Source: Naegleria gruberi
Lineage: Eukaryota
DNA: 64,000 nucleotides
NCBI GenBank assembly: GCA_000004985.1
Contig: GG738890.1
Reading direction: 5' to 3' (one strand)
Below the pieces are notes generated by a model, which was given only the letters and a program-made list of their open reading frames with translations, ran no database searches and was not told the origin of the DNA. The first letter of the stretch is position 1, and the number at the start of each line of letters is the position of its first letter. Of the stretch, positions 1-64,000 are shown in pieces. Both the position numbers and the translations under genes were made by a program.

Positions 1-76
1 TATTATTATTAAAATAAAATTAAAATTAAAAGTAAAATATAATTAAAATAAATAAAAATAAATAATTAAATTAAAA

Positions 77-1940
77 TTAAAATAAAAAATAAAAAAACAA
101 ACCTGCCATAATTAAATCATCAATAGATTTTAAAACAGTATTTACACTTTTATAACAAGTAGGATCTTGTACTAAACATCTAATATAACAAATTTTTAAC
201 CATTCTCTTAAACTTGTTTCTTCTTTAACACCTAAAACATTTGAAACTTGATTATCCATTTTAATAAATTTATCATCTTGTTTTAATTGATTTATAAATC
301 TATTTAATTGATACATTTTAATTATATTTGGTGTTATTGCTTGTACAAATTCATCTGATACTAATACATCAAATAAATTCATTAATAATTGTTGTAATAT
401 ATTTGGATCATATTTTCTTAATCCATATATAGATGATGTATTATCTTCTTTTATAGCTCCACTAATTCCACCTAAATGTGATCTTCCTATTAAGGAAAAT
501 CTACATATATCATCTAATAATATTGTTGACATGAAATTAAATTTTAAAAATTGATCTACAAATTTACTATTATCTAATTCTTTTAATTCTTTTAAAAATT
601 GTTTAATAAATTCTTTTCTATTATTTAAATTTATATTTAAATTTAAATTATTATTTAAATTAATATTATTAGAATTATTTATATTTAAATTTAAATTTAA
701 ATTATTATTATTTTTAACAGATTGTAAAATATTTGTAAATCTATTACATTCTTTCATTAATTCATCATCAACAACAATATATCTATTATTTACTAAATTA
801 GTAAATTGTATTAATCTATCAATAATTAAATTTGATTGTTCTTTTCTTAATCTATTTATATTATTTAAAATTTGTACTTTCTTTCTAGGTAAAACTAATT
901 GAGTAGGTAATAAAATTGGAAATATAAAAGCTAAAGCAAAATAAATTGTTGAAAATGGAAAGAATAAAACTATAAATGGAATTGCCTTTAATAATTCAAT
1001 TGAATATTGTGTTGTAAAATAAATTTCAGATCTATTAGCTAAATGAAATGGTCTATTATTATTAATTTCTTTTTTTAAATGTAAATATTTTTTAGTATCT
1101 TGTACAATTAATTTTAATCCATTTATATAAAATTTACCATAATAGGAATATTTATATTTAATATTTTCATACATTCTTTTAATTCTATCTATTAATGAAT
1201 ATGTTTTACCTTTCCATTCTTGATAATNNNNNNNNNNNNNNNNNNNNNNNNNNNNNNNNNNNNNNNNNNNNNNNNNNNNNNNNNNNNNNNNNNNNNNNNN
1301 NNNNNNNNNNNNNNNNNNNNNNNNNNNNNNNNNNNNNNNNNNNNNNNNNNNNNNNNNNNNNNNNNNNNNNNNNNNNNNNNNNNNNNNNNNNNNNNNNNNN
1401 NNNNNNNNNNNNNNNNNNNNNNNNNNNNNNNNNNNNNNNNNNNNNNNNNNNNNNNNNNNNNNNNNNNNNNNNNNNNNNNNTTATTGGATTGATTAGATTG
1501 ATTGGATGGATTAGTGTTATAGTATTATTATTTGATTGATTATCAATAGATTGAGTAGAAGTAGTATTTAATTGATCATCAGAAATGTTATTTGTAGTTG
1601 TAGTAGTACTATTTGTAGTAGTAGTAGTGTTATTATTGTTAATATCTAATGGTTGTTGTTGTTGTGATGGTTGAGTAGTATTTGTATTATTATTATTAGT
1701 ATTAATTAATTCTTGTTGTTGTTCTTTTAATTTATTATTAATAATAAAACTAGTATGATAATTATTATTTAATACATTGTTATTATTATTGTAATGATCA
1801 TGTTTAGTAAATATTAATGATGATGATGATTTAAATATATTACTATTATTATTAAATGTAATAGTAGAAGTAGTATTACATTTTAATATATTAATACTTT
1901 TAATACTAGTAGATAATCTACTACTACTAGACTTTAACAT
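77..1940 (-). CDS. LETM1-like mitochondrial inner-membrane protein (CDS interrupted by the N gap)
   Basis: The minus ORF 77..1227 contains the LETM1 signature 'YGKFYINGLKLIVQDTKK...LKAIPFIVLFFPFSTIYFALAFIFPILLPTQL', which compares with human '[33 protein letters not shown]'. The upstream segment 1491..1940 begins with ATG at 1938-1940 and encodes a presequence-like N-terminus 'MLKSSSSRLSTSIKSINILK' followed by poly-N/T low complexity. Frame continuity across the gap cannot be verified. Confidence 0.7.
601..720 (-). repeat. Coding low-complexity microsatellite (Asn/Leu/Ile repeat) inside the LETM1-like gene
   Basis: Reiterated 'aaatttaaatt/attatt' DNA encoding NNNNLNLNLNINNSNNINLNNNLNLNINLNN. 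Confidence 0.6.
1228..1490. other. Assembly gap (run of N) inside a coding region
   Basis: 263 consecutive n characters. The flanking minus-strand ORFs on each side belong to the same LETM1-like gene. Confidence 0.99.
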
Positions 1941-2266
1941 TTTAAACAACACAAAGTAGTAACTATGATGATAATAATATGTTAAATAATAATAACTTTT
2001 CCACACAAAAGAGATCTTTGATCAACAATTTAATTTGTTTGTTTTTTTTTAATTTCTCCGTATGGAACGTGAGTGATTGATTACATACAGTGAATCAAAA
2101 TCTTTGATCGTATTGTGCTATCAATGTATATTTAATTATTATTGATTGAATAGATTCATTTGATCAATAGTTTCTTGGTAGAATGTTCAATATTTCGGAG
2201 ATTAAACTCCTGAAAATAATCATCAACATCACATTAACTTTCATCTGTAGAATCAATTAAAAAAAA

Positions 2267-3796
2267 ATGATGAGATATCATTCTAATAAAACTCATCATT
2301 TTATTATAAAAATAATAATACTATTAAATATATTTATATTATTTAATTTATTAATAACATGTCATTGTTATTTAGTAATTAATAATAATAATAATTCTAA
2401 TAATAATAATTTTAATAATAATAATGAAATAATAATAAATTCAACTAATATAAATTATTCAATTGATAGATTAGATTGGAACCAAAGAATTCCATTTAAA
2501 AATCCCAAATTAATAATTTATTGTAAAAATAAAGAATGTGTACAAAAATGGATAAAATATGTAAAAATAAATGAAATTCCATTTAGAATTAGAAGTGGTA
2601 AACATTCATATGAATATTATAGTGTAGTTGATAATGGAATTGTAATTGATGTTTCATTAATTAATTTTATTGAATTAAATGAAAATTTTATAAAATTAGG
2701 ACCTGGAAATAGAAATTTTGATATTTATAACTATTTATGGAAATATAATTATGCATTTACAGGTGGTACATGTCCAACTGTTGGTGTTTCTGGTTTTACA
2801 TCTGGTGGTGGATTTGGATATATTTCTAGAAAATATGGATTAGCAATTGATAATTTACTAGAAATGGAAATTATTAATCATGATTCAAAATTATTAAAAA
2901 TTAATCAAACAAATGAATTTAATGATTTATTTTGGGCAATGAAAGGTGGTGGTAATGGTAATTTTGGTGTTATAGTTTCATTATCTTTTAAATTAATTAA
3001 AGCACCTAAAATGGTAATTAAATATGATTTACATTGGAATAATTATAATAATATTTATAAAGTATTTAATATTTGGCAAAAATTAGCACCTCATACAGAT
3101 AATAGATTAACAAGTCAATTTACAATTTTTAATAATTCATTTGCCTCTCAAGGTTTATTTATAGATGGTACTGAAAATGAATTAAAATTATTATTAAATA
3201 ATTTAATAGAATCGAGTAGGGAAAATATGGATCAATTAAATTTTAAAATTTATTCCTATTATGATAGTATATTAGATTATGCACAATGTAAAAATGAACA
3301 AGATTGTTTAAATGAAATGAAAAAACAACCATCTATTGAAAATCCTATTTTATATAAAACTAAAAGTTCATATGCATTTAAAGAAATACCAAAAGAAGGA
3401 ATTGATTATTTCATTGAAACTATACCAAAATTACAATTACAATCATCATCTTTTATTTGTGTACAATTTGATTCCTATGGAGGTGCAATTAGAGAGAATG
3501 ATATTAATCTTGTGAAAAGTTCATTTCCACACAGATTAGCACTCTATCATGCACAATATATGATTTATTATTCAAATAGAAATGAAAGATATCAAGTTGA
3601 ACAATTTATTAATCATTTATATGATTTAACTGTTCCATTTCTATCTCCACATTCATATGTTAATTATTGTGATGCCTATTTAAAAGATTATGAATTTGCA
3701 TACTATTCAATTAACATGTTCAAATTAAGAGAATTGAAAAAGAAATATGATCCTTTCAATTTGTTTAAATATGAACAATCAATTTCATTCATTTAA
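2267..3796 (+). CDS. Secreted FAD-linked oxidoreductase, berberine-bridge-enzyme-like (PCMH-type FAD-binding domain)
   Basis: 509 aa. N-terminal signal peptide. The FAD-binding motif 'FTGGTCPTVGVSGFTSGGGFGYISRKYGLAIDNLLEMEII' is present, followed by 'WAMKGGGNGNFGVI'. The ATG sits in an aaaaaaaaATG context. Confidence 0.85.
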   Translation: MMRYHSNKTHHFIIKIIILLNIFILFNLLITCHCYLVINNNNNSNNNNFNNNNEIIINSTNINYSIDRLDWNQRIPFKNPKLIIYCKNKECVQKWIKYVKINEIPFRIRSGKHSYEYYSVVDNGIVIDVSLINFIELNENFIKLGPGNRNFDIYNYLWKYNYAFTGGTCPTVGVSGFTSGGGFGYISRKYGLAIDNLLEMEIINHDSKLLKINQTNEFNDLFWAMKGGGNGNFGVIVSLSFKLIKAPKMVIKYDLHWNNYNNIYKVFNIWQKLAPHTDNRLTSQFTIFNNSFASQGLFIDGTENELKLLLNNLIESSRENMDQLNFKIYSYYDSILDYAQCKNEQDCLNEMKKQPSIENPILYKTKSSYAFKEIPKEGIDYFIETIPKLQLQSSSFICVQFDSYGGAIRENDINLVKSSFPHRLALYHAQYMIYYSNRNERYQVEQFINHLYDLTVPFLSPHSYVNYCDAYLKDYEFAYYSINMFKLRELKKKYDPFNLFKYEQSISFI

Positions 3797-3841
3797 TCTC
3801 TTAAATCTCTCTCTTATTACTATTCAATATTCAAGAACATT

Positions 3842-5458
3842 TCAATCATATTTGAGTTTTGATAGGAATGATTCCACATCATTCGATGATGTTGATGACT
3901 CAAATAAATTTATACATAAACTATCTTCTGTTTCTACTCGTTTTCTTTTACCTGTTGTAACAGAATTAATTACACTATTCATATTTTGATGATTACTATG
4001 GGGTGGTGAAAATAGAAAGAATGAACTTGGTGATCCAAAGAAATCATCTGCTGATGATGTAAAATTATTCACATCATTAGTAGAACTACAATATCCTGTA
4101 TTTAAGAGATTAATAGATTGATTCAATTTCTTTGGAGGTGTTGAAGGTGGTGTCACTTCAATAATATCATCATCACCATCATTTAATATTTCATCTACAT
4201 GTTGATCATGTTCTTCTTCAACCTCTTCATTAGTATGATGCATATTAGTAGTAGTAGTAGTAGTATTATTAGTTGTACAAGTTGAAGTAGTAGTGGCAGT
4301 AGTAGTGGAATTCTTTTGAATAGAAGTAGTATTACAAGTTGTTTGAGAAATTGATGGAATAGAAGTAGTAGTAGTTTGATTTTGAGATGGATTAGAGTAC
4401 ATTGTTTGTGGGAAAGCATGCATATAAGGCATTTGACCACTAACAAATATTGGTGGTGGAGGGTATTGAGAAAGTGGAAGTGTTATATTTGATGAGGATG
4501 GTATTACTGAACTATTTGAATTACTTATTGTTGGAATTATACTTGAAACAATTGGTGGTGCACTACTTGTAGATGATGATATCACTACTTTAGTTGACTT
4601 TCTTCTAGATGCTCTCTTCTTCTTTTGTGCTACTACATTCGTTGTTGAATTATTAGTACTTGAATGACTATCTCTTGATAAACTAGATGGTGTTAAAGCA
4701 CTTGTTGGTTGAGTTGTAGATGTAGCAGCAGGTGATATTGTTGGAGTATTACCATTATTATTGATATTTGGATTAGTATGGTGCTGAACATTACATTGAT
4801 GATGATAGTTGCAAGTAGATGATGAAGGTGTATTATTAGTAGAATTATTAGTTGAAGTAGTGGAAGAAGAAGGAAATAATTGTGGAATGAAATGATCATT
4901 TGAAATAGTTTCTAATAGAGTTGACATTGTATTTAAAAGATGTGAAACTACTTGTTGTTTCTTAACATCTTTACAAATGGATTGAACTAGTATCTTTTTA
5001 TAATTGTTCTGATGTTGTAAATTAGATAGTGTTATATATTCTGTTAGAATACTTTCAAGTCCTTTCATTGATGAATTTGTATCAAAATCTTGCAATAATT
5101 CTTGAGATTCTTTTTGAAAGGCTTTAAATGTTTCTGTAAAGTTGGAATCTCTTAAATATTGTAATATTATAAAGGCTATTTCTCCTTTAGATACTGATGT
5201 TGCTTCTTCAAGTTGATTATTTGTTGTAGTGGTATGAGAGTAGGCTTGTTCATCATGATGATGTTGAATGTGTGTAGCAGCAGGATCATAGTAGGTTGCT
5301 GATGATGATGATGACGACGATGGATCCACACAAATAATGTTATGACCATCACTAATAATACCTGTAGCAGAAGCAGCAGCAGCCGAGGATGAATCCATAG
5401 AAGCAACAAGATTGGCGGGATAGTGATGAAGGTTATGGTGGGCTGTGGCTGCAGACAT
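3842..5458 (-). CDS. LisH-domain protein with long Ser/Thr/Asn-rich low-complexity tail
   Basis: 538 aa. The LisH-like motif 'GEIAFIILQYLRDSNFTETFKAFQKES' is present. ATG at 5456-5458. The rest of the protein is low complexity. Confidence 0.55.
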   Translation of the reverse strand: MSAATAHHNLHHYPANLVASMDSSSAAAASATGIISDGHNIICVDPSSSSSSSATYYDPAATHIQHHHDEQAYSHTTTTNNQLEEATSVSKGEIAFIILQYLRDSNFTETFKAFQKESQELLQDFDTNSSMKGLESILTEYITLSNLQHQNNYKKILVQSICKDVKKQQVVSHLLNTMSTLLETISNDHFIPQLFPSSSTTSTNNSTNNTPSSSTCNYHHQCNVQHHTNPNINNNGNTPTISPAATSTTQPTSALTPSSLSRDSHSSTNNSTTNVVAQKKKRASRRKSTKVVISSSTSSAPPIVSSIIPTISNSNSSVIPSSSNITLPLSQYPPPPIFVSGQMPYMHAFPQTMYSNPSQNQTTTTSIPSISQTTCNTTSIQKNSTTTATTTSTCTTNNTTTTTTNMHHTNEEVEEEHDQHVDEILNDGDDDIIEVTPPSTPPKKLNQSINLLNTGYCSSTNDVNNFTSSADDFFGSPSSFFLFSPPHSNHQNMNSVINSVTTGKRKRVETEDSLCINLFESSTSSNDVESFLSKLKYD

Positions 5459-5737
5459 TTTTTTTGAGTTGATTTTTCAAAGATTTGTGTAACGCAATAT
5501 TTTGGCGCGAAACTTTGGTTCTTTTGGTGTTCAGTATGAATATGGTAACTGTAAAATGATTTTGGAGCCAAAAAGAACTCTACAATTTTGGATATAGTAA
5601 TAAACAAACTCTTAGCAATTCAGATTGCTTGCAATTAATCCTGAAAAACAATGATAATAAGCAATGGAACGATAGTACTAATACTACTGAAGAATATCAT
5701 TCTGACATTTAAATATTTAATTTTACAAAAAAAAATA

Positions 5738-6145
5738 ATGCATCCACCATCTCCAATAACCATCATCATTCTCTCAATCTTTGGTATTTTAAACTTTTTC
5801 CTAATGATTCTTCTCTCCTTCATTCCTCCTTTGGCTATTTATTATATTGGAAATATATGTTGGAATAATAATTCTCATACTTTTAAAATGTTCGATTCTG
5901 AATATATAATAGATGGAGCTGATAGTCAGAGAATGGATCCGAGAGATTGTTACTTTTATAAGAAGGGAACTCTGAAGGCTTTGAAAATTTCAATCCTATT
6001 AACTTTGTGTGGTTATTTACCAGGTGTAATTTTAGTTTGGATTGTAATTGTGAGATATGAATTGTGGTGTAATGATCATCATCCTCCTTATAATTCAATA
6101 ACTGGTAGGAATGGAAGAGCTTTTGCAAAGAGTTTATTTGCATAG
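5738..6145 (+). CDS. UPF0057/Pmp3-like small membrane proteolipid with an internal ~60 aa insertion
   Basis: ATG at 5738 in an aaaaaaaaataATG context. The two Pmp3 half-motifs, 'IILSIFGILNFFLMILLSFIPPLAIYYIGNIC' and 'ISILLTLCGYLPGVILVWIVIV', are separated by a hydrophilic insert. Confidence 0.45.
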   Translation: MHPPSPITIIILSIFGILNFFLMILLSFIPPLAIYYIGNICWNNNSHTFKMFDSEYIIDGADSQRMDPRDCYFYKKGTLKALKISILLTLCGYLPGVILVWIVIVRYELWCNDHHPPYNSITGRNGRAFAKSLFA

Positions 6146-6447
6146 TATAATATATATTGATAAAATTTACCAATACTTCATCAGATACAGCTGGAATGGG
6201 AGTAATCTAACACAGAAAAGATGTGAACCAAGAAACAGCTTGAAAAGCTATTCCACAATTATCTTTATGTTGGCTTTTCATCACAACTCAAAATGGAAAC
6301 ACAATTTTAAAATTGGAAGGAAAATTGCATATTCACCAATAGATCTGTTGCTTTTGGAGAGAAACAGCTCACAAATCATTGAAAACCTTCCAGTTCACAA
6401 AAAATTGAAATGGTGCATTTATTCAAAGCACAAAAGAAAAAGACACA

Positions 6448-6940
6448 ATGTATGAGAAGAAACGAAAGCAAACTCTTGTTGAAAAGTATCCACTTGTATT
6501 TACTGCCTCTTCATTGAATATGATTTATTATGTTATCACTGCCTTGAGGGTAGGAAGAGCCAGATCAAAATATGGTGTTTTTGCTCCTGCTGTTTCAGGT
6601 AAGGTTTCTAATAATTTCACTTTCGAATATTTGTTTCGTACTACATGTAGGTCATCCTGAATTTGAAAAAGCTTTAAGAATTCAAATGAATGGTCTTGAA
6701 TATCTACCAGTTGTCATAACCTCCATGTGGTCAACTGCTTTAATAACTCAAAATGATGTCTTGGCAGGTGGCATGGGATTAACCTATCTCTCTGGAAGAA
6801 TATTATATGGAATAACATATCCAGATAAAAGAAGAGCTGGATTCTTGACACTCTTCTTCTCAATGCTAGGCTTGTTGGGAATTACAACTTTTTATTCAGT
6901 TGATGGACTTGTTAAAAAGTATTCGAATAAATTAAAATAA
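6448..6940 (+). CDS. MAPEG family protein (microsomal glutathione S-transferase 3-like), 2 exons
   Basis: Exon 1 is 6448..6598 and exon 2 is 6651..6940. The phase-1 intron 6599..6650 runs gtaaggtttct...acatgtag. The spliced product 'MYEKKRKQTLVEKYPLVFTASSLNMIYYVITALRVGRARSKYGVFAPAVSG/GHPEFEKALRIQMNGLEYLPVVITSMW...GRILYGITYPDKRRAGFLTLFF' matches the MGST3 architecture. Confidence 0.8.
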
Positions 6941-7182
6941 ATGTTTAAAATTCTATTAGATGAAACAATGATTATGCAAATGTTTCAATCAATAAATTGA
7001 TATTCTAATAAGATTATGAGTTATAATGGAAACTGGATGCAGAAACTTTTTGCAAAACTTAATAACTGGTAATATTACCTATTATTGCTGATGTTTATTC
7101 TATTTCAATTTTTATCAAAATAAATTGTAATCATCTATTCCAACAAACTTTAGTAAGGAAGAAAAAACAAGCATTTAAAAAA

Positions 7183-7893
7183 ATGAAACCTCATCCTCAT
7201 ACTCTTGGATCTAGTAAAACTGATTTCAATGATGATTGTAGTAGTGGTGATGGTAGTAGTAGTGATGGTAGCACTTGTATTAACGGTAGTAAACTATTAT
7301 CATATATTCAAATCCATACTGAATATGAAAATATGGTATCAATTTATAATTCCATGCATAAAGTGAATGATTTAATTCAACAAGCCTTTAAAATTTATAA
7401 ATTCATTTCAACAAGTCCACAATTAAATTCTGATACAATTTTATTAGAAAAGTGGAGAAGAAAAGCATTTTGTAAAGGTAAAGAATCATTTATTATTATC
7501 GGAAGAATGTATGAAAATGGAAATGATAAATTAATTGGCAAAGATTTAAATATTGCACTTGAATATTATTTAAAATCAGATTCAGCAAGTTTAATTGGTA
7601 AAATTTATAAGAAATTAGGAGAATATTCTAAAGCTTTTGAATGTTATTTAAATGCTTTTGAAAATGGAAATGCTAAAACTGAATTAAAATTAGCAAGATT
7701 ATATTCAAAATATTTACAAAATGAAAAATCAAAACCTTTAAATGATGAAATGTTATTGAAAATTAGTAAATCTTTAATTGTAAATAAGAGATTTGAAGAA
7801 GCAAACAAATTAATGAAATATGTTAATGATAAGACTACCAGTGATTCAATTGTTATTCAATTTTATATTCAAAAGATAATATTAACCAATTAA
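7183..7893 (+). CDS. Sel1-like (TPR-like) repeat protein
   Basis: 236 aa. The Sel1-like repeats are 'KAFCKGKESFIIIGRMYENGNDKLIGKDLNIALEYYLKS' and 'ASLIGKIYKKLGEYSKAFECYLNAFENGNAKTELKLARLYSK'. Confidence 0.6.
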   Translation: MKPHPHTLGSSKTDFNDDCSSGDGSSSDGSTCINGSKLLSYIQIHTEYENMVSIYNSMHKVNDLIQQAFKIYKFISTSPQLNSDTILLEKWRRKAFCKGKESFIIIGRMYENGNDKLIGKDLNIALEYYLKSDSASLIGKIYKKLGEYSKAFECYLNAFENGNAKTELKLARLYSKYLQNEKSKPLNDEMLLKISKSLIVNKRFEEANKLMKYVNDKTTSDSIVIQFYIQKIILTN

Positions 7894-8018
7894 ATAACAA
7901 GTAGAAGATCTAGTGTAATTGGATCTAGAATTGGAATAATAATGAACTATTTAAATAATATTATAACAATATTCATGGATTGAATTGAATGAAATGTCAA
8001 TAGTAACATCAAACAAGT

Positions 8019-9459
8019 TTATTCTTGTTTTGATTTTTTAAGTTCTGGTTCTTCAACTGAACTTTCTAATGAAAGTTTTGCCAATTGTAAAGCACTTTCA
8101 TAAGACTTTGCACCACCAATGAAACCAGAAGCATGTACAAAAATACAACCAGGAATTCCAGATTTTTGACTTAATTCTTCATCTCTAATACCTCTCCAAT
8201 CCTTATGAAGTGGAACACGTGATGTAAATGAAGATTCAGATTGTGGAACAGCTTGAACTCTCCAATCACCTTTAACATCTTGGAAAAGAGCAAATTTAAT
8301 TGATCCAATTGAATTTGTCTTTTCTTCTAAAACATATAAATGAGCTTTCCATGGACAAAATTGATCAAATAATACAATTTCACCTGATGAATCAACTTGA
8401 AATCTACTATTAAAAGCTCTTTCAACAATTTGATAAGCAGGAAGCCAATCATCAACATAGAAAGATAAACTTTCTAAAAATTCAGAACGTGTTAATTCAA
8501 TTGCTTTAGAAAATCCTAAATTTAAACTTTCATCTGTTGATGGTTGATTCCATTTTGGATTAAATCTTGAAACACGATTTGGAAGTGTTGTTGTAATTTT
8601 ATATTTCAATTCTCCATCTGAAACTTCAATACCATTATCATTGGCCTATTATTATGTTTTTTTTAATAATCATTTAATATTATATTAATATTATATTATA
8701 ATTATTATTATAAGTATATTAATAAATAATATTAATAAATAATAATAAAAATAATAATAATACATACATCAATATGTTCAATAAAATTAGCATACATTCT
8801 TAAATAAATATCATCTTTTTGATCAATTGTTGCCTTTTCACCAACTAATTCTTCAATAATTTGTCTTCCAAAATGTTTATAAATTAAACCAGCACTTGAT
8901 AATCTAATCTTATTAAATTTATCATTATCAAATGTATCTTTAAATGATGCTTGATGATGATCATAACGATGTTTTTGTGCATCATAAATAGCTCCAACAT
9001 CAACTATAATATCACATTGTGAAAGAATTGTTTCATCTCTTGTACGAATAACAATACCATCTTGATATTCTTTTAATAAACTTAATAATCCAATTGCTAA
9101 TGATTCATCACAATGAAATGATCCACTATGTGTACCAATCTTTTTAGTTTCAGACTATTTTTTGATCATGATGATGTGATTATGTTGGTGATTGATTAAT
9201 ATGAATAAATATTAAAGTAATCGGATAATGATGATGAATAAAGTATTATATAAACACATACTGATAAATCTTGTGGAATGTTAGAAACAACTTTATAAGC
9301 TACTCCTGAATTCATTCTATTATTATGAAAGGATCTTTTACTATTATTATTTAATATTGATGATGATGATACTATTATATTCTTTCCAATAGTAATTGCA
9401 ATTCTACTACTACTACTATTAGATGAAGATGTATTGTTCAATATTTTTTTTAAAAACAT
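8019..9459 (-). CDS. MYG1/UPF0160 family metal-dependent protein hydrolase, 3 exons
   Basis: Exons: 9262..9459 (presequence-like 'MFLKKILNNTSSS...'), 8768..9154 ('SETKKIGTHSGSFHCDESLAIGLLSLLKEYQDGIVIRTRDETILSQCDIIVDVGAIYDAQKHRYDHHQ...') and 8019..8645 ('ANDNGIEVSDGELKYKITTTLPNRVSRFNPKW...HASGFIGGAKSYESAL'). Both introns begin gtatgt and end tag. The IGTH(x)G(x)FHCDE motif is diagnostic of MYG1. Confidence 0.8.
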
Positions 9460-9639
9460 TTTTTAATCAATTTCAAAATTGAATTTTATTTTTTATTAGT
9501 AAGAATCCTTTGACAATACAGAGGCGGGCCTGCAATTTGGTAGTCTTTGTAATGTTTTAAAAAAAAATGTAACAACACTGAACCTAGCATATCACTCTGC
9601 TGGTTACTCATCACAAACAAACAACAAAAAAACAATCAA

Positions 9640-10452
9640 ATGCCAGCCACCATCAAAACAATCAAGAGTAGAAAAAACTGTACTAACTACTTCATCAATT
9701 ACGATCGTGAATTCTTTGAACAACAACAAGAGAAGAAAACCAAGACACCAAAAGAGAAGGTATCGAAGGGGAGGGTTGTATCAAGTAGAGGAATCAAGAA
9801 GAGCAGAAAGAGTAATATCTCCAAGAAATTCAGAGAACCAGTTTGGGTAAAGAGAGTAAAGGCTCACCAAACCAAAGTTCAATCCATTCGTTCGTTCAAG
9901 CCTAATCCAATTGATAGAGCAGAGTTTGATAATTGCTTGAAGGAGATGAGTTTAAGAACTGGTAAACCATTTAATAGTGATACGGAAGTGTATGAATATT
10001 TAGAAAGAAGATGGAATGAGTTTTCTTTTGATGCTGTCAAGGTTCTTTGTGCTAATTTGCAACCAGGTGACGTCAAGTGGGGATACAAGTTACATTTAGG
10101 TACCATTTCTTATGCTATTTTGGATAGAATTTTGTGTTTGAACCATAATTGCAAGAAGGAGATTATTGATATCGAACAAACCATTAATAGAGAGAAAGTT
10201 CCAACCCGTATCTTCAAGTATCACTTTATGAAGGAGTGTGGATTTCCAAAATTCAAGTCAAGTTATGATTGGACTTTCAATTTGCTATTTCCAGATGAGG
10301 AAAAATCTTATCTCCAAATTTGTGAGTACACAGCCATGACATTGGTTTGTAATGACTATGATAACAGAGTATATGTTAATTGGGAAATGTCTTGTCATTC
10401 AATGAAATGTTACGATAATTTCGATTTTGGTTATTGGATGATAAGTAATTAA
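9640..10452 (+). CDS. Hypothetical protein (270 aa), no recognisable domain; C-ending-codon-rich 5' half, atypical start context
   Basis: Intact ATG-initiated ORF inside the compositionally atypical block. The start context is caaATGcc, not the usual aaaaATG. Confidence 0.4.
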   Translation: MPATIKTIKSRKNCTNYFINYDREFFEQQQEKKTKTPKEKVSKGRVVSSRGIKKSRKSNISKKFREPVWVKRVKAHQTKVQSIRSFKPNPIDRAEFDNCLKEMSLRTGKPFNSDTEVYEYLERRWNEFSFDAVKVLCANLQPGDVKWGYKLHLGTISYAILDRILCLNHNCKKEIIDIEQTINREKVPTRIFKYHFMKECGFPKFKSSYDWTFNLLFPDEEKSYLQICEYTAMTLVCNDYDNRVYVNWEMSCHSMKCYDNFDFGYWMISN

Positions 10453-13400
10453 ATTTTAATTTTCTCTTAATTATTAATATTGTTTTGAAATATTTCGAAC
10501 TGACTTGCAAATTTGTAAATAATTATTTGGAAATGGATTTGGAGTGGAATTATTTCATCAATTAATGTACTTGGAATGAATTTAGGATAATTTGAAATTA
10601 TTGGAATTAATTTTAATTTTGGATACATGTAGAAATTAGATAATTTTTGGATCGTTGAATTATATTATATAACAGGTAAGATTTGTCTCCCTTATTTCAT
10701 TTTGTAAAATTATCTTATAGGATGGTTCTGAATAATTTAGTGAAAAGACAACTACTGTCTAAATGGGTTTAAAAAGTGGATGTCAATTGGCACTATCAGT
10801 GAATTAGCTATTAATATTTTATCCAAACTGGAATAATATTTAAGGTAAATCAACTTATTCAAGAGTGATGTCATTTCATTTTGAAATGAGTAATTTGTTA
10901 CTTTGGCTTCATAATCCTCATACAAGGTATTGTTATTGAGAGCTTACATATGATTGGAGAATATTACCAACAGTTCCAAGATCTTATTGAATGAGGAGTA
11001 TATTTGTAAAGAGAGTTTGACCATTATTAGCAATGGAATATTGTGTAATAATCAAGTTCGAATTCACTTTCGTCCAAGACGAATTTCTTAGTGACTAGTT
11101 CATTCACTTGCTATTCAGATTCAACTGGTTCGTTTTTTCAACATTAAAAAATTCCCAGTCGTCATCTCCACCTCCAACATTCTCTTCCTTTCATTTGAAC
11201 TGTTAGCACTTGATTTACAGAGATTGTATAGATAGGTTCGAAATCAGATTTGTTGGGACCATTCAAATGAGCAGATTTCATTAATTATAGAAGAAAGGTT
11301 CATGAATATTTGATTGAAAGGGACAGATAATATCTGCAAAATTATTCAACACTTATACCATTAATCGCTTATTTCGACAACCGAAAGATCAAAGAAGGTT
11401 CATAAATCCTTTCATGCAAAGAAAACATACACCCTTCCATTTACTTTGCATACTTGTTTCATCCATTGAAGAGGAAACTGTGACTTTGAAGTTGAAGAAG
11501 CGCACTTTAGAGCATTAAAAGTTGCTATGGACGAAAATTATCAAATCGAGTTATTCTGTGTAGATTCAACACTCCATTGATACCTCCTTTCCCCTCCAGT
11601 CCTTGTCGATGGATTTCAAAGTTTCCCAGCAAGTTTCACCAGATTATTCTTCAGTTTATCTCAACAAAAAACAATTCTCCAATCGAAGAAGGAATCAAGA
11701 TTGTTAGATAAACCTCTCTTCTCATTGGATAAGAATTTAGTTGAGAGCTACCAAGCAAATGAATCATTTTCTTTTCAATCTGAGTACCTTTTCCAAACTG
11801 AGTGAGTTTTTGAATGGAAATGAATGTGAATCTTTGAGCTTGAGTGAATTGGTAACTCACTTATTTGTTCTATCTTAATGAAAAGGCATTCACATAACGG
11901 TATTTCCTTCTCTAAATATTAAATCATATCTATGGAACTCTTTGAAACAGCTTGGCAAGAGTCACCACCAGCAGAAACACTACTCTGTAATTGTTTCCAA
12001 ATATGAACATTCCTAATTCAAAAATAATAATGCCAGTAGAATTTCCATAGAGACTCTTTGTTGCCTCATACAATTAGTCAAAAATCAAATATTCCAATTA
12101 ATTTTCAAATATAATATTGCATTCTTTAAATCTGATGATTGTAAAGCCTTATCTAGTTAACTTGCCAGTTATTGAGTATTGTCAAGCAGTGACTCTGATA
12201 ATTGATCATTTTGAATGCTGATTCTCTAATTGAACCCTGTTTTCTTTTAGCCCCTTGAACAAAAGTTTGAATCTTTGGAATGTATTCAACTTCAGTCAAG
12301 TTAGAAAAGACAGAAAGTACTGGAGAAGTATTTCGATGGTATTGGGAACTATTTCACAAAGCACAAAATTGAATCTTGACATTTATCAAACAAGTGCAAT
12401 CAGATCATCAAGATATTATGAAAGATGGGAAAGTTGTTAGTGGACAGTGGTTTCTCCAATATAAAAACAAGGCAGAATCTAATTGATAGAAAGTGATGAA
12501 GAATTGGGTCCATTTTGGATGAACATTTTGAAAGTTTTTGGAAGAATCGCCAATACCCAATAATTGATGCATATGAAAATTCTCTTAATAGATTACCTTG
12601 AAAGGTAGAATTAGATATGATAGTTGCTGTTTCATTGATTACATTTCTAACCTTTTTCAATGAAGTAACCAAAGGATCAGAAGTTCTATTAAGTCCAACA
12701 CAGAAAGCAATCCACAATTTGATTATTAACATTCATATTATAGTTGATAATATTCTAAAACAATATAACATACCTGAAACAAATCCATCAAACACGGAAT
12801 CTCCTCTGGCATGCCCAGAAAGAGGTTCTTCACCAAAGAGGACCCACGAGTATAATTCCAGCAATAAACTATCCAAATTTAATCATGAATTAAACAATTG
12901 ATCATCATCCAAGATATGAATTTTGATTTTATCCAATTCCAAACATGACACACTCACATTAAATCTTGTTTTCTAATCCAATTTCAGCAATATTAGAGTC
13001 TTTTTGTTGTGAATGTTGAGTAAACTCATTCAAATAAATACTTACCAAATTTACAATAAAGTTAATCTCTTCCACTAATTGGAGTGGTAAGAACAGGAAG
13101 TGATATCAATAATTCTTCGTGATGAAATATAAACTGTTAATATGTAATAAATCAAATGGACGAACACTAGCCAAACTGAAATTAGTATGAGTTAGTACTT
13201 GTTTGGAGTTTGATAGCAAGTTCTATTCAATTGATCGTCAAGTAAATTTTCTCCATAATTAATAATTCAATAAAGTGAAACAACTCTTGTTGATTACCTT
13301 ACTGATAATATGAAATTGTATAAGGATAATTGTATACAATTTATCAGTTGTGGTTTCATTCATTTCTAATTGTTGGATAAGATGAATCTTCTCTCAAATA

Positions 13401-13803
13401 AATGAGCATAATAATTATTTGATATTTAAAGATAGTGTCAATTACAATTATTAGAAATACCAACAACAAGATTAGATGATATTGAACTGTAAATTATTAA
13501 AAAGTCTAAAAAATTGTAATAAATCAGATATTATTGTTAGTATTTCTATAGTCTTTAAAACAAGTACAATAATTACATACTTTCCTTATAAAAATTTCCA
13601 TTAAATTTCGGACATTCATAACTAGTTTCATTATCGCAACTTCATATTTTAAATTTTAATATTATAATTAATATTAATTATATCATGATATATTGCTCCA
13701 ATTAAAAAACTACAATTATAATAGTAATAATTAATTGATTTTTGATGATGTAAAATTGACATGTTGAAAAGAGTGGTGCATTGTGATGATATTTTTTTTA
13801 TTG

Positions 13804-14118
13804 TTACAAGAATGAATCGTCATCAAACATGTCCAGTGAGGTTTGTGATTGATTGGGCTGTGAGGGAAAATCAAATAGCATTGAAGAAGTAACTTCACCA
13901 CAATCCAAAATTACAACATTGGGCTCAACAACTTTTGAATTCTTGTGTCGTACTTTTGGGGGAGGAATTATACAGTCTACACCTCGCTTAATACACCTAC
14001 TACATTTTGGTTTCAAGTGATCACACTTTTTATGAAGTTTGTTGCAATTAAGACAAGCCAATTCAGTTGTAATTGTGGTAGAATTCAATATCTTCTTCTT
14101 ATTGTATCTCTTTTTCAT
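13804..14118 (-). CDS. Small ORF encoding a Gal4-type Zn2Cys6 zinc-cluster motif plus acidic C-terminus
   Basis: ATG at 14116-14118. A basic stretch 'KKRYNKKK' is followed by 'CLNCNKLHKKCDHLKPKCSRCIKRGVDC', which has the C-x2-C-x6-C-x6-C-x2-C-x6-C spacing. The tail is acidic: 'DMFDDDSFL'. It could be one exon of a larger gene. Confidence 0.4.
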   Translation of the reverse strand: MKKRYNKKKILNSTTITTELACLNCNKLHKKCDHLKPKCSRCIKRGVDCIIPPPKVRHKNSKVVEPNVVILDCGEVTSSMLFDFPSQPNQSQTSLDMFDDDSFL

Positions 14119-15700
14119 TTTCTTTGGTTTTGTAATTTGCCCACATATCGAAATTCTTAATAGCCTGCTTTTTTGGATTGGTTAATGGTTGAAACTCATC
14201 TCTCTTTTTCTGACATTTATCCAAAATAACCATTGCACTTTCTGTTGGACTGCTTTTTAGCATTTCTTTTGATTCATTGTAAAACGAATCTACCATTGCT
14301 ATATATTTCTCACTCAGTGTTTTTTCCTCTCTTAACAAACCAATCCATGGCTTCTTATATTCAGTAGACATAAAAATACGTCTCCAAGGTAAAAGAACAC
14401 ACTCTGAAAATGAAGGTCTGTTGTTGGATGCTTGGTGATTAGATTTTCTTGTTGATATCAATCTTCCCAAAGCATGCATTCCTTCACACCCTTGATTCAT
14501 ATATCTTGCTAATGATCCAAACTTGTCCAGCAATTTGGGTAAATGTTCCAATATAATATGAACATAATAGCCAAATTCGAAATGAAAGGAGTCTTGATAC
14601 TCTTCTGCAATCTCTTTTAACATATTTTTCAAATGTTGTTTTCCTTCTTCAGTTGAATAGGTCCTTTCTAGTACCTGTGTTGGTGCTTCCATGTAATTAT
14701 AAATTACAGTTCTCATTAAAGTAAATAGCCTCACATGTTCTTTTGTAAACTCTTCATCTGATAATGTTTCAAAGAAAATTGATTCAAAATTTTTCAAAAT
14801 TATATCAGCTTGAGTTCCATTAATATAAGGAAGTTCAATTTCTAACTTTTCTTGCAATTGCTTGTTGGCACTTGTTTGTTTTTTAGATTCCTCTCTGAAC
14901 TTGAATTGAGAAAAAAAAGGGTATCTCTGTAATTCATTACATACTGCCTCAACACTGTCCTTTTTTAAAGGACCAAGTACTAACTTGAGTAGATTTTCAA
15001 CTATGCGTAACTTTGCATGTAATACATCCACTACCATAAAATCCAATAGAGTGTCATATTTTGCATGTTTGAGGAGTTTTTCTTGAAAGACAGGTTTTTC
15101 TTGCAAACACAAATGTCTGTTTTTGGCAGTAGCATTGCAGAATGGGCATACAAATGTTTCTCCCATCATTTTCCATAGGCCAGACATATCAGGACAAACA
15201 TATACCTTGATTTGAATTTTCTTTGTTGTTCCATTGTTAAAATCATATTCAAAACCTGATTTCGAGAGTTCATTAAGATCGGTAAATGTTTGGTTGAAAT
15301 ATTTAGAAATATCCACAGTTGTTTCCTTTCCGTGATACATATCTGTGAGGAAAGCATTGTTTCTACATTGGGTTGCCAATTTGGTGTTCAGAGGTACCAA
15401 AGCATGAATTACATCATTACCTGGTCTGCCATCCCAAAAACTTTTCAATTCTAATATATCAGATATTTCTCCTGTTACTTCTTTGATTAGGTCAACCATT
15501 AATTGAATAACACATTTCGTATCAACATGTACACAATTCTCTGAAAAGGATATATTTAATTTCTTGATAATTTCATCATTCAATTTGTATCTTTCATTCT
15601 TCAATTCATCCATTGTACATGTTATTCCATTTAAATGATGATAGCTATAAAATTCATAAAAGTGATTATCTGACATCAAGTGTTTGTCTGTGAAATACAC
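14099..15700 (-). CDS. Hypothetical 533-aa protein, Cys/His-containing, no confident family assignment
   Basis: Long ORF. The listed start is GTG, and the first ATG is about 8 codons downstream. It contains 'VCPFCNATAKNRHLC' and 'HIILEHLPKLLDKFGSLARYMNQGCEGMHALGRLI'. Codon usage (ctg, ctc, gtg, agg, cag) differs from neighbouring genes. Its 3' end overlaps the 13804..14118 ORF by 20 nt in a different frame. Confidence 0.4.
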   Translation of the reverse strand: MYFTDKHLMSDNHFYEFYSYHHLNGITCTMDELKNERYKLNDEIIKKLNISFSENCVHVDTKCVIQLMVDLIKEVTGEISDILELKSFWDGRPGNDVIHALVPLNTKLATQCRNNAFLTDMYHGKETTVDISKYFNQTFTDLNELSKSGFEYDFNNGTTKKIQIKVYVCPDMSGLWKMMGETFVCPFCNATAKNRHLCLQEKPVFQEKLLKHAKYDTLLDFMVVDVLHAKLRIVENLLKLVLGPLKKDSVEAVCNELQRYPFFSQFKFREESKKQTSANKQLQEKLEIELPYINGTQADIILKNFESIFFETLSDEEFTKEHVRLFTLMRTVIYNYMEAPTQVLERTYSTEEGKQHLKNMLKEIAEEYQDSFHFEFGYYVHIILEHLPKLLDKFGSLARYMNQGCEGMHALGRLISTRKSNHQASNNRPSFSECVLLPWRRIFMSTEYKKPWIGLLREEKTLSEKYIAMVDSFYNESKEMLKSSPTESAMVILDKCQKKRDEFQPLTNPKKQAIKNFDMWANYKTKENEKEIQ

Positions 15701-15705
15701 TGCAC

Positions 15706-16857
15706 CTAAGGGCTTAGATTTTCTTCCAATTCTGAAATTCCTATAGTTGAAAGATGATGATATAATTTCGTGAGATATCTTGGTCCTGTTGCTCCGTAAT
15801 TGGTTAATTTTTGAAAAAACTCGTCCTCATTTCTTTCATAATACCAATCCATATATGAATCTAAATTTTCACCATTAGCTTCTAAAATATCATTCAGTAG
15901 TTCAGTAATTCTCTCTCCTTTTTCATTACGTGATCTTGTTTCCAAATCTTTCATTGGTGTTGTGGATTTTCTGGTTGAGGTGGTTGTAATATGGAAGGAA
16001 TTACAGTTGTTACATTGTAAACCAGCACTCTTTTTAATTTCAATAATTGGTTTGTTTTTTGTTTTTCTACTTCTTTCATTCGAAACATCTTTTGGATTAA
16101 ATTCTTTTGACATTTCATTCACCTCATTTGAATTCTCAACCACTGTGTAGGTTTGACAATTTCTAATTTTTGTGTGTTTTTTGATTTCAGATTTGATTTT
16201 TTCGGTCTGAATTGAATTTCTCAATTGCTCATACAATTTTTCTCTCAACCATTCATGCACATCCTTTGAAATTGAACATCCTGCAGAAGTAAGGAATGAA
16301 TAAGCGGCTACTTTATCCATTATAGTGAATTTCGAATCATAAATAAGAAATGAGGGACTATTTGAGGATTGAATAGTTCTAGCCATATGACAATTTCTAT
16401 CCAATTCTTTCCTAAGATTATAATCCATCCCTAACATTGGTCCACAATTTGACAGGTCTGAATCATTGTGATTGGTAAAATCAATCATTCTAAATTTTGC
16501 AAATGTTTGAATTGGGAAAATTTTGTCAGTAGTGTTGGAGGGAAATGGTTGAAAAGAAGGTAAAATTCCATTATATACTAGACTCTGAAAGCTTGGCTGA
16601 TTTTGAGACGTATTGTATTGAGAAGAAATTTGAGAAGCCATTGGGGTACCATGTAATCCATCTTCTCCTTCATCATGCTGATCAGCTTCCATAATATCAT
16701 CACTGCCACCATTGCGTAACTCATCTCTACATTTACTGCAACAATATTTCTTCGTTTTTGGTGTTGAAGAATCGACTTCCGGTTTTAAATAAACCTTGAG
16801 AACGTATTTTGAACAAACAGAACATTGCTTTGAATGCTTCCTTTGTTTTATTGGCAT
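15706..16857 (-). CDS. Hypothetical 383-aa protein with N-terminal CxxC...CxxC zinc-ribbon-like motif
   Basis: ATG at 16855-16857. The N-terminus 'CSVCSKYVLKVYLKPEVDSSTPKTKKYCCSKCRDE' has a zinc-ribbon-like spacing. The stop lies 5 nt upstream of the next ORF, which is open in another frame for about 40 codons across the junction. Confidence 0.4.
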   Translation of the reverse strand: MPIKQRKHSKQCSVCSKYVLKVYLKPEVDSSTPKTKKYCCSKCRDELRNGGSDDIMEADQHDEGEDGLHGTPMASQISSQYNTSQNQPSFQSLVYNGILPSFQPFPSNTTDKIFPIQTFAKFRMIDFTNHNDSDLSNCGPMLGMDYNLRKELDRNCHMARTIQSSNSPSFLIYDSKFTIMDKVAAYSFLTSAGCSISKDVHEWLREKLYEQLRNSIQTEKIKSEIKKHTKIRNCQTYTVVENSNEVNEMSKEFNPKDVSNERSRKTKNKPIIEIKKSAGLQCNNCNSFHITTTSTRKSTTPMKDLETRSRNEKGERITELLNDILEANGENLDSYMDWYYERNEDEFFQKLTNYGATGPRYLTKLYHHLSTIGISELEENLSP

Positions 16858-17406
16858 TTGTTTTCTCTTAACTAGTGGAATTATTGAACTGTCACTGATC
16901 TAAATAAAAAACACTTGAAAAAAATGAAAAAAATTATCGACCTACTTTCTGACATACCACTTTGCAACAATTACAAGTCATTTATTTCGGCGTTTGGCTC
17001 GGGAAATCAATTATATTAATAATTAAAAACATGTGAATTTTTATAAAATTGAAACCGTGCTGAACCAAACACTGAAATAAGTGAGTAAATCATCACGTCC
17101 TATTTTGAATTATTTTTAGTATTAAATATTTATTTTATAAAATCCCGAAATAAATCTTTCAACAAATGATTTTTCATAAAATCCATCAATGGGTGTTTTA
17201 CTACCTAATTTCAAAATATCGCAATGTGAATACTTATAGTTTTTGAATAAATAATTTTTTTATTAGGTCACCCAATGTGACATTTTTACTTCGGCCGTTA
17301 GCAGCCGCCACTTTGGCAAACCAAATTGCACCAAAAAATGAGTTCCGACACTGCATTGGTTGTTAAATACTACTATTTAAATAGTCTATAATTATATTCA
17401 TTGTAT

Positions 17407-18510
17407 CTATTTACTTAAAGTTTTTAATAAAGAAGTTAATAAAGGATGTGAAATTGTTTTAATTCCATTTTCAAAATAACCATTATAAAATGATAAATAT
17501 CCTCCACGTTTTTTAATATCCTTAATGATATATATTAATGAATGATGATTTACTTCTATCTCTTCTTTACTATTATTATTACTACTCATATTATTATCAT
17601 TCATATTATTACCATTTATATCATTCATATTATTATTAATACTCATATCAAATGATTGAAATTGAATTCTTTTATGTATAGTTTCAATTGGATGTGTTAC
17701 TAATAATGGAATAAATGTTGATAAAGATGTAATTATTAAAGATTTAAATATTCCCTTTTTAATATTAATTAAATTATCATCTAAATATTTCTTTACAAAT
17801 TTATTTAAATAATAATAAATAGTTAAATCTAATAATTTAATTGATAAACCTGTAAAATTAATTGAATTATAAATATTTTTAGTAATATTAAATAATGAAA
17901 AATTATTCCAACAATTAATTAAATTTTCAAATAAAGATTTTGAATAAATTTTAGTTTTTGGTAAAATTAATAATTTTTCATTTTCAATTTTTAAATCTAA
18001 AATCATTTTTTCATTTTGTAAAGTATGAAATGGATATAATCCAATATTAATTAATAAATGTGATACAAAATAAGAATCAATTATTTTTCTATAAGGTGCT
18101 AATAATAAAAGTGATGAAATTCCTAAAAAGGCTTGAGGAATGAAAATATAAAAATTATAATCAATTCCTTTAAGAAATGCATAAATTCCATCACTTTTAA
18201 ATATTGTCCATATATTTAATGATTTTCCATATATTTGTTTATTTATCATAATAACTCCTATTGGATGTAATATTAATTTACTTGTTAATGAACATAATAA
18301 ATTCATAAATACTCTCTTATTTAATATTATAGAGAGAAATTCATCAGAGTTTTTTAAATGAATATCCGTTTGTTTTCTTATTCTTCTTTCAGGATGAGAA
18401 ATTTCATTTGATGATGTTGTTGTTGTTGTATTTGAATTTGTATTTGTAGTGTTATTATTATTAGTTTGACTGAATGGACCTGCAATTGGTCTCATATTAC
18501 TTTTAAACAT
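17407..18510 (-). CDS. Multi-pass membrane protein, possibly a highly divergent mitochondrial-carrier-like protein
   Basis: 367 aa with several hydrophobic segments. It has carrier-like motifs 'THPIETIHKRIQFQ' (P-x-E-x-x-x-K-R) and 'HPIGVIMINKQ', plus a poly-N/T N-terminus. The assignment is weak. Confidence 0.35.
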   Translation of the reverse strand: MFKSNMRPIAGPFSQTNNNNTTNTNSNTTTTTSSNEISHPERRIRKQTDIHLKNSDEFLSIILNKRVFMNLLCSLTSKLILHPIGVIMINKQIYGKSLNIWTIFKSDGIYAFLKGIDYNFYIFIPQAFLGISSLLLLAPYRKIIDSYFVSHLLINIGLYPFHTLQNEKMILDLKIENEKLLILPKTKIYSKSLFENLINCWNNFSLFNITKNIYNSINFTGLSIKLLDLTIYYYLNKFVKKYLDDNLINIKKGIFKSLIITSLSTFIPLLVTHPIETIHKRIQFQSFDMSINNNMNDINGNNMNDNNMSSNNNSKEEIEVNHHSLIYIIKDIKKRGGYLSFYNGYFENGIKTISHPLLTSLLKTLSK

Positions 18511-18708
18511 TTTTTTTTGAAAAAGGCTTTGAAATTAATATTAATGGCTTAAATATATTTATCTGAAAGAGATGAACCAATAACCAATATATTGGTTGAG
18601 GTGATGATAATTTTGATATATATATTATTATCAAGTATGTTGTTAATAATGGATCTTTCATTCATATTTTGTTGATAATATTTAATAATTAATAACAACC
18701 ATTAAAAA

Positions 18709-21025
18709 ATGAGTGGAGAACAAAACAAGGCTAATGATGAAGTAGAGAATACAACAACAACAATAATAACATCATCATCATCATCGGATCATAACAAGCA
18801 ACAACAACAACAATATGAAGAAATAACATGCATTGATAAAATTATAGAAACATTTCAAGATAAATGTAAACAATTTAAACAACATGTATTAAATTTGAAT
18901 ATAGCAAAACAATCATCAGAGGAAACTAAATCAATATTTATGGAAGGTTATCATAAATTATTAGAACTTCAATCACTTCAAATACAAATTAATATATTTC
19001 AAAAAAGAATGAATGATTTAAGAATTGAAAGAAAGAAGGAAATGGAACTTCCACTTTTAGAATGTAATAATTTATCATGTGAAGCTTCTTATTTTCAAAG
19101 AGATATTTCAATTTGTAAAAATTATTATTCAAGACATGTTGAAATTGATTTACCTTCTGAAGATGATGAATTTAAAAATAGAGATAAATCATCTACTATT
19201 TTATTAGAAATTGAAAAATTAAAACAATCATCATTGAATGGAATAGATTCTGAATTATTATTAAAAAAACAACATGAATTAATGATGAAAAGATTAACAT
19301 TTGAACTTGATGAAAGAGAAAAATTAGAAAAGGAAATTCTTGAAATTAAACAAGAACAAGAAAAGGCAAAACAAGAACAAGTTAATATTGAAAAATATAT
19401 TAATAATATTCCAAAGAATTTAGCTGCAATGAAAAAGACAATTCAACAATTTGAACCTGTTATTAATCCATCAAAACATCAACATACTGATTGGTTTACA
19501 AATGAAGAACTTGAATTAATGAATCAATTACCAACTCCTCTATTTATTTTATATAACAAATTAATGGAATATAAGAAAGTTTATGATGATTCAATTTTAA
19601 TATCTATAGTAGGTGATTCTGAAAGAGCTAAAACTATTTGGAATGATTCTGATTTAGATGAATCATCTTTTAATACTGTTAATAGTAATGGTAATAATAA
19701 TAGCAGTGGTGGAAGTGGTACTGGTAATAGTGGTACTAGTAATAGTGGAAGTGGTGCTGGTGCTGGTATAACACCATCATATATTGATGAATTAACAGGT
19801 GAACCAAAGAGAAAAAAGTTAAAACAAGTTGATAATAATAGTGAAATGTGTAGCATGTTTCCACTTGTTATTCAATTAAGAGTTCAACTTAAATTCTTTG
19901 GTAGGTTATTGTTTTTTAATTTATTATAATTTACATGTATTTTAATATCAACTTGATTTAATATCATCTCTTTTATCATGATATTATTATTATTATTATT
20001 ATTACTTCTACCACTACTACTATTCTATTACTACTAATTTCTTGTTATTATTATTAATAGAAAAAAATAAGAAATTATTAATTGAATTTGGATATCTTCA
20101 TAAAGCAAATATGGTAGTTGTAAATGAAGCAAGAACAGCAGCACTTGTTTTACCAACATTAATACAGGGAGATGATGGCAGTATTTCACCAAATGTTCAA
20201 TGTATGTCAGATTATGATTTTTCAACATTTGAAAGAGGAAGACCATATCGTTGGTTACAACAAATATGTGGATTAGAATTTATAAGTGCAAGAATATCAA
20301 GTAATATTTCATCTAAAGAAAATAGACCAGAAGAATCTAAAAATTATTCATTAAGTTATATTCTAAATTTATTTAAATACAAACAAAAAGCTAAAAGATA
20401 TTTGTTAAATCAATTAAAATCATTGGAATTGAATGAACCTTTAAAGAATGAATTTCCATCATGCCTTTCATTTGTACCTAAATTAGAATCATTTAAACAA
20501 ACTAATGTTACATATACTTCAATTACATTTTTAATTACAGTTAGAATTGACAAGTATTTATTTGAAAGTGAATTATTGGTAAATGTTGTGGATTATCCTT
20601 TAAAATCTCCACAATTTAAAAAATTAACTCAAATTCAACCAACAATTGAACAAACTATTCCAGAAGAATATCAAGATTTAATATGTCATGATAATTCAAT
20701 TGAAATTGTTAGAGAAGATTCTTCATGGTCAAATCCATTACTTTATCAAATAGAAAAAGATGTAAATTATTCATTTGTTTCAAAATTTAATCATAAGAAT
20801 CAATATCAACAATCACAAGATCCACAAAATATTGACCATTTTAATTTAATTTCAAATCAATTATTTAGATTAATGTCAAATTTAGCAGTTTTTGTTGAAT
20901 TGAAAAATCCAGAATCTAAAGCATTTGATACAAGGAAGTTCTTAATTGGTAAAAATCAAGATATTCCATTACAATATGATAGTAGAAATAATGTATTTAG
21001 ACATGTATTAGAAGAGGAAGAATAA
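18709..21025 (+). CDS. THO complex subunit 5 (THOC5/FMIP) homolog, 2 exons
   Basis: Exon 1 is 18709..19900 and exon 2 is 20061..21025. The phase-1 intron runs gtaggt...taatag. Conserved blocks are 'LPTPLFILYNKLMEY' (human 'LPPPLYVLFVQATAY') and 'MSDYDFSTFERGRPYRWLQQICGLEF' (human '[23 protein letters not shown]'). The N-terminal half is coiled-coil. Confidence 0.75.
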
Positions 21026-21026
21026 A

Positions 21027-30581: not shown

Positions 30582-31203
30582 GTTAGCGATTTGTTTTTTG
30601 AAATAAATGGATTAAGCAGTAGGGATTGAGAATTTAAGGTTATCCGTATAGTTCAATACACACTGTTTTGAAATCTAATAAGCAACCGTTGGAGTGGATA
30701 AATTCGTTGGGGTTAAATGGAAAGATGAAAGAACCTGATTTTTTACAACCTATACGGTTCAGTATCCAGTGGCACCGTAGTAACCCTGGTGTTTCAAACA
30801 CTAGGGACATTTTTATCAATGGGGTATATTGCTTATGTAAACAGTTTCCAGAAATGTGGGCTCAACTCGTTGAATACAAAAATTCTATTGACTAAGCTAA
30901 AAAGCTATTTTTCAAGCTAGATTGTGGTGTTTAAATCAATGAATCCAATAATGAAATCAATCAACAATTAATGCGAAACAATACAACGACACTGGTGGAA
31001 ATTCTTGAGAAAAAATCGAGTTTTTTTAAAGTTTAGTCTTTTTCAATATGAGACAACTATTTTCGTCAAGAATATCAGAATTTTTTGTAAGCTACTTCCA
31101 GTACAAAAGTGATTGTGCTTAAAGGTCTGTTTTTGTACTATTGTTATGACAGCAGATTCTCGTGAGATAGGGTTCCAGTTGGCGAAAACTTTAAAAAATA
31201 AAA

Positions 31204-32040
31204 ATGTCCAACTCAACCATTATCTCACTGGTAGTGAGTAGCATGCTCCTTCACTTAACTTTGGTGCATGCTCTGAATGGCTACAATGTTGAATCAAAAG
31301 ATAATGCAAGGATCACTGTTAATAGTGGAGTTTATTCAATTTCCTTCTCAACACTGAACAATTGTCCACTAACGTTAGGTCACCTTAGATATGGTAATTT
31401 TCTGGATTTATACGAGTTACCAACCTCCATTCCGAGTACTTTCAAAGTCATTGCAAATAATGTCTCCTCTTTTTCTAGTTCTGAACTCTATTCATTCACA
31501 TTTTTAACTTATTTTGTGCTATTCAATAACGAATCTAAACCTTGTTATGCTGATACATTTAGTGCAACAATGGAAGTGAATTTATTGACCAATTCATCTA
31601 GTTCATTTACACTTCCGTATTTTGTTACTACAACCTTTTCAATTGATGATTATGGTAGTAATTATGACAAGTTAATAATTGTGAAAAATACGCCTAGTTC
31701 TTTATCATTGGCTTTTGCTTATGAAATTTTAACTGAACGAAGACCAATTACTCCATACGAAATGGATAATAATTACGAAATGAATAGTAATTATCCTCTT
31801 AACATTAGATTAGAAAAAACGATAACAAGCACAACATATATGTATCTAAAATGTACTACTGTTTCTGGTTGTCCAATTTCTTTATCTCTTGGCATACGTA
31901 ATAAGGATTATACTGAGGCAATTATTGGATCTTTGGTTGGTGTAATTGTTCTAGCAGTTATTGTTGTGATTGCATGTGGATTGGCACTCATTATTTGGAG
32001 AGTAAGACGTTCAAAATATTCACCAGTGATTGGAAATTAG
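31204..32040 (+). CDS. Type I membrane glycoprotein (signal peptide, extracellular domain, single C-terminal TM)
   Basis: 278 aa. N-terminal signal 'MSNSTIISLVVSSMLLHLTLVHA'. C-terminal TM 'IIGSLVGVIVLAVIVVIACGLALIIW' followed by the basic 'RVRRSKYS'. Confidence 0.45.
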   Translation: MSNSTIISLVVSSMLLHLTLVHALNGYNVESKDNARITVNSGVYSISFSTLNNCPLTLGHLRYGNFLDLYELPTSIPSTFKVIANNVSSFSSSELYSFTFLTYFVLFNNESKPCYADTFSATMEVNLLTNSSSSFTLPYFVTTTFSIDDYGSNYDKLIIVKNTPSSLSLAFAYEILTERRPITPYEMDNNYEMNSNYPLNIRLEKTITSTTYMYLKCTTVSGCPISLSLGIRNKDYTEAIIGSLVGVIVLAVIVVIACGLALIIWRVRRSKYSPVIGN

Positions 32041-32194
32041 AGATTGGAAGAAAATTTTGTTGAACTGATTCAGATCACATTCATTCTCAATTGTTTCACA
32101 ATAAATCTTAATAATTTATGGACAAATATAAGAATCAATCAGGAGTCAATGGTTTCTAATATTAATTTAATCCGAGGCTATTTATTTACTAGAA

Positions 32195-33319
32195 TCATCC
32201 CTGTGTTAGTGAGTTTAGTTGATTTACAAATTCTGAAAATGTAATTTCCTTTCTAAAACTCAAAAATCCATGAACTTGTTGTTTCCATTCACGAATTTCA
32301 ATTCTTTTTTCATTAGTTGACTTGTTAATTACATCTCCAAATAATTGACCTTCATCTCTTAATACATCATATTCAGCTAACCAAATAAATCCTTTTGGAA
32401 ATTGAGAATAAAATTGAGAATTACTTGTTGGATCAATTGCACTCATAATTGAAAGAAATGGATTTAATTTTGCATTCTCAATTGAAGTATTAACTCCAAT
32501 TAATTGTTTCCAAAACATATCAACCATTGGTGCATTAATAATTAATCCACTATCTCTATATTTAGTAAGTGATTGATATTTCGAATCAGAATTTTCATAA
32601 ATTTCAGTTGCTGGATAAATTAATGCTTGATGTGTAATTTTTGGAATATTCTCACTTTCTATAATATTCTTTTCTAATGAAAATATTCTAATTTGTGTGT
32701 GAATAGACAAGTGACCACCAGCAGAATCTCCACAAATAGTTAACTGATTAATATTTCCATTATATTTCTTAAAATTCTTTCCAATCCAACAAAGTGCATT
32801 TAAGCAATCATTTAAACATGCTGGAAATACATGTTGTGGAGTTTTTCTATAATCAACACTAATAACAAGATAATTATTATTCGAAACATGTCTACAAAAA
32901 TCATCACTTGTATCAATACTTCCAAACATCCATCCACCACCATGAATATACATTAAAATAGGATATCCTTCTTCTCTATATTGTTTAGGTTGATAAACTC
33001 TAATAATATATTCGGATAATTCAGAACTTTCTTTTAAATATAATTCTGAAGAATTTGCATCAAAAGATAGTGGAATAGTTTCAATTCTCAACAAATCGCT
33101 TTCAATTACTCGATGAATGGGCGAAACTTTTACATCTAGAACTGATAATTTACTTCCTAAACTTTTAAAAGCAGTTTTTATAAGTAAATTTGCAAGTAAA
33201 ATTTTAAAATTCACTCCTGGAAATTCAAGTTTTTGCATAAACAAACGAGCACCAAGCCAGGTGAAAAGGGCACTTGCTGTACCAACAGCAGAATACACAG
33301 CTAGTTGTTGTGGATGCAT
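32195..33319 (-). CDS. Alpha/beta-hydrolase fold-3 esterase/lipase (arylacetamide deacetylase / hormone-sensitive-lipase-like)
   Basis: 374 aa. The oxyanion motif 'YIHGGGWMFGS' is present. The catalytic serine motif is 'ICGDSAGGHLS' (GDSAG). There is an N-terminal membrane anchor. Confidence 0.85.
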   Translation of the reverse strand: MHPQQLAVYSAVGTASALFTWLGARLFMQKLEFPGVNFKILLANLLIKTAFKSLGSKLSVLDVKVSPIHRVIESDLLRIETIPLSFDANSSELYLKESSELSEYIIRVYQPKQYREEGYPILMYIHGGGWMFGSIDTSDDFCRHVSNNNYLVISVDYRKTPQHVFPACLNDCLNALCWIGKNFKKYNGNINQLTICGDSAGGHLSIHTQIRIFSLEKNIIESENIPKITHQALIYPATEIYENSDSKYQSLTKYRDSGLIINAPMVDMFWKQLIGVNTSIENAKLNPFLSIMSAIDPTSNSQFYSQFPKGFIWLAEYDVLRDEGQLFGDVINKSTNEKRIEIREWKQQVHGFLSFRKEITFSEFVNQLNSLTQG

Positions 33320-33688
33320 TTTGTTTGATACTGTTTTACAACAGTTCCATTACATTGCAAATTTTGTTGACATTTAAGCGGACAACTAGCACCGTTGTCC
33401 GCTTCATAGGATTTCGATCCAACCATTTTTAATATCAAAATCAAAGAAATTGATTGATTACAGTCTTTAGTAAGGTGTTGAATTATCTATCAAACTGACT
33501 GAATTTCTTAATATCGAAAATTATTATTTGATTTGATGTGAGAATGGTTTGAGCTTTGAGGGTTGATCCAAAACCAGTTTAGTTATTGATATTTGAACAG
33601 TCAGTGTAAATTCATCAAATTCAAACTTGATACAGACATCAAATATGGAGAAATAAACGAGTTAAAACTTGCATTTATGGAAAAATTT

Positions 33689-34946
33689 TTATTCCAAGTC
33701 ACCTCTAATCTTTAGAATAATCTTTCCACTATTCTTATTTTGTTCCATATGTTCATGAGCTTGAATAACTTGATCCATATCAAAGACTGTATCAACATTG
33801 GCAACTAGTTTTTTAGTTTCAAAAGCATCCTTAATGTAATCTTTCAATTCTTGAACAAGTTGTTGCTTATAGAGAGGAGATCTACTTCTCAAAGTACTAT
33901 ATTGAATACGAATTCTCTTTCTCAACATTAATCCTAAATCAATAGTAGCGCTGGTTCCTCCCATTGTTGCAATTCCAATAATAGTGGCATCTAATCTGGC
34001 AATTTGTAAATCTTGTTCCAAATAGGTATTTCCACCAATTGGATCTAGAATATAATCAATGAGTGGTGTAACACCACTTTCAGAATCATTGGTCAAGATT
34101 TTTGAAAGTTTTTCACTCCACTTTGGATTTTCCTTATAATTTACATAATGAGTAGCTCCGTATTGTTTACAAAATTCACCCTTCTCATCACTTCCACAAG
34201 TAACACAAATGTTCTTACACAATCCACTCAATTTACACAATTGAATCAATGCCAATCCAACACCACTTGCACCACCATGAATCAAAACATTGAGATTTCC
34301 CTCAAGTTTTTCATGTAATCTTCCAATTTTGAAGAAACATTGAAATGCAGTCAAGAAAGCTTCTGGAATTGCAGCAGCTTCCTTCAATGAAATTCCATTA
34401 CAATGAAACATTTGACTTGTAGTAGCAATAACATATTCAGAATATGCACCTCCTTCAACAAGACAATAAACATAATCTCCAACTTTGAATTGACCATCAG
34501 TGGATGTTTCTTGTCCATTGGAAAACTTTTCAATAATACCCGAAACTTCTAATCCAATAATTGGACTATTACCAGGTTGTAATGGATACATTCCATTTCT
34601 TTGTACAATATCTACATTAATCATTAAATAATTATTAAATATTGTGATTAATACATTAATTATCAAATTAATGATCGGAATAAAACATCATCAATTTAAT
34701 CAAATATTAGCCATTAAATATTATTACAATTAATATTTAATATATTTAATAAAACATACCAGTACGATTCAAAGCAGCATAATAAACTTTAATCAAGGCT
34801 TGAGTATTACCAACTGCTGATTGTTGTTGTTGTTGTGATGAAGGTGGTGCAGAAAATTCAGGAATTGGATATTCATTATCAATGTATAAATCTTTGGCTG
34901 ATTTGGTGATTGGTTGACGAACTTGAACAACTCGTTGTTGACTCAT
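33689..34946 (-). CDS. NADPH:quinone oxidoreductase / zeta-crystallin-like (MDR superfamily), 2 exons
   Basis: Exon 1 is 34760..34946 ('MSQQRVVQVRQPITKSAKDLYIDNEYPIPEF...ALIKVYYAALNRT'). Exon 2 is 33689..34611 ('DIVQRNGMYPLQPGNSPIIGLEVSG...HGGASGVGLALIQLCK...'). The phase-1 intron of about 148 nt runs gtatgt...aatgtag. Confidence 0.8.
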
Positions 34947-34988
34947 TTTTTTTAATACACTTTACAATATTAAATATATAATACTTTA

Positions 34989-36947
34989 TTAAGCAAGTTT
35001 CTTCCAATTTTGATAAGCATTCTGCACAGCATTAAAAACAGTGTTCAATTCAAATGTAATTAATTCACTCTCCTCTTGGGTTAACAAATCATTCTTCAAT
35101 AGTGGTGATTGATCTGTGTGAATTGTAAAAATTACTTTTTTGTAAACTTTCAATATTTCAGGTCGTTCAGCAGTTGTGCAAAGTAAAAGTGAAGCATGAT
35201 CTGCCTTATTTGTATGATATTTCTCAATGACATAGTTCAATACTTGTCGAAATGTTTTAAATTTACAGAAATTTAAAATTTCTTCTTCGATTTTGTCTTT
35301 CTTTTCTTTTAGTTTCTTTTGAGTTTCGGATAGTTTCAAAAGAGATAATCTTGGCATTTCACATTCGCTTGGAATAACTTGAATTTCATGTGAAAATTCT
35401 TTCAATTTCTTTGATTTGTGAATTAATCTTAAAGTGTAAATTCCAGACCATTCTGGAATAAATTCACAAGAATAATGAGATTCGTCCGCTGATTTCTTAC
35501 ATTGTAATTTAAACTTGTTTTCATTAATTAAATTATGATATTCTTCATTTTCTGTTTTAAATGTAAATTCCAATTCCAGATTTTCAATATTTTGAATTTC
35601 ATTTCCATAAATATCCAATGGTTTAATCTTGATTATTGTTGAATTCAATGAAATTACATGTTTCAAATCGGGTAAATTAATAATTTCAATAGTATGAATT
35701 GAAGATGGTATAATATTACAAAATAATCGATTATCAATAGATGAAATATTTTCACTTTCTAACACTCCGATTGGTATTAAACTTTCTGTTTTTTCATTTT
35801 TGTAAAAAACTTCAATTTCCAATTGACTTATTACAATACTTTCAATAAAAAAGTTAATTAATTGATCTTCCATTGAATAGTTCACTTGAATTCTTTCATT
35901 TTCTTCAATAATACTTTCTTGCAAACTCCATTTCCATCTTGATCTGGAATTCTTTTCAAAGAATTGTAAAATTACATTTTCAGGATTAAACCCCAAAAGA
36001 GTTGTATTTCCAAACATATCTTTCAAGTTCATTGTAATTTTACAACTCTCTCCTGCACCTATTTCAATTTGAGATTTCCCATTCTCAAAAGAAACAAAAC
36101 TATTCTTAAATGAAACTGTTGATGAATGAAATTCCATGTCAAATTTCATTTCACAACATGTTCTATATTGAATATAACTCAATTCCAAGCAATAATTTCC
36201 ACTTTCATTAGTTGTACATGCAAAAACTGAAATATTTTGAGAATGAGAAATCAAATCACATTTTTGAACTTTTCTATTCTTTTTCATATCTGTAAAATAC
36301 CCGCTACTCTTATAAAGTATTGCATTCCATATTGTTTCTTCACTATTAATTGGATTACCGAAAATGTCAAATGTTTCCATTGAGAAATGAAATGGAATTC
36401 CAACATTGGCATTCAGTTTTTTAGAATCTTCTTCCAAAATATTATCTGAAATGATCTTAAATTTACAAAATTTCTCTGAAGGATATAATAAATTACTTCT
36501 TTTCAGTATAGAATAAGTAAATTGTATCACAAATGAATAATAGGTTAATTCATTCTCAAAATGGTAATAAATTGGAGAGTCCATTCCTTGAATGAGTATT
36601 GAAAATCCCTTTAAATCAGGTGTTACATCTGAATCTTCATTAAAATTCAATTCCTTGATGGATTTTAGTGAAATTTGTTTTTGATGATCAATTAAAATAT
36701 TTTCACTTTCTATATTTGTATCTATTTCTAATGATCTTTTATGAGGTTTCCCATTAATATTCTTCTTCCATACAGTATATTGTTGTGTTTCATTAGTAGA
36801 AATGTACTGTTTCATCAATTCTTTCAAGTAATTATTCAATTCTAAACTCCAATCATTATTTGTAAATTGAACCTTGACCTTGTTTTCCTTTTGTGGAATA
36901 ATAATACTGGATGTCTTTTTTAATTTCTTCAAATTCTTGTTGCTCAT
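34989..36947 (-). CDS. Hypothetical protein (652 aa) with filamin/ABP280-type Ig-like repeat signatures
   Basis: The repeated 'D(I/M)(F/Y)GN' cores are 'FDIFGNPINSEE', 'LKDMFGNTTLLG' and 'LDIYGNEIQNIE'. The C-terminus is coiled-coil. The assignment is tentative. Confidence 0.4.
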   Translation of the reverse strand: MSNKNLKKLKKTSSIIIPQKENKVKVQFTNNDWSLELNNYLKELMKQYISTNETQQYTVWKKNINGKPHKRSLEIDTNIESENILIDHQKQISLKSIKELNFNEDSDVTPDLKGFSILIQGMDSPIYYHFENELTYYSFVIQFTYSILKRSNLLYPSEKFCKFKIISDNILEEDSKKLNANVGIPFHFSMETFDIFGNPINSEETIWNAILYKSSGYFTDMKKNRKVQKCDLISHSQNISVFACTTNESGNYCLELSYIQYRTCCEMKFDMEFHSSTVSFKNSFVSFENGKSQIEIGAGESCKITMNLKDMFGNTTLLGFNPENVILQFFEKNSRSRWKWSLQESIIEENERIQVNYSMEDQLINFFIESIVISQLEIEVFYKNEKTESLIPIGVLESENISSIDNRLFCNIIPSSIHTIEIINLPDLKHVISLNSTIIKIKPLDIYGNEIQNIENLELEFTFKTENEEYHNLINENKFKLQCKKSADESHYSCEFIPEWSGIYTLRLIHKSKKLKEFSHEIQVIPSECEMPRLSLLKLSETQKKLKEKKDKIEEEILNFCKFKTFRQVLNYVIEKYHTNKADHASLLLCTTAERPEILKVYKKVIFTIHTDQSPLLKNDLLTQEESELITFELNTVFNAVQNAYQNWKKLA

Positions 36948-37089
36948 TTGTTGAGTACTAGCTAAATAGTTCCGAGAGTGAATGTTGTTTGGTTATTTTT
37001 TTCTTTGATTTTTTAACCATTATTGTTCAATTTCGAAAATGAAAGTTGTTTCAGAATTGAGTTTCAATGTGGAAATGAAAAAATGAAAT

Positions 37090-39279
37090 TTACTGGGATA
37101 TCATATTTGAAGGATTAATGTACATTAAAACAACTAAATCCAATAATTCTTGAACAAAATTAGAAAGTGTAAATTCCTTTGTGTTTTCTAACAGTGAAAA
37201 TTCAATAATTTTTGGAAGTTTGATTGAATCATTATCGCTCAATTCAGAATAAACATGTGAGAATGCACTTGACCATGTAATATTAGCTATTTCTGAAGTG
37301 AGAACCAAAGATGAATAGTAGAGAGTGTGAAGTGGTGTGAAATGTTTCATTTCCACCAATCTCTCAATGTCAAGCAGAGAAAGGGCACTGAATTTAACAC
37401 CCAGAAATTGGATTCTACCGACAATGATGTTTACATGGTCTGGATTATCTACAAAGAATCCTTGAAGTCTATTACTAAGAATTTCATTCAAAAGAGTTGA
37501 ATCTCTGCAATCTTGAACGAATCCTCTTTTGAGCAATAAAGTGAATAAATTCTTAAAGTTGTCTAATAAAACATCGAATTGACCAATAGTTTCGGATGGA
37601 TTCTTTTCATGTAGTATATCTAAATCTTTCAAGAATAAATAAAATTGCTTGCAGAGGGCATGGATTAATGAGTATCTAACTGATTTGATAATTTCAAATT
37701 CATTTCCATCAAATAAGTAATTAATGAATTTTGATTGATTTCCATAATCTAATCTATTATCAAATATACTATTAATGAGCTCATTTCCAGTATTTTGTTT
37801 GATACACAATTCTAATAATTTCTTTGACTCTTCCAATCTATTGTAATGTTGAGAAAAAAACTTTGACACATCCAAGCGTGTTAATTGATAGATTATATCT
37901 CCATTAACAATTGATTCAAAAAGTTGCTTCTTTTCATCCACATTGGATATTAATGAAATCAATCCATACTCCCCCAATTCTACTTTTACAGACATTTTCT
38001 TTCCTGCAGATTTTATGGATTCACCCAATTCAAATAAAGAACCAAATAAACCTCTTATATTTGAAGAATCCAATTTAAACTCAATGACATCGGTAAATCC
38101 ATCAATAATATTAGTATGTGGATACTTTTTTTCACAAATGGTTTCGGCGAGTAAGAAATTGAATACTGTTGCAACAAAACTACCTTCATTAGAAATCTTG
38201 TGCATTCTATTTGATTGGATCAAAGACAGAATTTCAGAAATGTCCTTCATAACATTTGATTGAAAATTGTCTTCTTTCAAATGTTTAGCAACTGCCAACT
38301 TGTAAAAATAACAAGCAACATTGATAATAGGAATGAACGTTTCCCTCTTCTCAATTAAGGCCTTTAACGGGGTCATTCTAGACCTGAATGAAATATCTGT
38401 TTTAGAAAAATAACTAAACATCATATCCAACTCTATTATTAAACTGTTGCAAGCAGTTTGTGTGAAATAGGAGCAGTTTTTAAAAGTATTACAGAGTGCA
38501 ATATTATATGCTTGATATCTAATAGCATTATCTGCAACTTGCTCTTTTGCAAATTCCAAACTTTTGACTGCTCCTTCAAAATCTCTAAACAAGTGCACTG
38601 TTTCTGTAGTACTTCTTGTTCTCTTGTTTGTATAAAGATTGAAATACTTTTCATCTATCTTCAACAAGTATGAATTCAATCTTCCAGAGCCGAAATAAGG
38701 AGATAAATTACTCCCACCTGAAGAAACAACTCTCTTCCAAGCCTGTAAAAATACCAATTTAGGATTATCATCCTTCTTTAAATGTTTAGTATGTTTATAA
38801 TGTGTTCCTCTTTTGTATAATAAACTACAGCCTTGAATTTCCTTAATGAAACTTCCAAAATTACTCAAATCCTTCTTATTTTTAGACTGAAATTGAAATT
38901 CTTCCAATAATAAATAAATCAAATGTTTCCAGAACCAATCAAATTCATGAGTGACTTTGTAAATATAAGAATTTGACAGAAATAAATTTAAACATTCTCT
39001 CAAATCATCCTTAAATACTCCATAACTTAAAATCATCATCCACTCAATAGATGAGAGCTGAGTAATTGGAGCAAGCTTCTTCCGATTAGAAACGTTAGCC
39101 TTCTCCAACAAGGTGGTTAGAGATTCATTGACCGGAGAAAGTTGATTCGGATCAAGTGTGGAGTTGTTATTTGCTTGTTTGCTCATATTATCGTTGACTG
39201 GATAATGGATCAAATAAATATTGTACGAGTAGAAGTAGCCTACTTTGATTTGTTTTTTTTGATTTTTTAATGTGATCAA
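37090..39279 (-). CDS. Hypothetical large protein (729 aa), alpha-helical
   Basis: Long intact ORF. The true start is probably the internal ATG at 39184-39186 ('MSKQANNNS'). No domain recognised. Confidence 0.45.
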   Translation of the reverse strand: MITLKNQKKQIKVGYFYSYNIYLIHYPVNDNMSKQANNNSTLDPNQLSPVNESLTTLLEKANVSNRKKLAPITQLSSIEWMMILSYGVFKDDLRECLNLFLSNSYIYKVTHEFDWFWKHLIYLLLEEFQFQSKNKKDLSNFGSFIKEIQGCSLLYKRGTHYKHTKHLKKDDNPKLVFLQAWKRVVSSGGSNLSPYFGSGRLNSYLLKIDEKYFNLYTNKRTRSTTETVHLFRDFEGAVKSLEFAKEQVADNAIRYQAYNIALCNTFKNCSYFTQTACNSLIIELDMMFSYFSKTDISFRSRMTPLKALIEKRETFIPIINVACYFYKLAVAKHLKEDNFQSNVMKDISEILSLIQSNRMHKISNEGSFVATVFNFLLAETICEKKYPHTNIIDGFTDVIEFKLDSSNIRGLFGSLFELGESIKSAGKKMSVKVELGEYGLISLISNVDEKKQLFESIVNGDIIYQLTRLDVSKFFSQHYNRLEESKKLLELCIKQNTGNELINSIFDNRLDYGNQSKFINYLFDGNEFEIIKSVRYSLIHALCKQFYLFLKDLDILHEKNPSETIGQFDVLLDNFKNLFTLLLKRGFVQDCRDSTLLNEILSNRLQGFFVDNPDHVNIIVGRIQFLGVKFSALSLLDIERLVEMKHFTPLHTLYYSSLVLTSEIANITWSSAFSHVYSELSDNDSIKLPKIIEFSLLENTKEFTLSNFVQELLDLVVLMYINPSNMISQ

Positions 39280-39574
39280 AGTTCATTCCCAAATGCTGCT
39301 TGCAACAAAAACTCCCGCCAAAACCGTTCTTGCTACAGTAAGAATCTAGATCCATCCTTTGATATACTTTTGGTTGACCAAAATAACTTGTTGTGTCATG
39401 TTCTCCTTTAAAAAAAATGAAACAACGCAAACAACGAGTTGTTGTTGGCAAAAAGACAAAAATTTGTGATTTGAATGACGACATGTTCCGAGTAATTTAT
39501 CAATTTCTGGTCCATAATTGAAAGAAGGTTTTGTTAGACAATGAGAACTTGTAAATATCAACAATGTCCAGAAA

Positions 39575-40423
39575 TTGATAAATTACTCGGAAATGAATAG
39601 AAAGGCATTTGAAGGAAGAAGGAGAGACGTTCTTTCATTTCCAATAAATGAAGTTTACAATCCAATAACTTTTTCAATGATTCCTTACCAACCAAAACTT
39701 CATTCAATAATTCAAAAATATCATTTTAACACTCGTGAAGAAATTGAATCTATTGAAATACCACAAGATTACAATACGACTGACCTATCTGTCATTCTGG
39801 TTGGACAAGCAGGTTCTGGTAAAAATACAATGAAATGTAAGATTGCAAAGGGAACATATGGGTTTATGCCAGATTGTGAACCTGAAGAGTTGAATTTAGA
39901 AAATGGTCATAAAATTACATTTTACACAAGGTCATGAAGAGTAAGTTAGTAGTCATAAGTTTGAATTCTTACGCCCTTTTTAAGATATGATCAATTAAGA
40001 GCCTTTTCCTATTCTCATTATCCCACACAATTAGATTTGATATTTCTATGCTATTCATTTATTAGAAATGATTCATTATTGGAGTTGAAAAGAAAATATA
40101 TCAGAGAAGTTAATCATCATCTGCCAAATGTTCCATGCATATTGGTGGGAAATAAAGTTGAATGGAGAAATGATAAAGATTATATTAGAAAGATGAAAGA
40201 ACAGAATACAGAATTCATCACCTATGAAGATGGTTTAACAATGGCAAAACAGTTGGGATGTTTATCATTTATTGAAACATCGACACCAGAAAGTAAAGAC
40301 GAACCTGGAATTGGTTTACAAAATATTGGAATGTTTATTAGAAAGCTAATGTATGCAAGTCAGCTACCCAAGAACCACAAGACAAATGAGAATATCCCAA
40401 AAAAGAAATGTATAATTCAGTAA
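39575..40423 (+). CDS. Divergent Ras-superfamily GTPase-like protein (has P-loop and NKxD-like motif, lacks DxxG switch II), CAAX terminus, 2 exons
   Basis: Exon 1 is 39575..39930 ('...LSVILVGQAGSGKNTMK...GHKITFYT'). An intron of about 135 nt ends tttattag. Exon 2 is 40066..40423 ('RNDSLLELKRKYIREVNHHLPNVPCILVGNKVEW...FIETSTPES...KKKCIIQ*'). Only about 60 residues separate the P-loop from the NKVE motif. Confidence 0.45.
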
Positions 40424-40470
40424 TAGATTTCAAGCTCAATAATTTATTATGTTGCATAAACAAATATGAA

Positions 40471-41126
40471 TTAAGGTCTAATTAACATGGCACATGAATA
40501 ATAACTCATACCAATAGTAATAATTAAACCTAAAAGAGAAACTCCAATAAAAATACCTCCAATTAATGACAGAATGAAAGCGTATGCAGTTTGTACAGAA
40601 TTTACACTAACTTTTGGTGATTCATAATTTTCATAAAAAGTATTGACATAACAATCAATGGTTTTTCCACTTGTATATGAATATGCTTGATCTGATGATG
40701 AAAAGTATTCAGTTGTTAATGATTTTCCTAAGAGTGGAACATAAACTGTTAATTGACAATTTGTTGTACAACTTTTTGAAGCAACTTCCTTTACATTACA
40801 AGAAACTAGTTTAGTTAAAGAATCGGCATCTGGTTTTTCACTTGCTATTATTATATTAGAAAAATGTATAATTTAAAATGTGTGATGATAGTGATGATAG
40901 TGATGATGAATATTATTGTATTTGTTCATAATTATTAACAGTTAGTTATTAGAAAGTGATGATCAATTTTATCCGAAACTTTAAATTGACACAAACCTCC
41001 AAGTATTATAATTCCAATAAAAACACCAAGTAGCGAAACAGCTAACATGAGTGCCACACATAAATTGAGACAAAATTTAGCAGTACTTTTAGCCTTCTTC
41101 TTTCCTTGTGGATTTACAATTGTCAT
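40471..41126 (-). CDS. Small two-TM membrane protein with Cys-rich extracellular loop, 2 exons
   Basis: Exon 1 is 40997..41126 ('MTIVNPQGKKKAKSTAKFCLNLCVALMLAVSLLGVFIGIIILG'). The intron runs gtttgt...taatag. Exon 2 is 40471..40844 ('ASEKPDADSLTKLVSCNVKEVASKSCTTNCQLTVYVPLLGKS...IDCYVNTFYENYESPKV...FILSLIGGIFIGVSLLGLIITIGMSYYSCAMLIRP*'). Confidence 0.4.
40882..40908. repeat. Tandem 9-mer (gtgatgata x3) inside the intron of the two-TM gene
   Basis: The sequence gtgatgatagtgatgatagtgatgatg is directly visible. Confidence 0.6.
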
Positions 41127-41271
41127 TTTTTTATTTCTTTTTAATAGTGATCGATGATAGACAGCGTTTAAAATGTCAGATAATGATGTTTCACTTTTGG
41201 TGAGACAATTAGATATCAAGCAACAGTTTAATTTCATGTACATTTTATTAAGAAGAATTTAAAATCACAAA

Positions 41272-42555
41272 TTAATCAAATAGTTCAACGAAAAATTGAT
41301 CTACATCACTAGGTTGGTGGTTGGCAGCAAATGATAACTGAGAAGGATTAATTGGTTGTGGTTGGTGTTGTTGTGGAATTGATTGTTGTGATTGTTGAGG
41401 TGGAATTTGATGTTGAGGAATTGAAGATTGGGCAATAAGGACTTGAGGAATTTGTGAAGGAACATTCAATTGTACCATTTGCATTCCATGATCATTTGGT
41501 TGAGAATTTACAACACCTCCATTTAATGCTGTAAAGTAAGCATAGAGATCTTGTTGTTGCTGTTGAATCATTTGATATTGTTGAAGCATTGTTTGTAAAT
41601 GATTCGATTGTTGTGCAGAGTAATTATAATTTGAGCTTTCTCCATAATCACTTGATTCAAAATATTTTCTAAAGAGGAATTCTCTTTCATGTGGATAACA
41701 AAGTTCAATAAAATTACAAAGCAATTTCTTTCTGTCTGGATCTGCCATGTTTTGGAAAGTTTCTGTAATATTCTTAATCTTTTCTTCAGTATTAACTGGA
41801 TGTTGAGAACTACTTGATGCAGCACTACTACTACCAGATGTACTTGGAGCAGTTCCTAATAATGAAGGATCAACAAATCCACCATTATTCTTATATAAAC
41901 TTTCTAATAATTCATCAATGGCTTGAGTGGCTGCTTGATTTTGATGTGGAGCCACTTCAATAGTGGATCCATTATTAGATCTTGCAATATGATGATAATT
42001 TGGAATTGCATCTTCATTTAGAGGTTCTTTCATCCTCTTATGATTTGTTGGAGATGGTTCACCTTCCATTTCATCCTCACCAGAATCATCTTCATCAACT
42101 CCTCTCTTTCTCTTTGATTTAATACCAGGTTTTACAATTGGTTTCTTGGCTCTAATAGTAAAACTTGGAGAAATTAAACAACAACACAAAACTGCATTAC
42201 TATTAGCAGATGTTAAATCTAAAGGTTGTTGCTGTTGGAATGGATGATATGGTGTTGAATTATTTAAAGTATAAAGATAGACAACCATACGGAATTTCTT
42301 TCCTTCTTGTTTGTAACTGCAAATATTATACATGAAAGGACCTATTGTAACAGTACTCTTACTTGTAGATTGATAATTGAAAAAGCTTTCATTATTAGTA
42401 ATGACTGGTTCATCATTTTTCTTATCGTCTTCATCTTCTTCATCTTGCTTTTTCTTCTTCTTCTTTTTACCATCTTTTGATTTTTGTGACAATACTTTTT
42501 GTCCATCTTCATAGTTTAAATCAATGTGAGCCATCACATTTTCTTCCCGAATCAT
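41272..42555 (-). CDS. Gln-rich nuclear protein (427 aa) with bipartite basic cluster
   Basis: It contains 'KPIVKPGIKSKRKRG' and a long polyQ/P-rich C-terminus. The N-terminus 'MIREENVMAHIDLNYEDGQKV' is not start-like. See the adjacent upstream ORF. Confidence 0.45.
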   Translation of the reverse strand: MIREENVMAHIDLNYEDGQKVLSQKSKDGKKKKKKKQDEEDEDDKKNDEPVITNNESFFNYQSTSKSTVTIGPFMYNICSYKQEGKKFRMVVYLYTLNNSTPYHPFQQQQPLDLTSANSNAVLCCCLISPSFTIRAKKPIVKPGIKSKRKRGVDEDDSGEDEMEGEPSPTNHKRMKEPLNEDAIPNYHHIARSNNGSTIEVAPHQNQAATQAIDELLESLYKNNGGFVDPSLLGTAPSTSGSSSAASSSSQHPVNTEEKIKNITETFQNMADPDRKKLLCNFIELCYPHEREFLFRKYFESSDYGESSNYNYSAQQSNHLQTMLQQYQMIQQQQQDLYAYFTALNGGVVNSQPNDHGMQMVQLNVPSQIPQVLIAQSSIPQHQIPPQQSQQSIPQQHQPQPINPSQLSFAANHQPSDVDQFFVELFD

Positions 42556-43577
42556 ATTTCCAACTTCTTTCTCTTCTTACAATATTTAAATTGTGGTACT
42601 TTAAGTTTCCACTTTTGTCTTTTATCTTCATTGAACCATTGTGCAATCCAACCATCATCATCATCCATATATTCAACAATTGGTTGATCAGCTGTAGCAA
42701 CACCACTTGCTTTAACTGCAACTGGTTTTTCAACTTGTGGGCTTGAAGTAACAGCAGATGATGAAGCAGTACGAGGAATGTGACCATGTGATTGATAATG
42801 ATCATCTTGGAGATTACTACTACTTGTCGAATGTTTTGTTGTGTTCGTTGCTGCTGTAGTTGGATAATGACTCATTGAATGATGGTGATGATTAGAACTT
42901 GAATTTAAAACTGTTGTTGGAATGGAAAAACTTGGAATTGTTTCACCCATAGATTGAAGAACCATTGCTTGTTGTTTTTCAGATGATCCATTCATACTAA
43001 TTGATCCATTATTATTAGAATTGGTTGATAATTGTGGATAGGCTGATGAACTTAGGGATGGGAGAGAAAAATTAGGTGTTGAAAGTGATGGATAATTCTG
43101 GGAATTTGCCTGCTGTTGTGGATTCATATTGAATAAAGAAGGAAGAGGTCCTTGTTGATTCATATTTTGTTGTTGTTGCGAATTTATAAATAGTGTAGGA
43201 TCAGAGGCAGCTACTGAAGTACGTGCTTGTTGATAACTCATTTGATTATTATATACAATTTGTTGTTGTTGTTGATGTTGTTGTTGGGTAGGTGTTGAAA
43301 AAGTAGGACTTGATTGGAATAATGTCGATTGCAATGTAGAAGGACTGGTTATATTAAAGAATGATGATTCCAATGGCAGTGAAGTTGCCGAAGCCAATTG
43401 ATGTTGTTGTTGATGACCAAAGGCAGCTAAACCAAGCAATGAATTTGTAACACCACTATTGTTGCTACTGATTGATATCGTTGAAGTAGCACCACCAAAA
43501 TTTGTACTATTCGTTGTAGTTACCGAAGTAGGAGTTAGAGGAGATGTTTGTTGTCTTTCTTTCAATATCTTCTTCAT
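42552..43577 (-). CDS. Gln/Ser/Thr-rich low-complexity protein (341 aa); possibly the 5' part of the 41272..42555 gene
   Basis: The ORF ends 'DDDDGWIAQWFNEDKRQKWKLKVPQFKYCKKRKKLEI*'. Its stop overlaps the ATG of the downstream ORF in the sequence ATATGA. Confidence 0.4.
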   Translation of the reverse strand: MKKILKERQQTSPLTPTSVTTTNSTNFGGATSTISISSNNSGVTNSLLGLAAFGHQQQHQLASATSLPLESSFFNITSPSTLQSTLFQSSPTFSTPTQQQHQQQQQIVYNNQMSYQQARTSVAASDPTLFINSQQQQNMNQQGPLPSLFNMNPQQQANSQNYPSLSTPNFSLPSLSSSAYPQLSTNSNNNGSISMNGSSEKQQAMVLQSMGETIPSFSIPTTVLNSSSNHHHHSMSHYPTTAATNTTKHSTSSSNLQDDHYQSHGHIPRTASSSAVTSSPQVEKPVAVKASGVATADQPIVEYMDDDDGWIAQWFNEDKRQKWKLKVPQFKYCKKRKKLEI

Positions 43578-44486
43578 TGATGAAACGTCTTGATCCGGTG
43601 TGTGACCTCGTTAATTACTGCTGTGTTGTGGTGGATTATTGCAAGGGAATACCGTTGAAAATTAACAATCTTCTAAATGAAACTAAAAATAGTCTGTTAG
43701 AAGGAAAAGGACAATTTGCGCGCGCAATGAGAAGGAAGGGTTTTTCTTTTGAGCGAACTAAATTATTATCAAACTTTTTGTCAACCAAGAGAGAAAGGAT
43801 GCAATATTTGAGTTGTTGTTGTTATTGAAGCTCTAGATTGTCCAAACAATTATTATTACTGTAACAACAAGCTTGGAGTGAAGAGAGAACTTCAATTGTG
43901 TGATGATAATATATTACTTGTCGGTAGATATCACAAAGTATTTTGATGGTGGAAAATGCAAAGATAATGATGAGTAAAATCTTGCAATTACTTGATGATA
44001 TTAATAAATACTAGTATGTTGATAGTCCTTCGGAAGAGATGTCCAAGTTGGGTGGATATTTTGGACAAGTCCTATTATCGTAATTGATGTGCAGTAGATA
44101 TTGAGCCTTGCGGAATGCAAATTAATATCTATTGTGAAATATTTAGACTATTCCAAAGGAAAATCAAAGAAGATGGAGATTTAAAAAAGCAATACGTGGT
44201 AAAACAATAAATTGTCAGTACTTTCTCGGACGCAAAGTTTTCCGATATTGTTTGGCAGCAATTTTTTTCTTCTAAAATGCTTCCACTTTATTTACAACAG
44301 TTTTCAAAATGAACACATCAAGATGTTATTTGTACTTTCAGCTAACAGAAATGTGTTAAGGTTGTGTGTGGATTCAACTGCACACATTGTGCAGTAACGA
44401 GGAAACAATGTAGAGGTAGGCAATGTTGCTCTTCTTCTTTCCATAATTATTGTTGTTACTTGAACGATTCCAAATATTAGAAAAAA

Positions 44487-45866
44487 TTATTTTCTTTTGT
44501 TTGTTGAGGTCTTTACAGAATTTCTTCTCATTGATGTGGTGCTTGAGGACCTTTGAGTTATGGTTGTTGTACTCTTGGAGGATTTTCTAGGTGATTGCTT
44601 CTTCTTTTCGTCGTGTGAAATTTGAGGTGATGAATTATCTTTGATAGTAAGAGGTTTTGGAGGGGAAATCAAAGGAACATCAGGAAGTGGTACATGTCTT
44701 GTCTTGATTTCTCTGTATTTAGCACCCTTTTCAGGGAGGAATGATAGAATTTCTTCTTGTATCTCTTTAATACCATTCATTTTCTTGGACGAGACAACAA
44801 TCATTTCTTCACACGTATGATTAAATGGTCTTACCCTAATTTGATTAATCAAATATTCATACTGCTTGGCTATTTCATCATCGTATAACAAATCACATTT
44901 GGTGAGAATGATTTGATTCTTGATTTTGTTTCTGAATGTTTGAAAAATAATTATGAATATCATGTTGAAGGTCATATAAACTTACTGATTGAGAAATGTG
45001 AGGAATGAATAATCAGTTTCTTTAAATCCATGTCTTGCATCAATAAGAATGAAAACTCTTCTGAGCTTGGATGCTGTAAGTAAAAAGTTTCTAATTTGTT
45101 CTTGCCATTCTAGTCTCTTTTCTTCTTCAGCAAATGCAAAACCATATCCTGGTAAATCGACAATATTGATGGCATCCGATAATTGATAGCAATTGAGACT
45201 TTGAGTTTCACCTGGTTTGCTACTAACTGCAGCTTTGCCTCCTTTACCCGTTTTAGTGACTAGTGCATTAATTAAACTACTCTTTCCAACATTGGATCTT
45301 CCAGCAAAGACAATTTTTGGAAGTGATTGATTCATATTTTCCAATTGAACTCTTTTCAAAAATTTAGAGGAAAACAATTTTGGATAATTTTCATTAAGCT
45401 CAATTGTTTTTTCCTTTTCACCATGTTTTCTTTTACCAACAGATGCTTTATCCACTTTAATAATAACTGAAGATCTTGGTTCAATTTTCTTTCTTGATTC
45501 TGGAACAACATTTTGAATAAGTTTAGTACTCAAAAGGTTTTTCTGTTCTGCTATTTTCTTTTCAGAATTTTTAGTTTGGGCTAATTCTTTCCATTTATGC
45601 ACTCTTTGAACATCTTGAAGTTTTTTCTCTGTTTTTGATAATTTAGTTATTGTAGAATCGGAGTGATTAATTGTTGTTGGTTTTGATGGCTTTTTGAAAT
45701 TTAAAATCGAACATGTTGAAAAACTTGTTGAATTATTTTCCATAATTTTCATCATTGTCCATATTGATTGGTTTGTGCTCTGTTGTTGAATGATTTTTCG
45801 GAAAGTTGATGATGGTTGTTGCATCAAACAATTTCCAAGCTTTATGGTGTTTATCATGGTCTTCAT
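44487..45866 (-). CDS. EngB/YihA-type ribosome-biogenesis GTPase (GTPBP8-like), 2 exons
   Basis: Exon 1 is 44986..45866, with the first ATG at 45864-45866. Exon 2 is 44487..44931. The 54-nt phase-2 intron runs gtaagt...aacattcag. Motifs: G1 'FAGRSNVGKSSLIN', G3 'DLPGYG', G4 'ILTKCDLL'. The C-terminal tail is basic. Confidence 0.8.
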
Positions 45867-45934
45867 TTTTTTCAATCAATTATAATAAAATTGGTTTTGC
45901 AATTTAAAGTTTTATTACAAATTTGGGAAATAAA

Positions 45935-47711
45935 TTAATTGAGGTGGTTGTTACCATCATAGAGAACTTTTAACATGTAAGCTTGTGATAAGAGAAGTTC
46001 CATCTCATTAAAAGTCCAGGTACGAGTTGGTAAATGTTGAAGGAACATGACCATTTCTGCAAAGTCCATCTTTTGAAGTCTTTCACTCCACGTCTTGAGG
46101 AATGCTGCACAAACATAAGTGTGGAAATTTTCAAATTCATCACCTTCTGCAATATAAGCATCAAACAATTTTACAACAAGTTTAAGTGATAATTCTCTCA
46201 TTAATAAACAATTCATCCATCTGAATGAGAATTGAATAAATTCTAATCCGTTCGATTGTAAATGATTAAATAGAGATTCATCAATCTTTTGAATAATTTC
46301 TTCGAGTTTGTTAACCATTCTTTGAATACCTGGTTGAGCAAATGTATAGTGATCTTGAATGAAATCAATGAATTGTGTAAAACACCAAAAACTATCACAT
46401 TCCATATGTTCCATAATTTCATTTGAAATTGTATCAGGATCACAAGTTAAAATATCACATTCTATTCATGATTATCATCATATAACAAAATACATTACAA
46501 ATAAATAAAAATTATTCAAAATAAGTTATTAACTATTAAAACTACTTACTCATAAAATCATATAAAAATACACTCATAAATGGTGTCACAAGATCATTTA
46601 AACCTTGTACATATCCACTGGCTGGATGTCTAATACTCCATATATATAAAATTCTTTCCAAGGCTTGCTGTATTCTTGGATTTTGATAAAGTTGAAGATC
46701 TGGATTTGTTCTAATTACATCAATATGAATTTGTTTTTGAAGAGCAGTTTCTTGTTCTGTTTTTTGTAAATGTTCTTCATTATAATACTTGGACACGTAA
46801 TCAAGGTATTCCTTTCTTTTTCTATTTATAATTTGTTCGGTTCTTTCTCTATTCAATGGCATGTAACCAAGAAGAATTTTCCATACAACTGCTCTCACAG
46901 ATGAAGGTATTCCTCTCCAACTTAATTTCCGTAAATTTTCAATATCGATATCATCGTTAGAGTTTAATATTTGTCTGAATTTTTCTAATTTTGATTCAGA
47001 AACACCTTCATCATCACTCAGATAATTACTAATATTTCCAGAGTTTCTAATTACAAATGTATTTCCTGCTGATGAAGAATTTGAACCATTATCACTTCCG
47101 ATAGACATTCTTGGGCCTTCTTCAAAAGGATCATAAACTTTAGATTTTTCAGAGAGTGAATCATCTTCTGATGTTGTTATATTCGAATTTTGAGGGAAAA
47201 CACCAACAATTTGTTCGGAAATGGCTTCTATTGGGAAAGAAGCTCCTCTAACTTTTGATATTGTTCCTGGTTTTGGTGTTGTTCCCTTCTTCTTTTGCTT
47301 CTTTTGAAGTTGTTTTTGTTTTTGTTGGTAATAGTCGGGAGTATTTGTACTCCCAACAACATTACTAGTATTTGGTGTTGTTATTGTACTATTACTACTA
47401 CCTATATTATTAACAGAATTTGAATAATATTGTCCAGTTGTACTTGTACTATTATTATTACCTCCACCAGAAGGAGTTAAAGTAGAAGGAGATGTAACTG
47501 TTGATGACGAAGAGGTTGGTGTTGGTGGAGTTGATGATTTAAAGTATTTGGAAATTTTAGAGAGAAAACCATCACTACTTGGTGATGATCCAATCCCTTG
47601 ATTGGAAAATGTTCTAGTATGCCCTTGAGGATTAGAACCTGTGTTTGTTGTTGGATCAATGCTCACGTCATCCGAAGGGGATAATACAGATGAATGAGCC
47701 TGTAAAGACAT
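45935..47711 (-). CDS. TBC-domain Rab GTPase-activating protein (TBC1D22-like), 2 exons
   Basis: Exon 1 is 46550..47711. Exon 2 is 45935..46461. The 88-nt phase-1 intron runs gtaagt...tgaatag. The Arg-finger motif is 'IHIDVIRTNP'. The Gln-finger motif is 'GYVQGLNDLVTPF'. The C-terminal block 'DSFWCFTQFIDFIQDHYTFAQPGIQRMVNKLEE...FRWMNCLLMREL' matches human TBC1D22A closely. The N-terminus is low complexity. Confidence 0.85.
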
Positions 47712-47952
47712 TTTTTAATAATATTAGTGGGTAAGTAGTTGAGATGATTAATAAACGGTTACTTTTCATAAAAGTTCTTCGAAAGTACTTCATAATATTA
47801 AAGAGTTATATTATTGTTTCTATTAAATGTATCATTAAGGTTTAATGGAATGTTAATGTTTAATGATTTTCTTGTTTGGAAAATGGTAGATTATGCAAAG
47901 ATTTTCATCTATTTCAATGATAGAATGAATACAAAAATAATGTTATCGACTA

Positions 47953-48025
47953 GCCCCGCTAGCTCAGTCGGTAGAGCGTTGGACTTTTAATCCAACGGTC
48001 GTGGGTTCGAGCCCCACGTGGGGCG
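47953..48025 (+). tRNA. tRNA-Lys (anticodon UUU)
   Basis: 73-nt cloverleaf 'GCCCCGCTAGCTCAGTCGGTAGAGCGTTGGACTTTTAATCCAACGGTCGTGGGTTCGAGCCCCACGTGGGGCG'. The anticodon loop is CTTTTAA. Confidence 0.8.
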
Positions 48026-48161
48026 GCTTCGTTTTTGTAATGCTTCATAATCTATTTTGCAAAATTGAAATATTCAAAATCAAATAAATTAATCAAATAT
48101 TATTTTTCTCAATAAAGAAGGAAAATCAATAATGACAAAATTTAGTAGAGTTGATTTCAGA

Positions 48162-49334
48162 TTAGTTTTGATTTGGTTCGTATGGATCTCCCGAAAATGT
48201 ACTATGTCTCCTTTGAAGATTGTTGTTTGCAATCATTCCAGTATTGTTTGCTGCATTTAGTAAATTTGTACTTGAAGAAGGTAATATATGGTGGTAATAT
48301 TTCATTCTATAGTGACGTATTTCATTATTGTGAGATAATTGTTTTTTAGTATTGCCTGATCTTTCTAGCTCTACAATTTTTCTTTCATACTCTTCTATCA
48401 GTGCATTTTCTTTACAAATGGGAGAAACTTTTTCAATAATTTCAGTCCACCTTTTCATTTCATTTTCAGATCTACAAAAGAATTTATATACAACTGTGGG
48501 AGAAACAAGTTCAAAACAATAATAGAAATATACTTCCATAGGATCAACCTTTTCACATAACATTAGAAAGTTTGAATAGGTTAAAAAACTTACTCTCACT
48601 GCAATATTACTCAAAGAAATTTGCATACTCGGTTTCATGGTCTCTGACAAAATTGGAAGTGAATTTTTCATAAAGGAACTTGGAGAAGGAGATGACTGTA
48701 CAGTAGAAGATGATTTTGAGGTATTGGAGGATGAGGAAATGGAAGTAGAGGGAATATTCTTTAAATTGGAATTATTTGGAGTAATATTAACAAGGGAAGA
48801 AGGATTGGTTGTTGTTGAAGATACAGTACTACTACGAGATGATGGATCCTTTTCAGATAACGATGGAGCTACTGTTGATGTAGAAGTAGGATTTTCCTCT
48901 ATTATATTTTGTAAATATTCTGGAGGTGGTTTCTCGAATAGATTTAAAAAGTGTTGTACTTGTGGAGCTGATGAAGATGTTAAAGTTCCTGTATAATATG
49001 CAAACATTGATCCCAAAGTACTCAGTGATATTGTGGATTTTCCTGATGTATTAGAAACCTGAGCATACAATTCACAATAGTATTCTTTACAAGAAACATT
49101 CGGTATTGCTGTTGTTGTTGATGCTTTTTTAGAGTTTGATGATACAGAATTCGGAATATATAATAATCCAGCATAGAGTATGGTACTCGTCGCTGGTGTT
49201 GTTGTTGTAGTATTATTATTGTTATTATTATTGGTGGTGGCAGTATTAGATAATAATGGATTGATATTGTTCATTGAATTATTAATTCCACCATTAGTAC
49301 TAAAACCACCATTCAAAGATTGTCTATTGCTCAT
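48162..49334 (-). CDS. Hypothetical protein with low-complexity N-terminal two-thirds and a PH-like C-terminal region
   Basis: 390 aa. The C-terminal 'VYFYYCFELVSPTVVYKFFCRSENEMKRWTEIIEKV' resembles the C-terminal strand/helix (W) of a PH domain. The assignment is weak. Confidence 0.4.
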   Translation of the reverse strand: MSNRQSLNGGFSTNGGINNSMNNINPLLSNTATTNNNNNNNTTTTTPATSTILYAGLLYIPNSVSSNSKKASTTTAIPNVSCKEYYCELYAQVSNTSGKSTISLSTLGSMFAYYTGTLTSSSAPQVQHFLNLFEKPPPEYLQNIIEENPTSTSTVAPSLSEKDPSSRSSTVSSTTTNPSSLVNITPNNSNLKNIPSTSISSSSNTSKSSSTVQSSPSPSSFMKNSLPILSETMKPSMQISLSNIAVRVSFLTYSNFLMLCEKVDPMEVYFYYCFELVSPTVVYKFFCRSENEMKRWTEIIEKVSPICKENALIEEYERKIVELERSGNTKKQLSHNNEIRHYRMKYYHHILPSSSTNLLNAANNTGMIANNNLQRRHSTFSGDPYEPNQN

Positions 49335-49871
49335 AATTCAAGATGATGAAATCGTAGACACATTAATATTCTCTCTTAAAACAACATAAAGGTAAAAACA
49401 CCTCACAATAATACACGACTCCAATAGGAAAATATTCTCTTACACACACGATCTAACTGGGTGAGTAAATAAAGATACAATTTTTTTACTTTTCTTCCGT
49501 TGGCCAAAGAAGTTTGCATCTTCATTGGAGGGAAATTTGAAAAGGCTTCTTCTTGATGAAAGTGCTGATTGGTTTCTGTGGCCATAGAAAATTATTCAGT
49601 GGAGAAGAATTGTTCGGACATGTTGAGCAAATAGGAGTTGGATTTTAATTCTTCAAGGACAATAAATATCTTCATTAACAAGACTAATAAAATATCAAAA
49701 GGTTCTATGATTAAAGAATAATATTCTTCATTTTGTATGACCATCGATTATTAACTCTGAATCAATAATATGAGATTTGTATTATTCATGATTTGGTGAT
49801 GATATTTAATGGTTTCATGATGAAGGCTTGCTTAACTACCGTTACAAAAATAAAAAATTAATTTAAAAAAA

Positions 49872-51740
49872 ATGATATCATCAGGTGCAACTGTTGGTTC
49901 AACCTCTTCCTCGCAAGTTGTTGCACCATCGGGTGAAAGCGATCCAACAAAATCTGTCTTGGAGGAGTGTGAGAGACATTTTTCAGAGAATGATGCCATT
50001 ACAAATCCTTATATATTTGACTATTTAAAACAATATATTAAAAATGGCGGAAAACCATCTACTATTGTTCAAATGTTGAGCAGTAGCTACAAGGGTTATC
50101 CCCAAATGACATCATTATTGTGTGATTGGATGTCTATGGCAAATATTGATAATGAGACAATTAACAAAATACTTATGGATTACTTGAAGAACTTGATCAT
50201 TGAAAATTTCGATTCAAAGAAGGCTGATGCCATTTTTACAGCTTCTCAAGATCCACCAAAGTGGCTTGAATATATGATCAATGATGTAGAATGGAGAAAT
50301 CTTATTTATCAATTATCTGAAAAACATCCTAATTGTCTCATGTTAAACTTTGCCATTCAAAGAATTAGTGAATCTGGTTATCATAACGAGATTGCTTCAG
50401 TAACAACAGCAACAACATCTTTAAAGGTATTCCATAGAATTCTAACAGATTCTATCGAAAAATTAATCCGAGAGAGTGAAGAATCTATTAGTTCTAGCCC
50501 ACAATTTTCTGATTTCAGAAAGATTTGTTGTCACTCTCAATATACATACATCTATGCTCAATGCATTATTAGATCACTAATGACTAGTGTCCCAAGTTAT
50601 AGAAGTCAATTAAGCTTACTCTCAGATGAACTCGAACAAAATGCACTTAAAGATGGTAAAGCATCTGAATACCTTATTAGAAAAATTCGTTATTTATTCC
50701 TAGAATACGAGCATCGTTACAAAATTGAACAATCTGACTATACTCAAACAGCAGCTATTTCAGATACAACCACTATAATACTTTCTATGCTTAATAGCAA
50801 TACCACAAATCCAGCTGATATCCTTAAATTGTACAAATACTATTCAAGTGCCAATCCTCCTCCTGTAGAAATGTTACAAAGTTGTGAATTTTTGGACTTG
50901 TTGATTCAGGATTTGTTTAATCCTTCAAAGAAAGTTAATCAAGCTCACAGATCAAAATATATTTTCGTATTGGCCTATGCATCAACTGCAACTAATGATG
51001 GAAATAATACTGTAAATGTAAACCCAGTTGTGAATGCTTTAGAAAAAGCTGTAGCAATTTGCTCCAACAATACACTTCCTAAGAGTGTTGCAGTATTTAG
51101 ACCATATTTGGCATATAATATTGTTTGTGTAGGAGTATTGTATTGGATTGGTATTGTTTTTACAGACTCACAATTCTCCATTACAATGTTCACACTTAAC
51201 AATACTAAATTATACATGGCTTTACTGAAAGAAATTGCCTTTAGACACGAATCACTTTCATCACTGGTATTAGCAATTGTAAAGAAGTGCTTCTTTGCTA
51301 ATCAAGGTGATTTAGATCCACTTCAAGCTATGGAAATCAAGAAAGTTTTTCTTGATGTTTTTATTTATTTAATGCAACTAGGATATGTTTTACCAACTCT
51401 TGAAACAATTCAAGGACTAGTATTAGAGAAAATGGATATGTCTTTGATTAGACATATCATTAACTCTATTCTAGATATGATTGAAAGCCCTTTCTCTCTA
51501 GAGTTTATTACTAAATTTGTAGAAATACTATGTACAGATCATGCCAGAGATGCTATCTCATCTAAGATTTCACCTAATTTCACAGTCTTTTTAAAGCATA
51601 TTGTTGAAGAAGGTTCTGAATTATACAAATTATCCAGTGATACAATATCTTTCTTTAGAAATATTTATTCTTCACAAATTTCTGTAAAATCTGAAGGTGA
51701 TAAAAAGAAGAGATCTTCTGCTTATGAAGCTGACGAATAA
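49872..51740 (+). CDS. Negative elongation factor C/D (NELF-C/D, TH1-like)
   Basis: 622 aa and collinear with human NELFCD. Conserved blocks: 'LKQYIKNGGKPSTIVQMLSSSYKGYPQMTSLLCDWM', 'KADAIFTASQDPPKWLEYMINDVEWRNLIYQLSEKHPNCLMLNFAIQRISESGYHNEIASVTTA', 'NPADILKLYKYYSSANPPPVEMLQSCEFLDLLIQDLFNP' and 'YIFVLAYAS'. Confidence 0.85.
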   Translation: MISSGATVGSTSSSQVVAPSGESDPTKSVLEECERHFSENDAITNPYIFDYLKQYIKNGGKPSTIVQMLSSSYKGYPQMTSLLCDWMSMANIDNETINKILMDYLKNLIIENFDSKKADAIFTASQDPPKWLEYMINDVEWRNLIYQLSEKHPNCLMLNFAIQRISESGYHNEIASVTTATTSLKVFHRILTDSIEKLIRESEESISSSPQFSDFRKICCHSQYTYIYAQCIIRSLMTSVPSYRSQLSLLSDELEQNALKDGKASEYLIRKIRYLFLEYEHRYKIEQSDYTQTAAISDTTTIILSMLNSNTTNPADILKLYKYYSSANPPPVEMLQSCEFLDLLIQDLFNPSKKVNQAHRSKYIFVLAYASTATNDGNNTVNVNPVVNALEKAVAICSNNTLPKSVAVFRPYLAYNIVCVGVLYWIGIVFTDSQFSITMFTLNNTKLYMALLKEIAFRHESLSSLVLAIVKKCFFANQGDLDPLQAMEIKKVFLDVFIYLMQLGYVLPTLETIQGLVLEKMDMSLIRHIINSILDMIESPFSLEFITKFVEILCTDHARDAISSKISPNFTVFLKHIVEEGSELYKLSSDTISFFRNIYSSQISVKSEGDKKKRSSAYEADE

Positions 51741-52342
51741 ACAACACACATTATTTTCAAAACTAAACTGGTTGACCAAATGCTTTACAAATATTCATCA
51801 ACAATATGTCCCAACCTCATGGCAACGATTTTGTTTTTACAATCGTCATTGAATTGTGGCTTTTCATTTGTGTGAAACAGTTCCCAACCCATAAATGTAA
51901 GGAGAAATTGTCTCAACTCTTTTCACACTCGTCACATTTAATGTGCTTTTAATCGTTAATTGATTTTAGAACCTTTCAAAGGTTGGTACTTGTCATTGTA
52001 ATGTCAAATTTAATATTATAATTATCCATGAGTAACTATTTATCCAACAGTTTGTCCTTCCAAAGAACTTGTTTTATGTTATCTTCAACAACTTATTCTT
52101 TCCTATACCAACAATAAAATTTATAAGAAACTATTAGCCAGTACAATTTTCACATAGTTTCAAAATCATTGTTTATACATTGCTGATAGCTGAATGTTTA
52201 CTGTTGTAATTTTCTGATTTGTCGTACTATTTCTTTAAATAGGTTGCCCTTTCTCTTTGACATTATAACTGAAATCACTCAATACAAGTGACGTGGTCAT
52301 CGCTTTTATTCAATTAGAAATCAACACATAAAAAAAATTGTC

Positions 52343-54661
52343 ATGTCCTCCCTCTCCACTTCCTCATCTTCTATTAATTTTATAAACAGTGATTTGTTTT
52401 TTGGAGTTTCAGACCTTTGTCAAGTTGAAAATAATTTAATTGACAAGTGGCAAGAGAAATTATCAAGTGCTTTACAAATAGATAATTTAAAAATACAAAT
52501 TAGATGGGAAAGTTTATTTAGTAATGTGTTTAGGAATGAAAATAAGTTAGTTCTCTTCAACGGATCAAAATTATCATTAAGAAATGAATTTTCCTTTTTA
52601 AAAAGTGAAATGCAGAGTCAGGAATTGCCTTCCGATAAGAGAAATTCGAATCATTTATTGGTAATTGTTCCACCATTTACAAGTAGCAAGCTACTTTCGA
52701 GTATTGAAAAATATTTTTCATTATTTATTCTTTCGTTAATGAAGGAATCGGATTCGAATAGAATTCCAGTGTTATTTGAAGAAATTAGAAAGTTTGTAAT
52801 TGAATTTCAAAGTGAAGAAACAAATAATCAAAGTAGATTTGATAGAAAGAATGGCGAGTTTATAGAAATTATTAATTTTGATAGAAAAAATCAAAGATGG
52901 TCAATAATTGACAATTTACCAAATTTAATTTTAAATGATGACATTTGTGTTGAAACAATTTTCAAAAAAGTAATTTTAGAAAATATTAATTTAAAATTGA
53001 GAAAGAATTTTTCAAAATATTTAACACATCCAATTAATAGTTCATTTAAATTTGAAAATAATCAAAAATTAATTGAAAATCTAGTTCCAAAATTGGATAT
53101 TGATTGGTCGAGTTTCCAAAATAGTCAAATTGATAAGATTTTATTTACAAAATTTGTTCAATTTAATAATTCACAATATTTTCTACAATTAATTTTACAA
53201 TCATTTGAATATTTATTTGAAAATATTCCAAATGAAGTATTTTTCAATGTAATTACTGATTCAATTCATTCCATAGAAATTGAATGCTCACACTCTTCTT
53301 ATATTAAAGATTGTGCAAGAGATAAATACTCTTGTGAAAAATCTCATAAGGAAGGTTTTACAATGAGATCTAAAATTCAATATTTACCACATTTACAAAA
53401 GTATACTCTTAAATTATTATATCCTTCTTTTAAATTTGATGATAATATATTATTGGAATATAGTGATGAACAAGTACTTCGAGAATATGAACAACATTTA
53501 TTGAATATTATTGAAATTGCTAATATTATTTCATACAGTTCATTTCAATGTATATTTAAATTTATTTATTCAAAGTTTTACTTGTTGGAAAAGTATCAGC
53601 TACAGTGGTTGCAATCTGTGAGTGAATTACCTGAAATTAAGGAATCTCCAAGAAAACTTCGATGTTTCTATAATCAATTCCAATTGGAGAAACCATTCAT
53701 TACTTATACTCATTTATCGGCTGCTCCAGCAAAAGCTAAATCACCAAAATCACCAATATCTCCAAACATGGAACCACCAGTAGATGAAGATTTAAAGGAT
53801 TCTGAAACAGTTTTTCATGATACGACCAACAAACTCTTCAACTCTGAAAGAAATGTTTTTGTTATTGATGGAATTCCTTTCAGATTCTTTCCACATCATG
53901 TTCATTCATCGAATTTGAATGCATTCTTTGATGCCAATTTGAAAAAGAAGGGATTTTTAGGTGAGAAGGTTATTAGAATTTGGAAAATTGTTAAATTCAA
54001 CAAGAATCATGTTGCTCAAGAACGTTTATTCATTTTAACAACAAAAGCCTATTGGACATTCAAGTATACAGATAACGAAAAGGCAGATTTGATTGAACTC
54101 AATGAAAAGAAGAGTTTCAAGAGACATGCCTTAATTGACTATGCAATGATTGATGTTACAAAGCTCTATCAACAAGTGTCTCTTACATCTTCATCAAGTG
54201 TTTATGGAAGTGGAATGAGAATTTTAACTCGAGAATCTAAAAGAAGAAATACTGTCATGCTTTCTAAAAACGGAAGTCAATTCGAAGAAAATATTCAAGA
54301 TTCCAAATCAAAAACAGTTGAAGAGGAATGTGATCCAGATCTTGAATTTGTAATGTTTGTAGAAGAAGGATGGACAACAATGTCAAGCTCAATCTATGAT
54401 CACAACATGACTGAAAATGCAAGAAAACAAAAAGAAAAGAGAAGCAAATCAAATGAACATTACGAAAGCTTATTAATGGTTGATTCAGGGAAATCAATCA
54501 TTACAACAGATTTACAAAAACAAATCCTTTTGGAAATGGCTTATTGTATCTATTCAACAGCTAAGAGTTGTGTTCCATTCAGTCAATCAATTAGTCCACC
54601 ATTTACGGATTGTATCGTGTTAAGACAAAAGAAAAATCTCTTGAATTCATTCAGATTTTAA
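52343..54661 (+). CDS. Hypothetical large protein (772 aa)
   Basis: Intact ATG-initiated ORF in an aaaaaaaattgtcATG context. No domain recognised. It converges on the downstream gene with only about 12 nt between stop codons. Confidence 0.5.
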   Translation: MSSLSTSSSSINFINSDLFFGVSDLCQVENNLIDKWQEKLSSALQIDNLKIQIRWESLFSNVFRNENKLVLFNGSKLSLRNEFSFLKSEMQSQELPSDKRNSNHLLVIVPPFTSSKLLSSIEKYFSLFILSLMKESDSNRIPVLFEEIRKFVIEFQSEETNNQSRFDRKNGEFIEIINFDRKNQRWSIIDNLPNLILNDDICVETIFKKVILENINLKLRKNFSKYLTHPINSSFKFENNQKLIENLVPKLDIDWSSFQNSQIDKILFTKFVQFNNSQYFLQLILQSFEYLFENIPNEVFFNVITDSIHSIEIECSHSSYIKDCARDKYSCEKSHKEGFTMRSKIQYLPHLQKYTLKLLYPSFKFDDNILLEYSDEQVLREYEQHLLNIIEIANIISYSSFQCIFKFIYSKFYLLEKYQLQWLQSVSELPEIKESPRKLRCFYNQFQLEKPFITYTHLSAAPAKAKSPKSPISPNMEPPVDEDLKDSETVFHDTTNKLFNSERNVFVIDGIPFRFFPHHVHSSNLNAFFDANLKKKGFLGEKVIRIWKIVKFNKNHVAQERLFILTTKAYWTFKYTDNEKADLIELNEKKSFKRHALIDYAMIDVTKLYQQVSLTSSSSVYGSGMRILTRESKRRNTVMLSKNGSQFEENIQDSKSKTVEEECDPDLEFVMFVEEGWTTMSSSIYDHNMTENARKQKEKRSKSNEHYESLLMVDSGKSIITTDLQKQILLEMAYCIYSTAKSCVPFSQSISPPFTDCIVLRQKKNLLNSFRF

Positions 54662-54673
54662 TGTACATAAAAA

Positions 54674-55975
54674 TCATTTCCTTGTTAGTGTTACAACTAA
54701 ACCACAATGATCAGATGGGAATATATCAACAGTTCCACTCTTCACCTCTTTAGTTTTAAATGGAGTATCTCCCAATATTTCAATATCTGTTGGTTGGAAT
54801 GTATCACTTTTGAGAATCGTTCTATCATATCTTGAGCCATCAGTATGAGTTTTACCAAGATTTGGATATTTCAATTGTTGCCAAATGTCAACATGTTCTG
54901 GGAAGAAGTTTACAAGATTTTCATTTTCCAAAGGTTTTGTAAACCTATTAAAATTGGCTTCACTGTCAAAGTTAAAATCACCACAAACAAATGAGGTAGA
55001 ATAGAGTTTGGAGAATGAAGAAATGAGATAGAGTTGTTGAGCTCTCAATGATTGATTATTCAAAGATTCCAAATGTACAGTTGTAAAACACACCAACTCT
55101 CCATTCACATTCAATTCTACACTCATTGCCCACCGAGACATGTTTGTTGGAAGTTTGTTCATAAACATTCTTGTCATTGGCATACTCTTCTTAATAAATA
55201 TTGAAACACCATATGGCATTACTGTTCTATTTCCAAATTCAACACTATCTGAAATGTAGAAATTCTCTCTTACATATGAAAGATTAGTCATAATTTCCAA
55301 AGTTCCTTTTGTCATTTCTTGTAAACAAACTATATCAGCGTTACAATCTTTACAAATATCAATAATTTTAATCATTCTATCTTCTCTATCTTGTAAATCA
55401 AACCAAACATTGAATGTAAGAACTTTAAAAGATGTCAAATCTGAATTAATATTTTTCAATTTTGATGTCTTTACAATCCATTTATCTCTAACAAATTCAT
55501 GAATTGGAATTTGATAGCAATCACTCTCAGGAACAGTATCAGGATCAAAAACAATCTTTGATTTTACCTCTGATGAAACTTGTCGATCAATCTTTTGAAT
55601 GATTTTAGTATTTTGTGATGGATTTTCCTCTCTGTCTGATGACTGGTTTGATGATGGCGTATTTCCTCCTCCACATAATTTTACTTTAATATCAAGTGTA
55701 GTTATTCCTTCTTTATTGATGGGAATTATTTCATCATCCAAATCCAATTTATCATCATCATAAAGTGAGAAGGAAGAATTGGTTGAAGAATTGTAAACTG
55801 ACAAGTTGTGTGGTTGTTGCATAGTAGTGCATGATGGTGGTATATTTAAATTTTCGTTAATTAATTTCTTGAGTCTACTTGTTGTGAGTGGTTCATGATC
55901 CCTAACATTGAAAGCTTTGATTTTTTGGTGTGGGAACTTGATATGAAATTGAGACATTTTTTTGAAAAGTATCAT
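54674..55975 (-). CDS. Endonuclease/exonuclease/phosphatase (EEP) family protein, TDP2-like
   Basis: 433 aa. EEP motifs are 'LTFNVWF', 'DIVCLQE', 'CGDFNF' and 'SDHCGLVV'. The N-terminal region is low complexity. Confidence 0.75.
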   Translation of the reverse strand: MILFKKMSQFHIKFPHQKIKAFNVRDHEPLTTSRLKKLINENLNIPPSCTTMQQPHNLSVYNSSTNSSFSLYDDDKLDLDDEIIPINKEGITTLDIKVKLCGGGNTPSSNQSSDREENPSQNTKIIQKIDRQVSSEVKSKIVFDPDTVPESDCYQIPIHEFVRDKWIVKTSKLKNINSDLTSFKVLTFNVWFDLQDREDRMIKIIDICKDCNADIVCLQEMTKGTLEIMTNLSYVRENFYISDSVEFGNRTVMPYGVSIFIKKSMPMTRMFMNKLPTNMSRWAMSVELNVNGELVCFTTVHLESLNNQSLRAQQLYLISSFSKLYSTSFVCGDFNFDSEANFNRFTKPLENENLVNFFPEHVDIWQQLKYPNLGKTHTDGSRYDRTILKSDTFQPTDIEILGDTPFKTKEVKSGTVDIFPSDHCGLVVTLTRK

Positions 55976-56051
55976 TATTCATCAAACAAGATTCATTGAA
56001 TCATACTTTTATAGAATTGAGTATTTAGATTGGAGTGGTTTATTGGATAAT

Positions 56052-58262
56052 CTAGTCGAATTGTTTTAAGAAATAAGAAGGATTTGGTTCTTCACCAAGC
56101 ATGTTTCGAACAATTTCTGTTGGATCCTTGCTAGCTCCACACAATGCTTCCTTTCTAAACTTTTCGCCTGCTTCTCTGTTGAGTGGATTTTCGAGTGGAT
56201 AATAGAATTTATACCACAAATGATCACTGAAAACTTTAGAGTAGAGGTAAGAGTAATAACCAGCGCCGTAATTACTAAAGTGAATGAATTGACCAGGGTA
56301 TGATGTCATTTCACAATGAGGTTGAGCAGAGTATTGCTTTCTCAAGTCGTAATAAACCTGTGGAATTGATTTCTTAGTTTTTGTAACTGGATCGATAATT
56401 GGCCATCCACTATGATAAGTAATATCCATTAATCCAAACATGATTTGTTCTTCAATATCCAATCCTGTAAACATTTGTTTTCTCTTCTTTAAAATTTCAA
56501 ATTGTGAGTAAGGCAGTGGTTCATCAGTTCTGTAATGTCTAGCAAATGTTTGCAGAACTCTGTAATCCCAAGCAAAATGTTCCATAAATTGTGAAGGTGT
56601 TTCAACAAAATCAATACTAGTTCTAGTACCAGAGAGATTTTGATATGGAGTTTGTCCGAAAATAATATGAAGACTGTGACCCAACTCGTGGAAGATGGTA
56701 ATTACTTCAGAGTGGCTTAATAGATAGACACGTTCTGCTGAGAAATTGTCTACGACTGTAGGATCAATATTACAAACAAGGGCAGTAACTGGTTTTTGAT
56801 CTATTGTGGTCTTTCCACATCGAATACTAAAGTTTGCAGCTTCAACATTCTTTGATTGTCTACTGAAAAGATCCAAGTAAATTGTACCCAAAAATCCTTC
56901 TGTTTCATGGATTACTGATAATTTTCTAATACTTGGATGATAGGTTTCGCTATCTGTCATCTTAACTGGCTCCAATCGAATACCAAAAAGGCTATAACAA
57001 ATAGAATAGATTCCTTCCATTACCTTATGAAGTGGGAAATAGTCAGAAACTGAAACTGAGAAAGGTTCGACCTTTTGAGTGGCAATTGATCTAAGCAAAT
57101 GATAATCCCATGGATAAATATCATCACTCTTCTTGATAGCTCTCATTACATCAATTTCTTGTTCAACTTTTGGCCTTATGCTTTGAGCCAAATCTGTTAA
57201 AAATTTGTGTACATTTTCTGGATTTCTGGCACATTGGTCATGTAAAAACCAGTGAGAATAAGAAGGATAACCCATATCCTTAGCATATGTATCTCTGACT
57301 TGCAATAATTCATCTAAAATTGACAAGTTTGTCTCAGAGGAAGAATATTTGGCATGATAAATCTTTTTCCTGGTATCTTCATCCTTCAAGCTCACTAATA
57401 TTTGATTGTAATATGAAGGTCTCACAAATTGCTTTCCTTCATATGAGAAAATATATTTAGAATTATAAAGTGGTTCTCCTTGTTTAACTTCAACAAGTAC
57501 AGCATCTTTAGTTTCCAAATTATTGAATTTTGATACGGATTCACTAAATAAATATGCCAAAGAATCCATGTATGATCTTAATTCAACTGTTTTTGCTTCT
57601 TCCTTTTGTTGATGTACACCTCCATGTTTTTCCATATCCTCTTGAAGTAATCTTAAACAACGTTGTTGTAAAGGATTTAAGTATTCTGCAAATGATTTGT
57701 CTTTAACAACACTTGCTATTTTTTGATGAAGGAGTGAATCAGTATTCAATTTGTGAAGATATTGAGAAAATTTAGAATGTACAGTATCAGCCTTTTGTCT
57801 GAATGGATTTCTTGGATCTACACATCTAATAAATTCCATAGCATCTAAAAAAAGGCATAATTGATTAGAAATTTCATCAGACATGTCCAAAATCTTTTCT
57901 GCAAAATCTTTTTTAGAACTGCATTCCTCCTCCGTTAAATTTATAATTGCATTTCTTAAATTATCACAATTTTGATGAGCTTTATCCATCAATTTATCAA
58001 AATCAGTTAATTTTTGAATATCCAAACCAATAAGACCTGTTGACTCATCGGAAATGTGTTTGTAAGGAAAATTATTTGGTTGATTTTTTTCTGTAAGAAG
58101 AAGTTCAAAATTAGGTATGGTTGGATCTTTCTTTTGACTTTTAAATGTTCTACAATTATTATTATTAATACTATTAATCAGAAGAATATTTTTGAGTGTT
58201 GTTGTATTTTGATTCTTTACTCCCGAAATAATTCTCGAAAGTGCTGATGATGATTTTAGCAT
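56052..58262 (-). CDS. M3-family zinc metallopeptidase, mitochondrial intermediate peptidase-like
   Basis: 736 aa. The HExxH motif is 'FHELGHSLH'. The downstream block is 'GAGYYSYLYS'. The N-terminus 'MLKSSSALSRIISGVKN' is presequence-like. Confidence 0.85.
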   Translation of the reverse strand: MLKSSSALSRIISGVKNQNTTTLKNILLINSINNNNCRTFKSQKKDPTIPNFELLLTEKNQPNNFPYKHISDESTGLIGLDIQKLTDFDKLMDKAHQNCDNLRNAIINLTEEECSSKKDFAEKILDMSDEISNQLCLFLDAMEFIRCVDPRNPFRQKADTVHSKFSQYLHKLNTDSLLHQKIASVVKDKSFAEYLNPLQQRCLRLLQEDMEKHGGVHQQKEEAKTVELRSYMDSLAYLFSESVSKFNNLETKDAVLVEVKQGEPLYNSKYIFSYEGKQFVRPSYYNQILVSLKDEDTRKKIYHAKYSSSETNLSILDELLQVRDTYAKDMGYPSYSHWFLHDQCARNPENVHKFLTDLAQSIRPKVEQEIDVMRAIKKSDDIYPWDYHLLRSIATQKVEPFSVSVSDYFPLHKVMEGIYSICYSLFGIRLEPVKMTDSETYHPSIRKLSVIHETEGFLGTIYLDLFSRQSKNVEAANFSIRCGKTTIDQKPVTALVCNIDPTVVDNFSAERVYLLSHSEVITIFHELGHSLHIIFGQTPYQNLSGTRTSIDFVETPSQFMEHFAWDYRVLQTFARHYRTDEPLPYSQFEILKKRKQMFTGLDIEEQIMFGLMDITYHSGWPIIDPVTKTKKSIPQVYYDLRKQYSAQPHCEMTSYPGQFIHFSNYGAGYYSYLYSKVFSDHLWYKFYYPLENPLNREAGEKFRKEALCGASKDPTEIVRNMLGEEPNPSYFLKQFD

Positions 58263-58676
58263 TTTTTCTTCTTCAATTTTGATTGAATTTGAATAAAGTT
58301 ATTATTAATAATAATTTACATCATCACTATTATCCTATACTCTGGTGAATTCATAAAGAGGAGTTCTGTTAATGTGACTTCACAAATGTCTCCAAGGTTC
58401 TGTTAGTGGTTTGATCAGAATTGGTCAACCAGTTTGATTGCAAGAAACAAACTCTTGATATCTTTAGGACCTAATGTATGATTTGAAGGGAATGGGTTGA
58501 TCACAATTCTTCATCTTTCTTCTTTCCTATTTGACACATAATGTCCTTGCTTTCTTGTGAGCTTTCCATAAGGAATTGAAAGGAATTTGAGAGCATTGAA
58601 TCTGGCTTTTCAATCAGATTAACCCTAAGAAATAAGATAACTCAATGAATAAAAGAATATATAAAATTTAATTACA

Positions 58677-60332
58677 TTATTGATTTACAGGTGTCACCCT
58701 ATTTCCAACTTTTTTTCTTACGGCTTGATTTCTATTTTGATTTCTCTTAGGTTGTTGAGCAGCTTTACCACCACCAAAGCATGACAATAATCCTCCTAAA
58801 CAGCCAACTTGAACTTCTTGTTGGGTGTGGTTGATATTACCTGTACTGTTATTTGGATTACTGTTCTGGGCCGTTTGCTCATTTTGCCCAGTACTTTGCT
58901 GGTGTTGCAGCTGTTTTTTTGCCACTTTATCTACAGCTTTTCTTTCATTGTTTTGTTTTACCTGTTGTTGAAGTTGTTTCTTTTCTTTCATCAGCAGCTC
59001 AGTAATTTCATGGAGTTTGGCAAGTTCAGTCTCTTTCACTGAGAGAATTTCTTTCATATCCTTAATCATTAAAGCCTTTTGGTTGAGTGACTCGGTTAAT
59101 AGACGTATTTCTTCTTCTTTATCTTTTCCATGAGACATGAATTGTTCATCTCCTAAATGGAAAGATGCACTTATACCAGCCTGTATATAATATCCTTTTG
59201 GTTTCTTTCCAAGTGGGAATGGTTCGCAATCTTTATCTAGCATTACAACACCATCCCATTGAGGTGGCAGTTCACTCTGTTGGTACATTCTGCATACTTT
59301 TACATATAGTAATGATAATTTATCATTATCATTCATTCTGTGAAGTTTGGAGAAAGTATTCATTGCAGCTATGAATTTTCTCTGTTGAAACATATCTAGA
59401 GAGGTCTTGAAATCTTTCCTTCTGTCAGGAGAGTACAAAAATACATCCCAATTAGAGTCATAAACTTGGAAGAGATCATAAGGGGAATTAGAGAGGAAGA
59501 ATTTACCGAAAGGACTAATGTTCATGGCTTGATTAGATGTTTTAGATGTTAGTGCATCACTCTTCTGTACAACTTGTGAGGATACAACAATTGGTATATC
59601 ATACATTCTACCTAGGTTTGCCATTCTTCTCATAATTTCTTTAGAAGCGGTCATAATTAGAAAATCTGAATGTTTGTCATTAAAGTGTACTGGTCCTACT
59701 TTGCAAGGACATGTATGAATTACTATATTGATATTTTCTAATAACAAGTAATTTCTCTCTGCACCATTAGATGAATAACTTGAAGACTTGGAGCATTCAA
59801 GTGCGTTTTTCCTAACGGTATCTATACAATCAAAAGCACACTCTATAGCATTTAAGGAATGTCTTGCTTCAAATACAACAATGAAATAATCATCAAAGAA
59901 CTTGTGAAAGATACCATGTTGTTTTTGAATGATCGGGCTACAAAGGGTTAAAAAGTTATTGATGAAAACATTTTCATCATTGCTATTCAATCCATTAAGA
60001 CCTGAAAATTGAAATAAGGCCACTGTCATATCCTTTGGTTTCCCATCAGAAAATGTGCTCCTTGCCATACCAAAAAAGTCTTGAGGAATTAATGCAGAAG
60101 TAGATAAGGCATATATACTGTGTTTGCTTTGTATCAGGTTTGCTGTAGATCCACCCGTATGTGTCGAAACCAGTCTTTCCATCAATGATCCTCCTCCATC
60201 CTTTTTCCTCGAATCCAAATTTGCTGTAGATTTTGAAGAATACATAGTGCTCAAAGAATTCTTAGATGATTTATCATCCTGACTACTTCTTGTTGATGAC
60301 AACGAATCAACGTCGTCCTTAGGTTCGTTCAT
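58677..60332 (-). CDS. Protein with two degenerate class-III nucleotidyl-cyclase homology domains and C-terminal coiled coil
   Basis: 551 aa. The first CHD-like block is 'MTVALFQFSGLNGL...FLTLCSPIIQKQHGIFHKFFDDYFIVVF'. The second is 'NIVIHTCPCKVGPV...FLIMTASKEIMRRMANLGRMYDIPIVVSSQVV'. Canonical metal-binding Asp residues are not evident. The C-terminal end carries the Cys-rich 'CLGGLLSCFGGG'. Confidence 0.5.
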   Translation of the reverse strand: MNEPKDDVDSLSSTRSSQDDKSSKNSLSTMYSSKSTANLDSRKKDGGGSLMERLVSTHTGGSTANLIQSKHSIYALSTSALIPQDFFGMARSTFSDGKPKDMTVALFQFSGLNGLNSNDENVFINNFLTLCSPIIQKQHGIFHKFFDDYFIVVFEARHSLNAIECAFDCIDTVRKNALECSKSSSYSSNGAERNYLLLENINIVIHTCPCKVGPVHFNDKHSDFLIMTASKEIMRRMANLGRMYDIPIVVSSQVVQKSDALTSKTSNQAMNISPFGKFFLSNSPYDLFQVYDSNWDVFLYSPDRRKDFKTSLDMFQQRKFIAAMNTFSKLHRMNDNDKLSLLYVKVCRMYQQSELPPQWDGVVMLDKDCEPFPLGKKPKGYYIQAGISASFHLGDEQFMSHGKDKEEEIRLLTESLNQKALMIKDMKEILSVKETELAKLHEITELLMKEKKQLQQQVKQNNERKAVDKVAKKQLQHQQSTGQNEQTAQNSNPNNSTGNINHTQQEVQVGCLGGLLSCFGGGKAAQQPKRNQNRNQAVRKKVGNRVTPVNQ

Positions 60333-60936
60333 AGTATTAGAGCTCTAAAGAGTAGAGGAAGAGATAATTAAGGAATGGATTTGTAATTTTTTTTCTAGTT
60401 AGGGTCCGCACCGTTATGTATTTAAATTGGATCTTTGAAAAAGTTAGGCCTACGTTTATGCCGACTTTTTTTTGTTGGTTGTTTTCATAAAATTGGGATG
60501 TAATTGGTCTTCAACAGCAACAAACTGTAGATTTTGAAAAATATGGTAAGAATATTTTAATCAATCCAACCCATCAAATTACATTAGCCTCTCAACTCAT
60601 ATATTGACATGCAGAGATTAGTGTTTGGAGACAAGAATTATCATTTCAAATTAACATCTCTCACCTCTCTCTCATTCAATCACTAAGAGTTCTTCAGAAG
60701 TCTATCAACATCAATTGGTAACGATTAAGGATTCTTAAATTGGTTGTAGAGAGATTTAAAAGTGGTGCGATGGTTGAGCTCAAGCCTGTTGAGCAGTTAA
60801 AAACGTACGATAACCGAATATTCGGGCGCCTTTTCGAACTCTAAGGCTCGAAAATTGTTCTGCAGTAGTTTAGGTTCCAAAAAGTTCATTCAAATTCAGT
60901 AGTTTGTTGGCCAAATTATATACAACACTTACTATT

Positions 60937-63714
60937 TTATTGATAGGCAGGGTTTTGGTTCATTACCTTAACAAATTTACGTCCTTGATCACTATTATTG
61001 TTATTGGTTGTTTCATCATCACCACCAAAATCAAGGGTTCTCTTTACACCCCTCTTTGAAATATCACTATTATTGATCACTGACGATGTCGATTCACGAT
61101 TAGGTGTTGTCGATATTTGATCAAAGTGTTTCTTTGTACTATTTGTTCCAAATTCATAAAGTGCTTTTGTTCTTGGTGTCAAAAGAAGGGTTGTATGATA
61201 ATTATCTTGATGTCTCATTGGTGATAGTAAACTGTTCTTGGAATAGTTAGACTTTCGTGGAGAGAGAACAAAGTTAGGTGCAATTTTGGTTTTTGTGAAA
61301 ATTTCAACATATGGCATTTCTGGTCTATCAAGTGCTGCACCTGAAGTCTTATCGAGAATGAATCCTTTAACAGATGGAATATATACCAAGTTATAGAATT
61401 TGACAATATCTCCCAAATCACCTTCTTTGTCTAATGGTACTTGCCAAAGAATTTTACCAATTTCGACTGGCGATATCATTCTTATATTTTCGCATATAAT
61501 TCTATAGTTATAAATAATATCTTTAAATGAAATACGCATTCTATTCACCTTATTACAAATAGCATACATGCTACACATGATTATATGATCAACATGTCTG
61601 CTAACCATCAGACCTCTAGCTTCATTCAATACATAATACACTGTGTGCCACACTTCTTCCATAAGATCCATTGATATTATCATTGGTTCCTCAGAGTTAC
61701 TTTGTTGTGTTTGGTTAAAGTGATAACATAATTCTTGAATTCTTCTGGAGACTAGTTTGTACATTTTTCTGAAAAAGAATAGAACAGAATATGAACCCTT
61801 TGGAGCTGATTGTGGTTGTTGTTTTCTTGAGGCCATTGGGCTATACATTCCAAAGGATTCAATATTTGAATTTCTGTTTGGAGTTTCATTTCCAGGTTTT
61901 GGTGGTTGTGGAACAACACTTGTACTAAGTTTGGAATACAGCACAGAGTTCTTCTTCCAGGCTAATGAGTCCAATAACACTTCTTCTATTGATTTAAATT
62001 GACGTTTCAGGGCACTGTTTAGCCATGTGGCATTTTGGACAAAACTTTCGAGAACTATCGATAATTCAAATGGTTCTAATACAAACTCATTGAGTAATAC
62101 TTGGAGGTCAATGGTATCTTTTGAATTGTAGGCGAATGAAACGCATTCAATAGAACAAATTGTTAAAGATCTGTGGAAGTTTTCGTTTGTGAGGAGAGTT
62201 GAAAAATTAGCAGTGCCACTTAGTCTTTTTTCTTCGCCTTGGAGCATATGTTTCAAGGTACCATAGTAAATTTTCATTATTTCCTGTTTTCTCTTTTCCT
62301 TATTAAATAATAATAGTGATTCAAAGTTAACTTTGTCAACCAAGCTCTTAAGTCTGTTTTCTATTGTGGATGTTTGATCTATATTACAGGATTTAAAGTA
62401 GCCTAGTAAAGTTTCATCTGGTGAGCTAGAAAGACCTTTTGTAGACTCTTCAATAAGCTGTATAACAAGAAGACTTGCTTGTAATGGAGTTTGGGATGTT
62501 GCAGTAAAGTGTCCTGGAGATCTTAAAGGGGATCGGAATGGATCGTTATGTTGTGTTGGTTTAGGTGGATTGAGTTGATAAACTGGTGCAGAACTGATTT
62601 TTGAAATGTCACCAATAAGATTGATATCATTTCTGTAGAGGAAAATTCTTTCATCAAAACCTAACGATCCCAAGGTTAAATCTTCATCCTTATCAAACAA
62701 CATATTCAATTTAGAGAGTGAATCAATATTGTTAACAAAATCTGAAAGGTTTTCAATTGTTAACTTTGAAAGGGTTGTTCTAATATATTCATCATATCTT
62801 GAATCTAATTTATCCTTTGAGATATTGCAAATAGAAAATAATTCTTCAATTGTTTCGGATAGTCTAGAGTTTTGTGATGCTTTCCACATTGAGATCATAA
62901 AATTAATCAACAAGTTTACACTTTCTGTAAAATCCAATAATGAAGAAGGTAAATGTCTAGCAAGAAGAACCAATATTATCCAACCAGCCTTAAAGTTATC
63001 CATTTGCAAGTTTGGAGTAATTACTTCTTGGAAACATTCTTGGTATTTCTCAAAAAGACAATGGCAAAGAACTAACTTCTTTTGAACCTTTTGGAGAACA
63101 CTATAGCAAGTGGTTGATTCGAATTGTAATGATACCATGTTATTATTCAATAATTCAAACAATTCTACCAAACTTGATGAATGTTGTTAGAAATATCAAT
63201 TTGATAATACTCACTTCATAGAAAAAGATCTGATATTGACTAAACTTCCAACAGATACAGAACTGTCAATCTTTAAAGAAAATTTGTTAAGATCAATCAT
63301 TTGCTCATCAGTAAATTTATCATCCTTTGAATTTTCTAATCTTGATGCTATAAACAAGGAACAAAATGCTAAATATGCTTGTCTATTCGGCTGTAATATC
63401 GGTTAGTAAAATACTAACACTTTTCTACTTACACCAAACTCTAAAACCTGAGAAAGAGAAGAACATTTTTGGTATATTAATTTGGCTCTGTTGATTAATA
63501 AATCGTTATATGATACTTTTAACTCTTGGCAAAGTTGTACGAGTATAATGCTAATATCTCCTGTTGCGTCCAACTTTGCATATTGCGGAGTATTGTCTTG
63601 GTTTCTGTATGATTCTTGTTGTTGAAAAATTGGCTTGTGTTCATCGTAGTGATCATTCGTGTGGTCTGATGATACTCCACCTTGTGGCAAAAAGTCTCGA
63701 TGATGATTAGACAT
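60937..63714 (-). CDS. Retinoblastoma-like pocket protein (Rb/RBL family), 3 exons
   Basis: Exon 1 is 63433..63714 ('MSNHHRDFLPQ...LSQVLEFG'). A 42-nt intron with a TACTAAC branch follows. Exon 2 is 63215..63390. A second 42-nt intron follows. Exon 3 is 60937..63172. The pocket B block 'RHVDHIIMCSMYAICNKVNRMRISFKDIIYNYR' compares with human RB '[32 protein letters not shown]'. Helical A-domain blocks lie upstream. Confidence 0.8.
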
Positions 63715-64000
63715 TTTTTATGATGAAAAAATAGAAAATTGAGCGCCAACTTTTAAAAAAGGCGGGAAGGATATCACATACAAAGCAAAGGTGGCAAATT
63801 GAGTGTTGTGATCACTTTGAGTGAATAGCTTAACTTGTTGTATAATCATCATTTAATTGTTTCAATATTATGATAAATTCCTTAGTAGGTTTAAGACTAC
63901 AGCAATTATCTATGAATTGTACATTCGAAAAAGTTATCTCTTTGAAAAAAAGCAAAGAGACTCTTGATCTGTATTAAAATTGGCGGAGAAACATAAAAAA

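What the first reader, a model, noticed from the sequence alone, without database searches (positions are those of the whole stretch)
9460..17406. ~7.8 kb compositionally atypical block: candidate degraded mobile or horizontally acquired element between two ordinary genes
From just past the MYG1 start (9459) to the stop of the 17407 gene, the sequence is GC-richer than the surrounding DNA. Its ORFs differ from the neighbours, which have aaaaATG starts and strong AT codon bias. Inside are (i) an intact 270-aa ORF on the + strand with a non-canonical start context, (ii) a 3.3 kb stretch (10453-13803) with no ORF of 60 aa or longer, which is unusual in a window that otherwise has a gene every 1.5 kb or so, and (iii) three consecutive minus-strand ORFs (104, 533 and 383 aa) that abut or overlap in different reading frames and carry Cys-rich zinc-binding-like motifs. 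I found no RT (YxDD), integrase or clear DDE signature, so the family is unknown. It could be an unclassified DNA transposon remnant, a viral or foreign insertion, or a cluster of lineage-specific genes.
Basis: partly seen in the sequence, partly recalled or inferred. Interest (0 to 1): 0.65.

Follow-up and report, generated by a model that had tools for sequence, protein, structure and literature searches.

The report
Decayed RAG1-like DNA transposon in Naegleria
The block is a worn-out copy of a cut-and-paste DNA transposon in the amoeba Naegleria gruberi whose broken transposase has the same fold and catalytic residues as RAG1, the enzyme that rearranges vertebrate antibody genes; the family is unannotated but belongs to a known kind of element.

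Summary
The window is Naegleria gruberi NEG-M, not a dictyostelid. The three abutting minus-strand ORFs (383, 533 and 104 aa) are one ~1,020-aa gene broken by two frameshifts; an intact 1,232-aa homologue exists elsewhere. The 533-aa core is a DDE transposase of the RAG1/Transib/CACTA ('CMCT') clade. It keeps D90, D171 and E406 plus the 2-Cys/3-His zinc signature. A family profile hits only RAG1 in the PDB (E=4e-7). A confident AlphaFold model (pLDDT 84) matches only RAG1, RAG1L and HzTransib (E down to 6e-11). The C-terminus carries a Gal4-type Zn2Cys6 domain. The intact 270-aa ORF is an annotated gene (NAEGRDRAFT_71319). It is a conserved tail-to-tail partner of this transposase in two other loci, 46-48 bp apart, and is under purifying selection (dN/dS 0.11). 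In the window a 3.35-kb non-coding spacer of unknown origin separates the two genes. Relatives are multicopy, often fragmentary and non-syntenic in Naegleria, Willaertia and Planoprotostelium. The 'atypical GC' claim is only local: the block is 31.0% GC against 29.4% for the window. No terminal inverted repeats or target-site duplication could be established, so the superfamily (Transib or EnSpm-like) is unresolved. Verdict: a degraded transposon, a new member of a known kind.

The parts
9514..17362 (.). Approximate extent of the element (~7.85 kb), set by where homology to related copies starts and stops
   Evidence: The left breakpoint against L003 is at ~9514 (CAATACAGAGGCGGG...). The right breakpoint against L002 is at ~17358-17363 (minus strand: (A/C)ACAACCAATGCAGTGTCGGAACTC). 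The two ends share an imperfect inverted ~20-nt motif CCAATRCAG..CGGRACT; I counted 14/20 matches by eye from the sequences printed. No significant TIR or TSD was found.
9514..9639 (+). Conserved upstream region of orf270 (left end region or promoter)
   Evidence: Window 9514-10495 matches L003 144-1140 at 81.6% identity; this upstream stretch is the first part of that match.
9640..10452 (+). orf270: intact accessory gene (NAEGRDRAFT_71319 / XP_002673435.1), with a basic N-terminus and a conserved ~170-aa C-terminal domain of unknown fold
   Evidence: It is identical to an annotated N. gruberi protein. Only 3 homologues are known. It lies tail-to-tail with the transposase gene in L001 (46 bp apart) and L006 (48 bp apart). 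dN/dS is 0.11 against the L003 copy. There is no Pfam or PDB match, and the AlphaFold model is poor at pLDDT 46.
10453..13803 (.). 3.35-kb non-coding spacer between the two convergent genes; derived, origin unknown
   Evidence: The equivalent gap is 46-48 bp in L001 and L006. Stop density is about what I estimate for random sequence of this composition. There are no internal repeats, no Rfam hit and no similarity to L001-L003 or to the rest of the window. A weak 46-nt direct repeat (74% identity) lies at 10449-10494 and 13649-13694.
13804..14118 (-). Transposase pseudogene, segment 3: C-terminal Gal4-type Zn2Cys6 domain (13954-14058) and acidic tail
   Evidence: Pfam Zn_clus matches at E=9.4e-10, residues 21-55. 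The segment aligns to P0007 residues 1066-1111. The same C-terminal domain is present in P0007 and in the L006 product.
14099..14118 (-). Frameshift 2, in an A-rich run (AAAATGAAAAAGAG)
   Evidence: The P0007 alignment changes frame between window 14102 and 14058. The junction sequence is shown.
14099..15711 (-). Transposase pseudogene, segment 2: RAG1-fold DDE core. Residues and coordinates: D90 15431-15433; E126 15323-15325; D171 15188-15190; C185/C188 15137-15148; H228 15017-15019; H381/H386 14543-14560; E406 14483-14485
   Evidence: phmmer against PDB hits RAG1 at E=0.058. The family profile hits RAG1 at 3.9e-7 and BbRAG1L at 2e-3, and nothing else. Residue conservation is 21/22 to 26/26. 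The AlphaFold model has pLDDT 84.2 and pTM 0.84. All 48 Foldseek hits at E<=1e-3 are RAG1, RAG1L or HzTransib. Coordinates were checked.
15706..15714 (-). Frameshift 1: a 1-nt deletion inside the conserved NLS-x-LGAVYFTDK motif (AGC CC- TTA GGT)
   Evidence: P0007 residues 251-492 align in frame -2 down to window 15712, and residues 494-1023 align in frame -1 from 15709. The junction sequence is shown.
15706..16857 (-). Transposase pseudogene, segment 1: N-terminal region with CxxC...CCxxC (16729-16824) and a second CxxC..H motif
   Evidence: The segment aligns to P0007 residues 251-492 at 38% identity. P0007 has the same N-terminal Cys pattern. It has no Pfam or PDB hit of its own.
16858..17362 (-). 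Upstream (5') region of the transposase gene and right end region
   Evidence: Window 17169-17339 is 71.5% identical and 17328-17363 is 91.7% identical to L002. In L002 this region is joined directly to the internal position corresponding to window 14915, giving an internally deleted copy.

Best explanation
The block is one decayed copy (~7.85 kb, about 9514-17362) of a two-gene cut-and-paste DNA transposon of Naegleria gruberi.

Gene 1 (minus strand, 16857 to 13804) encoded a ~1,020-aa transposase with three parts:
- an N-terminal Cys-rich region;
- a RAG1/Transib-type RNase-H-fold DDE core with a C2H2 zinc site;
- a C-terminal Gal4-type Zn2Cys6 DNA-binding domain with an acidic tail.

Gene 1 is now split by two frameshifts, so this copy cannot make full-length transposase.

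Gene 2 (orf270, plus strand) converges on gene 1. It is still intact and under constraint, and is probably an accessory factor.

Inferred mechanism, by analogy with RAG1 and Transib: the transposase binds the element ends, and the D90/D171/E406 site nicks and then releases the element through a hairpin on the flanking DNA. It then inserts the 3'-OH ends into a target, creating a short duplication. These steps are inferred, not shown.

The 3.35-kb spacer between the genes is a later, non-coding addition specific to this lineage.

Family placement: the CMCT clade (CACTA/EnSpm, Mirage, Chapaev, Transib and RAG1). The superfamily within that clade is unresolved.
For: One gene, broken:
- An intact 1,232-aa homologue (P0007) aligns collinearly to the three window ORFs. 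The frame changes at ~15710 and between 14102 and 14058.

Transposase identity:
- The family profile hits only RAG1 and RAG1L in the PDB (3.9e-7), over three collinear segments.
- Pfam RAG1 gives sub-threshold hits in 3 family members, best 5e-5.
- D90, D171, E406, C185, C188, H228, H381 and H386 are near-invariant. This is the DDE + 2C + 3H signature that Kojima 2025 gives for the CMCT clade (PMC12730594).
- The H386-to-E406 spacing is 20 residues, as between RAG1 H942 and E962 (RAG1 numbering from my own knowledge).
- The AlphaFold model (pLDDT 84) matches only RAG1, RAG1L and HzTransib, over ~470-600 alignment columns.

Mobile-element behaviour:
- At least 3 further N. gruberi paralogues lie on other scaffolds.
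- There are several copies in N. fowleri and N. lovaniensis, and copies in Willaertia and Planoprotostelium. Many are short fragments.
- L002 is an internally deleted copy that keeps the 5' region. It also carries a nested insertion with a perfect 17-bp duplication.
- The flanks of L001-L003 show no detectable homologues of this window's flanking genes.
- One relative carries a Ulp1 protease domain; from my own knowledge that is a common transposon passenger.
- RepeatModeler reported 38 CMC-EnSpm fragments in N. lovaniensis (PMC6125883).

Gene pair:
- The orf270 homologue sits tail-to-tail with the transposase gene in L001 and L006.
- dN/dS is 0.11 for orf270 and 0.16 for a transposase segment.
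Against: - No significant terminal inverted repeats and no target-site duplication were found in the window.
- No TIRs were found around the intact pair in L001 either.
- The shared ~20-nt inverted motif at both ends contains CCAAT, so it could be a promoter element of the two outward-facing gene starts rather than a TIR.
- orf270 has only one annotated copy in N. gruberi.
- No second copy of this subfamily could be examined in the same genome, because the N. gruberi assembly is not in the searchable indexes.
- The frameshifts rest on one assembly and could be sequencing errors.
- HzTransib was not hit by the sequence profile.
Confidence: 0.75

Rival explanations
1. A domesticated, or formerly domesticated, host gene pair. 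A RAG1-like protein with a Zn2Cys6 DNA-binding domain and its 270-aa partner were co-opted by Naegleria as ordinary genes, for example as a transcription factor or recombinase module. The NEG-M copy of the large gene has since decayed while orf270 stayed functional.
For: - No TIR or TSD is detectable, even around the intact pair in L001.
- orf270 is intact, annotated, single-copy among N. gruberi proteins and under strong purifying selection.
- The tail-to-tail pair is conserved in three lineages.
- The Zn2Cys6 domain plus acidic tail looks like a Gal4-type activator (the comparison with Gal4 is my own knowledge).
Against: - All catalytic and zinc-binding residues are conserved across a large, patchy, multicopy family with many truncated members.
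- The relatives examined sit in non-syntenic contexts.
- L002 has an internally deleted copy with a nested insertion and a stray orf270 fragment.
- The large gene here is broken.
Confidence: 0.12
2. An intact, possibly still active element. The two frameshifts are assembly or sequencing errors in short homopolymer runs (CCC, AAAAA), and the window really encodes a full-length ~1,020-aa transposase.
For: - Both frame changes fall in or beside short homopolymer runs.
- All catalytic residues are intact.
- There are no in-frame stops within the three segments.
- dN/dS of 0.16 against L002 indicates past constraint on the transposase.
Against: - The orf383, orf533 and orf104 sequences are not in the protein collection, so no matching gene model appears to exist here, although orf270 next door is annotated.
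- The linker around frameshift 2 is also ~28 aa shorter than in P0007.
- Frameshifted or deleted copies are the norm among the relatives seen: L002 is internally deleted, and L004/L005 carry a frameshift.
- From my own knowledge the N. gruberi assembly is Sanger-based, where 3-5-nt homopolymer errors are uncommon. I did not check this in the literature.
Confidence: 0.1
3. A horizontally acquired or viral insertion. The block came recently from a virus or a foreign genome, and its composition betrays that origin.
For: GC is locally higher than in the two flanking genes. orf270 has the highest GC3 among plausible ORFs in the window.
Against: - Block GC equals the window average, and other intergenic and coding DNA has the same GC.
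- There are no phage or viral-contig relatives.
- Every named homologue is from Heterolobosea or Amoebozoa.
- The compositional outliers are the AT-rich neighbours, not the block.
Confidence: 0.03

Closest known systems
RAG1 / RAG1L (ProtoRAG) and Transib transposases (e.g. HzTransib)
   Same: - The fold matches across the whole ~530-aa core (Foldseek E 6e-11 to 1e-6, TM about 0.4-0.6).
- The motifs are collinear: K-x3-D-G (D600), the E662-like E126, D-x-K (D708), CxxC (C727/C730), LH (H795), the N-G motif, HxxxxH (H937/H942), and E exactly 20 residues after the second His (E962). RAG1 numbering is from my own knowledge.
- The tail-to-tail arrangement with a second gene recalls RAG1-RAG2 in ProtoRAG and in vertebrates (my own knowledge).
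   Different: - Sequence identity is only ~10%, and the sequence profile does not hit HzTransib.
- No CAC-heptamer/RSS-like TIRs and no 5-bp TSD were found.
- The partner is 270 aa, so too short for RAG2's six-bladed Kelch propeller plus PHD finger, and it matches nothing known.
- The transposase carries a C-terminal Zn2Cys6 domain, which to my knowledge is not described for RAG1 or Transib.
- The host is a heterolobosean amoeba.
CMC superfamilies (CACTA/EnSpm, Mirage, Chapaev) and EnSpm-like lineages (Plavaka, ESTA, Lanisha): the 'CMCT clade' of Kojima 2025
   Same: - It has the DDE plus C(2)C and H(3-4)H (2C + 3H) signature that defines the clade (PMC12730594).
- It is a large two-gene element.
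- The candidate termini read 5'-CA...TG-3'.
- ESTA transposases were also recognised through similarity to RAG1.
- RepeatModeler labels 38 N. lovaniensis repeat fragments CMC-EnSpm.
- One relative has a Ulp1 passenger domain, as in some plant CACTA elements (my own knowledge).
   Different: - No member matches Pfam Transposase_21 (plant CACTA TNP2), Plavaka or KDZ models at E<=1.
- No CACTA-type termini or subterminal repeats were found.
- The TSD length is unknown.
- No phylogeny against Repbase references could be run.
Fungal-type Zn2Cys6 (Gal4-like) transcription factors
   Same: The C-terminal segment matches Pfam Zn_clus above its threshold (38.9 bits against a 21-bit cut-off). An acidic tail follows it.
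   Different: The domain sits at the C-terminus of a ~1,000-aa transposase. From my own knowledge, the usual position is the N-terminus of a regulator with a fungal transcription-factor middle homology region. No such region is present here.

Membership tests
CMCT clade of DDE transposases (EnSpm/CACTA, Mirage, Chapaev, Transib, RAG1) | Catalytic D, D, E on an RNase-H-like fold | tested here: met
   D90, D171 and E406 are conserved in 21/22, 24/24 and 25/25 aligned relatives. D171 and E406 align to RAG1 D708 and E962 in HMMER alignments. The fold matches RAG1 and Transib.
CMCT clade of DDE transposases (EnSpm/CACTA, Mirage, Chapaev, Transib, RAG1) | [quoted passage not shown] | tested here: met
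   C185-x2-C188 (23/23), H228 (26/26) and H381-x4-H386 (24/25 and 25/25). The definition is taken from PMC12730594.
CMCT clade of DDE transposases (EnSpm/CACTA, Mirage, Chapaev, Transib, RAG1) | 5'-CA...TG-3' termini with a 2-5-bp target-site duplication | tested here: inconclusive
   The homology breakpoints give CA at 9514 and TG at 17361-17362. No significant TIR was found. I noticed a possible 3-bp TTG duplication by eye, but it depends on where the boundary is drawn, so I do not count it.
Transib superfamily proper | ~38-bp TIRs starting CACWATG (RSS-like heptamer/nonamer) and a 5-bp TSD | tested here: not met
   An exhaustive scan of CAC...GTG end pairs with 5-bp flank identity gave only two chance-level pairs, with 11-13/40 TIR identity. 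The copy is decayed, so this does not exclude ancestral Transib-type ends.
Transib superfamily proper | Transposase groups with Transib/RAG1 rather than CMC in a phylogeny | not testable with these tools
   No Repbase reference sequences are available. The only indirect evidence is RAG1 hits in Pfam and the PDB, no Transposase_21 hit, and no sequence-profile hit to HzTransib.
EnSpm/CACTA superfamily | CACTA-type termini, 3-bp (or 2-bp) TSD and subterminal repeats | tested here: inconclusive
   No CACTA termini or subterminal repeat arrays were found. The TSD is undetermined.
EnSpm/CACTA superfamily | Transposase matches the TNP2/TnpD-type profile (Pfam Transposase_21) | tested here: not met
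   None of the 27 family members hits PF02992 at E<=1. From my own knowledge that model is built mainly from plant sequences, so this result is weak.
RAG1-RAG2-like two-subunit recombinase | Partner protein with a RAG2-type six-bladed Kelch propeller | tested here: not met
   orf270 is 270 aa with no Kelch, PHD or other Pfam hit and no PDB hit. Its AlphaFold model is low-confidence, a mix of helices and strands.
Fungal-type Zn2Cys6 domain proteins | CX2CX6CX5-12CX2CX6-8C binuclear cluster | tested here: met
   Pfam Zn_clus matches at 38.9 bits (cut-off 21), orf104 residues 21-55. The motif is also present in P0007 and in the L006 product.

The most novel reading that the evidence does not exclude
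The family is a previously undescribed, superfamily-level lineage of RAG1/Transib-like transposons in Heterolobosea and Amoebozoa. Its transposase works with an obligatory, convergently encoded small partner (the orf270 family), an independent parallel to the RAG1-RAG2 tail-to-tail module. It uses a C-terminal Gal4-type zinc cluster to recognise its ends.
Probability: 0.2. Interest if true: 0.65.

Novelty: new member of a known kind. Interest (0 to 1): 0.4.

Why it matters
- It turns an anonymous 'odd block' into a defined object: a pseudogenised DDE transposase of the RAG1/Transib/CACTA clade with its accessory gene, in Naegleria gruberi.
- All named family members seen here are labelled 'hypothetical' or 'predicted' protein, and no member reaches a Pfam threshold for a transposase family. 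Recognising the family would improve repeat and gene annotation in Naegleria, Willaertia and some Amoebozoa. NAEGRDRAFT_71319 and its paralogues could then be treated as transposon genes.
- If further work confirms it, this would place a full RAG1-type core architecture in a discoban protist. The pre-RNase-H, RNase H, ZnC2/ZnH2 and C-terminal modules appear to be present, judging from near-full-length fold alignments. That bears on how old this fold is.
- The Zn2Cys6 fusion and the conserved tail-to-tail partner of unknown fold are unusual features worth an experimental look.
- The specific locus is a dead copy and is ordinary as genome biology.

Tried and rejected
Searches that found nothing:
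- Dictyostelid transposon idea: dropped once six window ORFs proved identical to N. gruberi proteins.
- Word-indexed protein searches with orf533 and orf383. Only the exhaustive HMMER search found relatives.
- Exact-protein contig look-ups for N. gruberi proteins failed; that genome is not indexed.
- Phage DNA search, a viral-contig protein-pattern scan, and two metagenome scans, one by protein pattern and one by end-sequence pattern.
- The first two alignments handed to the locus finder were too diverse to use.

Ends of the element:
- The repeat finder, blastn self-comparison, a local alignment of the two ends with shuffling controls, and an exhaustive CAC...GTG + 5-bp TSD scan gave nothing above chance.
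- The same holds for the intact pair in L001.

The spacer:
- I looked for a decayed gene or a nested element using six-frame translation, tblastx and blastn against L001-L003 and the window, repeat finders, TRF and Rfam. There was no signal.

orf270:
- Pfam, PDB profile search and AlphaFold were uninformative. The alignment had only 4 sequences and the model reached pLDDT 46. I did not run a fold search on that model, because the result would be meaningless.

Other:
- The AFDB fold library was unavailable.
- Programmed frameshifting was considered and rejected. The intact homologue is one continuous ORF, frameshift 1 is a simple 1-nt deletion inside a conserved motif, and I saw no slippery heptamer there.
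- One literature search was too broad and gave nothing useful.
Full report
**Organism and setting**

Six ORFs of the window are identical, residue for residue, to annotated proteins of Naegleria gruberi strain NEG-M on a 350,200-bp contig. One of them is the 270-aa ORF of the finding (NAEGRDRAFT_71319 / XP_002673435.1). The exact sequences of the three minus-strand ORFs are not in the protein collection, so they appear not to be annotated as genes.

**Checking the observation**

- orf270: 9640-10452, + strand.
- orf104: 13804-14118, - strand.
- orf533: 14099-15700, - strand.
- orf383: 15706-16857, - strand.

The compositional claim holds only locally.
- The 500-bp profile shows 25-36% GC across 9.5-17.5 kb, against 15-25% just to the right and 21-23% just to the left.
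- The block as a whole is 31.0% GC, the rest of the window 29.2% and the whole window 29.4%.
- ORF-free gaps elsewhere in the window are 26-34% GC.
- GC3 of orf533 (0.27) and orf383 (0.24) is within the range of other window ORFs. Only orf270 (0.374) is at the top among plausible ORFs.
- The real outliers are the very AT-rich neighbouring genes, with GC3 of 0.04-0.11.

The 3.35-kb stretch 10453-13803 does contain ORFs of 61-110 aa. Each frame holds 67-95 stops per ~1,126 codons, about what my own base-composition estimate of 0.08 stops per codon predicts. So there is no credible gene in it. It is the longest such stretch in the window.

**The three minus-strand ORFs are one broken gene**

An exhaustive HMMER search with orf533 found 63 relatives.
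- The best is P0007, 1,232 aa, E=2.6e-122, 43% identity. It is a single uninterrupted ORF from a 9,992-bp assembled contig, L001.
- tblastn of P0007 against the window gives three collinear pieces:
  - residues 251-492 match 16422-15712 (frame -2);
  - residues 494-1023 match 15709-14102 (frame -1);
  - residues 1066-1111 match 14058-13921 (frame -2).
- The first frame change is a 1-nt deletion inside the conserved motif NLS-x-LGAVYFTDK (AGC CC- TTA GGT).
- The second lies in an A-rich run in a Lys-rich linker, which is also ~28 aa shorter than in P0007.
- P0007 has the same N-terminal CxxC...CxxC pattern as orf383. It also has the same C-terminal Zn2Cys6 domain and acidic tail as orf104.

**What the gene encoded**

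- orf533 alone gives a weak phmmer hit to the RAG1 core (E=0.058). The match includes YYVHIILEHLPKLLDKFGSLARYMNQGCEGMHALGR against [37 protein letters not shown].
- A profile of 27 family members (alignment A1) hits only RAG1 (best 3.9e-7) and amphioxus RAG1L (2e-3) among 177,635 distinct PDB sequences. The match runs over three collinear segments.
- Three members give sub-threshold hits to Pfam RAG1. None matches the plant CACTA (Transposase_21), Plavaka or KDZ models.
- Near-invariant family residues are K86, D90, E126, D171, C185, C188, H228, R232, H381, H386 and E406.
  - The HMMER alignments place D171 on the RAG1 'YDEK' aspartate, C185/C188 on 'CTLC', H381/H386 on 'HKTLAH' and E406 on the 'GNE' glutamate.
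  - By my knowledge of mouse RAG1 numbering, these are D708, C727/C730, H937/H942 and E962.
  - The His-to-Glu spacing is 20 residues in both proteins.
  - D90 sits in a K-x3-D-G motif like the RAG1 KESCDG motif (D600). That pairing is by my reading, not by a tool alignment.
- All of these residues are intact in the window copy.
- An AlphaFold2 model of orf533 built on alignment A1 is confident (mean pLDDT 84.2, pTM 0.84).
- Foldseek against the PDB returns 48 hits at E<=1e-3. Every one is RAG1, BbRAG1L or HzTransib, aligned over ~470-600 columns (best 6.4e-11, TM about 0.4-0.6). The next hit is Hermes at E=0.04.

**Which family**

  - Its signature is DDE plus two Cys and three His, written C(2)C and H(3-4)H.
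  - Most members have 5'-CA..TG-3' termini and 2-5-bp TSDs.
  - At least one EnSpm-like lineage (ESTA) was itself recognised through similarity to RAG1.
- The Naegleria family meets the protein signature exactly.
- So a RAG1 hit alone cannot separate Transib from EnSpm-like lineages.
- The N. lovaniensis genome paper reports 38 'CMC-EnSpm' fragments from RepeatModeler (PMC6125883). These may be this family; I could not check.
- I therefore place the element in the CMCT clade and leave the superfamily open.

**The second gene**

- orf270 has only three known homologues.
- In L001 its homologue (290-300 aa) lies tail-to-tail with the intact transposase gene, 46 bp between the stops. tblastx gives 54% identity over 175 aa.
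- In an environmental contig, L006, another homologue lies 48 bp from the 3' end of a convergent transposase fragment. That fragment again ends in a Zn2Cys6 domain and an acidic tail.
- So the convergent pair is an ancestral unit. A third lineage (L004/L005) shows no partner within 1.3 kb downstream.
- Against an 82%-identical copy (L003), orf270 has dN=0.083 and dS=0.77, a ratio of 0.11. This is strong purifying selection.
- Its function is unknown. There is no Pfam or PDB match, and the model built from four sequences is poor.
- It has a basic N-terminus and a conserved ~170-aa C-terminal domain.
- It is too short for a RAG2-type propeller and matches no known domain.

**The 3.35-kb spacer**

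- The ancestral gap is under 50 bp, so the spacer is derived.
- It has no ORF signal, no internal repeats and no Rfam family. It shows no similarity to the related loci or to the rest of the window.
- A weak 46-nt direct repeat (74% identity, AT-rich) brackets most of it, at 10449-10494 and 13649-13694. It is not convincing.
- L002, the closest transposase relative at the DNA level (72% identity), also has more than 2.6 kb without a called gene longer than 32 aa downstream of its transposase remnant. A long non-coding interior may therefore be a feature of this subfamily.
- Its origin remains unexplained.

**Evidence that the unit is or was mobile**

- Annotated relatives include three N. gruberi proteins on three other scaffolds.
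- There are also two in N. fowleri, three in N. lovaniensis, one in Willaertia magna and one in the amoebozoan Planoprotostelium fungivorum. Many are short fragments.
- L002 carries an internally deleted copy. The 5' region (window 17169-17339) is joined directly to internal position 14915. That 5' region is itself split by a 1,563-bp insertion encoding an RNase H-domain ORF and flanked by a perfect 17-bp duplication. A stray orf270 fragment lies upstream.
- None of L001-L003 shows a detectable homologue of this window's flanking genes.
- One relative has a Ulp1 protease domain.

**What is missing**

- There are no significant TIRs or TSDs in the window or in L001.
- Homology breakpoints put the ends near 9514 and 17358-17363.
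- The two ends share an imperfect inverted ~20-nt motif, CCAATRCAG..CGGRACT (14/20 matches by my own count). Because it contains CCAAT and lies upstream of both outward-facing genes, it could be a promoter element rather than a TIR.

**Mechanism**

Shown:
- An RNase-H-type DDE active-site signature with a C2H2 zinc module, on a RAG1/Transib fold.
- A fused Zn2Cys6 domain.
- A conserved partner gene.

Inferred by analogy with RAG1 and Transib (established biochemistry, not tested here):
- End binding, nicking, and hairpin formation on the flanking DNA.
- Release of the element and integration with a short TSD.

In this copy the transposase is split by two frameshifts, so it could move only if supplied with transposase in trans. 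The role of orf270 as an accessory factor is inferred from the conserved linkage and the selection on it.

**Rivals**

- A domesticated gene pair: confidence 0.12.
- An intact element whose frameshifts are assembly errors: 0.10.
- A viral or horizontal insertion: 0.03. It is contradicted by the composition, by the absence of viral relatives and by the purely eukaryotic-amoeba distribution of named homologues.

**Verdict**

The element is a new, unannotated member of a known kind, the RAG1/Transib/CACTA-clade DNA transposons. It has two unusual features: a C-terminal Gal4-type zinc cluster and a conserved tail-to-tail partner of unknown fold. Interest is moderate.

Noticed in passing
window 77-3796 and 17407-21025: The real compositional outliers in the window are the neighbouring genes. 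They are extremely AT-rich (GC 13-25%, GC3 0.04-0.09), whereas most other ORFs have GC3 of 0.13-0.28. These genes made the block look GC-rich.
   Followed up: partly
window 29710-29781 (+), 29867-29938 (-), 47953-48025 (+): A divergent tRNA-Pro(TGG)/tRNA-Met(CAT) pair lies 85 bp apart, and there is a separate tRNA-Lys(TTT).
   Followed up: no
L002 3659-5255: A 1,563-bp insertion carries a 475-aa ORF with an RNase_H Pfam hit. It is flanked by a perfect 17-bp direct duplication (ATTTTTTAGTGCTAAAT) and is nested in the 5' region of an internally deleted transposon copy. It looks like a retroelement insertion.
   Followed up: partly
window 10449-10494 and 13649-13694: A 46-nt AT-rich direct repeat (74% identity; the first 12 nt are identical) brackets 3.2 kb of the spacer. 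It starts exactly at the orf270 stop codon. It could be the trace of an old insertion or just chance in AT-rich DNA.
   Followed up: partly
protein P0020 (Logan contig, 915 aa): This family member has a C-terminal Ulp1/Peptidase_C48 domain (E=7e-16) fused to the RAG1-like core.
   Followed up: no
protein P0036 (Planoprotostelium fungivorum PROFUN_15917, 1160 aa) and P0049 (Willaertia magna): The family is not confined to Naegleria. It occurs in another heterolobosean and in an amoebozoan. That implies either great age or transfer between amoebae.
   Followed up: no
L004 (JGI 3300002220) and L005 (ENA ERZ27315067): A once-frameshifted transposase copy (35% identical to P0007) occurs with the same neighbouring genes in two independent metagenome assemblies, next to HATPase_c and Memo fragments. 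No orf270-like partner lies within 1.3 kb downstream.
   Followed up: partly
window 9196-9459 / 8019-8609 (-): The MYG1 gene (Pfam MYG1_exonuc, E=6e-67) appears split into at least two exons. The annotated-looking start at 9459 lies only ~55 bp from the left end of the element.
   Followed up: no

Follow-up and report, generated by a model that had tools for sequence, protein, structure and literature searches.

A Zn2Cys6 open reading frame in Naegleria gruberi as the probable C-terminal module of a frameshifted RAG1/Transib-fold transposase gene

The window, by which we mean the whole stretch of 64,000 nt analyzed here (contig GG738890.1 of assembly GCA_000004985.1), comes from Naegleria gruberi (Heterolobosea). 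The open reading frames (ORFs) flanking the locus are exact matches to NAEGRDRAFT_71319, 71333, 71340, and 71343 on a 350-kb N. gruberi scaffold, which contradicts the dictyostelid or amoebozoan host proposed by a sequence-only reading of the same DNA. The window also contains a convergent pair of tRNA genes 85 bp apart, tRNA-Pro(TGG) at 29710-29781 (+) and tRNA-Met(CAT) at 29867-29938 (−), as well as a tRNA-Lys(TTT) gene at 47953-48025 (+). The features of the locus are the following.

9640..10452, (+) strand: convergent partner gene NAEGRDRAFT_71319, 270 aa
10453..13803, no strand: ORF-free stretch of 3.35 kb with 67-94 stops per frame
13804..14118, (−) strand: ORF3, 104 aa with an ATG start, comprising a basic linker, a Zn2Cys6 cluster, and a short acidic tail that ends in DSFL-stop
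13972..14055, (−) strand: six-cysteine Zn2Cys6 cluster, ORF3 residues 22-49, CLNCNKLHKKCDHLKPKCSRCIKRGVDC, matching PF00172
14099..15700, (−) strand: ORF2, 533 aa, RAG1/Transib-fold DDE core
14125..14137, (−) strand: frameshift junction 2, where a surplus base in the A-run of TACAAAACCAAAG moves the reading frame by +1 to that of the Zn cluster
15706..16857, (−) strand: ORF1, 383 aa, N-terminal third of the same gene, placed by tblastn to P0006 and a three-way alignment
15709..15712 (~15710), (−) strand: frameshift junction 1, one base missing in AGCCCTTAGG, a short homopolymer run
17169..17363, (−) strand: conserved non-coding 5′ region of the unit, similar to the related L004 copy from ACAACCAATGCA (17363)

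The starting point of this analysis was ORF3. We found that the cysteines of CLNCNKLHKKCDHLKPKCSRCIKRGVDC follow the spacing C-x2-C-x6-C-x6-C-x2-C-x6-C exactly, as the sequence-only reading had claimed for this ORF, and fit the PF00172 pattern C-x2-C-x6-C-x5-12-C-x2-C-x6-8-C. The profile check that had been named for this claim was passed, with ORF3 scoring 38.9 bits against the Pfam PF00172 Zn_clus model (gathering cutoff, 21; E = 9.4e-10). The Zn2Cys6 match is well beyond chance and, on its profile score, the ORF3 domain is a bona fide PF00172 member. Among sequences with solved structures, the nearest to ORF3 are the DNA-binding domains of S. pombe Pho7, Lac9, Gal4, and Ppr1, and P0006, P0069, P0018, and the L004 copy, four independent relatives described below, keep all six cysteines. 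The basic stretch and the acidic tail that had been described on either side of the motif were likewise recovered, with 6 K/R among the first 21 ORF3 residues and DMFDDDSFL at the C-terminal end. The segment after the sixth cysteine is proline-rich (IIPPPKVRHK), and no heptad pattern is visible in it by eye. A Pfam scan of ORF3, P0006, and P0069 revealed Zn_clus as the sole significant family, with no Fungal_trans-type middle homology region. The domain had also been regarded as rare in the host lineage, an argument that fails because C6 fingers are the dominant specific transcription-factor family in Naegleria (PMC3537659); for N. gruberi, Scazzocchio arrived at 71 Zn-cluster proteins showing “a variety of architectures” (PMC5611559). 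By itself, then, a Zn2Cys6 domain is ordinary in Naegleria, and the interest of this one lies in its context.

ORF1, ORF2, and ORF3 lie on the same strand and abut or overlap (frames 0, 2, and 0), with the previously noted 20-nt overlap between ORF3 and the upstream ORF (14099..15700) indeed present. Word-indexed homology searches using ORF3 or ORF2 alone gave no match, and the family surfaced only in an exhaustive HMMER search with ORF2, which yielded 63 relatives. The best of these, P0006 (1,232 aa, 43% identical, from a Naegleria-like assembly), carries Zn_clus at residues 1065-1102. Specifically, tblastn aligned P0006 residues 251-492 to window positions 16422-15712 (frame −2), residues 494-1023 to 15709-14102 (frame −1), and residues 1066-1111 to 14058-13921 (frame −2). 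The N. lovaniensis protein C9374_007600 (P0069; 1,131 aa) is laid out alike, its Zn_clus domain spanning residues 958-994, and in the fragment P0018 the core is followed by a basic linker, the C6 cluster, and an acidic tail, in this order. P0018 and P0010, each listed with a 6,316-bp longest contig, look like adjacent gene calls that jointly hold the core and the C6 tail, and they probably represent another split copy of the C6 subfamily, from an environmental sample.

Restoring the missing base at junction 1 produces the sequence ...ENLSPLGAVYF..., where the homologues P0006 and P0069 have ENLSALGAVYF and ENLSPEGAVYF, respectively; the restored proline agrees with N. lovaniensis. At junction 2 (sequence context, TACAAAACC), there is one surplus base, and our reconstruction skipped base 14131. 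The corrected protein is 1,017 aa long and stop-free, compared with 39-66 stops in the raw frames, and a three-way alignment of this protein with P0006 and P0069 is unbroken across both junctions. The ATG of ORF3 aligns with an internal residue of the basic linker in the homologues, and the 20-nt overlap of ORF2 and ORF3 arises because a 1-nt frameshift left it as a footprint. The sequence-only reading had seen in ORF3 a stand-alone “mini Gal4” of ~100 aa. This does not hold, since all three ORFs align in order along single proteins (1,131-1,232 aa) with a terminal Zn_clus domain and a core of the RAG1/Transib transposase fold, which is no transcription-factor scaffold. ORF3 is, with high probability, the C-terminal DNA-binding module of an ancestral gene of ~1,017 codons (13804-16857, (−) strand) for a RAG1/Transib-clade DDE transposase, which two indels have split; the window copy is most likely what remains of a low-copy mobile element after recent inactivation.

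Three other accounts of the ORF3 region were rejected. A C-terminal truncation relative to P0006 and P0069 was ruled out by the L004 copy, which ends EFDSFLK-stop at the same position; judged from these aligned ends, the short acidic end is the natural C-terminus of the C6-bearing subfamily. A programmed frameshift at junction 2 was discarded because the window would need a +1 shift and L004 a −1 shift, with different indels, and the sole GT..AG candidate for an intron at this junction spans ~23 nt. At the other end of the gene, ORF1 holds a conserved region ahead of the core and had no match among Pfam families or PDB sequences. Two of its cysteine motifs are N-terminal (C12-x2-C15 and C39-C40-x2-C43, i.e., CSVC ... 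CCSKC) and common to P0006 and P0069. An internal CNNC-x3-H motif (GLQCNNCNSFH) occurs in both of these proteins and in more distant family members. We consider that the ORF1 motifs are probably additional zinc-binding modules of the transposase.

The key residues of the core lie at the following positions, all within ORF2 on the (−) strand and identified by family conservation.

15431-15433: D90
15188-15190: D171
15137-15148: C185/C188
15017-15019: H228
14543-14560: H381/H386
14483-14485: E406

Comparison of 17 sequences revealed that D171, C185-x2-C188, H228, H381-x4-H386, and E406 are invariant, and all of them are found in the window copy. D90 lies in a K-x3-DGR motif, and the window copy has the D90/D171/E406 triad that is conserved among family members. 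According to Kojima, a D, D, E triad combined with two cysteines and three histidines is the signature of the CACTA/Mirage/Chapaev/Transib/RAG1 (“CMCT”) clade (PMC12730594). At the sequence level, ORF2 contains the triad together with the C(2)C and H(4)H zinc ligands of this definition.

When ORF2 alone was compared with Pfam, there was no match at E ≤ 1, including RAG1 (PF12940). The Pfam RAG1 model was matched by 4 of the 64 family members (best E, 6.1e-6), and the CACTA, Plavaka, and KDZ models by none of the 64. The family profile retrieved RAG1 and amphioxus RAG1L chains from the PDB with a borderline E-value of 0.0014 over the segment YFHKTLAHVP...EGNE, aligning ORF2 E406 with RAG1 E962; in RAG1, this segment carries H937, H942, and E962, by the established numbering. 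An AlphaFold (AF2) model of ORF2 based on 17 sequences reached a pLDDT of 80.4 and a pTM of 0.81. Foldseek searches of the PDB with this model returned 49 significant matches, all of them RAG1, BbRAG1L, or HzTransib (best E, 5e-11; TM, ~0.57), followed by the next match at an E-value of 0.13. In a structural comparison, which was made with PDB structures and hence includes no CACTA, Chapaev, or Mirage structure, the model scored as follows.

RAG1: 21.6 (402 residues aligned)
RAG1L: 20.8
P element transposase: 12.2
Apo Transib: 11.6
Other DDE enzymes: 8.2 or less

As modeled, the gene body is a RAG1/Transib-fold DDE transposase with the motifs of the CMCT definition. Because ORF2 has no Pfam match and the sequence link to RAG1 is borderline, this classification rests mainly on fold and motifs. 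On this classification, Heterolobosea harbor a DDE transposase family of the RAG1/Transib fold, and an amoebozoan has relatives of it. In one branch of the family, the C-terminus bears a C6 finger and the small convergent partner gene has been retained.

The closest relative of the window copy is found on the L004 contig, from a Naegleria ~72% identical to the window at the DNA level. The L004 copy is internally deleted, with the counterpart of window positions 13940-14915 fused to that of the 5′ non-coding segment 17169-17339 and ~2.25 kb of coding sequence missing. It has many further frameshifts and is surrounded by unrelated genes. In addition, a 1.57-kb insert encoding an RNase_H-domain protein (from ~3655-3670 to ~5235-5250) interrupts this copy and is flanked by a duplicated 16-nt sequence, TTTTTTAGTGCTAAAT; its structure resembles that left by a retroelement inserting with a long target-site duplication. 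The similarity between L004 and the window begins abruptly at window position 17363 (ACAACCAATGCA) and fades ~30 nt past the stop codon. Between the two copies, dN/dS is ~0.15 in the core (dN, 0.151; dS, 1.04) and ~0.3 in the Zn cluster, while wrong-frame controls lack the synonymous excess. Over most of the time since they split, both lineages therefore evolved as functional coding DNA. The frame break ahead of the Zn cluster is +1 in the window and −1 in L004, caused by different indels, and thus reflects independent decay in the A-rich linker. Among public N. gruberi proteins, the exhaustive HMMER search found none that covers the locus (best match, 43% identical), with ORF1 and ORF3 absent. 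On balance, we favor the view that the window copy is a very recent pseudogene over that of an intact gene with two assembly errors. If it is an inactivated relic, the Zn2Cys6 ORF is not expressed within a functional protein, unless the indels are assembly errors.

Several observations on the wider family suggest, on comparative sequence grounds, that the locus is a mobile element. Sister subfamilies are multi-copy: the N. gruberi members 76258 and 70118 are near-identical (at least 90%) on different scaffolds, and three near-identical paralogues (at least 90%) lie on three contigs in N. lovaniensis. Many of the 63 HMMER relatives are fragments, and apart from the partner gene, which accompanies the transposase gene, the neighbors differ between loci (window, L001, L002, and L004). 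The most telling observation is the L004 copy, internally deleted and repeatedly frameshifted, in which the 5′ non-coding region is kept. RepeatModeler annotated 38 “CMC-EnSpm” repeats in N. lovaniensis (PMC6125883). The C6-bearing subfamily appears low-copy, with one to two copies seen per genome, which is also compatible with a domesticated host gene. Because neither terminal inverted repeats (TIRs) nor target-site duplications (TSDs) were found, mobility is something we infer only. Specifically, blastn-short and pattern searches of the window, L001, L002, and L004 for TIRs of the form 5′-CA..TG-3′ and for TSDs of 2-5 bp, covering one copy per genome, gave none. Repeat finding in the window and in its 10-18.5 kb portion returned only AT-rich, low-identity pairs, and no significant match emerged when the unit flanks of the window, L001, and L002 were compared by blastn-short. 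Considered as termini, an 11-mer inverted pair (9531/17320) was at chance level and not conserved, and a candidate 5′ end, ACAACCAATGCAGTG, had no inverted partner.

Two further relatives also fit mobile-element behavior. An N. fowleri family fragment (L003; VFQX01000007.1, contig end) lies among rve integrase, RVT_1, and Exo_endo_phos genes, a retroelement cluster (1546-20867) that suggests a repeat-rich subterminal region. In the distant relative P0019 (Logan contig, 915 aa), a C-terminal Ulp1 protease (Peptidase_C48) replaces the Zn2Cys6 finger; the Ulp1 protease domain is often captured by DNA transposons.

The partner gene, NAEGRDRAFT_71319, is 43-47% identical to homologues at L001 (13543-14403), L002 (8118-8990), and L004 (2030-2194, a fragment), all on the (−) strand. 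Physical linkage with the RAG1-like gene is seen in four genomes, two of which show a convergent arrangement: the homologues (265-290 aa) lie 46-145 bp downstream of the full-length transposase genes of L001 and L002. We found no match for the partner gene, and no Kelch, in Pfam or among PDB sequences, and its single-sequence structure model had a pLDDT of 37.6, too low to use. In the window, the transposase gene and its partner are separated by 10453-13803. The locus had been described earlier as part of an “atypical block.” In composition, it is not atypical, as GC between 10 and 17 kb (0.26-0.34, including the ORF-free stretch) is like that of the coding parts of the window; the 3.35 kb free of ORFs at 10453-13803 is indeed unusual. 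By tblastx and blastn, this stretch resembled neither any other part of the window nor any of the four related loci; it could represent an ancient insertion or the remains of a gene.

The main competing explanation is an intact, functional 1,017-aa gene whose frameshifts are draft-assembly errors; the Zn2Cys6 cluster would then form the C-terminal part of an expressed protein, either an active transposase or a transposase derivative. We regard this as possible, if on the unlikely side. Both indels are single-base and fall in short homopolymer runs, the corrected frame stays stop-free over 1,017 codons of AT-rich DNA (against 39-66 stops uncorrected), and the catalytic and zinc-ligand residues are all present; strong purifying selection relative to L004 and the proline at junction 1, which once restored equals the N. 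lovaniensis residue, argue in the same direction. However, two errors in 1.6 kb would be unusual for a Sanger assembly, the HMMER search found no N. gruberi protein covering the locus, and the closest relative, L004, is clearly decayed, with its own indels in the same A-rich linker. For these reasons, recent inactivation remains our preferred reading of the window copy.

A more doubtful proposal is that the C6-tailed family is a domesticated, transposase-derived host gene, acting as a recombinase or as a transcription factor with an acidic tail, of which the window copy is a decaying paralogue. The low copy number of the C6 subfamily, intact full-length ORFs in N. lovaniensis and in the L002 assembly, linkage of the partner gene in four genomes, a dN/dS far under 1, the negative TIR and TSD searches, and the standing of C6 fingers as the main transcription-factor family of Naegleria are all consistent with domestication. 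It is opposed by flanking genes that, except for the partner, differ at every locus, by the common occurrence of decayed, deleted, and fragmentary copies, and by sister subfamilies with near-identical copies on separate contigs. The fully conserved catalytic triad also counts against it, though taken alone it is compatible with domestication. Translation of ORF3 by itself from the ATG at 14118, giving a Zn2Cys6 factor that consists of little more than its DNA-binding domain and serves as a small activator or as a repressor competing for transposase sites, strikes us as very improbable. ORF3 does have an in-frame start codon (ATG) and contains the whole DNA-binding domain as well as the acidic end, and transposase derivatives reduced to the DNA-binding domain are an accepted route to regulators (PMC1702500), which provides a precedent. 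Nevertheless, this ATG matches an internal linker residue of the full-length homologues, the start of ORF3 falls within ORF2, the ORF3 protein is absent from the public protein sets searched, and the same segment of L004 is merely an out-of-frame remnant.

Taking the transposase reading as the basis, an intact copy would work as follows. Its RNase H-like core would cleave and join DNA in the manner of RAG1 and Transib. By analogy with other transposases, the Zn2Cys6 module most likely targets the enzyme to DNA: the finger would anchor it sequence-specifically to the ends or subterminal sites of the element itself, which probably contain CGG, in a role comparable to that of BED, THAP, or WRKY fingers or of the RAG1 nonamer-binding domain. 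The basic linker, a probable nuclear-localization or DNA-contact segment, may help nuclear import or DNA contact, the acidic tail could be autoinhibitory or make protein contacts, and the small convergent partner may be an accessory factor. A possible binding site for the finger, which we treat as a weak lead, is provided by the non-coding, locally GC-rich positions 17292-17347 (GC, 0.45) within the 5′ region conserved with L004, where four CGG/CCG triplets, including CGGCCG, tie for the highest density per 100 nt in the 64 kb; only one of these triplets is kept in L004.

Relative to RAG1, amphioxus RAG1L (ProtoRAG), and Transib (PDB 4wwx, 6b40, and 6pqn), identity is ~11%, and the unit occurs in a heterolobosean protist. 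Its predicted module for sequence-specific DNA binding is a Zn2Cys6 finger at the C-terminus, whereas RAG1 has an N-terminal nonamer-binding domain, and the RSS-like TIRs and 5-bp TSDs of RAG1/Transib systems were not found around the window unit. The ProtoRAG unit pairs RAG1L with a convergent gene for a Kelch-propeller RAG2L; the convergent partner in L001 and L002 and its homologue in the window show no Kelch/RAG2 signal by sequence. The unit also departs from CMCT elements of the CACTA type in that the Pfam CACTA and Plavaka models are unmatched and neither CA..TG termini nor 2-5 bp TSDs were identified. The finger itself resembles those of Gal4, Ppr1, Pho7, and Lac9 in its canonical six-cysteine spacing, its basic residues between Cys2 and Cys3, and the proline before Cys4. 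Unlike in fungal Gal4-type factors, however, the finger is C-terminal rather than N-terminal in all full-length homologues and is joined to a transposase core instead of forming an independent gene, with no middle-homology region, no coiled-coil dimerization element evident by eye, and Naegleria as its host. A parallel is offered by WRKY/FLYWCH domains in MULEs, BED in hAT elements, and THAP in P elements, all of which combine a DDE core with a small zinc-chelating, sequence-specific domain. In the same host, a domain of this type also serves for DNA binding in a transcription-factor family that has expanded in the lineage (PMC1702500, PMC3537659). The present case differs from these transposases both in the fold of its finger, a C6 binuclear cluster, and in the transposase clade, and the literature we searched contains no description of a Zn_clus/C6 finger paired with this type of transposase.

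Through the combination of a C6 finger with a RAG1-fold transposase, the DNA-binding domain that dominates among Naegleria transcription factors is tied to an enzyme of mobile elements. For annotation, the analysis brings to light a frameshifted transposase locus that the N. gruberi reference leaves unannotated. As a speculation that we hold to be quite unlikely, Naegleria RAG1-fold transposons with Zn2Cys6 targeting and a convergent accessory gene could have been a vehicle or source of the C6 transcription-factor expansion, and the partner could be a functional analogue of RAG2. If true, this would be a route from transposon to transcription factor, as has been shown for WRKY and MULE. The locus provides a concrete and testable case of DNA-binding domains moving between transposons and regulators, and of RAG1-like machinery beyond animals.
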